Of a DNA stretch of 64,000 bases, positions 1 through 64,000 are shown in pieces. Below the pieces are notes generated by a model that was not told the origin of the DNA, searched no databases, and was given only the letters and a program-made list of their open reading frames with translations. The stretch is from Thermodesulfobacteriota bacterium (GTDB lineage Bacteria > Desulfobacterota_D > UBA1144 > Nemesobacterales > UBA2774), in NCBI GenBank assembly GCA_963422265.1, contig OY729416.1, positions 864,001 through 928,000 of the forward strand. Reading direction: 5' to 3'. Numbering within the stretch: the stretch's first letter is position 1; each line of letters opens with the position of its first letter. The translations under genes and the position numbers were made by a program.

Positions 1-3000
1 CCCAGTCCACCGCTTGATCTGATACCGCCCGATGGCAGCGTTATTCGGATTATCCCAGGTCAACTTCACCTGTCCGTCTTCCCCAACCGCACTGACGACA
101 GGCTTGACCGGGGTCGCCGCGGATATCACTACTATAGTACTCGACCGCCCAGGAACAGAACCTGCCACCGCACGAATGCGGTAGTTGTACCGAAGGCTGT
201 TGATCAAACCCGTTACCATGTAGCGGGTGGTGTCTTTATCACTGGGATCAATGTCGGCCCAATCACTCCAATCACTGATAATTTGTCCTGGACTGCTCCT
301 TAGCACAGACTGCCACTGCACCTGATACTTCGTGACGTAGGGGTTGCCAGGATTGTTCCAACTTAACGTCGCCTGTCCATCGCCTGTTACCGACTTGAGT
401 CCAAGAGGTCTACCTGGCGTCGGCATCACAGGCGTGGCACTGATGACGTCAGACTCTGTCCCCACAATGCTGCCGGCGCTGCCGGCCACCCCACGAATAC
501 GGAAACTATACCTAACGCTATTGGTAAGACCCTTCACCGTGTAGTCAACGAACGTGCCTGTTCTGGTCACTTTTATGTTAGCTGGAATGTCTGCCCAATT
601 CCCAGTCTCGCTACTCCCAGTCCACTGCTTCATCTGATACTGCCAGATGGTAGCGCCTTTCGGATTATCCCAGCTTAACGTCACCTGTCCGTTCCCTGCC
701 CTCACACTGATTTCAGTAGGCTTGGCAGGCGGTGCCACAGGAGTCGCACCGATGGAGCTGGATTTAAGCCCGTTAACGGGGCCTGTCACTGCACGGACGC
801 GGAATCTATACAGAACGCCGCTGGTAAGACCATCCACCACGTGGCTGGTGGTGCTCGCACCACTCCCCGGTATGGTGGACCAAGGACCAAAATTCTCGAG
901 AAATTCATCCTGGGGTCCATGTTTCACGGCCATTCGATCGATCTGATACCTTGTGATGGCGGCGTTCTTCGGGTCATCCCAACTCAACGTTACCTCACCG
1001 TTGCCCGCCGCTGCCTTGAGTCCGGTGGGCTTGTGCGGCGGCGTGGAGCCGGCGGTGTCGTCATCGGTGTTGGTCACCGATACGTCCGCTGGGTCAATGC
1101 CGTGGTAGTTGGTATCAGTGCTGACGACCTTGGCCAGTACGATGTTATAGGCTCGATCCCCGTCAACCAGGCTGTCATCCTGACCGGTGACGGTGACGGT
1201 CTGTACCGTATCCCAGTTGGCTGCGGTGAAGACCAGGCTGCTCTTGTCAACCGTACCTTCACTGATGTCGGAACTGGATACGGCGATTCTGACACCCTCT
1301 AACGGCTCGGTGTTCAGCACGACCGTGAAGGTGTCGGTGCCGCCGGCTTCGGTGGTGGCAGTGCTGTCACCGGTCTCGGTGACGGTGACGCCGGCGGTGT
1401 CGTTGTCGTTATATAGCACTGTTATATTAGTGTTCTGCTGAGAACTGTAGCCACCACCGGTCGGCAAATGCCAGACAAGAATGGTACGTTGATCGCCATT
1501 ATCGACCTGGTTATCCAAGACGGTGATGGTGACCCTCTGCGGGGTATTCCAGTCGCTGGTGGTAAAAGTCAGGGAGGCCGGGGAGACGGTGATTTCATCA
1601 GGGAAATTATTACGGACTGTTACGGTCACGTCCGCAATTGGTGCTCCATTCAGTTTCACGGTGTAGCTGCCTGTGTTCGGCCGTCCTCCGAGTCCACCTT
1701 CTGCCAGAGACAGACTGGATGTGGAAAATGTGAAGCTGGTGTCGTCATCGGTCAGGGTGACGGCGACGCTGGGAATGACCACTGCGTTGTAGCCGCCGCC
1801 AGAGGCTGCATGGGTGATGGTGGTGCTTCTATCAGCAACGGTGCTGTCATCGATACCGGTGACGGTGACTTGCTGTGCGGTATTCCAGTCGCTGGTGGTA
1901 AAGGTCAGGGAGGCCGGGGAGACTCTGGCCACGCTGGTATCGCCGCTGGTGGGGGTGACGGTGACTTCGCCCGAGTGTTGGGCATCCAATACCACAGTGT
2001 AGGTAGCGGTATTACTGTTGCCACTGGCTTCGGTGACGGTGACCGCAGTCTTGGATAAGGTGACGCCGGCGTCATCATCGGTGTTGGTCACCGATACGTC
2101 CGCTGGGTCAATGCCGTGGTAGTTGGTATCAGTGCTGACGACCTTGGCCAGTACGATGTTATAGGCTCGATCCCCGTCAACCAGGCTGTCATCCTGACCG
2201 GTGACGGTGACGGTCTGTACCGTATCCCAGTTGGAATCGGTGAAGACCAGGCTGCTCTTGTCAACCGTACCTTCACTGATGTCGGAACTGGATACGGCGA
2301 TTCTGACACCCTCTAACGGCTTGGTGTTCAGCACGACCGTGAAGGTGTCGGTGCCGCCGGCTTCGGTGGTGACGGTGCTGCCCCACCGGTCTCGGTGATG
2401 GTGATACCGGCGGTGTCGTTGTCTTTATATCGCACTGTTATATTAGTGTTCTGCTGAGAACCGTAGCCACCACCGGACGGCAAATGCCAGACAAAAATGG
2501 TACGTTGATCGCCATTATCGACCTGGTTATCCAAGACGGTGACGGTTACCTCTTGCGGTTGGTCCCAGTCGCTGGTGGTAAAGGTCAGGGAGGCCGGGGA
2601 GACGGTGATTTCATCAGGTAAATTATTACGGACTGTTACGGTCACGTCCGCAGTTGGTGCTCCATTCAGTTTCACGGTGTAGCTGCCTGTGTTCGACAGT
2701 CCTCCGAGTCCAGCAGTTTCTGCCAGAGACAGACTGGATGTGGAAAATGTGAAGCTGGTGTCGTCATCGGTCAGGGTGACACTGACTACTGGGAATGCCA
2801 CTGCGTTGTAGCCGCCGCCAGTGGCTGCATGGGTGATGGTGGTGCTTCTATCAGCAACGGTGCTGTCATCGATACCGGTGACGGTGACTTGCTGTGCGGT
2901 ATTCCAGTCGCTGGTGGTAAAGGTCAGGGAGGCCGGGGAGACTCTGGCCACGCTGGTATCGCCGCTGGTGGGGGTGACGGTGACTTCGCCCGAGGGTTGG

Positions 3001-6000
3001 GCATCCAATACCACAGTGTAGGTGGCGGTATTACTGTTGCCACTGGCTTCGGTTACGGTGACACTGCTCTTGGACACAGTGACGCCGGCGTCATCATCGG
3101 TGTTGGTCACCGATACGTCCGCTGGGTCAATGCCGTGGTAGTTGGTATCAGGTGCTGACGACCTTGGCCAGTACGATGTTATAGGGTCGATCCCCGTCGA
3201 CCAGGTTGTCATCCACGCCGGTGACGGTGACCGTCTGTGCCGTACTCCAGTTGGAATCGGTGAAGACTAAGCTGCTCTTGTTAACCGTACCTTCAGTGAT
3301 GTCGGAACTGGAGACGGCGATGCGGACATTCGCTAACGGCTCGGTGTCCAGCACGACCGTGAAGGTGTCGGTGCTGCCGGCTTCGGTGGTGGCGGTGCTG
3401 CCATCGGTCTCGGCGACGGTGACGCCGGCGGTGTCGTTGTCGTTATATCGCACTGTTATATTAGTGTTCTGCTGAGAACCGTAGCCACCACCGGTCGGCA
3501 AATGCCAGACAAAAATGGTACGTTGATCGCCATTATCGACCTGGTTATTCAAGACGGTGACGGTGACTTGCTGTGCGGTATTCCAGTCGCTGGTGGTAAA
3601 GGTCAGGGAGGCCGGGGAGACGGTGATTTCATCAGGGAAATTATTACGGACTGTTACGGTCACGTCCGCATTTGGTCGTTCATTCAGTTTCACGGTGTAG
3701 CTGCCTGTGCTCGGCCGTCCTCCGAGTCCACCTTCTGCCAGAGACAGACTGGATGTGGAAAATGTGAAGCTGGTGTCGTCATCGGTGTTGGTCACCGACA
3801 CGTCCGATGGGTCAATGCCGTTGTAGTTGCCGTCGCTGCTGACGGCCGCGGCCAGTACGATTTTATAGGATTTATCCCCATCGACCAGGCTGTCATCGAT
3901 ACCGGTGACGGTGACCGTCTGTGGGGTATCCCAGTTGTCTCTGGTGAAGACCAGGCTGATCCTGTTAACTCTACCTTCAGTGGTGTCGGAACTGGATACG
4001 GCGATAGTGACGTCAGATACCGGTTGGGTGTCCAGTACGACGTTGATGGTGTCGGTGCCGCCGGCTTCGGTGGTGGCGGTGCTGTCATCGGTCTCGGTGA
4101 CGGTGACGCCGGCGGTGTCGTCATCGGCGTTGGTCACCGACACGTCCGGTGGGTCAATGGCGTCCGCTCGGTTCGCTCGGGTGGTGCCGCCGTATTGAGG
4201 GTCGGCACTGAGGGCCTTGGCCAGTACGATGTTATAGGATTTATCCCCGTCGGCCAGGTTGTCATCCTGACCGGTGACGGTGACCGTCTGTGCCGTACTC
4301 CAGTTGGCTGCGGTGAAGAGTAAGCTGCTCTTGTCAACCGTACCTTCACTGATGTCGGAACTGGATACGGCGATTCTGACACCCTCTAACGGCTCGGTGT
4401 TCAGCACGACCGTGAAGGTGTCGGTGCCGCCGGCTTCGGTGGTGGCAGTGCTGCCACCGGTCTCGGACACGGTGACGCCGGCAGTATCGTTATCGGTCAG
4501 GGTGACACTTACGCTGGAGATGCTCACGCTATCATACCCACCACCACTGGCGCTGTGGCTGATGGTCGTGGTCAGATCCGCACTATCTATGGCATCGTCC
4601 ACCCCCGTCACGGTCACCGCCTGCGCGGTGTTCCAATTGCTCGTGGTAAACGTCAGGGTCGCCGGCGACACGTTGGCCACGCCGGTATCACTGCTGGTGG
4701 GGGTGACGGTGACGGTGTCCGAGGGTTGGGCGTCCAGTACCACAGTGTAGGTGTTGGTGCGCTCGGCGCTGGCTTCGGTGACGGTGACACTGCTCTCGGA
4801 TAACGTGACGCCGGCGTCATCATCGGTGTTGGTCACCGACACGTCCGGTGGGTCAATGGCGCTGTAGTTACCGTCGCTGCTGACGGCCTTGGTCAGTACA
4901 ATGTTATAGAGTTGATCCCCGTCGGCCAGGCTGTCATCCTGACCGGTGACGGTGATGGTCTGTGCCTTATTCCAGTTGGCTGAGGTGAAGACCAGGATGT
5001 TCTTGTCAACCGTACCTTCACTGGGGTCGGAACTGGATACGGCGATAGCGACTTTAAATCCCGGCTCGGTGTCCAGTACGACGTTGATGGTGTCGGTGCC
5101 GCCGGCTTCGGTGGTGGCGGTGCTGCCATCGGTCGCGGTGACGGTGACGCCGGCGGTGTCGTCATCGGTCAGGGTGACACTTACGCTGGTGATGCTCACG
5201 CTATCATACCCACCACCACTGGCGCTGTGGCTGATGGTCGTGGTCAGATCCGCACTATCTATGGCATCGTCCACCCCCGTCACGGTCACCGCCTGCGCGG
5301 TGTTCCAATTGCTCGTGGTAAACGTCAGGGTCGCCGGCGACACGTTGGCCACGCCGGTATCACTGCTGGTGGGGGTGACGGTGACGGTGTCCGAGGGTTT
5401 GGTGTTGAGTTTTACGGTGTAGGTGGCGGTGCGCCCGGCACTGGCTTCGGTGACCGTGACACTGGCTTTGGATAAGGTGACGCTGGCAGTGTCGTCATCG
5501 GTCAGGGTTACACTGACGTTGGAAACACTCACTAAACCGTAGCCACCACCACTGATTGCATGGGTGATGGTGGTACTTCTATCCCGATCGGTGTTGTCGT
5601 CCACCCCCGTCACGGTCACCGCCTGCGCGGTGTTCCAACTGCTCGTGGTAAACGTCAGGGAGGCCGGCGACACGGTAGCCACGCCAGTATCACTGCTGGC
5701 AGGCGTGATGGTCACATCGCCATCCGGCTGGACATCGAGCACTAGGGTGTAGGTCGTGCTGCGCCCACTACCAATGGCTTCGGTGACGGTGACACTGGTT
5801 TTGGATAAGGTGACGCCGCGGTCATCATCGGTCAGCGTGACACTGACGCTGCGGATGACCACTGAGTCGTAGCCGCCGCCAGAGGCTGTATGGGTGATGG
5901 TGGTACTTCTATCCCCATCGCTGCTGTCGTCCACGCCGGTGACGGTGACTTGCTGTGCCTTATTCCAGTTGGAACTGGTAAACGTCAGGGAGGCCGGTAA

Positions 6001-7257
6001 TACAGTGGCCACGCCGGTATTCCAGCTGATGGGTTTGACGGTGACGTTGCCCGAGGGCTGGGTGTTGAGTTTTACGGTGTAGGTAGCGGTATTACTGCTG
6101 CCACTGGCTTCGGTGACGGTGACACTGGTTTTGGATAAGGTGACGCCGACGGTGTCGTCATCGGTCAGGGTTACACTGACGTTGGAAACACTCACTAAAC
6201 CGTAGCCACCACCACTGACTTTATGGGTGATGGTGGTACTTCTATCCTTATCGCTGCTGTCGTCCACGCCGGTGACGGTGACTTGCTGTGCCTTATTCCA
6301 GTTGGAACTGGTAAACGTCAGGGAGGCCGGTAATACGGTGGCCACGCCGGTATTCCAGCTGATGGGTTTGACGGTGACGTTGCCCGAGGGCTGGGTGTTG
6401 AGTTTTACGGTGTAGGTGGCGGTGCGCCCGGTACCGGGAGCTTCGGTGACGGTGACACGGCTCTTGGATAACGTGACGCCGACGGTGTCGTTGTCAGTGT
6501 TGGTCACCGATACGTCCGATGGGTCAATGCCGTTGTAGGGGCCGTCTCTGCTGACGGCCGCGGCCAGTACGATGTTATAGGATTTATCCCCGTCGACCAC
6601 GTGGTCATCTACCCCGGTGACGGTGATGGTCTTTGCCTTATTCCAGTTGGCTGCGGTGAAGGTCAGGGAGACCGGGGCTACCGTACCTTCAGTGGTGTCG
6701 GAACTGGATACGGCGATAGTGACGTTAGATGTCGGTTGGGTGTCCAGTACGACGTTGATGGTGTCGGTACCGCCGGCTTCGGTGGTGGCGGTGCTGCCAG
6801 CGGTCTGGGTGACGGTGACGCCGGCGGTGTCGTTGTCGCTATATTGCACTCGTAAACTGGTTGAATGCTGACTATTGTAGCCACCGCCGCGCGGAACAAA
6901 ATCAACGTTCATCGTAGGTTGCGAGCCATGATCGGTTACGTCCTCCACGATGATGATGGTTGCGCGCTTCGGTTTGTTCCAGTTGCCAGGGGTGAAGGTC
7001 ATGGAGAGCGGTGTCACATAAACTTGATTTCTATCAGGGCTACGGAGCGATACGGTCACGTTTCCAGTCGGTTGGGTGTTGAGCACCACGGTGACGGTGG
7101 CACTGTTCCTGGGACCGCCAGCTTCAGTGAGGCTGAGGGATGTTCGGGATAAGGTGATGCCGGCGGAAGTCTGTGCAGCAACCGGCAGGACACAGATGAT
7201 AAAGAAGATCAGTCCGAGGGTGGCGGCGAGGTGCCAATGGTGTTGACGAGGTTTCAC
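1..7257 (-). CDS. Giant repetitive secreted/surface protein (18 Calx-beta-like Ig modules then at least 4 fibronectin type III domains). Interrupted by 2 frameshifts and truncated by the window edge
   Basis: ORF 3148..7257 has a signal peptide (LAATLGLIFFIICVLPVAA-Q) and ~110-aa repeats with LTFT..NWN.AQ.VTVTG.DD and ...TDDD. It continues in 2328..3212 after an extra G at ~3151 and returns to the first frame after two extra C at ~2381-2384. Stretches I translated in that frame near 781-960 and 1-60 give FN3 motifs (VVDGLTSGVLYRFRVRAV, TWDNPNN...YQI). The frame appears open to position 1. Confidence 0.85.
1055..7170 (-). repeat. Intragenic tandem module repeats (three module types, order A-B-C-C-C-C-B-C-B-B-A-B-C-A-B-C-A-B)
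   Basis: Near-identical DNA copies offset by 333 bp (5894/6227), 672 bp (4555/5227) and 1014 bp (1074/2088), visible from duplicated shadow ORFs and direct comparison. Confidence 0.9.
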
Positions 7258-7283
7258 GACGTTGGCCTGCCGAACAGGAATTT

Positions 7284-7322
<39 letters not shown>

Positions 7323-7355
7323 AACTTTTATAATCATAATACCTTCATACCTTCC

Positions 7356-7384
7356 ACTTTAATAACTTCCTAAGTTTTTGTCAA
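7356..7384 (-). promoter_or_regulatory. Putative sigma70 promoter facing the poly-C tract and giant gene
   Basis: TTGACA (7384-7379), 17 nt, TAAAGT (7361-7356), followed by AAGGT and an ATG at 7337. Confidence 0.55.
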
Positions 7385-7405
7385 CAGGACACCCCCTTTT
7401 CTAAA

Positions 7406-7484
7406 TGGGGTGCGTGACCGGACTTGAACCGGCGGCCTCTGGGGCCACAACCCAGTGCTCTAACCAGGCTGAGCTACACGCACC
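7406..7484 (-). tRNA. tRNA-His(GTG)
   Basis: Cloverleaf with anticodon arm CTGGG-TTGTGGC-CCCAG, G-1, C discriminator and encoded CCA. Confidence 0.95.
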
Positions 7485-7552
7485 ACTAATTTAACATAAC
7501 TTATCACAGGGTCTAAATACTAACACACAAACAACAAGAGACAAATAAGGAA

Positions 7553-7626
<74 letters not shown>

Positions 7627-7642
7627 ACGGAAAGAGCCAAAA

Positions 7643-8146
7643 TCAGAATCGTGGGGTGTATGCCAAGTTCTGAAGCCAGAAGTCTATTACGTATTCAACG
7701 CGTGGAAGTAGCATATTACTACGATACTTATCCAAATCAGGCAAGTGCACCCAACGGCATTCTATTATACCTTCTTCTATTTGAGGCGATACGTCAGCGT
7801 CATTACCTTTGTAATGAACCAAAAACCAATGTGTTTTCTTCATATATTTCGTCTTTCTGTGTCTAGTAGTATGCCAGGTGGAAACTAGCTTACCCTTAAT
7901 AGTAAGCTGGTTTTTACCCAACCCGGTCTCTTCGCTAATTTCCCGTAGAGCAGTCTTAACCGCGTCGGAATCGTTATCAAAACGACCCTTTGGTAAATCC
8001 CACGTGCCACGCTTAAATATAAGAAGTATATGATAATTATCATTATAGACCAAGCCACCAGCTGATTTAACCGTGGGCAAGTCCAACGTTTTCTGCAAGG
8101 TAAATTCTTGATCCATAGCCTTATCTATTGAGCTTTTCTCCTCCAT
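7643..8146 (-). CDS. NUDIX hydrolase (Ap4A-hydrolase-like)
   Basis: AGGLV...WDLPKG..D......[11 protein letters not shown] Nudix box. Confidence 0.85.
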
Positions 8147-8999
8147 GCGGTGCTTTTTGATGATCAGTTATTTCTTTTAGCCCCGAGTGCTGAAGCTTAT
8201 TATTACCGTTAAAAGACACCCCATTCACCTCTATATTATACTTGTCAGTTGTATCCTCTCCAGTTAAAGGAATAAACTTTTTGTTTCCAACAGACTTGAC
8301 AACATATAGCATACAAGTAAGCCTCGATTCTTTTCTTGAATTTGAATTTATAACTACCCACGGCGATTTCTTAGAGGCAGTATATGCAAACATTTGCTCT
8401 TTATACTTTGTAAAGGTCTCCCACTTTTTTCTAGCGTGGAAATCGTTTTCTGAAAATTTCCAAAACTTGAGCGGATTGGACAACCTTTCCTGAAAGCGGT
8501 ATAACTGGTTTTCTGGATCAACGGATAAATAGAATTTCACCAGCATCAAGCCGTCATCAATGAGTTTATGCTCCCATTCTAAAACCTTGTGCATAAAGTA
8601 TTCATACTGAGCCTGCGTGCAATAACCCATAGTCGGTTCAATGAGGGAGCGGTTATACCAAGAACGATCAAAGAAAACGGTTTCACCCGGTTTGGGCAGG
8701 TGTTTTTCGTAACGATGAAACCAGTACTTAGACTCCTTTGGCGTTGGAACGCCCAAATCGACGGTACGGTAATACTTAGGCATTAAATTCTGCGTGAACC
8801 GCAAAATCGTAGAACCTTTACCCGCGGCGTCCCTGCCGTCAAACATTACACATAGGCGCTGTTCTAGCTTCACCACTTTTTGTTGAATAGTAAGAAGCTC
8901 TAACTGCAACCTGCGCTTCTCTATATGATAATCCTTTAGGCTAACTCCAGCGTACGGATTCTCAATATCCTCAGCTTTACTATCTGTAAGCTTCCTCAT
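8121..8999 (-). CDS. ppk2: Polyphosphate kinase 2
   Basis: GRDAAGKG Walker A, FDRSWYNR, NPLKFWKFS motifs. Start moved to the ATG at 8999, which follows GGAGG. Confidence 0.92.
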   Translation of the reverse strand: MRKLTDSKAEDIENPYAGVSLKDYHIEKRRLQLELLTIQQKVVKLEQRLCVMFDGRDAAGKGSTILRFTQNLMPKYYRTVDLGVPTPKESKYWFHRYEKHLPKPGETVFFDRSWYNRSLIEPTMGYCTQAQYEYFMHKVLEWEHKLIDDGLMLVKFYLSVDPENQLYRFQERLSNPLKFWKFSENDFHARKKWETFTKYKEQMFAYTASKKSPWVVINSNSRKESRLTCMLYVVKSVGNKKFIPLTGEDTTDKYNIEVNGVSFNGNNKLQHSGLKEITDHQKAPHGGEKLNR

Positions 9000-9130
9000 T
9001 ATTGGATATTCCCTCCGAATTATGATCTGCACCATTACTTCGGAAGAACAATAGATTATAAGCTACGCTACTAAAACTCAAAAAATCATCATTCTTATCA
9101 AGATCAGGCTAATCAAGATTGGGCTAATGA

Positions 9131-9207
9131 TGGTCGGGGTGAGAGGGCTCGAACCTCCGACCTCGGCGTCCCAAGCGCCGCGCGCTCCCAAACTGCGCTA
9201 CACCCCG
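9131..9207 (-). tRNA. tRNA-Pro(TGG)
   Basis: CGGGGTG acceptor stem, anticodon arm CGGCG-CTTGGGA-CGCCG, ends ACCA. Confidence 0.95.
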
Positions 9208-9317
9208 ACTCAAATCTGGACGACCATAATAATCCTAACTTAAAAAACGACGGAACGTTACGCCTGCCTTTTCTGAAGCTAAAACCTTAAATATGTACCG
9301 TAAAGTGAGTAGAAGAA

Positions 9318-9623
9318 TTACCCTAAATATTTGTCATATACGTCTTTTGCCCAGAATATTTCAGTTCCCGAAGAAAGAAGTGCAGTTTCCATAATGGTCT
9401 CTGCAATTTCCGCCTTGCTTATTTTGAGAGCGAGCGCCTTCTTTATCCTCGACTCAACGCAGTGGGGACACCTGCCGTGCACGGCTACGGCTATAGCTAT
9501 CAAAGCTTTTGTCCTAGGATCAAGCTTTGTTTCCCCTTCAACCGCCTTGTAAAATGACCACCAACCCTCCGCCATCTCTGGGGCATGCTTCTCAAACCAC
9601 CTTTGATCTTCTGCCACTTTCAA
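9318..9623 (-). CDS. Carboxymuconolactone decarboxylase/AhpD-like protein
   Basis: LD.RTKALIAIAVAV...CPHC motif. TTG start after AGGAGG. Confidence 0.85.
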   Translation of the reverse strand: MKVAEDQRWFEKHAPEMAEGWWSFYKAVEGETKLDPRTKALIAIAVAVHGRCPHCVESRIKKALALKISKAEIAETIMETALLSSGTEIFWAKDVYDKYLG

Positions 9624-9764
9624 TACCTCCTTTCATAGGTCCGACACGTGCACCCTTGAGAAAATGGGGACGCGCGACCCAATATGTTTATTGTAGAGTT
9701 TAATCGGCTTAACAAGTTACGATACATGCTAAGATAGAATAAATAAAGTCAGATTCTCGCCTTT

Positions 9765-10310
9765 TTATCCCTCTTCCTTTATTTTCATGCTCCGCGCATA
9801 TAGCCCTCTTCCAGAGCCTACTTTATAGGCCGAATATCCAATTGGGTTTTTCTGATAATATTTTTGATGATAGCCCTCTGCGGGATAGAACTCCATCGCC
9901 GATCTAATCTCAGTTACGATTAGAGATTTATACCTGCCGGATTTGCTAAGGCTCGCCTTCGATCGCTCGGCAGCGTTCTTCTGATGGTCGTCGTGATAGA
10001 AAATAGCAGTTCTATAATGACCTCCTCTGTCCACAAACTGACCTCCGCCATCAGTAGGATCAATGTTGAGCCAAAAGACGTCGAGCAGTTGCTCATACGA
10101 GATTATAGACGTATCATAGATAATCTCAATTGATTCCAAGTGGTCCGTCATACCACGGCATACCTCGTGATACGTAGGATTGTTTTCCGTTCCACCCGTA
10201 TAGCCGACGGTGGTTGAAATTACGCCGCTCAAGTCATCGAATGGAGGCTGCATACACCAAAAGCATCCACCAGAGAAAGTTGCTTTCTTGTGCTTATTAT
10301 TTGTCAGCAT
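9765..10310 (-). CDS. msrA: Peptide methionine sulfoxide reductase A
   Basis: GGCFWC, GYTGG, PTY.EVC, FYPAE.YHQKYY. Confidence 0.95.
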   Translation of the reverse strand: MLTNNKHKKATFSGGCFWCMQPPFDDLSGVISTTVGYTGGTENNPTYHEVCRGMTDHLESIEIIYDTSIISYEQLLDVFWLNIDPTDGGGQFVDRGGHYRTAIFYHDDHQKNAAERSKASLSKSGRYKSLIVTEIRSAMEFYPAEGYHQKYYQKNPIGYSAYKVGSGRGLYARSMKIKEEG

Positions 10311-10319
10311 AAGCGATTA

Positions 10320-12413
10320 TTACCCAATATATTGTTTGTGGAATTTTTTCATGCTACTAGGTTCACCAATCACGGTTAATCTGTCATTCTCTTTAAGTAC
10401 AGTGCTACCCCTGGGAACGATAATCTGCTCATCCCTCCTCACGAGTGCAACCAAACTACCCTCTGGCATGTGCACTTCACTTAAAGGCTTGCCAATCAAA
10501 AACTCCGCGGGAGTATTCTTATGAACGTAAATTGAATGAAATCTTTCATTATGTAAAAGCGCTTCTTTAAGCTGCTGTTCATCTTTAGCAATCTTCCAAT
10601 CAGCCATAAAGTGCTCGTATTCAACGTGCCTCGCAATCTGAGCTATCATACGAAGATGTTGAGTAGGTTTGTCAAGCGGGCTCAGCACGAAAAACATGGC
10701 GTATAGGATTTGCTTCTCTTCTTGGTCCGTAGCCGGATTATTAAACTGTATGCGAACGCCTAATCTGGAACGCACCATAACCATTTCCATCCGATCGAGA
10801 CCTTCTACGCGGGTGTGGGGGAGAGCTACGCCATGGGCTACCGGAGTTATACCTACTATAGTGCCTTCATAAAACTGCTTGCGCAGATTATCATAAGTTT
10901 CCGGCACGTATTGCGTCAGCAACTTGCTTACCCTTTCTACAATCTCTTCAAACCCAACGTCATTGACGTCAATAACATGGCTTCTAGCCACTAACTCATC
11001 AAATAGGTCACCTTTTCTAAGCTCTTTCTCCTTAAGAATACCCCTAAGCTCACGGTCAAGTTGATTATTACGGGATTGTCCCAGTTGCTCAAAATAATGG
11101 TAGATAGCTCCGATCCTTCCCACCTTGCTCCTAACGTAATAACAATACCAAACGACACCTATACATACCATTCCCACGGTGAATATCGTAGTCCAAGCAC
11201 CCATTTCACTAAGCAGCCACAATGATGCAAAAACACCGAAAATCTGCATCCATGGATATAGAGGAGAATGATACCCCGGATCGTAAGAATCTATTTTGCT
11301 TTCCCTCATTACAATTACCGCCAGACACACGAACATAAACATTAGTAGTTGAAAGGCGCTAGCTATCTTAACAATCTTGGTCGTATCAAGAAGCAAAAGG
11401 ACGACGACAATCGCGCCGACCGTAAAGGCAACCGAGTAAAAGGGCGCTCCGCTTTTGCCGAGTCTTTGAAAGAAACCCGGCATCATAAGATCCCTGCTCA
11501 TAGCAAGGGGATAGCGTGAAGCGCTCATCGTCCCGGCGTTCGCAACAGAGACGAAGGCTAACAAAGCAGCGAAAGTAACTAAAACAATTCCATATTCGCC
11601 GAAAAGAATTCCAGCCACAGTCGCCACTGGCGCTAGATCTCCAGCCAACTCATCTTTAGGAACGACTCCAACCATAACTGTGGTTCCAACACCGTAAACC
11701 AGCACTGCCGTCCCTACTGCAAGGAATATTCCTAGCGGTAGGTTACGCTCGGGATTCTCTACCTCTTCGGATACGCTCGCAACCTTGGTAACGCCTATGT
11801 AGCTTATATAGACCATCGCCGCCGTGGAAACTATTGGGGTAAAACCGGCGTCAAAAAAACCTGCAAAATTAACTGAGGAGATTTCCGTAACCCCTTTTCC
11901 TAAAACGCCCGCCAGTATAGCAAGTAAAATAATCACTAAAAAGACCTGCACCCTTCCACTAGACTTGGCGCCGAGAACGTTGATAAATCCGAACAATATC
12001 GCTATTCCAATCGCCACGGGCTTTATCGGCAACTCAGGCAGAAACAAACCCACGTAAACACCGATCCCTATCAAAGCGAAGGCTACTTTTAATACTAGAG
12101 AAAGCCAAGTTCCTATACCTCCTATAGTGCCGAAAAGGGGACCTAGAGACCTATCCATAAAATAATAAACACCACCTGCCCGCGGCATAGCTGTAGTTAG
12201 CTCAACTACGCTGAATATGGCTGGTATGATGGGGAGCGCTGCTATTAAATAAGCGATTACAATCGCATTACCAGCCTGAATCGCGGCAATACCAGGAAGA
12301 AGAAAAAATCCGGCGCTCAAAGTAGTGCCCGTCGCCAGAGCGTAAACGTCAAAGAGCTTGAGATCCTTTTTGAGACGTTGTTGTTTGTCAGAACTCTGCA
12401 TAAGGCTATCCAT
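10320..12413 (-). CDS. APC-family amino acid permease fused to PTS EIIA-like and TrkA-C (RCK_C) domains
   Basis: Multi-TM N-terminal part (GTTLSAGFFLLPG, EEVENPERNLP), GVALPH EIIA motif, C-terminal IVPRGSTVLKENDRLTVIG. Confidence 0.85.
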   Translation of the reverse strand: MDSLMQSSDKQQRLKKDLKLFDVYALATGTTLSAGFFLLPGIAAIQAGNAIVIAYLIAALPIIPAIFSVVELTTAMPRAGGVYYFMDRSLGPLFGTIGGIGTWLSLVLKVAFALIGIGVYVGLFLPELPIKPVAIGIAILFGFINVLGAKSSGRVQVFLVIILLAILAGVLGKGVTEISSVNFAGFFDAGFTPIVSTAAMVYISYIGVTKVASVSEEVENPERNLPLGIFLAVGTAVLVYGVGTTVMVGVVPKDELAGDLAPVATVAGILFGEYGIVLVTFAALLAFVSVANAGTMSASRYPLAMSRDLMMPGFFQRLGKSGAPFYSVAFTVGAIVVVLLLLDTTKIVKIASAFQLLMFMFVCLAVIVMRESKIDSYDPGYHSPLYPWMQIFGVFASLWLLSEMGAWTTIFTVGMVCIGVVWYCYYVRSKVGRIGAIYHYFEQLGQSRNNQLDRELRGILKEKELRKGDLFDELVARSHVIDVNDVGFEEIVERVSKLLTQYVPETYDNLRKQFYEGTIVGITPVAHGVALPHTRVEGLDRMEMVMVRSRLGVRIQFNNPATDQEEKQILYAMFFVLSPLDKPTQHLRMIAQIARHVEYEHFMADWKIAKDEQQLKEALLHNERFHSIYVHKNTPAEFLIGKPLSEVHMPEGSLVALVRRDEQIIVPRGSTVLKENDRLTVIGEPSSMKKFHKQYIG

Positions 12414-12490
12414 AAAAGTCTGCAGCTACCCTTATTTCAAATAAATAGACAGGTGATTATAGCTAATAAGAATAAAAAGATATACTTAAA

Positions 12491-13606
12491 TCAGACACGC
12501 GATTCTGACGTAATATCCATTTTTAGACCGTCCTGCATCTTTCGCCTTTCAATCGCGAGATCAATTAGTTTTGAGATGAGTTCTGAATAAGTAATTCCGC
12601 TCACCTCCCAGAGCTTGGGATACATACTCACCTCGGTGAAACCTGGAATAGTATTTATCTCACTCACAAACATGTCCCCCGTCTCACCTTCAATAAGAAA
12701 GTCAACCCTACCCATACCGCTGCAATCGAGAACTTTATAAGTTTTGACGGCTAGATTTCTAAGAACACTAGCGCTAAGGCCATCAAGCTCGGCTGGCGCT
12801 ATAAGCTCAGTTGTCTTTTCAAGATACTTAGCCTCGTAATCGTAAAACTCCCTGTGCGAAACAATTTCACCCGGAACAGAAGTTATCGGCTCTTCGTTAC
12901 CAAGTACGCTGATCTCTATTTCTCTCGGCTTTAGAACAGCTTTTTCTACTAGGACGCGATTTGAGAATCGACACGAGAAATCAACCGCTCCTTCTATATC
13001 ATTTTCAGATGTAACTTTTCTGATACCAATGCTTGAGCCAAGATCCGCTGATTTGATGAAACACGGAACTCCTATTTCACTAAGAATCCGATCTTCAAGC
13101 AAGTGCCTATTTGACTTCCAATCATGGCTGTAAAAACCAATATAATCGACTACAGGCAGTCCCGCTTCTTTTAAGACTGATTTCATAATTATCTTATCCA
13201 TACCAACTGACGAACCGAGCACAGAAGCTCCTACGGATGGGACGTTCATGAGTTCTAGCACCCCCTGCACCGTTCCATCCTCACCATAGGTGCCATGAAG
13301 AACTGGGAACATGACGTTTATTTCATGCTCTGAAAGGATCCTATTATTTTCTATCTCGTAAAATACTGGCTTCTCCGGATTAAGCGATGGCGTAAGAGTA
13401 GAACTTTCAGAAAACGCAGGCTGCTTCCCCTCTAGCCAGTTTCCAACTGATGCCCTTCTCCACGTTCCATTTTTCTCAATAAGAACCGGGAAGACCTCAT
13501 ATTTGTCAGGATCCATATGTGCAACAATTGATTTAGCGGAAAGAAGAGAGATTTCATGCTCGACCGATCTTCCACCAAAAATCACCCCGATTTTTAGCTT
13601 GGACAA
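12491..13606 (-). CDS. ddl: D-alanine--D-alanine ligase
   Basis: GGRSVEHEIS, LHGTYGEDG, GSSIG, FYDYEAKY, EINTIPGFT. Confidence 0.95.
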   Translation of the reverse strand: MSKLKIGVIFGGRSVEHEISLLSAKSIVAHMDPDKYEVFPVLIEKNGTWRRASVGNWLEGKQPAFSESSTLTPSLNPEKPVFYEIENNRILSEHEINVMFPVLHGTYGEDGTVQGVLELMNVPSVGASVLGSSVGMDKIIMKSVLKEAGLPVVDYIGFYSHDWKSNRHLLEDRILSEIGVPCFIKSADLGSSIGIRKVTSENDIEGAVDFSCRFSNRVLVEKAVLKPREIEISVLGNEEPITSVPGEIVSHREFYDYEAKYLEKTTELIAPAELDGLSASVLRNLAVKTYKVLDCSGMGRVDFLIEGETGDMFVSEINTIPGFTEVSMYPKLWEVSGITYSELISKLIDLAIERRKMQDGLKMDITSESRV

Positions 13607-13770
13607 TTCATTGTATCTCCTTTTAGAATAACTATCTAATTAGAATAAATATCTAACGGCTTACCCAAACTAAGCTAGGCTGTCAAGAAATATCCAAAAC
13701 TTGAAAATACAATATCTCAATGTATAATTATACAGGTTTTTTCTACTTAAAGATAAAGGAGGTTAGAACA

Positions 13771-14973
13771 ATGCAAAAGGTCGTAATTAGCGAACCACTA
13801 AGAACCGCTATTGGAGCGTTTGGTGGAACGCTAAAAGACACATCGGCAGCCGAGTTAGGCTCAGTTGTAGTAAAAGAAATACTTGACCGAACTCAGATAG
13901 ACCCCAAAGAAATAGATGATTGTATCATGGGGAACATACTAAGCGCAGGACAAGGAATGAACACGTCTAGGCAGGTAGCGTTAGGAGCCGGATTACCGGT
14001 AGAGACACCCGCCGTTACCATTAACAGAGTCTGCGGATCTGGCGTTCAATCTATCGCCCTAGCCGCTCAGGCTATAAAAGCCGGAGACGCCGATGCCATT
14101 ATCGCAGGTGGCACCGAGAATATGAACCAAGCCCCCTTTTACCTGAAGAAGGCGCGCTACGGATATAGAATGGCAATGCCCAAGGATGAGGTTACCGACG
14201 GGATGGTGTATGACGGGCTATGGGATATATTCAATGATTACCACATGGGCGTAACGGCAGAAAATCTCGCAGAGGCTTTCAATATCACAAAAGAGGAACA
14301 AGACGAGTTTGCGTATAAAAGCCAAATGAAGTGTAAGGAGGCAATGGAGAGTGGAAAATTTAAGGATGAAACAGTCCCCGTAATGATCCCTCAGAGAAGG
14401 GCTGATCCAATCGCATTTGAGAAAGACGAACATCCCAAGGCGGATGCAACTATTGAGGGGCTAGCTAGGCTTCGCGCCGTGTTCAAAGTAGGGGGAACGG
14501 TGTCGGCAGGAAACGCCTCTGGAATCAATGACGGCGCCGCCGCGGTTCTGGTAAGCTCCGCTGAAAAAGCTAAAAAACTAGGATTAACCCCCCTTGCTTC
14601 CATAGTATCTTACGCTGTAGCGGGCGTTGATCCTTCAGTTATGGGTATAGGTCCAGTGCCTGCAATTCAAAAAGCACTCGACAAGGCTAAACTCTCCATA
14701 GACGACATAGATTTATTTGAACTAAACGAGGCGTTCGCCGCCCAATCGCTTGCCGTTTTAAGAGATTTGCCAATACCAGAAGAGAAGATCAACGTCAATG
14801 GGGGCGCTATAGCCCTTGGTCATCCCATTGGTGCTTCGGGAACGAGGATTTTGGTTACGCTTCTTCACGAAATGAAAAAGAGGAAGAAAGCTAAGCGTGG
14901 ACTTGCTGCGCTATGTATCGGCGGCGGAATGGGAATTGCCATTATTGTTGAGAAAGAAAGCAACAGAAAATAA
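13771..14973 (+). CDS. atoB: Acetyl-CoA C-acetyltransferase (canonical thiolase)
   Basis: INRVCGSG, NEAF, GHPIGASG, CIGGG. ATG 13771 follows AAGGAGG. Confidence 0.92.
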   Translation: MQKVVISEPLRTAIGAFGGTLKDTSAAELGSVVVKEILDRTQIDPKEIDDCIMGNILSAGQGMNTSRQVALGAGLPVETPAVTINRVCGSGVQSIALAAQAIKAGDADAIIAGGTENMNQAPFYLKKARYGYRMAMPKDEVTDGMVYDGLWDIFNDYHMGVTAENLAEAFNITKEEQDEFAYKSQMKCKEAMESGKFKDETVPVMIPQRRADPIAFEKDEHPKADATIEGLARLRAVFKVGGTVSAGNASGINDGAAAVLVSSAEKAKKLGLTPLASIVSYAVAGVDPSVMGIGPVPAIQKALDKAKLSIDDIDLFELNEAFAAQSLAVLRDLPIPEEKINVNGGAIALGHPIGASGTRILVTLLHEMKKRKKAKRGLAALCIGGGMGIAIIVEKESNRK

Positions 14974-14983
14974 ATATAGTAAC

Positions 14984-15007
14984 GGTCGGGGAGAAAACTC
15001 CCCGACC
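14984..15007. terminator. Perfect hairpin between convergent genes (probable bidirectional terminator)
   Basis: GGTCGGGGAG-AAAA-CTCCCCGACC, 10-bp stem. Confidence 0.7.
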
Positions 15008-15036
15008 TCCTTAACAAACAGATCTGGGGAAATAGT

Positions 15037-15504
15037 TTAGAACGACTTCTGGGAGAGTTTAATCTCAATATTGTAATCGACAGCCTGAAACAGCTCCTTA
15101 AATCGCTTCGGCACGTGCACCACTTGTCTCCCTTTGTAACTCATAAAGACCAGCCCTGTTTTTGCGACGGCTAATTCCCTTTTAGTCTCCTTTTCGGATA
15201 GCATATAGACCAAATCACACCCTGTATTCGTGTAATCACACACCGCAACGTCTATTATCAAGCTATCTCCATAAAAACCCTCGGACTTATAAACTATAGC
15301 AACGTCTGACAAAACGATCCCTGGCCCGAACACGTCTAATTCGCTAAAGCCAAAACTCTTAAAGAATCTAACCCTTGCCTCGTGCGTTAGCGACAGGACT
15401 GAATCGTGCCCTAAATGACCGCCGTAGTTTATATCACTTATGCGAAGCGCAATCTCCGTTGAAAAAACAAACTTGTCCGGTGCCTCAATTTTTATTCTAG
15501 CCAT
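15037..15504 (-). CDS. Hotdog-fold thioesterase (4HBT-like)
   Basis: RISDINYGGHLGHD...HEAR motif. Confidence 0.85.
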   Translation of the reverse strand: MARIKIEAPDKFVFSTEIALRISDINYGGHLGHDSVLSLTHEARVRFFKSFGFSELDVFGPGIVLSDVAIVYKSEGFYGDSLIIDVAVCDYTNTGCDLVYMLSEKETKRELAVAKTGLVFMSYKGRQVVHVPKRFKELFQAVDYNIEIKLSQKSF

Positions 15505-15510
15505 GTAACG

Positions 15511-16557
15511 CTAAGCACGAAAATACGGTATAATATCCTGTGATATAACCTTAAACGACTCCTTTCTATCTGGGCTAAAATCCCTTAGAAAGAAATGACT
15601 TACTCCAGAGTTGACATACTCTTCAATCCTTCTAATCACCTCTTCCTTCGAACCCGCTATTACAAAATCAAGGACAATTTCACGCGAGTAGTATTTTTCT
15701 CCCATCTCCCTAAATTTTCTAAGCATATCAGGGTCGTTAGGCATAATCTTAGTATATTCAAGACCTTTGTATTGATCCTCAATATCTATATCATAGCCTG
15801 CCTGGGAAAGAAGCTCGGGCCATATTAGCGCGTGCTTAACGGGCTCAAGAGTCGTATAAGCCTCATCTTCATCCCTTGCAATAGATAAGAAGATGAAGAG
15901 AGTTTTTTCAATGGGTCCCAAGCCCTTATCTCTATTTACAGCACCCTCGTCAACGATAAGTGATTTCTCTCTGAAGACCCTCGCAGGCATAGCGTTAGTA
16001 AGCCATCCATCTCCGTACTCTCCGGCGATCTTGAGCGCTCTCGGACCCGTCGCGGCAACGTAGATAGGCAAGCTATCGCCCACAGGTTCAATCCGTAATG
16101 ACGCATCCGACAATTGAAAAAACTCTCCGTCAAAACTAACAGACTCGCCACTCCAGAGAGCGCGCATAATCTTTATGGACTCTACAACCCTTTTTAACGG
16201 CTTATCCCATTTGATTCCGTAGGGGTCTAGATTCATCTTTTCACCGTATCCGAGACATATAAACGTCCTGCCTTTTGAAATATGATCTATGGTAGCGAGT
16301 CTATGAGCAAGGATTGCCGGGTGAATCCTATGAGCATCACCTACAGCTCCCATGTGAATCGCATTTGTTCTAGTTGAAGCGGCGGTTATGACTGACCAGA
16401 CTTCGGGCGTTAACCTCTTAGCCATGAAAACAACGTGATCTGGGAACCAAACTGCATCAAAACCTGCTGTTTCTGCATTTTCTGTAAACGTGATAAGCGT
16501 TTGCGTTGACTCGCCCGGCACGGGAGCAGCTATCCCGAACTTGATCTTCTCACCCAT
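15511..16557 (-). CDS. Luciferase-like (LLM) flavin/F420-dependent oxidoreductase
   Basis: AETAGFDAVWFPDH, ATIDHISKGR, PIYVAATGPRALKIAGEYGDGW. Confidence 0.85.
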   Translation of the reverse strand: MGEKIKFGIAAPVPGESTQTLITFTENAETAGFDAVWFPDHVVFMAKRLTPEVWSVITAASTRTNAIHMGAVGDAHRIHPAILAHRLATIDHISKGRTFICLGYGEKMNLDPYGIKWDKPLKRVVESIKIMRALWSGESVSFDGEFFQLSDASLRIEPVGDSLPIYVAATGPRALKIAGEYGDGWLTNAMPARVFREKSLIVDEGAVNRDKGLGPIEKTLFIFLSIARDEDEAYTTLEPVKHALIWPELLSQAGYDIDIEDQYKGLEYTKIMPNDPDMLRKFREMGEKYYSREIVLDFVIAGSKEEVIRRIEEYVNSGVSHFFLRDFSPDRKESFKVISQDIIPYFRA

Positions 16558-16780
16558 TTATGAAACCTCCTTTAACCCCTAGCTAATCAAATTATACACT
16601 CTTATTTTAACTTTTTTATCTTGATTTTTTACAAACCATAGTTTATTCTTCTATATGTTATTAAGTATGCCATAATACAGTCTGGTATAGCGAGGCTTGG
16701 GAAAACATCGGAGTATTGAAAAATCCGGAAATATTGAGGAAATATTGAAAGATAAAAAACACTGAAAGACACGAGGTGGA

Positions 16781-17041
16781 ATGCAGATGGGAAGATTCGA
16801 TAGGACTTTCGACAAACCCGAAATAGAACATGTAAGTAAAAGCGTGGACATTGAACAGAAGAGGTTCTTCTTTGATGTTAAGGAAAACCATAAAGGTAAA
16901 TACCTTAGAATTACAGAATTGAGCGGCTCCAGATCATCTATAGTTATACCGCTTGATGGCATAAGCCTATTTAAAGAAAGATTGGGAGACGTGATCGAAG
17001 AAGTTGACAAACTTCTTGAGAGTCCCGTTACAAGCAAGTAG
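16781..17041 (+). CDS. Single PUR-repeat (Pur-alpha/DUF3276-like) ssDNA/RNA-binding protein
   Basis: SKSVDIEQKRFFFDVKENHKGKYLRITE...RSSIVIP matches the PUR repeat pattern. SD GAGGTG, start 16781 or 16787. Confidence 0.8.
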   Translation: MQMGRFDRTFDKPEIEHVSKSVDIEQKRFFFDVKENHKGKYLRITELSGSRSSIVIPLDGISLFKERLGDVIEEVDKLLESPVTSK

Positions 17042-17113
17042 CTCACGTTCCGGATATTCAATTACAATAATTTTCATTGCTCATGAGATTGATATTACGC
17101 AAAGGTCAAGCGG

Positions 17114-18379
17114 TTATCTTATGAAATCAGGTATGCTCTCGCCTTTAAGCAGATCCTCGTATTTCTCTCTTTTCCTAACCACTGAAAAATCATCCCCCTT
17201 AACAAGAACCTCTGGTGCCCGTAAACGAGTGTTGTAATTCGAAGACATAACGAACCCATAAGCTCCTGCGCTTAGCACGGCTAATAGATCCCCACTCTTC
17301 ACCCTAGTCATCTCCCGATTTTGTGCTAAGAAATCACCCGATTCACATATCGGTCCCACTATATCAACAACTTCATCTGGAGAGTTAGTAGCTTCGTTCA
17401 CCGTTAGAATCTCATGGTGGGAATCATAGAAAGCAGGTCTGAGCAGATCATTCATGGCAGCGTCAACTATTATGAACTTTTTTGCCGTTCCTTCCTTTAA
17501 GTACATAACCTTGGTTGCCAGCACCCCCGCGTTACCGATGAGAGACCTTCCGGGCTCTAGCACAAGTTTGTAGGGCTTATCTGAGAGTCCACTCATAACG
17601 ACGTCGGCGTATGCCTGGTGGCTAGGAGGAGTATCACCCTTTTCATAGCTTATTCCAAGCCCACCGCCTATATCAATATAGCGTATGTCAATACCTTCAT
17701 TTACAAGATTGTCCGCAATACCAACTAACTTTTTAACGGAATCTGAAAAGGGAGTAAGATCAAAAATTTGAGAGCCTATATGAGCGTCTATAGCTACAAC
17801 TTCAATGCCTTCCATAGCGTTAGCTTGGCTGTAAGCGTCTATAGCCTTCTCCACCTCTATACCGAATTTGCTCTTCTTAAAGCCCGTAGAGATATATGGG
17901 TGAGTTTTAGGATCAATATCCGGATTCACTCTAAGAGCTATCGGGGCTTTTCTATTAAGTTCGATTCCAACCATATTTAACTGATGAAGCTCTTCAACTG
18001 ACTCAACGTTAAAAAATAATATGCCGGCTTCGATTGCTGCTATCATTTCCTCTCTAGTCTTACCCACGCCAGAGAAAACGATTTTTGACGGATCCACTCC
18101 CGCCTTTTTTACGCGAAATAACTCCCCAACAGAGACTATATCAAATCCTGAACCCATCTCTGAAAAGGATTTTAATATAGCGAGATTAGAGTTAGCTTTT
18201 ACTGAATAGCAGATCAACGTTTCAGAGCTAGAAAAAGCCTTCTGATACCGAGTAAAGGAGTCTTCCAACACCGAATAGCTGTAAATATAGCAAGGGGTTC
18301 CAACCGATTGGGCTACCCTTGATATAGGAACATCCTCTACGTATAATTCAGAGTCTTTATATCGAAAAGCGGCGTGCAT
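17114..18379 (-). CDS. lysA: Diaminopimelate decarboxylase
   Basis: YSVKAN, HIGSQ, EPGR, GPICESGD, GAYG..MSSNYN. Confidence 0.95.
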   Translation of the reverse strand: MHAAFRYKDSELYVEDVPISRVAQSVGTPCYIYSYSVLEDSFTRYQKAFSSSETLICYSVKANSNLAILKSFSEMGSGFDIVSVGELFRVKKAGVDPSKIVFSGVGKTREEMIAAIEAGILFFNVESVEELHQLNMVGIELNRKAPIALRVNPDIDPKTHPYISTGFKKSKFGIEVEKAIDAYSQANAMEGIEVVAIDAHIGSQIFDLTPFSDSVKKLVGIADNLVNEGIDIRYIDIGGGLGISYEKGDTPPSHQAYADVVMSGLSDKPYKLVLEPGRSLIGNAGVLATKVMYLKEGTAKKFIIVDAAMNDLLRPAFYDSHHEILTVNEATNSPDEVVDIVGPICESGDFLAQNREMTRVKSGDLLAVLSAGAYGFVMSSNYNTRLRAPEVLVKGDDFSVVRKREKYEDLLKGESIPDFIR

Positions 18380-18498
18380 TTCTATAATTCCCCCAAGTTT
18401 TACGTGTTAACCGGAGTGGACAATTGTAACTGGCTGAAACCTGCCCGCTATCCACAACAGTAAGCACAAATAGCATTAGCTTAAAACGTAGCGAGAAA

Positions 18499-19095
18499 CT
18501 AGCTGCCCCGTTTAAGTTGTCTATCAAGAAAATCCAGCCTATCATTTCCCCAGAACATCTTGTCACCTATAAACATGGTAGGTGCTCCGAACACACCCCT
18601 TTCAATAGTAACTTTAGTCTCTTCCCTGAGTTTATCCTTAATATCCTGCTCCGCTATTCGCTTCAGGAACCAATCGGCTTCAATACCAATAGTGCTGACC
18701 GCATCCCCTAGTATCTCTGGCTTGCTTAAATCAAAACCATCTATCCAGTAAAGACTGAACATCTTATGACTATATTCGGTGAGCTTATTTAGCTCTGACG
18801 CTGCAAACGCCCCTCTCATGGATCTTACGCTATTCAGGGGAAATAGGTCGGGAAAGTTAAAATCTACCCCATAATACCCTGCGGAATCCTCCGTATCCTG
18901 CCTCATAAAGCTGAACTTGCTATCAATTTGCACCGCTGGCTTTGATCCTATCTCGTTGAACACTCCCCCCAGAAGAAAGGGTTTCCACTCTAAGCCAGCA
19001 CCATTATCCTTGCAGATTTTTTCTATTCGTCTCGATGCTATATAGGCGTAAGGACTACTGAAATCGTAATAAAATTCGACTTTCCTATTCATCAT
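18499..19095 (-). CDS. 2-hydroxychromene-2-carboxylate isomerase / DsbA (kappa-GST) family protein
   Basis: FYYDFSSPYAY, GVFGAPT, FWGNDRL. Confidence 0.88.
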   Translation of the reverse strand: MMNRKVEFYYDFSSPYAYIASRRIEKICKDNGAGLEWKPFLLGGVFNEIGSKPAVQIDSKFSFMRQDTEDSAGYYGVDFNFPDLFPLNSVRSMRGAFAASELNKLTEYSHKMFSLYWIDGFDLSKPEILGDAVSTIGIEADWFLKRIAEQDIKDKLREETKVTIERGVFGAPTMFIGDKMFWGNDRLDFLDRQLKRGS

Positions 19096-19262
19096 TAATC
19101 TCCACACACCAGTAGGTTAAGCAGGGATTGTAAGTAATATAAACTTTAATATCAAGTAGCTGGGTGCTTTACCAGCCTTCCCCTAAGGCATCAATTGTCT
19201 GCAATTGACCAGTTTAGTCTCTATGCTAAACTCAAGCTACTATACATAGAGAGAGATTAAGT

Positions 19263-21227
19263 ATGGAAAGCAATTTTACATTTGACGGACTCCGAGTAAC
19301 TGCTTTCGAAAGCAGGCGTGCAAAGGAAATCGAGAAACTAATAAGCTACCACGGCGGTATTCCTAGAATTGCTCCCTCTATGAGGGAGATTCCGATAGCA
19401 GAGCCAAAAGAGGCTTTTAAGTTTGCTCAAGAACTATTTGATAACCGCTATGATGTTCTAATACTTATGACGGGCGTAGGAACGCGCGCGCTAGCCAAAG
19501 CTCTAAAGACAAAATATCCGCTGGACGAACTTGTAGCCGCCATAAAAGAAGTAACGACAGTAGCCCGCGGACCCAAGCCGGCTCGGGCGCTGAGAGAGTT
19601 GGGACTAAAACCGGACGTTATCGTGCCCGAACCCAATACGTGGCGGGAAATCCTGAAAACGCTCGATGATAACCTTGACGTCAAGGGCAAGAGTGTAGCC
19701 GTTCAGGAATATGGCGTATCCAACGGGGAGTTCTTGGAAGAGCTAAGTAAACGAGGGGCATCTGTAAAAGCCGTTCCTATCTACAGATGGGGTCTTCCTG
19801 AAGACATAGTACCGCTGAAGAAGGCAATATATTCTATAATAGATAATGGGGAGGACGTATTGCTCTTTACAAGCTCGCAGCAAATACGTCACTTACTTCA
19901 AGTTGCCGATCGAGAGGGGCTACTAGAAGAATTAAAAAAAGGACTTAAGCAAACAATTCTAGCTTCAATAGGACCTGCCACGACGGAAACCCTAAAAGGG
20001 TTTGGGCTTTCCGCAGACTACGAGCCTGACAGCCCTAAGATGGGCAACCTGATACGCGAAACAGCAAGACGCGGAAACAATCTACTAAAAAGAAAAAAGA
20101 TTGCCTATGAGAACGGCGTAAATACGAATGGGTGGAACAGAATTGAAATGGTCTGGGACCATAGATCCGAGGAAACGAGAAAAGAAATCACGCAGAATTC
20201 CATCTTTATGAAAGCCTGTAGAAAGGAGAAGACGGATTACACACCGATCTGGCTCATGAGGCAGGCAGGGAGATTCATGCGTGAGTATAGAGAGCTAAGA
20301 GGGAAAATATCTTTCATGGAGCTTTGTAAAACCCCTGAGCTTGAAGCTGAAGTAACAATTAGCGCAGTCGACCGTCTTGGAGTGGATGCGGCAATAATCT
20401 TCTCGGACATATTACTTATTGTCGAGTCGTTGGGTATAGATCTGGAATTCTCAAATGGAGAGGGACCTAGAATCAAAAGACCGGTGCGCTCGGCCAAAGC
20501 TGTTGCGCGTTTAACGGATTTTGATCCCGAATCACTAAAATTCGTTTACGACGGGATAAAAATCACAAGGAGAGCACTAGACCCTCAAATAGCACTTATT
20601 GGATTCGCAGGAGCTCCATTTACGGTAGCCTCCTACGTAATAGAGGGTAGGGGATCACGCAACTATGAAAATGCAAAGGGTTTAATGTATCGCGACCCTA
20701 AAGCCTGGAATGACCTAATGCAAAAGCTGACGCACGCGACCCAACTATACTTAAACAGGCAAATTGAATCGGGTGCCGATGCAATTCAGTTATTTGATAG
20801 CTGGGTTGGCTGTTTATCCCCCCATGACTATAAGGAATTTGTGCTGCCCCATGTGAAAACCCTGATAGATGGAATTAAGGATGACGTCCCTGTAATACTT
20901 TTTGGCACGGGAACCAGCTCACTATTGGAACTAATAAAAGAATCCGAAAGCCACGTCATAGGGCTTGACTGGAGGGTTGACATAGACAAGGCATGGGAAC
21001 TGCTCGGAAGCAAAGTAGCCGTGCAGGGAAACCTCGATCCCGTTACCCTTTTTGCCAATCCTGAAGAGATTAAAAAAAGAGCCAGGTTTATATTGGACAA
21101 AGTTGACGGTAGACCAGGACACATATTCAACCTGGGACACGGTGTGCTACCCAGAACCCCAGTTGATAACGTGCTTGCCCTCATAGATTTCGTGCATGCA
21201 TACTCAGATAGGAAACATATCTTATAA
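19263..21227 (+). CDS. hemE: Fused uroporphyrinogen-III synthase (HemD-like) and uroporphyrinogen decarboxylase (HemE)
   Basis: N-terminal part with ARGPKP, YRW.LPED, SIGP.T.E.L (HemD). C-terminal part with PIWLMRQAGR, FSDIL, QGNLDP, IFNLGHG (HemE). Confidence 0.9.
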   Translation: MESNFTFDGLRVTAFESRRAKEIEKLISYHGGIPRIAPSMREIPIAEPKEAFKFAQELFDNRYDVLILMTGVGTRALAKALKTKYPLDELVAAIKEVTTVARGPKPARALRELGLKPDVIVPEPNTWREILKTLDDNLDVKGKSVAVQEYGVSNGEFLEELSKRGASVKAVPIYRWGLPEDIVPLKKAIYSIIDNGEDVLLFTSSQQIRHLLQVADREGLLEELKKGLKQTILASIGPATTETLKGFGLSADYEPDSPKMGNLIRETARRGNNLLKRKKIAYENGVNTNGWNRIEMVWDHRSEETRKEITQNSIFMKACRKEKTDYTPIWLMRQAGRFMREYRELRGKISFMELCKTPELEAEVTISAVDRLGVDAAIIFSDILLIVESLGIDLEFSNGEGPRIKRPVRSAKAVARLTDFDPESLKFVYDGIKITRRALDPQIALIGFAGAPFTVASYVIEGRGSRNYENAKGLMYRDPKAWNDLMQKLTHATQLYLNRQIESGADAIQLFDSWVGCLSPHDYKEFVLPHVKTLIDGIKDDVPVILFGTGTSSLLELIKESESHVIGLDWRVDIDKAWELLGSKVAVQGNLDPVTLFANPEEIKKRARFILDKVDGRPGHIFNLGHGVLPRTPVDNVLALIDFVHAYSDRKHIL

Positions 21228-21257
21228 ATTTCAATTACAATCTGAGGAGAATGCTTA

Positions 21258-22181
21258 ATGCCTAAGAAATTCGACGCTATAATGATGATAGGATACGGGG
21301 CACCTGAGAGGCTTGAGGATATTCATCCTTTTCTCAACAATGTTGCCAAAGGAAGACCTATTCCCCAGGAGCGCATAGATGAAGTGGCAAGCCACTATGA
21401 ACTCTTTGGAGGGAAATCACCCCTAAACGAATACACTTACAAACAGGCGAGGAGACTTGAGATTAGGCTATCCCAAAATGGATATGAAACACCGGTTTAC
21501 GTAGGAATGCGAAACTGGCGCCCGTATATCCCGAACACCATAAAGGAGATGCGTGAAAAAGGTGCCAAGAAGGCAATTGGAATGATTATGGCTGCGCATC
21601 AATGTGATGCTAGCTGGGAGCGCTATAAGCGGGACGTGCAGGAAGCCCTTTGCAACACTGATATTGAGATAGAGTTTGAGTACTCCCCTCCCTTGTTCGA
21701 CCATCCGCTATTTATTGAGAACTCGGCAGACCTTATACGAGAATGCTTAGATCTAATTGACCTTGAGGAACTTCAGAACACCGTGATACTCTTTACTGCA
21801 CACAGCATACCAACGCCCATGTCTGAAGCCTCACCTTACGTCGAGCAACTAATGACGACTTCACGCTTAATAGCGAAAGAAATAAATTACGATAACTGGC
21901 GGCTTGTATATCAAAGCCGCAGCGGCAGTCCAAAAGACCCTTGGCTTGAACCCGATGTATGTGACGTTATAAGTGAGACTGCAAAGGAAGGGACAAAAAA
22001 CGTTATAGTTCAACCAATCGGATTTCTCTGTGACCATATAGAGGTTTTATTTGACATTGGAATAGAAGCCCAGGAAGCAGCCGACCGATCGGGGATTAAA
22101 CTATACCGTGCCAAAACCGTAAACGACTCGCCCAAGTTTATAGAAGCTTTGGCAGACGTCGTAGAAAAAATGGTATCCTAA
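21258..22181 (+). CDS. hemH: Ferrochelatase
   Basis: GGKSPL, FTAHSIP, YQSRSG...PWLEPD, GFLCDHIEVL. Confidence 0.93.
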   Translation: MPKKFDAIMMIGYGAPERLEDIHPFLNNVAKGRPIPQERIDEVASHYELFGGKSPLNEYTYKQARRLEIRLSQNGYETPVYVGMRNWRPYIPNTIKEMREKGAKKAIGMIMAAHQCDASWERYKRDVQEALCNTDIEIEFEYSPPLFDHPLFIENSADLIRECLDLIDLEELQNTVILFTAHSIPTPMSEASPYVEQLMTTSRLIAKEINYDNWRLVYQSRSGSPKDPWLEPDVCDVISETAKEGTKNVIVQPIGFLCDHIEVLFDIGIEAQEAADRSGIKLYRAKTVNDSPKFIEALADVVEKMVS

Positions 22182-22197
22182 AAGAGGAACTGAGAAC

Positions 22198-22635
22198 ATG
22201 AATTGGCTTCAAAAGGAAATTAGCCTATCACCAAAGAAACGAGGATTTCATCTTGTTACGAGAGAAATACTTGAGCAAGTTCCTGAGCTCTCGCAACTCA
22301 AGATTGGAATAGTCCACATCTTTATTTGCCACACCTCTGCTTCTATTACGATAAACGAAAATGCGGACTCAGACGTTAGAGCAGACTTTGAAAGCTATTT
22401 TAACAAGCACGTCCCTGAGAATGCTCCATATTACACCCATAATAACGAGGGACCGGATGATATGCCTGCTCATATCAAAGCCTCGCTGATGGGAAGCTCC
22501 ATCTCTATTCCAGTCAAAGACGGGAGATTGAATATAGGAATATGGCAGGGAATTTATCTCTGTGAGCACAGAAATCGCGGGGGAGCGAGAAAGCTAATTG
22601 TAACGATTTATGGGCAGAACTCTTCCAAGTGCTGA
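22198..22635 (+). CDS. yjbQ: YjbQ/UPF0047 family protein
   Basis: HTSASITINEN, H..EGPDDMPAHIK, G.WQGIYLCEHR. Confidence 0.92.
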   Translation: MNWLQKEISLSPKKRGFHLVTREILEQVPELSQLKIGIVHIFICHTSASITINENADSDVRADFESYFNKHVPENAPYYTHNNEGPDDMPAHIKASLMGSSISIPVKDGRLNIGIWQGIYLCEHRNRGGARKLIVTIYGQNSSKC

Positions 22636-22636
22636 G

Positions 22637-23497
22637 ATGAAACACAATACCACTTCCTTTCAACACCTTAGCAGTATCATACTTATTAAGTTACTGATAT
22701 GCTTTACTATTATTAACATTAAACCCTACCTCACCGTATCTGAAGAACGAAAAACCGAGAGCATAAATCTTGGAACTTGGACGGAAGAGTCCCTAATGAA
22801 AGTAATGAAAGACGCCGCCGAAAAATCGGAAAGTGCCGAAGGGCGTATCAGTTTTATATCCGAAAAATTCCTAGGCACCAAGTATCAAGGGAAGACGCTT
22901 ACGGGAAGCATAAACGAACAGGAAGGATTCACTTTAAATCTTGCAGGCATGGACTGTTTTACCTATATCGACTATGTTGAAGCTATGCGGTTATCTAGCT
23001 CTTTCTCGGAATTTAAGCATGAGTTAAAAAAGATCAGATACCGAGAAGGGGTGGTAAGCTTTCAAAATAGAAACCACTTTTTTTCTGATTGGCCTGTGAA
23101 TAATGGTGGTAACGTTCGCGACGTAACGCGAGAGATCGGAGGTGGCAAAACCACTAAAATCAACAAGAAGCTTAATCTAAAACAAGATGAAACATATTAC
23201 TTGTCTGGAATCCCGGTAATCAATCGTAAGATTACTTTCCTTCCTTCCTCAGCTATCAACGATGAGGTCGTAAAAAAATTACATGCTGGGGATTACGTCG
23301 GAATTTATGCCCATAAAGATAAACAAGGTATTCCCCTAGAAGGTCTTGACGTAACGCATACAGGAATAATTATCAAAAAAGACGATAAGGTTTATTTAAG
23401 GCACGCTTCTTCTATCCATAATAAAGTCATTGACGAAAATTTTTTGGAATACGTGCAGAATAAGCCCGGCGTAGTAATTTATAGACCTATTGACTAA
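22637..23497 (+). CDS. DUF1460 (AmiA-like NlpC/P60-fold) N-acetylmuramoyl-L-alanine amidase, N-terminally anchored
   Basis: FLGTKY, DCFTYIDYVEA, RNHFFSDW, GLDVTHTG, HASS. Confidence 0.85.
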   Translation: MKHNTTSFQHLSSIILIKLLICFTIINIKPYLTVSEERKTESINLGTWTEESLMKVMKDAAEKSESAEGRISFISEKFLGTKYQGKTLTGSINEQEGFTLNLAGMDCFTYIDYVEAMRLSSSFSEFKHELKKIRYREGVVSFQNRNHFFSDWPVNNGGNVRDVTREIGGGKTTKINKKLNLKQDETYYLSGIPVINRKITFLPSSAINDEVVKKLHAGDYVGIYAHKDKQGIPLEGLDVTHTGIIIKKDDKVYLRHASSIHNKVIDENFLEYVQNKPGVVIYRPID

Positions 23498-23530
23498 GCA
23501 AAAATACTAATGTCTCTCGCGGAACAACAA

Positions 23531-23562
23531 GTCCCATCCACCAAGCTCACACAGGATGGGAC
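23531..23562. terminator. Stem-loop after the hem-yjbQ-amidase run
   Basis: GTCCCATCC-N14-GGATGGGAC inverted repeat, no clear U tract. Confidence 0.4.
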
Positions 23563-23656
23563 ATCTGCTCGGAAATTTAATAACTTGACTCACTATTCAT
23601 AATCTATGAAAATAATGCTGATCTTACCTATATCTAAATTCACACGGAGGTAATCT

Positions 23657-24079
23657 ATGTCTCTTAGTGCTAGGAAGCTAACCGAGCTATCAAAAGAAAG
23701 TCTAAAAGCCAGAGCGAGGCTAGATCAGTTATTAGATTTCGTGGACGTAGTCAGCAAGGAAGCAGAAAATCTTGAAGGAGACGTAGCGCCCGCCGGAGAT
23801 AAAATAAAAGGGCTTACAGACGCCATGAGCGAGCACATAGAAACAATAAAAGACATAGTTGAGACTCAGCTTAACAAGATTCCGATTGATCCAGAAGAAA
23901 CTAAGGACGCGGCGAAGAAGCTCACTTTATATCACGGTGCTGTTCATCAGGTAATTAGCTGGGCGGAAACTCAGAAAAGCAACCACAAAGAAGGCTCATA
24001 CTGGTACCGTTACTGGGTGGATGTCATGGAAAACGTAATGAAAGAACAAGCCGAAAAAGGGACCTTGGAAAAAACATAG
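23657..24079 (+). CDS. Hypothetical helical protein
   Basis: 140-aa ORF with strong SD (GGAGG) and TTGACT promoter-like site upstream. No family recognised. Confidence 0.75.
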   Translation: MSLSARKLTELSKESLKARARLDQLLDFVDVVSKEAENLEGDVAPAGDKIKGLTDAMSEHIETIKDIVETQLNKIPIDPEETKDAAKKLTLYHGAVHQVISWAETQKSNHKEGSYWYRYWVDVMENVMKEQAEKGTLEKT

Positions 24080-24083
24080 GTCG

Positions 24084-25052
24084 CTAGACCAGCGAACTTC
24101 TTACAACGAGCGCGTGCACGTCTTCGGCACAGCCCCACGAAAGGGTGAAACCAGCCCCGCCGTGACCGTAGTTATGTATTAAGACACAACTACCGGAAAT
24201 TCTCTCAAGCTCAAGTCGGACTTCCACTCTTCCAGGACGAAGTCCAACCTTGTGATCTAATACCTCAGCATCATTTAGATTAGGTTCAAGGATTTTACAC
24301 TTTCTTAGAATTTCCTCAGCCGTGGTGGGATCTATTTCAAGACTCCAATTGTTTTCTTCAGCCGTTCCACCTAGAATACAATCGTTGGTGCGGGGAACGA
24401 CGTAAGAAACCGCAAGAGGTCCTAGCTCGTCATTTATGCACCGGCTCAAACCGGGGTTAGTCGTTCTTATGATTTGTCCCCTTATGGGGAATGAGTCTTT
24501 ATCGTTACAAATCTTTCTGCTTCCCAAACCTGAGCAATTAACTATTAAGTCCCCAAGACCGCATAATTCTTTAACTGAGTCAATTTCTTTCTCCAATTTT
24601 TCAATACTGCCGCCCATATTAAGGAAGGTTCGCACCAGATAACCCATATACAAAGGGGTTTCTATAATTGGAACTTCGGCCATGAAACCATCTACGTAAT
24701 CTTTGGGCAACTCCTCTGAATTTAAGCGCCTAAAGGAGCGCACCACAGATTTCCAGAAAGGATCACTCATGGGATGGGAAAAGATCTTTACAAGTTCGAA
24801 CATAGATACGCCGGTTTCAGGATTCTCTTTGAGCTCAAGAAACCTTTGATAGGAAAGCGAAGCCCATCTAAGCACCTTATCACGAGGGGAGACCTTATAT
24901 GGATACCAATAAGCCGCAGCCACGTCTGAGGTAGTTTTAGGGGGTAGAGACACAGCTACTATCTTAACTGCAAAATCACTCTCCAGTAGCTTGATCCCAG
25001 TGGTAAGACCTGAAACCCCGCATCCTAGAATAATGACTTTTCGCTTTTTCAT
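24084..25052 (-). CDS. D-amino-acid oxidase family FAD oxidoreductase
   Basis: G.GVSGLTT, TTSDVAAA.W, P.RGQ, VGLRPGR, HNYGHGGAG.TLSWGCA. Confidence 0.88.
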   Translation of the reverse strand: MKKRKVIILGCGVSGLTTGIKLLESDFAVKIVAVSLPPKTTSDVAAAYWYPYKVSPRDKVLRWASLSYQRFLELKENPETGVSMFELVKIFSHPMSDPFWKSVVRSFRRLNSEELPKDYVDGFMAEVPIIETPLYMGYLVRTFLNMGGSIEKLEKEIDSVKELCGLGDLIVNCSGLGSRKICNDKDSFPIRGQIIRTTNPGLSRCINDELGPLAVSYVVPRTNDCILGGTAEENNWSLEIDPTTAEEILRKCKILEPNLNDAEVLDHKVGLRPGRVEVRLELERISGSCVLIHNYGHGGAGFTLSWGCAEDVHALVVRSSLV

Positions 25053-25112
25053 TTTTCGCCTACTTATCAAAAGCTACCTAAATTGCTCACTTGTAGATTA
25101 TAATACCTTATT

Positions 25113-26123
25113 ATGGTCAAATTTATTGATGAGGCTAATATATACCTAAAGGCTGGGGATGGAGGAAGGGGGTGCATCAGCTTTAGGAGAGAAAAATACG
25201 TCCCACGCGGGGGACCAAACGGGGGCGATGGGGGCAATGGCGCAAACGTAGTTATAGTAGCAAGGCGAAATATGTCTTCTCTACTCGACCAGCGTTATCA
25301 GCGACATTACAAAGGCAAAAGAGGAGCACACGGCAGAGGGAAAAATCAGCACGGAAAGAACGCCGAAGAGCTATATATCCCCGTGCCGGTGGGCACACTT
25401 ATAAAAGACCTTGAAACTGGAGAAACTCTCGGAGACCTAACAAAAGACGGCGAAACCTTGATTGTAGCTAAGGGTGGAAAAGGTGGGAAAGGAAATGCTC
25501 GGTTCGTAAGCTCTACTAACCAAGCTCCAAAAAACGCCGAGCCGGGTGGAGAGGGAGAAGAGAAAACGCTCCTGTTAGAACTGAAGCTACTCGCAGACGT
25601 AGGGATAGTAGGTTTTCCAAATGCCGGCAAATCTATGCTAATCTCAAGAATTTCGGCGGCGAGGCCTAAAGTCGCTGATTACGCCTTTACTACCCTTGTT
25701 CCAAATTTAGGGGTTGTAAGCTACCATGATGGGAAGACGTTCGTAGTGGCAGACATTCCGGGATTAATCGAAGGTGCACACGCAGGCACAGGACTTGGCA
25801 CACAGTTTCTAAGACATATTGAGCGCACAAAAATCCTGATTCATTTGCTGGACCTATCACCGACTACAAATAGAGACCCCGTTCGAGACTTCCAAGTCAT
25901 TAACAAAGAGCTTAAAGACTACAGCGAGCGATTATCAAGAAAGTTCCAGATTATCGCGGCGAATAAAATAGACATAATAGATGCGAGGGAAAGACTTGAA
26001 GAAACCTACGCTCACTTTAAGGATAAGGGAATAAAGATTTTTCCCATCTCATCAATAACAGGTGAAGGAGTAAAAGAACTCATAGATGAATTAGTTAAAA
26101 ATCTTGATAAAAAACTACAGTAG
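25113..26123 (+). CDS. obgE: GTPase Obg/CgtA
   Basis: FRREKYVPRGGP, GFPNAGKS, DIPGLIEGA, NKID. Confidence 0.96.
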   Translation: MVKFIDEANIYLKAGDGGRGCISFRREKYVPRGGPNGGDGGNGANVVIVARRNMSSLLDQRYQRHYKGKRGAHGRGKNQHGKNAEELYIPVPVGTLIKDLETGETLGDLTKDGETLIVAKGGKGGKGNARFVSSTNQAPKNAEPGGEGEEKTLLLELKLLADVGIVGFPNAGKSMLISRISAARPKVADYAFTTLVPNLGVVSYHDGKTFVVADIPGLIEGAHAGTGLGTQFLRHIERTKILIHLLDLSPTTNRDPVRDFQVINKELKDYSERLSRKFQIIAANKIDIIDARERLEETYAHFKDKGIKIFPISSITGEGVKELIDELVKNLDKKLQ

Positions 26124-26287
26124 CGTAGTTGGGAAAATTGTTATATTAAATGCAATCGGTCAAACTCCGTTGCAAACCGAAATACCCAGAGATAACAGAT
26201 CGCAGCAGTAGAAAATCCTGAATAAGCGGTTACAATGTTACAATATGTTTTCTCAAAATAAACGTTTTGACAAGGAGGTAGGTAATA

Positions 26288-26635
26288 TTGCTATACGATA
26301 GAAAGATAGACTTCAGCAAGTCAAAAAAAGATGAATGGGAGTTATTAGTATCCAAGATAGGAGATGGCATCGAACTGCCTTTGCCAGATTCTGAGCGCTG
26401 GTTTCGCGCCAGCATAGACGGAGAGACGATAAGAATTGAGAGTGCTAAGCACAATGCCCGACCCATAATGATATACGACCCCATAATTATTAAGTTTGAT
26501 GAGTTCCACACGGTCGCTACTCATTACAACAGTTTTCTTGAACTTCAGGTTAAAACAATGAGCGATACCCACGAGGTCAGGGAGAACTCGCCTAATCTGA
26601 AATACATATTTATGATTATCTATCACCTGCTATAG
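26288..26635 (+). CDS. Hypothetical protein
   Basis: 115-aa ORF, TTG start after AAGGAGGT. No family recognised. Confidence 0.65.
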   Translation: MLYDRKIDFSKSKKDEWELLVSKIGDGIELPLPDSERWFRASIDGETIRIESAKHNARPIMIYDPIIIKFDEFHTVATHYNSFLELQVKTMSDTHEVRENSPNLKYIFMIIYHLL

Positions 26636-26772
26636 ACAAACCCACAGGGCAAGCGTTTATATCCCCCGAAGGTAATTGTTAATTATTATTGAGAGTGAGA
26701 AATGGGGGGGGGGGAGGAGGAAGGCAAAGAATAATAAACCTATATTAGGAGATAGCCAGTTTTTAAGCAGCT

Positions 26773-26836
26773 AAAAAAAAGGGGGGAAGGGGAGGTGGCG
26801 AGGTTTATCCTTCTCATGCCACTTCCCTATCCCACC
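26773..26836 (-). terminator. Intrinsic terminator of the AmiS/UreI end of the operon
   Basis: Minus strand GGTGGGATAGGGAAGTGGC...GCCACCTCCCCTTCCCCCC followed by T8. Confidence 0.7.
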
Positions 26837-26860
26837 AATACTCTTATCCACACTTATACT

Positions 26861-27403
26861 CTACCCACCAGCACTAAGAGCCGTTATCGGACCCCACGTG
26901 CCCGTCAATAACAACATACCAGGCAACATTAACGTCAACACCGACTCTATCAAAAATAACCACGCTACCGTCGGTCCCAATGCCTTCCCCAAAGAAAATA
27001 CCAAAAATACCAAAAATACTAACAATGCCCATGACCAACAAAATAAAGCATAATACATCATACCAGGAATCGCTCCCTCCAATCCATAAAAATGAAATCC
27101 ATACCAAACAAACACTACCGTAGCAAATAAACAATACCAACCCAAACCCTTCGCATCATGACCATGTATGAATATCCCCGCCACCATCAAATATATCAAC
27201 GCAAATACCGATACCAATGCCGTCGCCGCCGTTAAGTCCAACTCATGCAACTTCCACGCCGCTATCAATATCAATATCGCTACGCCTAAGTTTAATACCC
27301 CTACCTCCTTCGCACCCGTCTTCCCCAATACCGTCATACCATTACAAAAAAATACAAATCCTACCAACAACAATACATAACCCAACAACATATCTATTCC
27401 CAT
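26861..27403 (-). CDS. AmiS/UreI family small-solute channel
   Basis: Six hydrophobic helices, LL.VG.V...NG, KEVGVLN, DAKGLGWYCLF, WSWALL, PG.LLL.G.W. Confidence 0.85.
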   Translation of the reverse strand: MGIDMLLGYVLLLVGFVFFCNGMTVLGKTGAKEVGVLNLGVAILILIAAWKLHELDLTAATALVSVFALIYLMVAGIFIHGHDAKGLGWYCLFATVVFVWYGFHFYGLEGAIPGMMYYALFCWSWALLVFLVFLVFSLGKALGPTVAWLFLIESVLTLMLPGMLLLTGTWGPITALSAGG

Positions 27404-27544
27404 CTTCCTCCTTACCTCCTTATAATATGAGTTTTCTTACCTCTTTCTTTTCTTCTTCTTTTCCCACTCTTCTCCCCTACCCCTCTACTCTTTTAACACA
27501 CTTCACTACCCCATGTCAAGATACTTTTTACCTCACCCTCCAAT

Positions 27545-28000
27545 TTACCCCTCACCACGACGCCTTACCAGTATCACCCACTTCCCAACCTGTACCACCT
27601 CTCCACCCTGATTATATACCTTTACCTCAAATATCAAAAATCCCATCCCTCCTCGCTTATGCTCACGCTTCTCCAATAACTCACGCCTCACATGAACTGT
27701 GTCCCCTAACTTCACCGCCCCTGAAAACCGCCAATCCTCCAATCCCATAAACGCCACTGTCCCCAAACGCGGCATCGTAAACCATAAACCCGATGCTATA
27801 GATAATACACACAAACCATGCGCTACACGCCCCTTAAACACCGTACCACGCGCAAACTCCTCATCCACATGCATATCGTTAAAATCCCCAGATAAACCAG
27901 CAAAACCCACTACGTCTGCCTCGGTCACCGTCCGACCACTGCTCTCATGTACCTCCCCCACCTCTATATCCTCATATAACAACCGCACTGCTTCACCCAT
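27545..28000 (-). CDS. MaoC-like (R)-hydratase/dehydratase
   Basis: RTVTEADV..FAGLSGDFNDMHVD..FA....F.GRVAHG hydratase-2 motif. Confidence 0.9.
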   Translation of the reverse strand: MGEAVRLLYEDIEVGEVHESSGRTVTEADVVGFAGLSGDFNDMHVDEEFARGTVFKGRVAHGLCVLSIASGLWFTMPRLGTVAFMGLEDWRFSGAVKLGDTVHVRRELLEKREHKRGGMGFLIFEVKVYNQGGEVVQVGKWVILVRRRGEG

Positions 28001-28439
28001 CCCTATTTACCCCCTCCTTCTTTACAGGCTTGAACTTCGGTAACGTTACCTCATCCGTTACGTCATCAAACACTACCTCCACCTCCATACCTATATAAAC
28101 ATCTCCAGCCTCTACTCCCACCACGTTCGTCATTATCTTTACACCTTCCCCCAGCTCCACTAACGCAACCACATACGGCGGCTCGCCCTTATACGCCTTC
28201 GTCGGACCCATGTGGTGCACCGCATACGTCCACACCTTACCTAACCCCCGAGAACGCACCCACTCTATCTCTTTACTCATCTCTTCCCCAGGACTATACG
28301 CACGCGGATAAAAAAAATACTCCCCACTTACCTTACTCCTTGGTATCAATAACTCATGCCCCTTACATCCCTCCCAATACCGCCGCGTCTCCGGACGAAA
28401 ATCCGGCAACGGCTTCCCATATCCTCTCGCCTCACTCAT
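27993..28439 (-). CDS. DUF35 (ChsH2 C-terminal-like) OB-fold protein. The rubredoxin Cys pairs appear absent
   Basis: KPLP....TRRYWEG....EL, G.V.TY.V.H, PPYVVALVEL.EG...MTN, IGMEVEVVF. CxxC positions read SKVS and SPGE. Confidence 0.85.
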   Translation of the reverse strand: MSEARGYGKPLPDFRPETRRYWEGCKGHELLIPRSKVSGEYFFYPRAYSPGEEMSKEIEWVRSRGLGKVWTYAVHHMGPTKAYKGEPPYVVALVELGEGVKIMTNVVGVEAGDVYIGMEVEVVFDDVTDEVTLPKFKPVKKEGVNRDG

Positions 28440-28458
28440 CGCTTGTCTCTCCCTCCTC

Positions 28459-29661
28459 TTATGTTAATGCCTGATTCCCTAATACTACCGTGCTGTGCGC
28501 AGACACTATACCACCATTCCCATGAACTAACGCTACCTCGGAACCCTCTACCTGCCTATCCCCACAATCACCTCGCAACTGCAACACCGCCTCCACTACA
28601 TGGTGCATCGCTCCCAAATGTGCCTGTGATAACAAACCCCCATGCGTGTTCACAGGTAAATCCTTACCTATCTCCATCCGCCCCTCCAAAGAAAACGCAC
28701 CCCCCTCCCACTTAGGCACAAAACCCAACCCCTCTAACTCTAACAATACCGTTATCGTAAAACAATCATACAAATACGCTATATCCACGTCACCCACACC
28801 TATACCTGCCGTCTCAAACGCCCTACCCCCAGACCTTCCTATCGCCTCATATATCTGATCCAAACCATCAAGACTCGTCAAATACTGATGTGAATACCCC
28901 TGCCCCATACCCCATAAATACGCTAGCTTATTCTCTATCCCCAGCTCCCGCGCCTTATCCTCCGTCGTTACTATAAACGCCGCTCCACCATCTGATATTA
29001 TAGAACAATCATACTTCGTCAACGGCTCCGCTATCACCCTAGAACTCAACACTTCCTCTATGCTCAACGGCTCCTTATTCATCGCATTCTCTTTCAACCC
29101 CGCATGCTTACGCATCGTTACTGCTACAGAAGCTAAATGCTCCCGACTACATCCACTCTCATACAAATACCGCTGTGCCGCTAACGCATATCCACCAGGC
29201 GTCGTTAATCCATAAGGATACTCAAACTCACCATGACACATCTCGCGTATCAAAGCCACCATACCTGAAGACGATATACCAGATAACGTGTTATCTCCGC
29301 GCACACATAATACTACCTCCGCCTGACCCGTTGCTATCGCCATCGCCGCCTCCGCTACCATCCACACCGCCGTCGCACCCCCTACTGCTACCGATGAAAA
29401 AAAACGAGGCCGCATACCAAAATAATCTGCAAACGTCGTGCAGTGCATAAACGTATGCTCCACCAATGAAAACGCCGTTACTAATCCATCCACTTCCCCC
29501 TTCTTTATCCCTGCATCCTCTATAGCCAACTTCGACGCCTGTGATAAAAAATCAAATGAACTACGACCCGATATACGCCCCTGCTCCGTCTCACCAACTC
29601 CTGCTATTACTACACCCTTCCCCTTTAATACCTCCCGCGCTTCCTTCATATCGCTACCCAT
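28459..29661 (-). CDS. SCP-x/Ltp2-type thiolase-like protein
   Basis: IAGVGET, DCS.ISDGGAA, LYDCFT, NTHGGLLS.AH. The usual nucleophile position reads VGGAT (no Cys). Start 29661 follows AGGAGG (ORF track start 29691). Confidence 0.88.
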   Translation of the reverse strand: MGSDMKEAREVLKGKGVVIAGVGETEQGRISGRSSFDFLSQASKLAIEDAGIKKGEVDGLVTAFSLVEHTFMHCTTFADYFGMRPRFFSSVAVGGATAVWMVAEAAMAIATGQAEVVLCVRGDNTLSGISSSGMVALIREMCHGEFEYPYGLTTPGGYALAAQRYLYESGCSREHLASVAVTMRKHAGLKENAMNKEPLSIEEVLSSRVIAEPLTKYDCSIISDGGAAFIVTTEDKARELGIENKLAYLWGMGQGYSHQYLTSLDGLDQIYEAIGRSGGRAFETAGIGVGDVDIAYLYDCFTITVLLELEGLGFVPKWEGGAFSLEGRMEIGKDLPVNTHGGLLSQAHLGAMHHVVEAVLQLRGDCGDRQVEGSEVALVHGNGGIVSAHSTVVLGNQALT

Positions 29662-29726
29662 ATCTCTATACCCCCCTCCTTCCTTATTCATAATTTTTGA
29701 AAACTAAGATCTGTTTCTAAAAGAAA

Positions 29727-29755
29727 AATCTATCTCATTCTATTCCGATTGTCAA
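29727..29755 (-). promoter_or_regulatory. sigma70 promoter of thiolase-DUF35-MaoC unit, overlapped by inverted repeats
   Basis: TTGACA (29755-29750), 17 nt, TAGATT (29732-29727). Confidence 0.6.
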
Positions 29756-29867
29756 TAATGACATAGAATGACGATATGTCTATATAGTGTGGTGTGATAT
29801 GAACTCACTACACCTTATACCTATTCTTCTCCATAATACCCATTCTTCTCCATAACCCCTACTACAT

Positions 29868-29908
29868 AAAAAAAGCAGGAGCCCCTTATATCACAAAGAG
29901 ACCCCTGC
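29868..29908 (-). terminator. Intrinsic terminator after the ADC-like gene pair
   Basis: GCAGGGGTCTCTT-loop-AAGGGGCTCCTGC followed by T7 on minus strand. Confidence 0.8.
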
Positions 29909-29951
29909 CACTTTACTTATATTAATCGCCTGCTCTCCTAAATACTACAAC

Positions 29952-30923
29952 CTACCCCTGTGAATACTGTGGCAACAAGAACCTATGGCGCATCGTATAC
30001 TTAAACGGCGTAGAATACAATATCTGACCCAAATCATCATCACCACGCTCTACCGTCTTACTCCATATCGTTAACGCAGGTGGTATTATCAAATTAAACG
30101 TGAAACTTATCAATCCCACTACCTCAGTCGCAGGTATCTGACCACCCATAAAATCAAATGGAGTCCCTGACATATACCACGAACGTATATCTCCACCCGT
30201 AGCCGTCCGGATACTCTCAGGATTTAACTGAAAACGATGCCCTGTCCCAAAACCAGGTGGTAAGTCTGATGGCAAATACGTTACCTCATGGATACTGTTA
30301 CTTACATCAGGCCGCGTCGTTATCCTGTAATTCATTCGACCCCAATCCGTCTTACCATAAAACGTCGGCCGCGTCGATAACGGCTTGTCAGAATACCGCC
30401 CATTAGCCGTGTGTAGTATATATCCCCTACGCTCCATCAAATGATTAAAATAATTGTTGTTCGTCCCATGCTCAAAACCCGCTATATATGCAGCCTTCTT
30501 TGGAAATCCAAACGGCTCCTTACCCGCAAATATAGGAGAATCATTAGACAAATACATATATGGATAATATCCAGCCTTGTATATCTGCCCATCTCCTGAA
30601 TCTACCGTAGCTGAAAACGTTACTCCCATCTCCATATACGGACCCAACATCGTGTTACGATGTATCACATACCAAAACTCTATTACATCATCCTGCACCT
30701 CTATCGGCTCAGGAACTACCGCCTTCATACTGCTTATGTCCGCTCGTACTACATAAGCCATCCAACGACTCTCTGTATACGTCAACGGTATTATGTCATA
30801 GTCAAATACAGGATCCGCCACACCTTGAGATATGATGTGAATCCTATCCCTATCTCGAGGCAAAGGTGGTACCTCCCCCTCTGCCAACCATGGATAGCTA
30901 TATTCATTCGCTTGTAATCCCAT
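29952..30923 (-). CDS. Acetoacetate decarboxylase-like superfamily protein (paralog 2)
   Basis: VVPEP, GPYMEMG, YMYL.ND.PI.AGKEPFGFPKK (Schiff-base Lys motif). Confidence 0.8.
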   Translation of the reverse strand: MGLQANEYSYPWLAEGEVPPLPRDRDRIHIISQGVADPVFDYDIIPLTYTESRWMAYVVRADISSMKAVVPEPIEVQDDVIEFWYVIHRNTMLGPYMEMGVTFSATVDSGDGQIYKAGYYPYMYLSNDSPIFAGKEPFGFPKKAAYIAGFEHGTNNNYFNHLMERRGYILHTANGRYSDKPLSTRPTFYGKTDWGRMNYRITTRPDVSNSIHEVTYLPSDLPPGFGTGHRFQLNPESIRTATGGDIRSWYMSGTPFDFMGGQIPATEVVGLISFTFNLIIPPALTIWSKTVERGDDDLGQILYSTPFKYTMRHRFLLPQYSQG

Positions 30924-30977
30924 TGCTTTTAACCTCCTAATTTCGTTTTTGTTTCTCTCCTCTAAAACTACTCACCC

Positions 30978-31949
30978 CTATGACCCCTGACTGATTGGAA
31001 ACTGCTGACGTAATCCATACTTATATGGCGTCGCATATCCACGATAACTCGCAGGACGCTCATATGTCTCCGTCCATAATACATTCGCAGGAGGTATGAT
31101 TAAATCAAATACAAACGATATCAAACCCGTTACCTCCTGTACCTTTAGCTCTGCTCCCATATTGTCAAATGGCGTCGCCTGCATAAACCAGTTTATCGCA
31201 TCTCCAGACGCCGTCCGCGTGTGCTCAGGCTTGATCTGAAAACGATGCCCCTTTACGTTAAATATCGCAGGTAACTCCGATGGCAAATACGTTAACTGCC
31301 ACTCTGAACTAGATACGTCCGGACGCGTTATTACCTTCATGTTAAACTTGCCCCAGTCCACCTTACCATAAAAATGTGGCGGCGTTACTTGCTTGTCGTC
31401 AAACTGACCCGTCGCACTGTGCATCAAATACCCATTCCGAGACATAGCAAATCCAAAGAAATCCGTCCCCTTCTCTCCACCGTGTACCGTGCAACGTATA
31501 TATGACATCTTCTTCGGAAATCCTAATACTCGCCCCGCATCTACAGGCGCATCGCCCGTCAAATACATATACGGATAATATCCAGCCTTGTACACATTAC
31601 CACGTGGATCCTTATACGTCGCCGATATCGTTACTCCAAACTCCAAATATGGACCCAACATCGTGTTCTTATGATCCACATACCAAAACTCTACTAAATC
31701 AGCATTCTCCCCATCCCATACCTCTAATGGCGGATTCGGACATAAACGCTGACGCGTACCCTCATCCACCCTTACTACAAACGCCGACCAACGACTATCT
31801 GTATATGTCAGAGGAAGAACGTCTATATCCCACAACGGATCCGATGGATTCGCTATGATCCATGACTTTATGTCACGCTCTATTGGAGGAGGTGGAACCT
31901 CCTTCGTGAGTTCCCAATACTTCGTAGGAACGTTAAGATGACTTGGCAT
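30978..31949 (-). CDS. Acetoacetate decarboxylase-like superfamily protein (paralog 1)
   Basis: GPYLEFG, YMYLTGDAPVDAGRVLGFPKK. Collinear with 29952..30923. Confidence 0.8.
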   Translation of the reverse strand: MPSHLNVPTKYWELTKEVPPPPIERDIKSWIIANPSDPLWDIDVLPLTYTDSRWSAFVVRVDEGTRQRLCPNPPLEVWDGENADLVEFWYVDHKNTMLGPYLEFGVTISATYKDPRGNVYKAGYYPYMYLTGDAPVDAGRVLGFPKKMSYIRCTVHGGEKGTDFFGFAMSRNGYLMHSATGQFDDKQVTPPHFYGKVDWGKFNMKVITRPDVSSSEWQLTYLPSELPAIFNVKGHRFQIKPEHTRTASGDAINWFMQATPFDNMGAELKVQEVTGLISFVFDLIIPPANVLWTETYERPASYRGYATPYKYGLRQQFPISQGS

Positions 31950-32207
31950 AGTCTTAATACCTCCTTACTTAAATAGTTTTTTGACCAGATTACCAACCCT
32001 TCTATATCATCTACATCTCTATATCATCTAATACCACTCTATACGATAAACTATAATACAATAACACTAATTATTATACAATCTAATTGCTCCTACTTAA
32101 TCCTACCTATCTAACACCTACCTAATAATACCACTTATAACAAATCCCATCACTCCTTGTCAAGAACTATTTGTTAAATTAAAAATGATCTTGGAATCTG
32201 TAGTTGC

Positions 32208-32840
32208 TCAGAATTTTATTAACTCCCTAAACGTGCCGAAAAGAATCTTCAAGTCCGTTATAAAACTCATTTCTGTTATGTACTTTTTACAGAACGCTAC
32301 TTTTTGGGGAAGGATAATAGTATTGTGTGCATATTCTACGTCATCGTATCCCACAAGAATCTCTTCTTCGTTTCTATACATAAGCGAGGCGTAACCCGTA
32401 ATGCCGGGTCTTATGCTTAGAATCAATGAATCATCACCCTGAAACTCATCTACAACCTTTTTTACCCATGGTCTTGGTCCTACAAGACTCATATCGCCTT
32501 TAATAACGTTTAATATCTGGGGAATCTCGTCAAGTTTGTACTTCCTCAGTATCTTGCCAAGTGGCGTTACTCTCTTGTCATCGCTCGACGTTATGTAAGG
32601 ACCTTTCTTGTCGGCATCTTTTATCATGCTTCTAAATTTATAGAACTTAAAGACCCTTCCCGATCTACCCACCCTTAACTGCGTAAATAGAACCGAACCC
32701 TCGCTATCACACTTTATCAGGATAGAGATCAAAAGGATCAGAGGAGAGAGAATAATTAGCAAAGGCAAAGAGATAACCAAATCAAGTGCGCGCTTTCCCC
32801 GCTTGGCGTAAAAACCCTCTTTAGTATCTTTTTTATTCAT
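32208..32840 (-). CDS. Bacterial sugar (phosphoglycosyl) transferase, PglC/WcaJ-C-terminal type
   Basis: KRALD, YKFRSM, LRKYKLDEIPQ..NV.KGDMSLVGPRP, PGITG. Confidence 0.92.
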   Translation of the reverse strand: MNKKDTKEGFYAKRGKRALDLVISLPLLIILSPLILLISILIKCDSEGSVLFTQLRVGRSGRVFKFYKFRSMIKDADKKGPYITSSDDKRVTPLGKILRKYKLDEIPQILNVIKGDMSLVGPRPWVKKVVDEFQGDDSLILSIRPGITGYASLMYRNEEEILVGYDDVEYAHNTIILPQKVAFCKKYITEMSFITDLKILFGTFRELIKF

Positions 32841-33021
32841 ATTAAAAAAGTCAGTAGCGTTGTCTCAGAAGATGGTCTTTGATACTTTACTCTCAATCCA
32901 CATATAGATATTTCCTAACTCAACTTTCAGCAACATTTTGCGTTTCCCGTCAATCTCCTCTCTTAATCTCATATTATCACTATTTCAGCAACTGATTATA
33001 ATCGCACACCAGTCAGAGTCC

Positions 33022-33765
33022 CTATGCCCCGTCTGAACGAAGCCGCATCTGGATTCTCTTTGCCCTGTCAGCATCCCCTTTCTTCATAAGGTAATTAACA
33101 TAGCTCAGGGCAACTTCATCTGGTATATTCATCTTTGTTTCAACGCGCTGCCATACTAGGTAAGTTGCGTCTAGCATGTCTTTTGCAACTAGGTATCTCA
33201 GATAGTCACCCAGCGTCTCGTCAGATACCACCCTGCGCAGGATTAGATCATAATCGTCTATTAACTCATGACATATATCAAAAACCCTTTGCCTTCTCTT
33301 GGGATCGGCTTTGGCCACCATCTTTAACATATCCGTTGCAAGCTCAATATCACCTAGCGAAAAAGCTAAGAGAGAGGACTCCCATAGCAGCCCGATCGAC
33401 GAAGGAATAAGACCTCTTGCTCTAGTCAGAGCCAAATGGGCTTTGTTATCTTCATCCATCTCAATTAAAGTCTCTGCAAGTCCAATCCATGCGACTGTAA
33501 ACAGAGGATTCTCCCTAAGAGAATTTACGTATATCTCTTTGATCCGTTCTTCCTCTTCTGTCATGAAGAACTGGTTAATTCGAGCTATCTTGTAGGTCGC
33601 CAGGGCATTACTTTGGTTAAAGGACAATCCCTTTTCTATAGATTCTATATCTTCTCTATCAGCCAGAACAGATGAAATGCCTAAACGCAATACGACTAGC
33701 ATAATAATAAGGCTAAGAGCTATAAGAACTACTATTTGACTCTTGCAATTTAGGAATTTCGCCAT
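33022..33765 (-). CDS. Membrane-anchored TPR-like protein
   Basis: N-terminal TM then helical repeats (ENPLFTVAWIGLAE, ADPK). Confidence 0.6.
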   Translation of the reverse strand: MAKFLNCKSQIVVLIALSLIIMLVVLRLGISSVLADREDIESIEKGLSFNQSNALATYKIARINQFFMTEEEERIKEIYVNSLRENPLFTVAWIGLAETLIEMDEDNKAHLALTRARGLIPSSIGLLWESSLLAFSLGDIELATDMLKMVAKADPKRRQRVFDICHELIDDYDLILRRVVSDETLGDYLRYLVAKDMLDATYLVWQRVETKMNIPDEVALSYVNYLMKKGDADRAKRIQMRLRSDGA

Positions 33766-33844
33766 TTTTTAACTTAGTGCTTAAAAGCCTTACGCCGCGG
33801 TTTCATGACAACTACTAACTCACTAACTTCCTTACTCCTAGTAG

Positions 33845-34369
33845 CTAGCGCGATAGAGCCTCCAGCTTTTCCCCTGCCTCCACTGTCTCTATACCTTTTT
33901 CGGTTACTGCCTCCATACTACCCTCATTCACCCATAACTCTATCCCTGACCTATTAATTCTTATTGTCCCCCTTACCCTTGATGTGCTTGCTTTTGCTAT
34001 CCCTAAAGTCCTAAAATCCCCTTCCCGTGTATTGAAACTTAACGCTCTCTTGCTAGGCTTAACCCTAAAATGAATGACTCCCTTGCTTACCTGCAACGCC
34101 AGAACTTCGCTCTCTTCCAATACTTTCAACTCAGAGCCTTTTTCTATTACAAAACTCGCTCCCCTCACGCGCATTAACACTTTCTGATCGTATCCTAGCT
34201 TCGTCCCTGACGTTACAGGAAGGGTATATGCCTGACCATCCCTTTTAACTAAAGTAACTCTTCCAATAAGGGTGCTTGCAGATGATGCCTCTTCTGCGAC
34301 AAGCAGCAACATAAGTATTACGAATACCGATAAAAGCTTAAATGCTTTACTCCTAAACGTAAAAATCAT
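33845..34369 (-). CDS. Exported protein with FecR-like beta region
   Basis: Signal peptide, L..G.IHF.V, V.EGS.E......ETVEAGE pattern. Confidence 0.5.
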   Translation of the reverse strand: MIFTFRSKAFKLLSVFVILMLLLVAEEASSASTLIGRVTLVKRDGQAYTLPVTSGTKLGYDQKVLMRVRGASFVIEKGSELKVLEESEVLALQVSKGVIHFRVKPSKRALSFNTREGDFRTLGIAKASTSRVRGTIRINRSGIELWVNEGSMEAVTEKGIETVEAGEKLEALSR

Positions 34370-34647
34370 TTAATCTTTCCAATCGCTACTGATGCTAAAC
34401 ATAACACTTAAACTAATTCAATATCAAAAAAACAAGATAGACTGCGTAGATAATAACTTGCCACATTTGCTAAGTATTTTACGGAACAATAGTAGGTAGA
34501 TACTTAAGCCTCTTCTCCGACAAAACCATTACTGCTTCCCTAACATTTGCTTTCCTCGTTAATGGGATTATAATTAAATCATTTATATCATGGAATGCAA
34601 GAATTCCGAACTCAGAGAGCACGAGTCTATAGAAAAGCAGTTGCTTC

Positions 34648-36081
34648 ATGAAACTTGTAAGTCCCTATTCAAAATTTCTTGAGCGCACTATTCTACTTCT
34701 TATCATTGCAGCCCTAGTTCTATCTCCCCTACCCATTGGCAGCGTAAAACCAGTTCACCTACTGATCATTCAGATTTCGTCGTTCTTCATTTTTCTTCTC
34801 TGGCTTATCAAATCAATAATAGAAGAGAAGACACCTTTCTTAAGTATAAAACCTTACCTGCCAATTCTATTATTTCTTGTTCTGTGCTTATTTCAGACGG
34901 TTCCGTTTCCTAGCTACATTGTGGGAGCCTTATCTGGAAAAAGCCTTGAAATATGGGAGTTAACATACTCTATACTGGCCGATATAGGCTCATCTTCAGA
35001 TATGAAATTATTCACCATAAGCTTGTATCCCAATGAGACCATGAAACAAACGTTGCTATTGTTATCTTACTTCACCTTTGGCATCGTAGTGTCGAAAAGT
35101 TTCGGACGAGTTCTAAATATCAAACTAGCGATAATCCCGATATTAGCGATAATGATGATGGAGGCATTGCTAGGAATCTATCAGTACCTCCTAAGCGGAG
35201 GACAAGAGGTTGCAAGGGGAACCTTTGTAAACCGTAATCACTTTGCGGGTTTCATAGAGATTTGCTTCCCGCTCGCTCTAGGGTACTTGCTTTCTATAAA
35301 ACAAGGCAATAAATCAGATAAAAAGTCTTTTGTAGGAAGGCTGATCTCTTCAAACCTAAAACACATATTATTGGCTATTATGATGGGAATTGTCCTTTTG
35401 TCCATAATGCTCTCAGAATCTAGGGGTGGTATTTTCAGCATATTGGTATCCCTTTTCTTTTTCTACATCGTATTCTCCAAGTTTGCACCAAAGGGCATCG
35501 AAACAAAGTGGATAATCTATATTATTGTTGCAGTATGTCTCTTGCTTGGCGTCTATATAGGCATTTACCCAATAATAGAAAGGTACCTATTCGCATGGGA
35601 GTACTTCTCGTCGTTAAAGAGGATACTAGTATGGAAAGACACGGTAAGCATAATAAGAGATTTTCCACTTTTTGGCACCGGACTAGGCACTTTCAGCCAC
35701 GTGTTTCCACTATATAAAATATCTATGATAAAACCGCTCAGATTTGAAGAAAGTCACAATGATTACCTTCAGATTCTCTCGGAGACCGGGCTGCTAGGTT
35801 TTCTCTTGATTATGCTTGCTCTCGTCCTATTTTTTCTATCATCAGTTAGAAACCTAGCGCGCTTATCATCCGAACAGGATCATTTAAGATTGTTCCTGTT
35901 ACTTGGCGCGCTGACCGGCATTCTCTCTATATTAATTCATAGCTTTGTGGACTTTAATCTACAGATTCCATCAAACGCCCTTTATTTCACTTTCCTCATC
36001 GGTTTTTCTGTTGCCATTGGAAGTAAAACAAATGATCCGGAGATGAAAACAAATAAATTAGGCCTAGGGAGTAGGGAGTAG
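34648..36081 (+). CDS. O-antigen ligase / O-oligosaccharyltransferase (Wzy_C) family membrane protein
   Basis: GTFVNRNHFAG, SRGG, PLFGTGLGTF, HNDYLQ..SETG, HSFVDFNLQIPSN. Confidence 0.88.
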   Translation: MKLVSPYSKFLERTILLLIIAALVLSPLPIGSVKPVHLLIIQISSFFIFLLWLIKSIIEEKTPFLSIKPYLPILLFLVLCLFQTVPFPSYIVGALSGKSLEIWELTYSILADIGSSSDMKLFTISLYPNETMKQTLLLLSYFTFGIVVSKSFGRVLNIKLAIIPILAIMMMEALLGIYQYLLSGGQEVARGTFVNRNHFAGFIEICFPLALGYLLSIKQGNKSDKKSFVGRLISSNLKHILLAIMMGIVLLSIMLSESRGGIFSILVSLFFFYIVFSKFAPKGIETKWIIYIIVAVCLLLGVYIGIYPIIERYLFAWEYFSSLKRILVWKDTVSIIRDFPLFGTGLGTFSHVFPLYKISMIKPLRFEESHNDYLQILSETGLLGFLLIMLALVLFFLSSVRNLARLSSEQDHLRLFLLLGALTGILSILIHSFVDFNLQIPSNALYFTFLIGFSVAIGSKTNDPEMKTNKLGLGSRE

Positions 36082-36157
36082 GGAGAATTAGTGAACATGA
36101 CCTACCGTAACAACTTAGAGCAAGTCTTCAAATTGAACACATTAAATTGAACACATT

Positions 36158-36233
36158 TGGCTCCGGCGGAGGGATTCGAACCCCCGACCTAGTGGTTAAC
36201 AGCCACCCGCTCTGCCAGCTGAGCTACACCGGA
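36158..36233 (-). tRNA. tRNA-Asn(GTT)
   Basis: TCCGGTG acceptor stem, anticodon loop CTGTTAA, ends GCCA. Confidence 0.95.
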
Positions 36234-36435
36234 ACCGGATAATTTAAGATTAAAACTTAGACGCCCATAAACTTATACAGTAGATGCCCACGAGTCAAGT
36301 TTGCACGTAATAGGCACGTATAGGTTAGATAGAAAGGCAGCTATAAGGTTTACTACCCGGGATTCAATCCGTATGACCTCAGACCGCCCAGTTGAATAGA
36401 CGTCTCAAAAACGTATAATAATCTAGGTAAATTCA

Positions 36436-37344
36436 ATGCCTAAAAAAAAAGAAACAGATAAAGAAATAGATAAGGAAAAGAAACAGCCAAACAACCTACT
36501 TCCCACTCATACAACTTCGCTGCACCGATATCTCGCGGAAATAAGCAATTACCCGATATTAAGCCGTGATGAGGAGTATGCCCTCGCTATAAAATACAGA
36601 GACGAGGGGGATTTAGAGGCGGCGCGGAAACTAGTTACTTCAAACTTAAAGTTCGTCGTCAGTCTAGCGAATGAATATAAGAATTACGGATTTAATACTA
36701 TGGACATTATACAGGAAGGGAACGTAGGACTCATGCACGCGGTAAAAGGATTCGATCCAACTAAGGGATATAGGCTGATCTCTTATGCCGTATGGTGGAT
36801 AAGGGCATATATACAAAATCATATCATTAAGAGTTGGAGCTTGGTCAAGATAGGGACAACGCAGGCACAAAGAAAGCTCTTTTACAAACTGAGGTCAACT
36901 AAGAATGAGATGAAAATGGCAGGGGACAACCTTAGCACTGAAGATTATAAGGAGTTAGCTGATAAACTTAACGTATCGGATAAGGTTATTATTGAGATGG
37001 ATCAGAGAATGGGCAGTAAAGACCTATCGTTAGACGCAGAAATAAAAAATGAAAACGAATCATCTTATCTTGACTTCCTAGCCGACGACAAAGAGAACCA
37101 AGAGGATTTGATAATAAGAACAGAAGAAAAGGAAATGGTTAAAAGCGGGATGATTGAAGCCCTTAACATCCTTAAAGATCGAGAGCGCTTTATAATTGAA
37201 AAAAGGGTACTGTCGGACACGCCGCTTACGCTTGAAGAGCTGGGGGCTAAATTGAACGTTTCAAGAGAAAGGGTAAGGCAAATCGAAAGCGCAGCCTTGA
37301 AAAAAGTTAAGAGTATATTAGAAGAAAAGGGCGTAGGTCAATAA
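36436..37344 (+). CDS. rpoH: RNA polymerase sigma-32 family factor
   Basis: DIIQEGNVGLM.AV..FDP, SWSLVKIGTTQAQRKLFY.LR (RpoH box), VSRERVRQIE. Confidence 0.9.
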   Translation: MPKKKETDKEIDKEKKQPNNLLPTHTTSLHRYLAEISNYPILSRDEEYALAIKYRDEGDLEAARKLVTSNLKFVVSLANEYKNYGFNTMDIIQEGNVGLMHAVKGFDPTKGYRLISYAVWWIRAYIQNHIIKSWSLVKIGTTQAQRKLFYKLRSTKNEMKMAGDNLSTEDYKELADKLNVSDKVIIEMDQRMGSKDLSLDAEIKNENESSYLDFLADDKENQEDLIIRTEEKEMVKSGMIEALNILKDRERFIIEKRVLSDTPLTLEELGAKLNVSRERVRQIESAALKKVKSILEEKGVGQ

Positions 37345-37443
37345 AAACACAAAATACAGACGCGCCACAGCATGGTCGCTAGTCCAATATCACCAATAAA
37401 TATATTTAGTACATGCCTAAGCGGTTAGAAGGTCCTGAGGGGT

Positions 37444-40083
37444 TTAGCATCCTCTATCTATAATCTCAATAGCCTTATCTAAAGCTTTATCTAAGTTATC
37501 AGGCTTGTTCCCACCAGCTTGCGCCATATCATTTCTGCCCCCACCTTTACCTCCAATAAGTGGGGCAATCTCCTTAATAATATCCGTAGAAGAATATTCT
37601 TTACTAAGGTCATTAGTTACTCCGACAAGTATGAAAGCCATACCATTATTCCTACTGCCCAGTACAGCAACGCCAGAACTTACCTTGTTCCGGACGTCAT
37701 CCCATATTTTCCTTAGCTCGCTGGGGTTAGCTCCAGGAATTTCGACGGATAGCACGCGAACGCCTTTAATATCCCTTAAACCATCCATTAAGTCTCCAGC
37801 GGAATCAGTTAGCACCTTCGCTTTATAGTTTTCGAGCTCTCTTCTGATCTTCTCATTCTCTTCAGTTAATCTCCTAAGCCTAGGAATAAGATCGGATTCG
37901 GGCACCTTCAAAATTGAAGAAGCCTCAATCAACCTATCCTCCTTACCTCTCATAAAATTCCAGGCCGCTTCTCCAGCAAGCGCATTGATACGCCTTACTC
38001 CAGCGGAAGAAGCGGTTTCGGACACGATCTTAAACACGCCAACCTGCCCCGACGTAGTAAGGTGAGTACCACCACAAAGCTCTATGCTATAATCCCCTAT
38101 ACTTACCACCCTTACTTTATCCCCATATTTCTCCTCAAAAAAAGCCATCGCCCCTCTTTTTATAGCGTCATCATAGGGAACGCCTTCTTCTATATTAACC
38201 CTATCATCCCACCTGATCCTTTGATTAACAATCTCTTCTATCATCCTTAGCTCCTTTCTATCAATAGAAGAATGGTGTGTAAAATCGAACCTAAAATGGT
38301 CGTGAGAAACAAGGGATCCCGCCTGCCCTACGTGGTTTCCAAGTATCTCTCTTAAAACCGCATGAAGAATATGAGTTACCGTATGATGCAAGTTTGTCCC
38401 ATATCGGAACTCTTTATCTACTTTAAGTTCTACCAGATCGCCTACCCATAAAGCCCCTTTCTTTATTACAGCCTTATGCGCTATGAGATCAGGCAAAGGC
38501 TTCGTCGTATCTAATATCCGAGCTATGCCGTCCTTAGCCTCTATTATCCCTCTATCACCTACCTGACCTCCCGATTCTCCGTAAAACGGCGTTCCATCAG
38601 TCAGTATTTCAACCTTGTCTCCTTCGTCGGCACTATCCACCAGGTCACCATCCCTGATTATTGCCGTGACTCTTCCCATGTCAATTATTTTATGATAACC
38701 AGTAAAGTTGACTTTAATCCCGCCTGAAGCAACATCTCTATAAAACGATTCTAACTGATTATCTCCAGACTCCTTCCATGCTTTTCTTGATTGTTCTCTC
38801 TGTTTTTCCATTTCTCTTCTAAAACCCAAGTGATCAACAGAAAACCCTCTTTCACTCGCAACCTCTTCCGTAATATCCACTGGAAATCCATACGTATCAT
38901 ATAATTTGAATAGGAGATTCCCAGACAAAACCTTGTCTCCCTTCCTTTTATCAATTTCCGCATTCAAAAGCTCAAAGCCCCTATCTATGGTCTCAAAAAA
39001 TCTCTCTTCCTCATTCTTAACAATTTCCTGAACAAACTTTATTCTATCGTTTAGCTCAGGATAAGCACCCTGCATAATTTCCCTTACGCTATCAGTAATT
39101 TTATATAGACAGGGATCCTCAATGCCGAGCATCTTTGCATGGCGGACTGCTCTTCTCAATATCCGTTTGAGGACGTATCCCCTACCCTCGTTTGAGGGAA
39201 ACACACCGTCGGATATTAAAAAAGTTACGGCGCGGGCGTGATCGGCAATGACCCTAATTGAAATATCGGATTTAAGGTCTTGTCCATAACCAATCTCCGC
39301 TATCTCTTCTACGTTTGAGATTATTCCGCGAATTAGGTCGGTCTCGTAGTTGCTCTTAACGCCCTGTAGAACTGCTGTAATTCTCTCGAGTCCCATCCCC
39401 GTATCAATGTTCGGTTCAGGTAACGGCTTTAGATTGCCAGACTCGTCTCTGTTAAACTGCATGAAAACAAGATTCCAGAGCTCAAGATAACGATCGCAGT
39501 CACAGCCCACTCTACAGGTCGTTGATTTACTACAGCTAAATTCCTTACCCTGATCAATTAGTATTTCGGAGCAAGGTCCGCAGGGACCCACGTCTCCCAT
39601 AGCCCAAAAATTATCTTTCTCCCCCATTCTAACTATTCTATCTGCCGGAATGCCCGCTTGCTTCCGCCAAATCTCAGCCGCTTCATCATCCTCTTCAAAT
39701 ACGGTCACCCATAGCTTTTCCTGAGGGAGCTTATATATTTCAGTAATAAGCTCCCATCCAAATCTTACAGCTTCTTCTTTAAAATAGTCGCCAAATGAGA
39801 AGTTTCCAAGCATTTCAAAAAAGGTGTGATGCCGAGCAGTAACGCCGACGTTTTCAAGATCGTTATGCTTCCCTCCAGCTCTCACGCACTTTTGCGAAGA
39901 TGCTGCCCTATTATAATCCGGCTTATCAATACCCAAGAATACGTCCTTAAACTGCACCATCCCCGCGTTTGTAAAAAGGAGAGTAGGGTCGTTGCGCGGA
40001 ATAAGGGATGAGCTGTCAACTAAGTTGTGCCCCTTATCCTGAAAATACTGAAGAAACAGGTTTCTTATCTCTGATCCAGTCAT
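37444..40083 (-). CDS. alaS: Alanine--tRNA ligase
   Basis: DPTLLFTNAGM, HHTFFEMLGNFSFGDYFK, ELCGGTH, GGKGGGR..MAQAGG. Confidence 0.97.
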   Translation of the reverse strand: MTGSEIRNLFLQYFQDKGHNLVDSSSLIPRNDPTLLFTNAGMVQFKDVFLGIDKPDYNRAASSQKCVRAGGKHNDLENVGVTARHHTFFEMLGNFSFGDYFKEEAVRFGWELITEIYKLPQEKLWVTVFEEDDEAAEIWRKQAGIPADRIVRMGEKDNFWAMGDVGPCGPCSEILIDQGKEFSCSKSTTCRVGCDCDRYLELWNLVFMQFNRDESGNLKPLPEPNIDTGMGLERITAVLQGVKSNYETDLIRGIISNVEEIAEIGYGQDLKSDISIRVIADHARAVTFLISDGVFPSNEGRGYVLKRILRRAVRHAKMLGIEDPCLYKITDSVREIMQGAYPELNDRIKFVQEIVKNEEERFFETIDRGFELLNAEIDKRKGDKVLSGNLLFKLYDTYGFPVDITEEVASERGFSVDHLGFRREMEKQREQSRKAWKESGDNQLESFYRDVASGGIKVNFTGYHKIIDMGRVTAIIRDGDLVDSADEGDKVEILTDGTPFYGESGGQVGDRGIIEAKDGIARILDTTKPLPDLIAHKAVIKKGALWVGDLVELKVDKEFRYGTNLHHTVTHILHAVLREILGNHVGQAGSLVSHDHFRFDFTHHSSIDRKELRMIEEIVNQRIRWDDRVNIEEGVPYDDAIKRGAMAFFEEKYGDKVRVVSIGDYSIELCGGTHLTTSGQVGVFKIVSETASSAGVRRINALAGEAAWNFMRGKEDRLIEASSILKVPESDLIPRLRRLTEENEKIRRELENYKAKVLTDSAGDLMDGLRDIKGVRVLSVEIPGANPSELRKIWDDVRNKVSSGVAVLGSRNNGMAFILVGVTNDLSKEYSSTDIIKEIAPLIGGKGGGRNDMAQAGGNKPDNLDKALDKAIEIIDRGC

Positions 40084-40324
40084 ATACTTGACCCTTAGCT
40101 ACAAGTCCATGTTGATTCTGATTTAGCTTCTCTTTTTCTCATGTGCCCGCAAACAAATTTCTTTATTATATCACAGGCTTGAATCTCTTGTATTTACTAT
40201 GAACCCTATTCCCAAACACCTGTCTAAGAAAGTGTTATAATACAAGCCGCCTTAGCGATATACAATAGTTTGTAAATGTAGAGCGATAACCTGGTACATT
40301 TATTTAATGGAGTTAAGCTAGACC

Positions 40325-42529
40325 ATGCCCAGCCTAGAAATCGCAAAGAAACACGGACTCACTGAAGAAGAGTTTGATCACATAGTAAAAATTCTGGGGA
40401 GAAAACCTAACGTTACGGAACTCGGCATAATAGCCGCTATGTGGTCCGAGCACTGCTCCTACAAAAGCTCCAAAGTGCATCTGAAAAGGCTTCCTACGAC
40501 TGGGGATAAAATAATACAAGGTCCTGGGGAAAACGCAGGTATAGTAGATATAGGCGACGGGCTTTGTGCAGTATTTAAGATGGAAAGCCATAATCATCCC
40601 TCTTTCATCGAGCCCTATCAAGGAGCGGCTACTGGAGTGGGCGGGATACTAAGAGACATATTTACAATGGGAGCAAGACCTATCGCTCTGTTAGACTCTC
40701 TTAGATTCGGGGAGCCTTCGCTGCCAAAAACTAAGTATATTGTAGATGGTATAGTAGCAGGCATCGCCGGATACGGGAACTGCGTCGGGATTCCAACGGT
40801 AGGGGGCGAAGTTTATTTCGATGATTGTTATAATGGAAATCCCCTGGTAAACGTTTTTGCGCTAGGCATTGCTGAGACGGACAAGATTTTCAGAGGATAC
40901 GCAAAAGGCGTAGGGAACTCCGTAGTTTATGTTGGATCTAAAACGGGAAGGGACGGAATACAAGGCGCCGTTATGGCGTCCGAGACGTTTACAAAAGAAT
41001 CAGAGGGAAAAAGACCAGCAGTTCAAGTCGGCGATCCGTTTGCGGAGAAGCTCTTACTGGAAGCCTGCCTTGAGCTTTTTAAGACAGGAGTCGTCGTGGG
41101 CGTTCAGGATATGGGAGCCGCGGGGCTGACTTCATCTTCGACCGAAATGGCGGAACGAGCCAATACGGGAATAAATATCAATATTGACAAAGTGCCCAGA
41201 AGGGAAGAGTCCATGAGCGCGTATGAGGTTATGTTGTCTGAATCGCAGGAAAGAATGCTGATGGTAATTGAGAAAGGAAAGGAAAATACAGCAGAGAAAA
41301 TATTCAAAAAATGGGGTGTTGATTTCAGCATTATTGGAGAAGTAACCGACGGACAAAGCCTTATGGTAACCGAAAATGGGAACATAGCCGCTGATATACC
41401 GATTAAACTCATATCGGATCAAGCACCTACTTATAAAAGACCTTATGGTAAACCACAATACCAAGACGAGGTGCAGAAACTTGACGCGTCCACGATAAGC
41501 ATTCCCAAAAAACTGAGCGACGCGCTACTTACGCTTTTGCGATCACCCACTTTGGCGAGTAAGCGCTGGATATATGAGCAGTATGATCAAATGGTTAGAA
41601 CTAATACGGTTAGCCTACTAGGCTCGGACGCATCCGTAATCAGGATGAAAAACACGAGAAAAGCAGTAGCCATTACGGTCAATTGCAACTCAAAATACTG
41701 CTATCTCGACCCCTATAACGGGACGGTGATAGCGGTCTCTGAAAGCGCGAGAAACCTTGCCTGCTCAGGAGCTACACCCATTGCGATTACCAACTGCTTA
41801 AACTTTGGCAATCCTGAGAAACCCCACGTAATGTGGCAGTTCAAACAGGCAATCGACGGTATGTCGAAGGCGTGCTTAAAGCTTAACACGCCCGTTGTAA
41901 GTGGGAACGTAAGTTTCTATAATGAAACAGAAGACAAAGCAATCTATCCAACCCCTACAATAGGAATGATAGGGTTAATAGATGACGTAAGCAAACTCAC
42001 AACCCAATGGTTCAAGGATGAAGGAGACCTCATAGTGCTTCTGGGGGAAACGAAAGAAGAATTAGGAGGAAGTGAGTACCTAGCACAGATTCACGGACAA
42101 ACGCGCGGTAAGCCACCAGAACTAGACTTAAATACTGAATCTAATTTGATTCAAGCTTTACTTGAAGTTTCAAATGAAGGTATAATAAACTCTGCTCACG
42201 ATATATCCGAAGGAGGACTTGGAGTAGCACTTGCTGAATCCTGCTTCGCTCCAAACGGGCCCGTAGGTATAAGAATCAATCTCTGTAGCGATATAAGAAA
42301 AGACTCTCTTTTGTTTTCAGAGTCCCAGTCAAGGGTAATAATCTCCTTAAAACAAAATAATTTGATAGAGTTTGAAGATATAATAGCTAAGTGGAGAGTG
42401 CCTATGGAAATAATTGGGAAGGTTGAAGGAACTAAGTTTCTTATTGAGAACTTAATAGATATTCCAATCAATGAAGCTTATAATGCATGGAATTCGGGAT
42501 TCGAGGATATATTGAGAAGCTATGCCTAA
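40325..42529 (+). CDS. purL: Phosphoribosylformylglycinamidine synthase subunit PurL (small type)
   Basis: [34 protein letters not shown]. Confidence 0.97.
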
Positions 42530-43937
42530 ACTCAAAGAAGAGTGTGGAGTTTTCGGCATATATGGGAATTCTGAGGCGGCCAATCTAACATACTTAGGGC
42601 TCCACGCCCTGCAACATAGAGGACAGGAAAGCGCTGGAATAGTAACGTCGGACGGGATAAACCTACATTATCACCGTAACATGGGGCTCGTATCAGATAT
42701 ATTCACCGAAGAAGTCTTATCCAAACTTACGGGCAATAACGCCATAGGACACGTGCGCTACTCGACTACGGGATCAAGCCATATGAAAAATATGCAGCCC
42801 ATAGTAATAAACTATTTTCGCGGCGCGCTTTCCATTGGGCACAACGGCAACCTGACAAACGCGAGAACCCTTAGGAAAGAGCTTGAAGAGAGCGGAGCAA
42901 TTTTCCAATCGACAACGGATACGGAAGTAATTGTTCATCTGATAGCTAAGTCCAAAGAGGAAGGACTGGCAAAGAAAATTGTCGAAGCCCTAAACAAGTG
43001 TAAGGGAGCCTATTCTCTGCTTTTCCTTACACCAGAGACGATGGTAGCGGCAAGAGATCCTTACGGCTTTAGACCCTTGGTTATGGGAAAGCTTGGAGAC
43101 TCGCCCGTTATCGCCTCAGAGAGCTGCGCCTTTGATTTAATAGAAGCAAAATTTGAAAGAGAAATAGAACCCGGGGAAATTGTGGTAATTGATCAAAACG
43201 GCGTTGAATTTCTTAAACCTTTTCCTGAGACAAAACACGCCTACTGTGTGTTCGAACACATTTACTTTGCAAGACCAGATAGCTTTATGACGGGGAGAAA
43301 CGTCTATCAGGTAAGAAAAGCGCTTGGCAAACAACTTTCAATAGAACACCCTGCGAAAGCGGATATTGTCGTCGCGGTGCCGGACTCAGGTGTGCCTTCA
43401 GCTATTGGTTACGCGGAAGAGTCAGGACTTCCACTCGAGCTGGGATTACTCAGGAGCCACTATATGGGAAGAACGTTTATCCAGCCACAGCAATCAATTA
43501 GAAACTTGGGCGTTAAGCTAAAGCTAAATGCTATAGGCGAGGTGCTGGAGGGAAAAAGAGTCGTTATAGTAGATGACTCAATTGTTAGAGGAACGACAAG
43601 CAGGAAGATCGTGAAAATGATACGCGCTGCAGGAGCAAAGGAAGTGCACGTGAGAATAAGCTCGCCACCGACAAAATTTTCATGCTATTATGGGATAGAT
43701 ACTCCTCTGAACGAAGAGCTCATAGCAAACTCATTAGAAATAGAAGAGATTAAAAAATACATAACGTCCGATTCCTTAGGCTACCTAAGCATGAAAGGCG
43801 TTATGAAAGCAGTAAATGAGAAGAGAATTCTCAGGGGCAAAGAAAATTTCTGTAACGCATGCTTCACAGGTGAATATCCTGCTGAGATTACTGATAGAGA
43901 AACTAACCAGAATGAGCAACCCGGCCTTTTCGAGTAG
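42522..43937 (+). CDS. purF: Amidophosphoribosyltransferase
   Basis: [25 protein letters not shown]. Confidence 0.97.
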
Positions 43938-44003
43938 CTAGGTTGACCTGATAGAACGCATTATACTTCAACGCAAGATCGCAGATGCTAGAATGCTAGC
44001 TTA

Positions 44004-46715
44004 CTAATTTAGTTCTTGCAATTTCTCAAACACCTCTAGCATCTTCCGCTTCTGGAATGATAATTGTTCATGCTTACCTTTCTCCTTCTTCACCACTCCT
44101 TCAGGTGCTTGGCTTAGGAAGCCAGCGCTGGCGAGCTTCCTTTCAGCGCGTTCTAATTCCTTTGTTATCTTGCCGATTTCTCTCCTAATCCTCTCAGACT
44201 CTTTCTCAATATCAATCAGACCTTCTATAGGCAAAAAGATTTCAACTCCCGGATTGACCTGCGCAATAGCCCTTGTGGGCTTTTCTCCGCTATTGGCTAT
44301 ATCAAATTTTGACAACGTGGCTAGGTTAAGAATAAGTTCCCTGTTAGATTCAATATATTCTCTAATAACGTCATTTTCAGGAAGTAAAACGACTCTCACT
44401 TGCTCAGAAGGATGCACCCTGATTGTAGCTCTTAGATTTCGGATACCGACTACTACACCTTTAACAAACTCTATTTCTCTGTAACCATGCTCAAATATAT
44501 GGTCTCTATTAAATTCTGGAAAAGAGCTTTTAACAATGCTCTCCGAATCACTCCCTTCTACGCTATTTAGCGTCACACCAAATTCACGAAGCCGCTGATA
44601 TAATTCTTCTGTAATAAAAGGAGCTATAGGGTGAAGTAGTTGGAGAGACGTTGTCAGAACTTTTATCAGAACATCCCTGGTCTTCTGCTTTACACGTTCG
44701 TCACCACTATAAAGCTCGGGCTTGACCGCCTCAATGTACCAATTACAGTAATCCACCCATATAAACTGATAAATGGCGCTAGCCGCTTTATCAAATTGAT
44801 AGTAGTCAAGTGAATCCTGAACCTCCTTTATAGTGTAATTGAGCTTGGTAATTATCCATTTGTCATAGTTAGACAAGTCTTCTTCTGCAAAAGGTAGAGA
44901 AAAATCGTAACCTTCTAGGTTCATAACCAGGAAGCGGGAAGCGTTCCATATTTTATTTATAAAATTCCTGTAACCCTGAATAGTAGACATAGAGAGTTTT
45001 ATATCTCTTCCCTGAGTAGCAAGCGCACACAGGCTAAATCTAAGAGCATCAGCACCGTTCTCTTCTATAACGCTGAGTGGATCAATGACGTTTCCCGTGG
45101 TTTTACTCATCTTTTTGCCTTTTTCATCCCTTATTAGTCCGTGAATATAAACGTCCTTAAACGGCACGTCCCCCATGAACTTAATACCCTGCATAATCAT
45201 ACGTGCAACCCAGAAGAAGATGATGTCAAAACCGGTTACTAAAACGCTAGTCGGATAGTATTTTTTGAGTTCAGGCGTCAGTTTGGGCCATCCAAGTGTT
45301 GAGAAAGGCCACAAAGCTGAAGAAAACCACGTGTCAAGCACGTCTAGATCCCTGATTAGCTCCACCTCATTGCCGTAATGATCTTTAGCCGTCTCAAGCG
45401 CTTCTTCCTCAGATTTTGCAACGAATACTTGACCGTCAGGACCATACCAGGCGGGAATCTGATGTCCCCACCAGAGCTGACGGGATATACACCAGGGCTC
45501 AACATTGCGAAGCCACTCAAAATACGTGTTTTCCCAATATCTAGGGACAAAACTTATATCTCCATCTTCAACGGCACTAATCGCCCGCGCGGCAAGCTTT
45601 TTAGCATCCACATACCACTGATCGGTAAGCCATGGCTCAATCACGACGTCAGATCTATCACCATAAGGCAGGGTGTGCGAAGTTTTTTCGACCTTAGCTA
45701 ATAATCCTAGAGACTGCATATCATCTACGATCCGCTTCCTAGCCTGAAACCTATCCATACCCCTGTAAGCAGTGGGAACATCTTCATTCATACGAGCTGT
45801 TTCATCAAATATATTTATCATAGAGAGATTATGCCTCTTGCCTACTTCAAAATCATTAAAATCATGGGCAGGCGTGATTTTCACGGCACCCGAACCTTTC
45901 TCAGGATCGCTATACTCATCCGCTATAATAGGTATTACTCGCCCTACAAGCGGAAGCACTACACTTTTTCCTATAAGGCGCTTGTAACGCTCATCTTCAG
46001 GATGAACAGCAACGGCCGTATCTCCTAACATCGTCTCCGGTCTGGTGGTCGCAACAGTTATAAATTCACTATCCCCATCCTTAATAGGATACATAAGATG
46101 CCAAAGGGATCCTTCTACGTCTTTTTGCTCTACTTCCAGATCCGAAATTGCAGTGCGCAGCTTAGGATCCCAATTCACCAGCTTTTTATCCTTATAAATA
46201 AGCCCCTGATCATAGAGATATACAAAGACTTTCCTCACGGCACGTGAAAGATTTTCATCAAGCGTAAAACGCTCCTTATCCCAATCTGGCAAAGCGCCAA
46301 GTCTTTTAAGCTGTTCTACTATAACGCCACCCGAGTCTTCTTTCCACTTCCAAACACGGTCTAAGAAAGCCTCCTTACCAATGTCAATTCTCGATAATCC
46401 CTCTTTTTCAAGCTCGCGCTCAACTACCATCTGAGTCGCAATACCCGCATGATCCATACCGGGCACCCAAAGAGCGTCAAAACCTTTCATACGCTTATAG
46501 CGAATGAGGATATCCTGTATGGTGTAGTCCAAAGCATGTCCGATATGAAGGGACCCAGTCACATTTGGAGGTGGAATCACTATAGTAAAAGGAACTTTAT
46601 CGGACTGAGTCGAAGCTCTATAGTAACCCTTATCAAGCCACTCGGCATACAATCTCTCCTCAACCTTTTTTGGATCGTAAGCCTTGTCCATTCTGGACTT
46701 ACTATTTTGAGACAT
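44004..46715 (-). CDS. valS: Valine--tRNA ligase
   Basis: PPPNVTGSLHIGH, WCISRQLWWGH, KMSK. ATG 46715 preferred over TTG 46745. Confidence 0.97.
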   Translation of the reverse strand: MSQNSKSRMDKAYDPKKVEERLYAEWLDKGYYRASTQSDKVPFTIVIPPPNVTGSLHIGHALDYTIQDILIRYKRMKGFDALWVPGMDHAGIATQMVVERELEKEGLSRIDIGKEAFLDRVWKWKEDSGGVIVEQLKRLGALPDWDKERFTLDENLSRAVRKVFVYLYDQGLIYKDKKLVNWDPKLRTAISDLEVEQKDVEGSLWHLMYPIKDGDSEFITVATTRPETMLGDTAVAVHPEDERYKRLIGKSVVLPLVGRVIPIIADEYSDPEKGSGAVKITPAHDFNDFEVGKRHNLSMINIFDETARMNEDVPTAYRGMDRFQARKRIVDDMQSLGLLAKVEKTSHTLPYGDRSDVVIEPWLTDQWYVDAKKLAARAISAVEDGDISFVPRYWENTYFEWLRNVEPWCISRQLWWGHQIPAWYGPDGQVFVAKSEEEALETAKDHYGNEVELIRDLDVLDTWFSSALWPFSTLGWPKLTPELKKYYPTSVLVTGFDIIFFWVARMIMQGIKFMGDVPFKDVYIHGLIRDEKGKKMSKTTGNVIDPLSVIEENGADALRFSLCALATQGRDIKLSMSTIQGYRNFINKIWNASRFLVMNLEGYDFSLPFAEEDLSNYDKWIITKLNYTIKEVQDSLDYYQFDKAASAIYQFIWVDYCNWYIEAVKPELYSGDERVKQKTRDVLIKVLTTSLQLLHPIAPFITEELYQRLREFGVTLNSVEGSDSESIVKSSFPEFNRDHIFEHGYREIEFVKGVVVGIRNLRATIRVHPSEQVRVVLLPENDVIREYIESNRELILNLATLSKFDIANSGEKPTRAIAQVNPGVEIFLPIEGLIDIEKESERIRREIGKITKELERAERKLASAGFLSQAPEGVVKKEKGKHEQLSFQKRKMLEVFEKLQELN

Positions 46716-46819
46716 CGTTATAAGCCTTATAAAATACTGAGACAAGATTTGGGGACTAGGGAGTCGTTTTTAGACATGTCCCCGAAATCCATAGAGAAAA
46801 CTTCCCTAAACCCAACTTT

Positions 46820-49800
46820 TTATGCCGATTGTTCCTCTACGGAGGTAACAGTTGGAACCGGCACCTCAAGAACTGGCACCTCAACATCTATATTTCTATA
46901 AATCGGAAGCCCGGTTCCAGCAGGTATGAGCCTACCTATAATAACGTTTTCTTTAAGTCCCCTTAGATGATCTTTCTTACCCTCACATGCAGCTTCGGTT
47001 AGAATCTTTGTCGTTTCTTGGAAAGACGCCGCAGAGAGCCAACTTTCGGTACTTAGCGACGCCCTTGTAATGCCAACGAGGCGGGGCTCCGCAGATGCAG
47101 GTTTTCCACCTTGTTGAACAACCCTTTCATTCTCTTCAAAGAAATCACGTTTTTCCACAACTTCGGCAGCAAGTAGGGTAGTATCGCCCGGATCCTTTAC
47201 CTCTACCCTTTTAAGCATTTGCCTGACAATAACTTCTATGTGCTTATCATTCATTTTAACTCCCTGCAGCCTGTAAATCTCTTGAACCTCATCGACAAGG
47301 TAACGTATAAGGGCGCGCTCTCCACGTATCTTCAGAATATCGTGCGGATCTACAGAACCATCAACAAGCTGATCACCTGAATTGACCCATTCGCCATCTC
47401 TGACGAGTATGTGCCTACCCCTGGGAATTGAATATTTTTTTTCTTCGCCAATATCAGGAACAACGCTAACTCTCCTCTTTCCTTTGAGATCACCTCCATA
47501 CTTAACTATACCGTCAATCTCTGACACAACCGCTGGGTCCTTTGGCCTCCTGGCTTCAAAAAGCTCTGCCACCCTTGGAAGCCCCCCGGTGATATCCTTG
47601 GTCTTAGCTGTCGCTCTAGCAATTTTGGCGATAATATCACCGGCATTAACGGCATCGCCTTCATTCCTCTCTATTACAGCGCCTATCGGCAGTGAATAAA
47701 GTATGTTTCCCCCATCGCTCGTTCTAATAACAATTCTCGGATGTAGGTTCAAATCCGTAGATTCAATAACAACCTTTTTATAAATACCGGTAACCTCATC
47801 AACCTGCTCTTTCAGAGTTACGCCCTGCTCTAAATGTATAAACCCTATGGTGCCCTCAAACTCTGAAATGACAGGCGTCGTATAAGGATCCCATTCCGCA
47901 ATGATCTGCCCTTCTTTCACCTTTTCCCCATCTTTAACCCTCAACCTTGCTCCTAGCACTAGCGGACTCTTCTCCATTTCATAACCTTTTTCATCCACTA
48001 TTGCCAAAGCCCCTGCACGGTTAACTACAACTAGGTTCCCATCCTTGCCTCTCACCGTTCTTACGTTATTGAGCTTAATTACACCCTCGTGGGCACCCTT
48101 AAGCGTGCTCTCCGCAGCCCTCTGACTAGCAGCTCCACCTATATGGAAGGTTCTCATAGTAAGCTGCGTGCCTGGCTCGCCAATTGATTGGGCAGCGATA
48201 ATACCTACTGCTTCTCCAATGTTAACGAGCTTACCCGTAGCGAGATTCCTTCCATAGCACAAGGTGCACACGCCTACTTGCGCTTCACAAGTTAGAACGG
48301 ATCTGATCTTAATCTCAGCAATGCTACCAGCTTCGTCAATTGCAGAGCAGAACCTTTCATCTATTTCTTGGTTGGCACGAACTATGCACTCGCCACTAGC
48401 TGGATCAAGAACATCTTCTGACGCTACCCTTCCTAACACCCTTTCCGCCACTCTTGCTATTACGTCTCCACCGCTGTCCACTAAGCCACTAACCAAAATA
48501 CTTTCAACGGTGCCACAGTCGTATTCTTTTATCATAACATCTTGGGCAACGTCTATAAGCCTTCTTGTTAGATAACCCGCGTTCGCCGTTTTAAGCGCAG
48601 TGTCTGCCAGTCCTTTTCTCGCCCCATGGGTGGAAATAAAGTATTGAAGCACCGTCAATCCTTCACGAAAATTAGAGGTAATAGGGGTTTCTATAATCTC
48701 TCCCGATGGTTTAGCCATAAGCCCCCTCATCCCGGCGAGCTGACGAACCTGGTCCTTACTTCCCCTTGCCCCTGAATCAATCATCATATATATAGGGTTA
48801 GAACTGGCTCCCCTTTTAGTTTCTCCTTTGTCGTTCTTTGCTTCCTCAAAAGATATATCGCGCATCATTTCTTCAGCAACTTCAACGTTTGTCCTGGACC
48901 AAATATCTATAACCTTGTTATACCTCTCGCCATCTGTAATAAGTCCCTGTAGATACTGATTCTGTACCTTAACAACCTCATCACTCGCCCTTTGGAGAAG
49001 GTCCTTTTTCTTTTCAGGAATGCTCATATCGTTAATGGATATTGAGATGCCGGCTATTGTCGAGTACTTGAAACCCAAAGTTCTCATATTATCGGCAAGA
49101 AGAACCGTACTCTTGCCTCCAGCCATTCTAAAGCAGTTGTCAACAAGCTCTTCTATAGCCCTCTTTGTCATTGATCTGTTTACAAGCTCAAATGGTATAA
49201 CTTTAGGCATTATTTCGTAAAGTAGTACTCGCCCAGCCGTAGTATCATAAAGCTTGTCCTTTATGCAAACGCGAATCTTCGCATGTAACCCGATGTCACC
49301 TGAATCATAAGCCATCTGCACTTCCTCAATAGAGGAAAAGATTTTCCCGTCCCCCTTATCAACTGCCATGTCTCTGGTCATATAATAAATGCCAAGAACA
49401 ATATCCTGCGTAGGCAGTATTATAGGCTTTCCATGAGCTGGAGATAGTATATTATTAGTGGACATAACTAGAGCCCTACACTCGGTTTGAGCTTCTACTG
49501 ACAGAGGCACGTGGACGGCCATTTGATCGCCGTCAAAGTCGGCGTTGTAAGCGGGACATACCAAAGGGTGTATCTGAATAGCTTTGTCCTCAATAAGTAT
49601 AGGCTCAAAAGCCTGGATGCTAAGACGATGAAGCGTAGGAGCGCGGTTTAAGAGCACTGGATGCTCTTTAATCACTTCATCAAGCGCATCCCACACGACA
49701 GGATCCTCTTGTTCCACCAGTTTCTTTGCTATTTTTATAGTCGCGGCAGAACCCCACTGTTCAAGTTTCTGATATATAAACGGTCTGAACAACTCAAGTC

Positions 49801-50914
49801 CCATCTGTTTTGGAATACCACACTGGTGAAGTTTGAGATCAGGTCCGACCGTAATGACCGAGCGACCCGAGTAATCAACTCTTTTCCCCAGCAAGTTGTG
49901 CCTGAAACGTCCCTGTTTCCCTTTTATTATATCGCTAAGACTTTTAAGAGGTCTGCGGTTGTGCCCGAGCACGGGTCTTCCCCGTCGTCCATTCTCCAAA
50001 AGGGCATCTACTGATTCCTGAAGCATACGTTTTTCATTTCTTATAATAATATCAGGCGCCCCTAGCTCCAGCAGTTTTTTCAGCCGATTGTTCCTGTTAA
50101 TTACACGCCTATATAAATCATTTAGATCTGAAGTGGCGAACCTACCACCTTCGAGAGGCACAAGTGGTCTAAGATCCGGTGGAAGTACCGGAATATTGGT
50201 TAAAATCATCCATTCTGGACGATTCTTAGACCTCTTGAATGCTTCGCAAATTCTAAGCCGCTTTGCTATTCTAGCCCTTTTAATAGGGGAGGTAGTATTC
50301 TTCATTTCATGTCTTAACTGCTCAGAAAGCTCAGCAAGGTCTATCTTTTTAAGCATTTCCCTTATCGTCTCTGCACCCATTCCAACTTTGAAATCATGTC
50401 CATACTCTTCAATTGCCTTCCTATATTTATCTTCGCCTAATACTTCGGCAAACTCCAATGGAGAACTACCAGGATCAACAACTACGTATGATTCATAGTA
50501 AAGCACTTTTTCGAGATCCTTTAGCGTCATATCCAACAGCATTCCAATTCGGGATGGAATACTCCTCAGAAACCATATATGGGCTACAGGTGATGAAAGC
50601 TCAATATGCGCCATTCTATCTCTTCTAACCTTAGACGATATGACCTCCACTCCACATTTCTCACACGTTATTCCTCTATGCTTAAGTCTCTTATACTTTC
50701 CGCAGGTACACTCGTAGTCCTTTACCGGTCCGAATATTTTAGCACAGAACAAACCGCCCCTTTCAGGCTTAAATGTTCTATAATTGATAGTTTCAGGTTT
50801 TTTCACTTCTCCACTTGACCATTCTTTGATCTTTTCCGGAAAAGCAATTGAGATTTTTACGGCTGAGTAATCAGAAGGGTTTTTGGGTTTTTCAAAAAGG
50901 CTGTTTGCGTCCAC
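46820..50914 (-). CDS. rpoC: RNA polymerase beta' subunit
   Basis: [12 protein letters not shown], Zn-finger, full length. Confidence 0.99.
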
Positions 50915-50943
50915 TCTTTATCTCCCTTATGCATATTAATTTA

Positions 50944-53900
50944 CTAATACATATCAACTTCACTCTCTTCTAGAAGCTCTACATCCAAAGCAAGTGCCTG
51001 TAGTTCCTTTTGCAAAACTCTGAATGATTCTGGAATACCAGGCTCAAAATTCATGTCACCTTTTACTATTGAATCAAATATTCTAGTCCTACCAATGACA
51101 TCATCCGATTTAACAGTAAGAAATTCCTGTAGGGTGTATGAAGCACCGTAAGCCTCAAGCGCCCATACCTCCATCTCACCCAGTCTCTGACCGCCGAAAT
51201 GAGCTTTGCCACCCAAGGGTTGTTGAGTAACAAGGGAATAAGGACCAATAGCTCTTGCGTGTATCTTTTCCTCAACCAGATGATGAAGCTTTAGCATATA
51301 CATAACGCCTACTGTAACTTTCTGATCAAACGGCTCGCCCGTCCGACCATCAAAAAGAATTGTCTTTCCATCCTCAGGCAGTTCAGCCTTGTTTAGCATC
51401 TCCTTTATATGCTGTTCTGTCGCACCATCAAACACCGCAGACTTAACTGGAATACCCCTGGCAAGCCTCCTAGCAACGTCAATAACCTCCTCATCATTCA
51501 ACTTGTCTATTAAGCCTCTTGCTGGTCCTTCGCCATATATGGAATTCAATTTTTCTCTTATTGCTTCGGGACCGAATTCTCTTTCAATAACCTCGTTTAT
51601 CTGGTTGCCCAACTCGTGCGCCGCCCATCCGAGATGGGTTTCCAACACTTGGCCAACGTTCATCCTAGATGGAACACCGAGGGGATTAAGTATCATATCG
51701 ACTGGCCTACCATTAGGAAGATAAGGCATATCCTCCTCAGAAAGAATTTTTGACACGACGCCCTTATTTCCGTGCCTCCCCGCCATTTTATCACCTACTT
51801 GCAGCTTTCTTTTAACGGCTATATTGACCTTCACAACTTTAAGAACCCCAGGAGGAAGCTCATCTGGTTTGATGAGCTTTTCCTTTCTACTATCGTAAAT
51901 AACGTTTGTTAAATCGATTTGCTCTAAAGTCCTTTCGGAAATCTTTTTTACCTCAGCCTCTACATGATCTCCTTTTTCTACCACGATATCCTCAAGCTTT
52001 TCAAAAGGCACGGACCGAAGAACCTTGAGCGCTTCTTCATCTATCTTGTCCCCCTTTTTGAGAACCGTTTTCCTAGATACAGTCAATTTTGCAGAAGCCG
52101 TTCTGTTAATTAACAGTGCCTTTATGCGCCCAAAAGCATCATCCCTCAATGTGTTAATTTCATCATTTTTATCCTGCTCCAATTGAGCTACTTCATTATT
52201 CTCAATGTCTTTAGCCCTTTCATCCTTATCAACCATTCTGGAAACTAGCATTTTTACGTCAATAACAGTGCCGTAAAGACCCGGAGTTGCTTTCAAAGAT
52301 GTATCCTTTACGTCTCCAGCCTTATCACCGAATATAGCCCTCAAGAGCCTCTCTTCAGGGGACAACTGGGTTTCGCCCTTAGGAGATATCTTGCCTACTA
52401 TTATATCTCCCGGCTTTACTTCGGCTCCTATTCTTATAATACCGCTATCATCTAAATTCCTGAGCGAATCTTCACTCACGTTCGGTATATCTTTGGTAAT
52501 CTCTTCTCGCCCGAGTTTTGTCTCACGAGCTATACACTCAACCTCTTCTACATGAATGGAGGTGAAGCTATCCTGCTTAGTAAGTCCTTCGCTTATAAGG
52601 ATCGCGTCTTCAAAGTTATAGCCTCCCCACGGCATAAATGCCACTAGTGCATTCTGTCCCAGGGCAAGCTCCCCATAATCAGTAGATGGTCCATCCGCTA
52701 TTACTTGACCAGTGCTAACGGGCTGCCCTCTTGAGACAATCGGTTTTTGGTTCCAGCATGTACTCTGATTAGATTTTTGAAACTTTATCAGATTATAAAT
52801 ATCAACCCCAGCGTCACCATCTGATACGCCGGCAGATGAACTGACAACTATTCTTGAGGAATCAACGTATTCCACCACTCCTCCCCTTTTCGCTATTACA
52901 GTTACTCCTGAATCCCTGGCCACCGTGCTTTCAAGGCCAGTTCCAACCAAAGGCGCGTGCGTGCTAACAAGGGGAACTGCCTGGCGCTGCATATTTGACC
53001 CCATAAGGGCGCGATTCGCATCATCGTGCTCTAGGAACGGTATTAACGACGCCGAGACGGAGACGAGTTGAGCAGGAGATATGTCCATAAGCTCTACCTT
53101 TTCACGATCAACCATAACAAATTCACCTGCGCTCCTGGCAGAGACAAATTCAGCAATAAAGCGACCGCGTTTATCAACAAGTGCATTTGCCTGTGCTATT
53201 ATATATTTCTCCTCTTCAAGCGCGCTCATATAGGTAATCTCGTCAGTCACTCTGGCATTCTTAACAACCCTGTAGGGAGTTTGGATAAAGCCATGTTCAC
53301 TAATTCTTCCATACGTACTAAGGCTTGAAATAAGCCCGATATTCGGACCCTCGGGCGTCTCGATCGGACATATTCTTCCATAGTGCGAAGAGTGCACGTC
53401 ACGAACTTCAAAACCTGCCCTCTCTCTTGTCAACCCCCCTGGACCCAAAGCGCTCAGCCTCCTTTTATGCGTTATCTCGGACAACGGGTTGGTTTGATCC
53501 ATAAATTGGGATAGCTGCCCGGTGGCAAAAAATTCCTTTACGGCAGCAATGACCGTCTTTGGAGCTAAAAGCTCGGTTGGCATAAGCGTCTCTACTTCCT
53601 GATATCCCATCTTCTCCTTTACAGAACGCGCTAACCTTTCAAGGCCGTGGTAAAATCGATCCTCTATTAGTTCCCCAACGGTTCGCACTCTTCTGTTGCC
53701 AAGATGGTCTATATCATCCGAAGTCCCCCTGCCCCCCCTAAGAGCAAGAAGATATTCAACTGTATTAACGATATCTTCCTTTGTGAGCGTTAATATCTCT
53801 TCAGAGACCCCATGATTTAGTTTATAATTCATTTTGAGCCTCCCCACAGGAGAAAGCCTATAGGTATCACGATTGAAGAACATATTCTTAAAAAACTCTT

Positions 53901-55068
53901 CTGCAATTCTTAACGTAGGCGGGTCCGTAGGGCGGAATTTTCTGTAAATCTCAGTTATGGCCTCCTCGCGGGTCTGCACCTTATCCGCAAGAACAGTATT
54001 CCGAAGAGAGGCAACTACAGATATATTGTCTATATAAAATAACCTCAAGTCAGTTATCCCACTTTCCTTAATCCGTTCGAGGTTTTCTTCGGTTATGATC
54101 TCGTTAAAACTGATAACAACCTCTCCGGTATTAGAATCTATAACGTCTTCGGCCGCGACCTTATCTATCAACTCGCTTGGATCAATCGCTATCCTACCTA
54201 CTTTAGCATCTCTCAATCTCTGGATTACTCTAGTAACAAATCTCCTTCCCTTTTTAACCAGGACGTTACCCGTTTTTGGATCAAGTATGTCGGCACTCGC
54301 CCTCTGGTAGGTTAGCACTTCCTGATTTATATCCTTGCTTACGCCAGATGAATCTAAATGAACGTTTTCTGCCAAATAAAAGCGCTCCATAATCTCTCTG
54401 TCGCTGTAACCAAGGGCTTTTAATAGCACGGTTGCCAGAAATTTTTTCTTTCTGTCTATTCTTACGTGTAGAAGATTCTTTGAATCAAATTCAAAATCTA
54501 TCCACCTGCCATCATGGGGAACGATCCTCGCAGAAAAAGAAGACCTGCCGGTGCTCGCATCCTTGCTTTTGATCTGATCAAAGAAAACTCCGGGAGAGCG
54601 ATGTAGTTGATTGACGATTACCCTCTCAGTCCCATTCACGATGAACGACCCGTTTGGAGTCATCAGAAGAATTTCACCAAAGTAAACTTCCTGTTCCTTT
54701 ACATCCCTTATAGTGCGATCTTCACCAGATTCGGTGTTTTCCCATATTACTAATCTGAAAGTTACGTAAAGGGGTGCTACATAGGTGTAGCCTTTTAATC
54801 TACACTCGACAGCCTCATACTTTGGCGTGCCCAATCTATAACTTATGTACTCTAGTGAGGCTTTCCCATTATTGTCTTTAATAGGAAACACCATATTAAA
54901 GGCATTGTGAAGACCAAAGTCAGCCCTATTCTCAGGATTTACATCTCTTTGGAGAAATTCATCATATGATTTTAGTTGTACGTCGAGCAGATGTGGTATT
55001 TCAAGAACCGAGGGTATTTTAGAAAAACTTTTCCTCAACTTATAAAATTCTAAACCTTCAAGGCTCAA
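50944..55068 (-). CDS. rpoB: RNA polymerase beta subunit
   Basis: [33 protein letters not shown]. Confidence 0.99.
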
Positions 55069-55283
55069 ATTAGGTTACCCCCCCAATGTGCGATATTGTC
55101 TATCATTCAAGCAGCTTCACGTCCGAACCCTCTTCCTTCAAAATAGAAGGACATACAACACCCAACTGAGTTTTTTGCTTAACTCACATCCAGATAAGGA
55201 CTCAAGAGTCGGAAAGTCGCGTAGCTGCGCGATCTTTTCAGAAGCATCAATAATTAATATCTGAATACAAAATTGAGACAGGC

Positions 55284-55679
55284 TTAATTAACTTCTACCT
55301 CAGCACCTGACTGTTCCACTTTCTTCTTAATTTCTTCAGCTTCTTTCTTGTCAATACCTTCTTTAATCGCTTTTGGGGCGCTCTCTACAAGCTCTTTGGC
55401 TTCTCTAAGACCGAGAGAAGTAACCTCTCTCACAGCTTTAATAACTTGAATCTTATTATCACCTATAGCTTTTAGAACTACATCAAATTCAGTTTTTTCT
55501 TCGGACTCACCGGAAGCATCGCCTACATCGCTAGCTCCAGGAACGGCAGATATTGCAACCTGCGGAGCTGCAGCTTTAACGTCAAATTTTTCCTCAATCT
55601 CTTTGATCAACTCTGATATCTCAAGCATATTCGCTTTCTCAAGATACGTGAGCACGTCCTCCCTAGTTGTTTCAGCCAT
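55284..55679 (-). CDS. rplL: 50S ribosomal protein L7/L12
   Basis: [28 protein letters not shown]. Confidence 0.97.
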
Positions 55680-55854
55680 TATAAACCTCCTTTGATATGC
55701 GTTTTCAAATATATTTTACAACCCCTTATGTAGCTACTTTTATTGTTTTGCTCCTCTTTGTCTCCCACATTTTACTCAAATCTTGCGATTCTGATACTCC
55801 TTGGTTTTTCTTCCACTTCTTGCTCCTACACAACATCTAGCAATTCCCTTTTGT

Positions 55855-56379
55855 TCATTTCCCCTCTTTGGACTCTTTAAGCGCACTCAAAGCATATAAT
55901 AGCTTGCTCTGAATCTGGAGGAGCTTACCACTGAGAGTAAACATCGGACTTGATATAGCACCCACCAACTGGGCAATCATCTCATGTCTCGAAGGCAGCT
56001 TGGAAAGCTCTGAAATCCGATTAGAATCAACAATTTTACCGCTAATGATGCCTCCTTTGATTTCTAGGTGAGACAACCCCTTTGCGGTATTAACAAAAAC
56101 CTTAGCAACGGGCGAAGGATCATTTTTACAAATCGCGACCGCTGTCGGACCTACGAACAAGGTGCTTATCTTTTCAATTTCCGTGTTTTCAGCAGCGAGT
56201 CTAAGTAAAGTGTTTTTAACGACCTTCAGCTCCGCGTCAGCCGCTCGCAAGTCTCGCCTGAGCTTCTCCATCTCCCTTACGGTAAGCCCCTGATAACCAA
56301 CAACCATAATGGAAGAACTAACTTTAAAAGCTTGACCAAACTTTTCAACTACATCCTGCTTAGCTGCTCTATTTAACAT
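55855..56379 (-). CDS. rplJ: 50S ribosomal protein L10
   Basis: KVVKNTLL, GPTA, LSKLPSR, position in operon. Confidence 0.95.
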   Translation of the reverse strand: MLNRAAKQDVVEKFGQAFKVSSSIMVVGYQGLTVREMEKLRRDLRAADAELKVVKNTLLRLAAENTEIEKISTLFVGPTAVAICKNDPSPVAKVFVNTAKGLSHLEIKGGIISGKIVDSNRISELSKLPSRHEMIAQLVGAISSPMFTLSGKLLQIQSKLLYALSALKESKEGK

Positions 56380-56437
56380 TCAGGGCTCCTTAAGCTTAGT
56401 AAATTGCCGCTTCTAACACACTTCTATATCAAGTATA

Positions 56438-57163
56438 TCAAGCAGCGATCCGAAAATTCTTAAGCTCTTCGCGAATACTAACGGTATCGACCCTTATCCC
56501 AGGACCCATCGTATTGGCTATCGTAATTCTTCTTATAAATGCCCCTTTTGAAGACGCGGGCTTCATCTTAATCAGTAAGTCCATGAAGACAAGGAGGTTG
56601 TCCCTTAGCTTGTCAAAGCCAAAAGAAACCTTGCCTATTGGTGCGTGTACTACGCCTCCTTTGTCATTCCTGACCTCTATTCTTCCTGCCTTGGCTTCCT
56701 TTACGGCTTGCGACACTTCTGATGTAACAGTGCCAACTTTGGGGCTAGGCATAAGACCTCTTGGACCAAGAACTCTGCCTAACCTCGCAACTTTACTCAT
56801 AACGTCGGGCGTTGCAATAGCAACGTCAAACTCAAGCCAATTGTCGTTCATAATTTTCTCTATCAAATCCTGCAAACCTAAGTAATCTGCCCCTGCATTC
56901 TTGGCTTCAGTTAACTTATCGTCCTTAACAAAAGCCAAAACCCTAACGTCTTTTCCTATACCATGAGGTAGAATCATGCCCGCCCTAATCTGCTGATTAG
57001 CCTGTCTCGGATCAATTCCAAGCTTGACGGAGACTTCAACCGTCTCATCAAACTTGGCACTTTTAGTCCTTTCAATGAGCTTAATAGCGTCATTTAACGT
57101 GTAACTAGTTTTTGCATCTACTATTTCTACAACTTGCTCGTATCTTTTTCCTCTCTTAGACAT
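56438..57163 (-). CDS. rplA: 50S ribosomal protein L1
   Basis: KFDETVE, LGRVLGPRGLMP.PK.GTV, TMGPG. Confidence 0.97.
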   Translation of the reverse strand: MSKRGKRYEQVVEIVDAKTSYTLNDAIKLIERTKSAKFDETVEVSVKLGIDPRQANQQIRAGMILPHGIGKDVRVLAFVKDDKLTEAKNAGADYLGLQDLIEKIMNDNWLEFDVAIATPDVMSKVARLGRVLGPRGLMPSPKVGTVTSEVSQAVKEAKAGRIEVRNDKGGVVHAPIGKVSFGFDKLRDNLLVFMDLLIKMKPASSKGAFIRRITIANTMGPGIRVDTVSIREELKNFRIAA

Positions 57164-57198
57164 TAACCTAGTCTCCTAAATACAATAAGCTCTACACG

Positions 57199-57615
57199 TC
57201 ACTCGACGTCAATTCCCATACTTCTAGCTGTGCCAGAAACAATGTTCAAGGCTGCCTGCATATCATCAGTATTCAAATCAGGGAGTTTGGTCTTAGCTAT
57301 TTCCTCAACCTGAGCCCTTGACACCTTACCAGCCTTTACCTTTGGAACTTCCCCGGAACCTTTATCAACCTTCGCAGCCTTTTTCAGCAAATAAGAAACC
57401 GGAGGGGTCTTAACAACAAAAGAAAACGACCTGTCGGCATAAACCGTCACCGTCACTGGCAGCAACCCTTCCATCTTAGAAGTCTGGCCGTTAAACGCCT
57501 TACAGAACTCCATTATGTTCACGCCACGCTGTCCCAAAGCGGGACCTACCGGGGGAGAAGGAGTAGCCTTGCCAGCTTCTACCAAGAGTTTTATATAACC
57601 GTTTATTTTTTTCAC
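57199..57615 (-). CDS. rplK: 50S ribosomal protein L11
   Basis: [25 protein letters not shown]. Confidence 0.97.
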
Positions 57616-57616
57616 T

Positions 57617-58174
57617 TTAAATCTTCTCCACTAGATTAAAATCCAACTCTATAGGGGTTGCCCTACCAAAAATCGTAACAAGAACCTGAACCGTCGCTTT
57701 ATCCGGCCTCACTTCTTCAATAACACCAGAAAAATTTGCAAAAGGACCCTCAGTAACCTTCACAGTTTCACCTTTTTCGAATATAATCTTCGGCTTTGGC
57801 TTTAACGTGCCTTCTTCTATCTGCCTCTTTATCTTTTCAACTTCATCCTCTCTGATGTCAGGAACCGAATCGGGATCAATCTTACCATCCTTAAGTTTAC
57901 CACCTACAAAACCTATGACTTTAGGAATATCTCTAATAAAATGCCAACTCTCATCGTTGAGATCCATTCTAATCAGCACGTAACCAGGAAAAAACTTTCT
58001 AACCGATGTCTTCTTTTTCCCACCCTTTATCGGCTCTACTATAGTCTCGGTAGGAACGAGCACCTCATGGACCTGATTCCTAAAGTCCCCAGATCTCATT
58101 CCTTCCTCAATATAGCTCTTGACCCTATTCTCAAATCCTGTGTTAGTATGTACTACGTACCACCTGTCAGCCAT
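57617..58174 (-). CDS. nusG: Transcription factor NusG
   Basis: WYVVHT, FFPGYVL, KOW motif [15 protein letters not shown]. Confidence 0.97.
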
Positions 58175-58199
58175 AGTTTGATTTCTCTTCGGATCTAAT

Positions 58200-58403
58200 T
58201 TAGCCCAATATAAATCTAATCACATAAGAAAACGCGTAATCAACCACGCCCAAAAAAGACGCAAGAATTGCCGAAATAATTACAACGGCTAAAGTCGATT
58301 TCAACGCTTCTTGCCTAGATGGCCACGTTATGCGTCGCGCCTCAGTCTCAATCTCTTTTGCAAATTTAGTAGTCTCAGAACCTATATTTTTTAATCGACT
58401 CAT
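58200..58403 (-). CDS. secE: Preprotein translocase SecE
   Basis: E.RRITWPSR plus TM helix, between tRNA-Trp and nusG. Confidence 0.93.
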   Translation of the reverse strand: MSRLKNIGSETTKFAKEIETEARRITWPSRQEALKSTLAVVIISAILASFLGVVDYAFSYVIRFILG

Positions 58404-58421
58404 TTACCATTCCTAGTAGTT

Positions 58422-58495
58422 CAGGGCAGGAGGGAATCGAACCCCCAACCGCTGGTTTTGGAGACCAGTGCTCTGCCAAATTGAGCTACTGCCCT
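58422..58495 (-). tRNA. tRNA-Trp(CCA)
   Basis: AGGGCAG acceptor stem, anticodon arm CTGGT-CTCCAAA-ACCAG. Confidence 0.95.
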
Positions 58496-58511
58496 TCTTT
58501 GACACAAACCT

Positions 58512-58670
58512 TTATTTAGTTTCTTTGTGCAAAACATGGCGCTTGCACCACTTGCAATACTTTTTCAACTCAATCTTTTCGCGATGAGTTTGCTTGTTCT
58601 TTACCGTCGAGTAATTCCTTCTTTTACACTCTTCGCAGGCTAACGCAATCACCACCGTATTATCACCCAT
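58512..58670 (-). CDS. rpmG: 50S ribosomal protein L33 (Zn-ribbon type), not in the ORF track
   Basis: Manual translation [52 protein letters not shown] (52 aa). Confidence 0.95.
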
Positions 58671-58682
58671 TTCTTCCCACTC

Positions 58683-59867
58683 CTATTCTACGATACTAGT
58701 AACGACTCCTGCACCTACAGTCCTTCCACCTTCCCTGATCGCAAAACGCAACTGCTCCTCCATCGCTACAGCAGATATTAACTCCACGTCCATGTTCACG
58801 TTATCACCAGGCATCACCATCTCTACACCCGCAGGTAACACTATAGAACCCGTTACATCCGTTGTCCGTAAATAAAACTGAGGCCTATACCCAGGAAAAA
58901 ATGGCGTGTGTCGTCCACCCTCCTCCTTCCGCAATACATATACCTCCGCCTTAAACTTCCGATGTGGACTTATACTACCAGGCCTCGCCAATACCTGCCC
59001 TCGCTCTACCTCATCCTTATCCACCCCGCGTAACAATACCCCTACGTTATCTCCAGCTATCGCCTCGTCCAGTATCTTACGAAACATCTCTAAACTAGTC
59101 GCTACCGTCTTGCGCGTCTCCCTAAATCCCACTACCTCCACCTCAGCTCCACCCACTACCCTACCACGTTCCACCCTACCCGTTACTACCGTCCCACGAC
59201 CAGATATCGTAAATACATCCTCTATCGCCATCAAATAAGGCTTGTCCATCTCACGCTCCGGCTCAGGTACATATCCATCTACCGCCCCCATCAACTCCAG
59301 CACCTGCCCCTCAGAACCCGCATCCCCATCCAATGCCTTTAACGCACTCACACGAACCACAGGAACCTCATCCCCAGGAAATCCATACTCACTCAATAAC
59401 TCCCGAACCTCTAACTCCACTAAATCCAATAACTCCTCATCATCCATCATGTCCACCTTGTTTAACGCTACCACTATATATGGCACCCCTACCTGCCGCG
59501 CCAATAGTATATGCTCCCGCGTCTGTGGCATCGGACCATCAGGCGCACTTACCACCAATACCGCTCCATCCATCTGCGCCGCTCCCGTTATCATGTTCTT
59601 TACATAATCCGCATGACCAGGACAATCCACATGCGCATAATGCCGCCCCTCTGTCTCATACTCCACATGTGCTATGTTTATCGTTATACCTCGCTCCTTC
59701 TCCTCAGGCGCCTTGTCTATCTCCCCAAACTCCACATACTCCGCACGCCCCGCCTTCCCCAATACCTTCGTTATCGCAGCCGTCAACGTCGTCTTCCCAT
59801 GATCCACGTGCCCTATCGTCCCTATGTTTAAATGAGGCTTCCCTCGCTCAAATCTAGCCTTACTCAT
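58683..59867 (-). CDS. tuf: Elongation factor Tu
   Basis: [28 protein letters not shown]. True start MSKARF at 59867. Confidence 0.99.
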
Positions 59868-59940
59868 TATACTCCCCCCCATACATTCTTAGTTTTATAA
59901 CCTAAGCTTAAGTTTTTATAATCCAAAATACTATATGCTA

Positions 59941-60013
59941 AGCCCACGGGCGGACTCGAACCGCCGACCTCATCCTTACCAAGGATGTGCTCTGCCGACT
60001 GAGCTACGTGGGC
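59941..60013 (-). tRNA. tRNA-Thr(GGT)
   Basis: GCCCACG acceptor stem, anticodon loop TTGGTAA. Confidence 0.95.
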
Positions 60014-60026
60014 AAAGCGACAAGTA

Positions 60027-60100
60027 AGCGGGAGACGGGACTCGAACCCGCGACCCTCAGCTTGGAAGGCTGATGCTCTAGCCAACTGAGCTACTCCCGC
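60027..60100 (-). tRNA. tRNA-Gly(TCC)
   Basis: GCGGGAG acceptor stem, anticodon loop CTTCCAA. Confidence 0.95.
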
Positions 60101-60167
60101 ACCCAAAACTTTAAGGAAACTAACGAGAATATATAAAATTCCCTTCAAACCTTCACCTTGCCAAATG

Positions 60168-60250
60168 TGGGGAGGGCAGGATTCGAACCTACGTAGGCTT
60201 GCACCGGCAGATTTACAGTCTGCTGCTTTTGACCACTCAGCCACCTCCCC
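60168..60250 (-). tRNA. tRNA-Tyr(GTA)
   Basis: GGGGAGG acceptor stem, anticodon loop CTGTAAA, long variable arm. Confidence 0.95.
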
Positions 60251-60316
60251 CGGTACTTTATGGATACACGCCTAATATACACACCTGTCCAAAAGCTTAA
60301 CATGCTCCTTTGATAA

Positions 60317-60388
60317 AGCTGGCGAAGGGATTTGAACCCCCGGCCTGCTGATTACAAATCAGCTGCTCTACCACTGAGCTACGCCAGC
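60317..60388 (-). tRNA. tRNA-Thr(TGT)
   Basis: GCTGGCG acceptor stem, anticodon loop TTTGTAA. Completes the Thr-Tyr-Gly-Thr tufB-type leader. Confidence 0.95.
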
Positions 60389-60577
60389 TATCTAAACTTT
60401 ATTGCATTCATATTTATTATATTCACAATAAGAAACCACAACCCACCCTTATACACATGCTCGTAAGCAGACATCTTATAATAAATTAGATAAATTTCGC
60501 TTGCTCACATAAAAGTTTAGTATTTTAACATTATTAGACTATCACTGTCAAGACATACCATTGAATTTATATAATTC

Positions 60578-61024
60578 TCAATACAGAGAGATTGTAATCT
60601 CAGCTTCAACAGCAATAGAATCGTGAATCAGCGCCTCAGCCCTAAACCTAATGATTTTAGAGCGTCTTCTTTCAAGCCTGACATGCAGCTTGACCTCATA
60701 TTCCGGAAGAACGACCTTTCTGAATCTAACCTTTTCCAATCCAGCTAAATAAGCACCGGAAAGACCTTGCTCTTTAAGCTCGTCTGTAAATGATCTATAG
60801 ACGAGGACGCCACCTGCCTGAGCTAGCGCCTCAACAATAATAACACCAGGAACAATAGGATTACCGGGAAAGTGCCCTTTGAAAAAATCTTCCTCTGGTC
60901 CGAATCTTTTAACAGCTAATATCCTCGAACCGTGGTCTAGTTCAAGCACATAATCAATAAAGAGAAAAGGATCTCTATGTGGTATATAATTCTCTATATC
61001 TTTTCTATCAATTAAAACTTTCAT
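60578..61024 (-). CDS. fabZ: 3-hydroxyacyl-ACP dehydratase
   Basis: PHRDPFLFID, FFKGHFPGNPIVPGV.IVEALAQ. Confidence 0.93.
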   Translation of the reverse strand: MKVLIDRKDIENYIPHRDPFLFIDYVLELDHGSRILAVKRFGPEEDFFKGHFPGNPIVPGVIIVEALAQAGGVLVYRSFTDELKEQGLSGAYLAGLEKVRFRKVVLPEYEVKLHVRLERRRSKIIRFRAEALIHDSIAVEAEITISLY

Positions 61025-61044
61025 TCAATCTAATTTCTTCACTA

Positions 61045-61554
61045 CTAATTCTTTGCATCGTAAGCCTTTATAACTTGTTGAGTTACATCGACGCTCGGGT
61101 TTCCGTATACTAAGCCGCCCTCAGATTTATCAATTATCATTGTATAGCCATTTGATTTCCCTACTGACTTCAAAATACCATCCAGATCCTTTAATATCTT
61201 TTCTAGAAGCTCAAAATCTCGCCTCTGCAACTCTTCTCTAAAGTCATCCGTAGCCCTTTGAAGATCTTTATCCAGACGCTGTATCTGCCCCGCTTTTTGC
61301 TTTCTAGTATCTTCATTCATAATAGAACCATTTTGAGCAAATTCATTTTTCAGTCTATCAAGCTGGGCTCTTTTACTTTCAATAATGTCTCGTTTTTTCT
61401 TAAACTCAGCCTCGAAAGAGGCTTTCGCGGCTTTGCCAGCTTTAGAATCCCGAATAACACTTTGCAGATCTATGTAGCCAATCTTTAACTCCTGAGCATA
61501 TGCAGTGCCAGATACAAATAATAATAAGCTCAATACAAGAAAACATAACCTCAT
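61045..61554 (-). CDS. skp: OmpH/Skp outer-membrane chaperone
   Basis: Signal peptide, KIGYID...V...SKAGK, coiled coil, DVT..VI. Start moved to ATG 61554 after GGAGG. Confidence 0.9.
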   Translation of the reverse strand: MRLCFLVLSLLLFVSGTAYAQELKIGYIDLQSVIRDSKAGKAAKASFEAEFKKKRDIIESKRAQLDRLKNEFAQNGSIMNEDTRKQKAGQIQRLDKDLQRATDDFREELQRRDFELLEKILKDLDGILKSVGKSNGYTMIIDKSEGGLVYGNPSVDVTQQVIKAYDAKN

Positions 61555-61570
61555 CTTGTCCCTCCATAAA

Positions 61571-63973
61571 TTAAAATAAAGTTCCCACAGTAAATTGCAC
61601 CTCATAAGAATCTTCCTCAGACAACCTATCACCAATTGGAAACCCAACCTCAAGCCTTAGGGGACCTAAAGGCGATATCCATTTTACCCCAAAACCGGCG
61701 TCTCGCTTAAGATCCGCAGGATTAAAAGCTAAGTCTTCTCCATCGTTAAACACATTTCCCATGTCCAAAAAGATAACCCCCTTAAGTCCAACCTTATTAA
61801 TAAGGGGGAATATATAGTCTATACTAACAAGTAATTCCTGCGTGCCGCCAATGATGACAAAATCGTTTTCCGACTCTGAGGTTTGCAGACGAGGAGCAAC
61901 CCTCCTGAAACCAAAGCCTCTTAAAGAATAGGGTCCCCCTAGAAAAAACCGTTCACCTATTACAAGATCATTCCCATTATCAATAAGGTTAATCATTCCG
62001 TACCTGCCTTTTACAGACAGGACGGTATCAAACCAAAATGGAATCCATTGCCTTGACGATATAGTATATTTTACAAAATCGGTATTCCCACCTATCCCTG
62101 AATATTCAATGTTGGAGTTGCTCAAATTACCAGCGCTAGGGTCCAATAGATTATTTCTTGAATCCCACGTTAATCCAATACCGAAACTACTAATAATTCT
62201 ATCAGATCTTGTTATCCTACTTATAAACTCATCTTCAATACCACCTATATCAACGTCTTCATACCTATAGGTAGCATTACCGCTCAAGAACCCCCACAAC
62301 CTTCTACCGACTGTAACGCTTCCACCAAATGCTTTTCTATCAAAATCTCTATAGGATCTATCAGTTCTAAATAAAAGGGTACCAAGAGTCCAGTCAGTAT
62401 CAAGAAGATTTGGGTCCTGATAGTTAATGTAAAATAGCTGTGTTACGCCACCGATCTGCGCATTTAGAGATAACCTTTTCCCATAGCCAAAGAGGTTTGC
62501 TTCCTGTATCTGACCTGCAAAGATAAAGTTTTCTACAGAGCTAAACCCACCAGCTACGCTGAAAAAACCGGTGGATTTTTCCTTGACTTTTACCTTTAGG
62601 GCAACCTCATCCTCTTTTTCTATAACGCGCTCAGTCAAAACTTCAACGTTATCTTCAAAAAAACCAAGCCTAGAGATCCGTGGTTTAATCGCTTGGACCT
62701 CCGTCGCATTAAAAAGCTGTTCTTCCTGAATTGAAATCTCTCTCCTGATAACCTTGTCTCTCGTTCTTGTATTACCAACAATATCAATGTCTTTTACGTA
62801 AACCTCAGGTCCCTGCTCTATATTGAAGCGAACGTCCACCGTAAGCTTTTCCCTATCTAGGGAAAAGTTTGGCTCAACGTTGGCAAACGCGTACCCCTTA
62901 TCACCGTAAAACGTGGTTAGCCGAGAGATGTCTTGAGACAAATAGCTTCCTCTAAAAATTTCTCCGTTTTTCAGTCTTAATAAACCCTTAAGCTCTTGAT
63001 GGGAAGTGATCAAATCCCCTTCAAACAAGACTTCACTCACTTTATATTGATCACCCTCTTCGACCTTAAACGTAACAATGTAACCCTTTTTCTCGTCGCT
63101 ATACTCAATCTCAGGCTTGCCAACCTTTACGTCAAGAAATCCGTTATCTATATACGTAATTCGTATTCTTTCAGAATCATTTTCTATCTCCCCCAGCCTA
63201 TAAAGCCCCTTTTTGGATATAAAAGAGAATATACCCTTGGGTTTTGAGTAAATGCCTTTCTTTATGACCTTAGTTTTTAGCTTTTCATTGCCAATAAATA
63301 CAACCTTTTTAATATACGCTTTGTCCCCTTCTTCCACGTTGTAAGTAATGCTAACTGTGCCTTTCCCCTCAGGCTCTATACTATAACTTACCCGCGTATC
63401 CACAAACCCCTTATGAGAGTATAAGCTCTTTATAGCTTCCTCGCTCTTTTTCACCCTGCTTAAATCAATTACCCTCCCTTCCCTAACTTCTACGACCTCA
63501 AGTATGTCATCGCTTTTTATATCATCATTGCCCCTTATCCTAAGATCAACGATAATTGGCTTGTCTTTAACCTCGAAAACTAAAATGACTCCGTCCTGAG
63601 TCCTTTCGACCTTTGCAATTACGTCGTCAAACGCCCCTGATTCATAAATTTTCTTCACATCTTCTTTGATCTTTGTAGAGCTAAGGGGTTCTCCAACTTT
63701 AGACGATACGTCCAGAAGTATAACCTCCGACTCTATCCTCTCGTTACCTTTAACCCGGATTTCAAGAATTCTATCCTGTTTGCCATCTTCTCCAGGTTGC
63801 AAATCCCTTTGAGAAAACCTCTGATCATGAGACTCCTCTGTTACGCCTCTTTCCTGTCCATTCACCTGATTTATTTCGGAACTGAAACAAAGCGCAAGTA
63901 TGAAGAGAAATAAAATAACACAGATATTTACAAGTCTATTTAAGCTATCAATGCTCATCAACAATCCTTCCAT
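61571..63973 (-). CDS. bamA: Outer membrane protein assembly factor BamA
   Basis: POTRA repeats (GN..TRDKVIRRE), LRGF, W.SPLGPLR, C-terminal F. Confidence 0.95.
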   Translation of the reverse strand: MEGLLMSIDSLNRLVNICVILFLFILALCFSSEINQVNGQERGVTEESHDQRFSQRDLQPGEDGKQDRILEIRVKGNERIESEVILLDVSSKVGEPLSSTKIKEDVKKIYESGAFDDVIAKVERTQDGVILVFEVKDKPIIVDLRIRGNDDIKSDDILEVVEVREGRVIDLSRVKKSEEAIKSLYSHKGFVDTRVSYSIEPEGKGTVSITYNVEEGDKAYIKKVVFIGNEKLKTKVIKKGIYSKPKGIFSFISKKGLYRLGEIENDSERIRITYIDNGFLDVKVGKPEIEYSDEKKGYIVTFKVEEGDQYKVSEVLFEGDLITSHQELKGLLRLKNGEIFRGSYLSQDISRLTTFYGDKGYAFANVEPNFSLDREKLTVDVRFNIEQGPEVYVKDIDIVGNTRTRDKVIRREISIQEEQLFNATEVQAIKPRISRLGFFEDNVEVLTERVIEKEDEVALKVKVKEKSTGFFSVAGGFSSVENFIFAGQIQEANLFGYGKRLSLNAQIGGVTQLFYINYQDPNLLDTDWTLGTLLFRTDRSYRDFDRKAFGGSVTVGRRLWGFLSGNATYRYEDVDIGGIEDEFISRITRSDRIISSFGIGLTWDSRNNLLDPSAGNLSNSNIEYSGIGGNTDFVKYTISSRQWIPFWFDTVLSVKGRYGMINLIDNGNDLVIGERFFLGGPYSLRGFGFRRVAPRLQTSESENDFVIIGGTQELLVSIDYIFPLINKVGLKGVIFLDMGNVFNDGEDLAFNPADLKRDAGFGVKWISPLGPLRLEVGFPIGDRLSEEDSYEVQFTVGTLF

Positions 63974-64000
63974 TAGAGAGTATGATCCTTCTATCTAACC

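Follow-up and report, generated by a model that had tools for sequence, protein, structure and literature searches.

Duplicated genes for an ADC-fold pair, a thiolase-fold aldolase and a channel as a possible entry to carbon metabolism in Dadabacteria

We found that six genes, present twice in a Dadabacteria genome, share the top codon-score ranks of that genome with EF-Tu and GroEL. We put the probability at about one half that these genes provide the entry to the main route of carbon and energy metabolism in the Dadabacteria, acting on a small neutral compound of the ketone or aldehyde type. The module likely feeds a small neutral carbonyl compound into CoA metabolism. Seawater, sponges, sediments, groundwater and soils commonly harbour these uncultured bacteria, whose growth substrates are not settled. 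A paper dedicated to the lineage describes its members as general heterotrophs. When genes are duplicated, homogenised, conserved like GroEL and coded like EF-Tu, they usually mark an organism's key substrate. Functions would also follow for a new subfamily of ADC proteins, a Sal-type aldolase of small molecules and an AmiS/UreI channel for solutes other than urea.

The genes lie on the minus strand of the window, the whole stretch of 64,000 nucleotides that was analysed. They encode ADC1 (30978..31949; 323 aa), a long-form ADC-fold protein (PF06314, E 8.6e-20); its paralog ADC2 (29952..30923; 323 aa; GFPKK; PF06314, E 2.5e-20); a predicted thiolase-fold (retro)aldolase of the Sal/SLP type (28459..29691; probable start 29661); a DUF35 OB-fold protein, its putative partner (27993..28439; PF01796, E 9.2e-20); a MaoC-type (R)-enoyl-CoA hydratase with relatives in the PDB (27545..28000; PF01575, E 1.1e-27); and an AmiS/UreI-family channel of 180 aa (26861..27403; PF02293, E 5.5e-27). 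A preliminary description had placed six co-oriented genes at 26773..32165 and named their families. The open reading frames, the SD site upstream of each gene and the Pfam matches all agree with it; all six proteins pass the Pfam cut-offs and the family assignments are correct.

That description also listed three TTGACA promoters and two intrinsic terminators. The hexamer is present at all three sites, but only the probable promoter of the aldolase cassette (29727..29755, minus strand; TTGACA-17-TAGATT, 10/12 consensus matches) passes a consensus scan. The ADC cassette has a probable sigma-70 promoter (32134..32163, minus strand; TTGACA, 18-nt spacer, TG-n-TATAAG) that is absent from the scan list; the duplicated segment starts just upstream of it, with a repeat boundary near 32180. 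A third, internal promoter for the channel gene (27490..27519, minus strand), also outside the list and with a weak -10, is possible judging from its sequence alone. The scan of positions 25000-34000 returned 20 sites, which is the number given by chance (17.8 +/- 4.3), and TTGACA occurs four times (32163, 29755, 27519 and, inside ADC1, 31168) against 1.6 expected. Both terminators, on the minus strand, are confirmed by stable folds with a U-tract. The one closing the ADC cassette (29866..29909; 14-pair stem and T-run, -22.6 kcal/mol) is in the scan list; the one ending both the module and the duplicated segment (26773..26836; -27.6 kcal/mol), at a repeat boundary, is not.

The earlier view of a self-contained six-gene module does not stand. 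The genes form two rearranging cassettes, ADC1-ADC2 and aldolase-DUF35-MaoC-channel, and further partners lie outside the window. Each cassette is found twice in the genome at 99.5-99.9% identity, and the two sites differ in gene order. Eighteen further genomes with two copies gave median ADC1 DNA identities of 99.7% within genomes versus 90.7% between them. When genes were scored for high-expression codon use with a reference set that left the module genes out, ranks 1-16 of 1419 were taken by the 12 module copies, two EF-Tu and two GroEL genes, and the channel gene had the top score of all. Across genomes the ADC pair shows the strongest bias, and no other unit is as conserved or as often duplicated; this bias is a proxy for expression, not a measurement, and kin genomes are not independent. 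Codon use is ordinary in the same-strand neighbours of the module and in the biotin, LsrF and Zn-ADH genes next to the second copy, which do not recur as neighbours. The acyl-CoA dehydrogenase and CoA ligase genes are likewise without the extreme bias. Both the duplication and the codon signature were missed in the preliminary description.

No sequencing run on record as RNA contains the stretch. In a run guessed to be RNA, module contigs had depths of about 40-1300 (bin means 79-2169), versus 0-26 for the flanks and 27 for EF-Tu; that run was retrieved with the module as query, contig depth cannot rank genes, and it was excluded as evidence. In a run of unrecorded kind, an even depth of about 28-36 rose to 50-59 across the module and broke where the repeat begins and ends. 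This rise fits two module copies, but the run may be the source sample.

Linkage in related genomes, on which the first account was to be judged, was found in 36 of 80 related loci and also across phyla. The ADC pair and the aldolase occur together in 73 of 120 Dadabacteria-class genomes and in 30 of 31 near-contiguous assemblies. ADC2 adjoins ADC1 in 79 of the 80 loci, and ADC1, aldolase, DUF35 and MaoC are found together in 41; the exact gene order of the window is found in none. In a comparison of 85 genes with those of a 1-Mb marine relative (median identity 47%), the highest values were those of ADC1 (79%), ADC2 (76%), a second thiolase (74%), MaoC (73%) and the aldolase (72%). That second thiolase, of the PhlABC/BbsAB type, belongs to a larger gene set outside the window, with a second DUF35, an acyl-CoA dehydrogenase, a CoA ligase, Sir2, ETF and nitroreductase-fold proteins; the profile of the nitroreductase-like partner had no match in the PDB. 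Beyond the Dadabacteria, 80 of 306 metagenome loci carry the ADC pair with no aldolase, first DUF35, MaoC or channel in the available DNA, many of these contigs being short. Near-identical matches labelled Spirochaetia, Ruegeria, Bathyarchaeota and Methanosuratincola are probably mis-binned Dadabacteria contigs. Of 400 genomes sampled from the phylum of one archaeal-labelled MAG, those searched did not contain the pair, and the ESM Atlas returned generic ADC clusters only.

A 46.6-kb plasmid of the cultured marine bacterium Miltoncostaea oceani carries five of the six module genes: both ADCs, the aldolase, DUF35 and MaoC. A search of 72,556 plasmids gave it as the sole ADC match and, of 594 matches to the aldolase, as the best; AmiS had no match in the plasmids searched. 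The plasmid also encodes an acyl-CoA dehydrogenase, a CaiC-like CoA ligase, two SDRs, two aldehyde dehydrogenases, a BadI/MenB-like hydrolase, an aminotransferase and, among F420 genes, cofCDEGH with an FNR-like gene; no LLM, FDOR or Fno enzyme is annotated. The M. oceani orthologs of MaoC, DUF35, acyl-CoA dehydrogenase and CoA ligase are 46-59% identical. Its aldolase has the motif YDSF, the change that abolished CtSal activity. In place of the channel there is a TRAP transporter, which would point to an anionic substrate in that organism. With a cultured plasmid-bearing strain, the module substrate is open to a plasmid-curing and growth experiment.

ADC1 and ADC2 are 50% identical. The model of a Desulfofundulus homolog (pLDDT 81.5) matches 3bgt/3bh2 (E about 2e-17), which indicates that the window proteins carry the ADC fold. 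Lys146 (GFPKK), the Schiff-base lysine of ADC1, and Glu103 align with K115 and Glu76 of acetoacetate decarboxylase (3bh2), and the motif is kept in 77/77 ADC1 and 73/73 ADC2 sequences. The acetoacetate decarboxylase model NF002614 of NCBIfam gives only 29.3 and 54 bits, where the cut-off is 150. At the column of Arg29, presumably the carboxylate site of acetoacetate decarboxylase, ADC1 has Ser52, with an Arg one residue on, and Glu61 is replaced by Trp. By sequence comparison, the pair appears to be a distinct, tight subfamily of 320 residues, set far apart in score from every ordinary ADC-like protein. Their tandem co-inheritance suggests that ADC1 and ADC2 form one two-subunit enzyme.

The thiolase-like protein has a GGATAV site without the nucleophilic Cys (38/38). 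Its Y308-D-C310-F aligns with YDCY of Sal, and a His occupies the Tyr344 position of Ltp2; thus it is predicted to be a thiolase-fold aldolase of the Sal/SLP type with a Tyr-Asp-Cys catalytic dyad. The Ltp2 signature, YDHF plus a second Tyr, is replaced by YDCF and this His. The best lipid-transfer model scored 263 versus 469, and no steroid genes were found among the recurring neighbours. The D-x-N-x-x-H motif of MaoC is kept in 36/36. In the channel (95.3 bits for PF02293 versus a cut-off of 25), L13, T87 and W153 of HpUreI become F, I and mostly V, and the equivalents of L6, N16, F84, Y88 and W149 are kept. We take T87 and W153 to be pore residues. By weak pairwise alignment, Ile stands at the T87 position in 120/120 homologs and Trp at the W153 position in 0/120, which suggests a more hydrophobic pore in all of them.

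We propose a model in which the channel would admit the compound and ADC1-ADC2 would bind its carbonyl as a lysine Schiff base, so that an adjacent C-C bond is made or broken. This would be a slow first step, for which the enzyme has to be very abundant; the fold and the lysine are seen, and the reaction is our proposal. The Sal-type aldolase, DUF35 and MaoC would then interconvert the carbonyl plus acetyl- or propionyl-CoA, a 3-hydroxyacyl-CoA and an enoyl-CoA, in line with the known chemistry of the family and for a presumed substrate. The remaining steps to acetyl-CoA and propionyl-CoA would fall to proteins encoded outside the window: acyl-CoA dehydrogenase with ETF, an SCP2-type thiolase with the second DUF35, CoA ligase with Sir2, and aldehyde dehydrogenase. 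Both lyase types, ADC-fold and Sal-type, act on carbonyls. We infer the substrate, and the direction at every step; the chance that it is a C3-C5 methyl ketone (acetone, butanone) or a short branched oxo compound is about one in three. The earlier idea of C-C cleavage or formation linked to CoA metabolism is thus supported, and as that account had said, no described pathway joins the parts: we found no paper on the six-gene module. Tentatively, the genes may represent an undescribed core metabolism, a channel-fed and oxygen-independent ketone activation by a new two-subunit Schiff-base enzyme, possibly F420-coupled, with a CbbQ/CbbO-type activase and plasmid spread to Thermoleophilia, thermophilic sulfate reducers and archaea. 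Acetone or butanone would then be activated without acetone carboxylase, a monooxygenase or a TDP/B12 route.

The genome encodes propionyl-CoA carboxylase and mutase, and malate synthase fused to isocitrate lyase (isocitrate-lyase motif); therefore both acetyl-CoA and propionyl-CoA can be assimilated. The fusion speaks against the lack of a glyoxylate shunt in this genome. HMG-CoA lyase was not found in the genome, which closes a simple acetone-to-HMG-CoA route; its other component, methylcrotonyl-CoA carboxylase, is also in doubt, the carboxyltransferase being PCC-like. Acetone carboxylase was rejected, as the genome shows one 523-aa hydantoinase B only. An ethylmalonyl-CoA pathway in the marine relatives was likewise rejected, the second mutase gene being more likely the MutA/B partner. 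Reversing acetoacetate decarboxylation directly is thermodynamically uphill. The acetone proteome paper on Desulfococcus biacutus does not mention AmiS or acetoacetate decarboxylase.

Other readings have to be weighed. It is doubtful, but far from negligible, that the genes serve a Sal/Shy-like degradation of a larger branched or cyclic carboxylic acid through uptake, CoA ligation, dehydrogenation, hydration and retro-aldol cleavage; the ADC pair would process the released oxo fragment and the channel would export a small product. The TRAP transporter, ligase, dehydrogenases, SDRs and BadI/MenB-like hydrolase of the M. oceani plasmid suit this route, DctP adjoins the ADC pair in 36/80 metagenome loci, and Sal and Ltp2 are known to work in the retro-aldol direction. 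A Thr precedes the catalytic Glu of the acyl-CoA dehydrogenase in 30/30, suggesting a roomy pocket. However, the genome has no BadI ortholog (32% best), and bias, conservation and duplication are strongest on the ADC pair, which is unusual for a downstream clean-up enzyme. The same pair could instead be an ordinary acetoacetate decarboxylase, with acetone as waste, that neighbours an unrelated aldolase operon by chance. True ADCs are its top structural and profile matches, and the cassettes have separate promoters and rearrange. We consider this highly improbable: the NCBIfam scores are low, Arg29 is replaced by Ser, the linkage recurs in a second phylum, and wasting acetoacetate is implausible for a 1-Mb oligotroph.

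An unlikely reading is that ADC1-ADC2 is a redox enzyme, not a lyase, in which coenzyme F420 acts on the Schiff-base-bound substrate. In its favour, cofD adjoins the pair in 28/80 metagenome loci and cofH in 21/80, the plasmid has its cof set and FNR-like gene with no annotated F420-using enzyme of the three kinds named above, and a CofD-family gene is found in 120/120 class genomes. However, PF01933 also covers non-F420 proteins and matches 11/14 control genomes, the seven LLM genes and Fno-like gene of the genome could use F420, and no cof genes lie close to the pair in two anaerobe loci. We know of no ADC-fold redox enzyme. A pathway that takes up and degrades an amide, a lactam or another small nitrogen compound, as would suit the channel family, is quite unlikely as well. 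The plasmid aminotransferase has a 58% ortholog in the genome, which also holds nitrilase-family genes besides the hydantoinase B, and the aldehyde dehydrogenase of the marine cluster scores best, below cut-off, with betaine-aldehyde and aminobutyraldehyde models. The lack of urease, reported for the window, extends to the whole 99%-complete genome (one genome searched), no amidase is among the recurring neighbours, and neither T87 nor W153 is ever kept. These points weigh against the urea or amide branch of the preliminary description, and an amide substrate is unlikely.

We favour the entry of a small neutral carbonyl compound, and known systems offer partial parallels. Acetoacetate decarboxylase (C. 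acetobutylicum 3BH2, C. violaceum 3BGT) has the same fold (TM 0.74-0.79 by target length) and shares the catalytic Lys-Lys and Glu76 equivalents, but the window ADCs are about 80 residues longer, always tandem paralogs, and 19-23% identical to it. The aldolase-dehydratases MppR (4JM3), Sbi00515 (4ZBO/6EEJ) and Swit_4259 (5UPB) have the same fold and lysine and are a precedent for aldol chemistry, whereas the window ADCs, 12-18% identical by structural alignment, are a separate tight subfamily. Another precedent is Sso1221/Sso1222 (PMC7820114), a tandem pair whose genes are induced within a catabolic cluster. The channel is of the same Pfam family as HpUreI/AmiS (3UX4, 6NSJ), but in a genome without urease and with no adjoining amidase. 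PhlABC, BbsAB and the archaeal thiolase/HMGCS/DUF35 complexes also join a thiolase-fold protein to DUF35. The earlier comparison with PhlBC and BbsAB fails: the BbsB model scores 149.7 versus a cut-off of 750, and the window protein cannot work like PhlABC/BbsAB because it has no acylating Cys. The closest parallels are Sal-Shy of Comamonas testosteroni (9MYR; PMC12329534) and Ltp2-ChsH1/ChsH2 (6OK1), with a Cys-less thiolase-fold aldolase, a DUF35 partner, a MaoC hydratase and a linked acyl-CoA dehydrogenase. The YDC motif is as in Sal and TbSLP; a His stands where Ltp2 has Tyr344 and Sal Gln352. In contrast to these systems, DUF35 and MaoC are separate genes here, and the set comes with an ADC pair and a small-solute channel; it is also duplicated and extreme in codon bias.

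Six minus-strand open reading frames lie at the positions claimed in the preliminary description (window 26773..32165), and all score above Pfam cut-offs: ADC twice, Thiolase_N/C_1, OB_ChsH2_C (DUF35), MaoC and AmiS_UreI. ADC1 and ADC2 share 50% identity, each gene is preceded by a Shine-Dalgarno site, and the thiolase-like gene, referred to here as the aldolase, probably starts at 29661. Both intrinsic terminators proposed earlier gave good predicted folds. All three TTGACA hexamers put forward as promoters are present, but 29755 alone passed a consensus scan whose total was at chance level; thus, the three promoters are plausible only.

The host genome (1.78 Mb, a single contig, C1, 99.4% complete) contains a second copy of the module at C1:1299022-1305622. 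This copy consists of two blocks, 99.5% and 99.9% identical to the window copy, in the order aldolase, DUF35, MaoC, channel, extra thiolase, ADC1, ADC2. Because the blocks stand in another gene order, we consider the module to be two cassettes, ADC1-ADC2 and aldolase-DUF35-MaoC-channel. The nearest ADC1 relatives (78-96%; best 80 of 126) belong to records whose titles name Candidatus Dadabacteria or Thermodesulfobacteriota MAGs. Among these 80 loci, many of them on short contigs, ADC1 has all five partners within 10 kb in 36 and is found with the aldolase, DUF35 and MaoC in 41, in 13 different arrangements, none of which is the window's. Thus, the proposed six-gene unit holds in that the genes are linked in related loci, but they form two rearranging cassettes rather than a single fixed unit. 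Median ADC1 DNA identity was 99.7% within genomes and 90.7% between them (18 other genomes, two fetched copies each), which is the pattern expected of concerted evolution. A 179-amino-acid orphan with no Pfam match (G000:C1:1298438-1298977, in the window's genome) follows the ADC pair in the second copy; it also does so in 11/80 loci, frequently on the opposite strand.

ADC1 was found in 89 of 120 class genomes (85 strong matches) and the aldolase in 80; ADC and aldolase co-occurred in 73, ADC occurred alone in 12, the aldolase alone in 7, and 28 had neither. In assemblies of at most seven contigs, 30 of 31 had both and one had neither, although these were our own pick, mostly from one genus, and are not independent. 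In the marine family, whose genomes are 0.8-1.1 Mb, ADC1 and the aldolase were each found in 15/19, and the module genes share one block with a second thiolase, a second DUF35, a nitroreductase-fold gene, Sir2, an aldehyde dehydrogenase and an acyl-CoA dehydrogenase. When 85 genes of this genome were set against those of a single marine relative (median identity 47%), the top six were ADC1 (79%), ADC2 (76%), the second thiolase (74%), MaoC (73%), a nitroreductase-like protein (73%) and the aldolase (72%); GroEL was 78% identical to that of a different marine relative. The unnamed nitroreductase-like family (435-455 amino acids, 73% conserved, no Pfam or NCBIfam match) has three paralogs here (C1:513450-514817, 532235-533545 and 1456294-1457601), adjoins the ADC pair in two anaerobe loci (L088:13885-15231 and L227:12204-13550) and adjoins a CoA ligase in four marine genomes.

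Codon usage suggests that the module is highly expressed. Fourfold-site C is 1-3% in the module versus 21% genome-wide. A codon score was trained on 35 genes (ribosomal operon, EF-Tu and GroEL), leaving the module out; of the 1419 genes ranked, the top 16 were two EF-Tu genes, two GroEL genes and the module's 12 copies, with the channel gene first. Same-strand neighbours have ordinary codon use, so this cannot come from replication-strand bias alone. In 58/75 loci, none of the non-module genes had fourfold C as low as that of ADC1, and across loci the bias was strongest in the ADC pair, followed by the channel and second thiolase. The untranslated leaders (window 31950-32133 and 29756-29865) show extreme C-depletion and G/T richness, as in the coding strand.

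Judged by sequence, the ADC pair is a small, separate and new ADC subfamily. Among 1.84 billion representatives, a handful of full-length clusters (336-566 bits) and fragments matched it, and ordinary ADC-like proteins started only at about 90 bits or less; NCBIfam ADC scores of the pair are far under the cut-off. Lys146 and Glu103 align to K115 and E76 of the true ADC 3bh2, but its Arg29 and Glu61 are replaced by Ser and Trp. In its predicted structure (pLDDT 81.5), a Desulfofundulus homolog adopts the ADC fold, with matches of similar strength to true ADCs and to MppR-like aldolase-dehydratases. ADC1 and ADC2 may form a heteromer.

The best PDB matches of the aldolase were 4u4e, Ltp2 (6ok1) and Sal (9myr). 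The nucleophilic Cys is absent in 38/38 copies, and the dyad motif is YDCF; in PMC12329534, the YDC dyad is shown to be catalytic in Sal and common to TbSLP. MaoC retains the hydratase motif. The channel aligns with HpUreI over its full length but weakly. In this weak alignment, L13 and T87 of HpUreI are replaced by F and I, each in 120/120 homologs, and W153 by V, T, L or C (Trp in 0/120), while F84, Y88 and W149 are retained; these positions line the urea filter.

Outside Dadabacteria, ADC homologs at 41-56%, likewise in pairs, come from records that carry the names Thermoleophilia, Miltoncostaeaceae, Desulfofundulus luciae, D. thermocisternus, Desulfobacteria, Nitrososphaeria, Archaeoglobaceae and Geoglobus ahangari. 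One anaerobe locus carries an HMGCS-like/thiolase/DUF35 trio, ETF, an FeS oxidoreductase and an acyl-CoA dehydrogenase that shares 56% identity with the one in this genome. The nitroreductase adjoining this genome's acyl-CoA dehydrogenase has a 56% identical counterpart in an archaeal-like locus. The decisive link between lineages is NZ_CP064358.1, a plasmid of the cultured Miltoncostaea oceani SCSIO 61214: when 72,556 plasmids were searched, ADC1 matched this one alone, and it ranked first of 594 matches to the aldolase. Among its 44 genes are both ADCs, aldolase, DUF35, MaoC, dehydrogenase, CoA ligase, Sir2, a second thiolase trio, a BadI-like hydrolase, SDRs, aldehyde dehydrogenases, an aminotransferase, acetolactate synthase, TRAP, cofCDEGH, FNR-like and CbbQ/VWA genes; no channel gene was found on it. 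Its CoA genes and ADCs have orthologs in this genome at 46-59%. Across 80 of the 306 metagenome loci, most of them high in GC, the ADC pair neighbours DctP (TRAP; 36), cofD (28), EamA (25), cofH (21), FNR-like (21), CbbO (10) and CbbQ (7) genes. None of the aldolase, first DUF35, MaoC and channel was in the DNA covered at these 80 loci, many of them on short contigs; for the aldolase, the reason may be distance, as over 10 kb separates it from the ADC pair on the plasmid. CbbQ and a split CbbO/VWA pair adjoin the ADC genes in Thermoleophilia (plasmid locus L177, 35210-38920; also L092 and L110-L112), and no orthologs were found in this genome. RepA (13 loci) and ParA (16 loci) resembling those of the plasmid flank the ADC pair within loci L089-L166; thus, in many Thermoleophilia of freshwater and soil, the cluster seems to be carried on plasmids.

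Several other features of the genome were recorded. It has cof genes, Fno and seven LLM genes, and neither HMG-CoA lyase nor a hydantoinase B of acetone-carboxylase size was found in it. The window has GC of 54-61% at 1-8000, a region of large internal repeats, compared with 44% for the genome. At 13720-16557, 10 kb from the module, are a classical acetyl-CoA thiolase, a small hot-dog-like gene and an F420-type LLM oxidoreductase; a paralog of this LLM (C1:1697819) shows 64-72% conservation across small genomes. By eye, a 654-amino-acid gene (19263-21227) resembles a uroporphyrinogen-III synthase-uroporphyrinogen decarboxylase fusion. A 1421-amino-acid frame (G000:C1 about 701000-705331, minus strand) combines an isocitrate-lyase motif with a malate-synthase domain, as a fused glyoxylate-shunt enzyme.

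We propose, with a probability of about 0.5, that the module forms the entry section of the organism's main carbon route, which would start from a small neutral carbonyl compound. This is based on both lyase types acting on carbonyls, the channel and lyases being the most biased genes, and the partners leading to short acyl-CoAs. Propionyl-CoA carboxylase and methylmalonyl-CoA mutase are present in this genome, the mutase also in 5/5 small genomes. We infer the order of steps and the substrate, of which a C3-C5 methyl ketone or short branched oxo compound is the likeliest class. The main competing view, which we hold as a tentative second choice, is that a larger branched or cyclic acid is broken down in a Sal-like way and that the channel serves as an exit.

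Other alternatives appear improbable. F420 dependence of the ADC pair would be the best of these long shots. A nitrogen substrate seems slightly less probable again; urease is absent from this genome. Plain acetone formation is the least probable.

Our literature search, largely of openly available papers, found no described pathway that joins all the parts, in line with the preliminary description, which recognised none, and no paper was found describing them in Dadabacteria or Miltoncostaea; PMC12329534, PMC7820114, PMC4103992 and PMC5264521 were among the papers covered. 10.1101/2020.06.22.165886 proposes heterotrophy on proteins and carbohydrates, and no mention of F420, propionate or acrylate was found there. 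In sum, the module is real, conserved and uncharacterised, and is made of known families. The closest known system is Sal-Shy, a bile-acid side-chain module.
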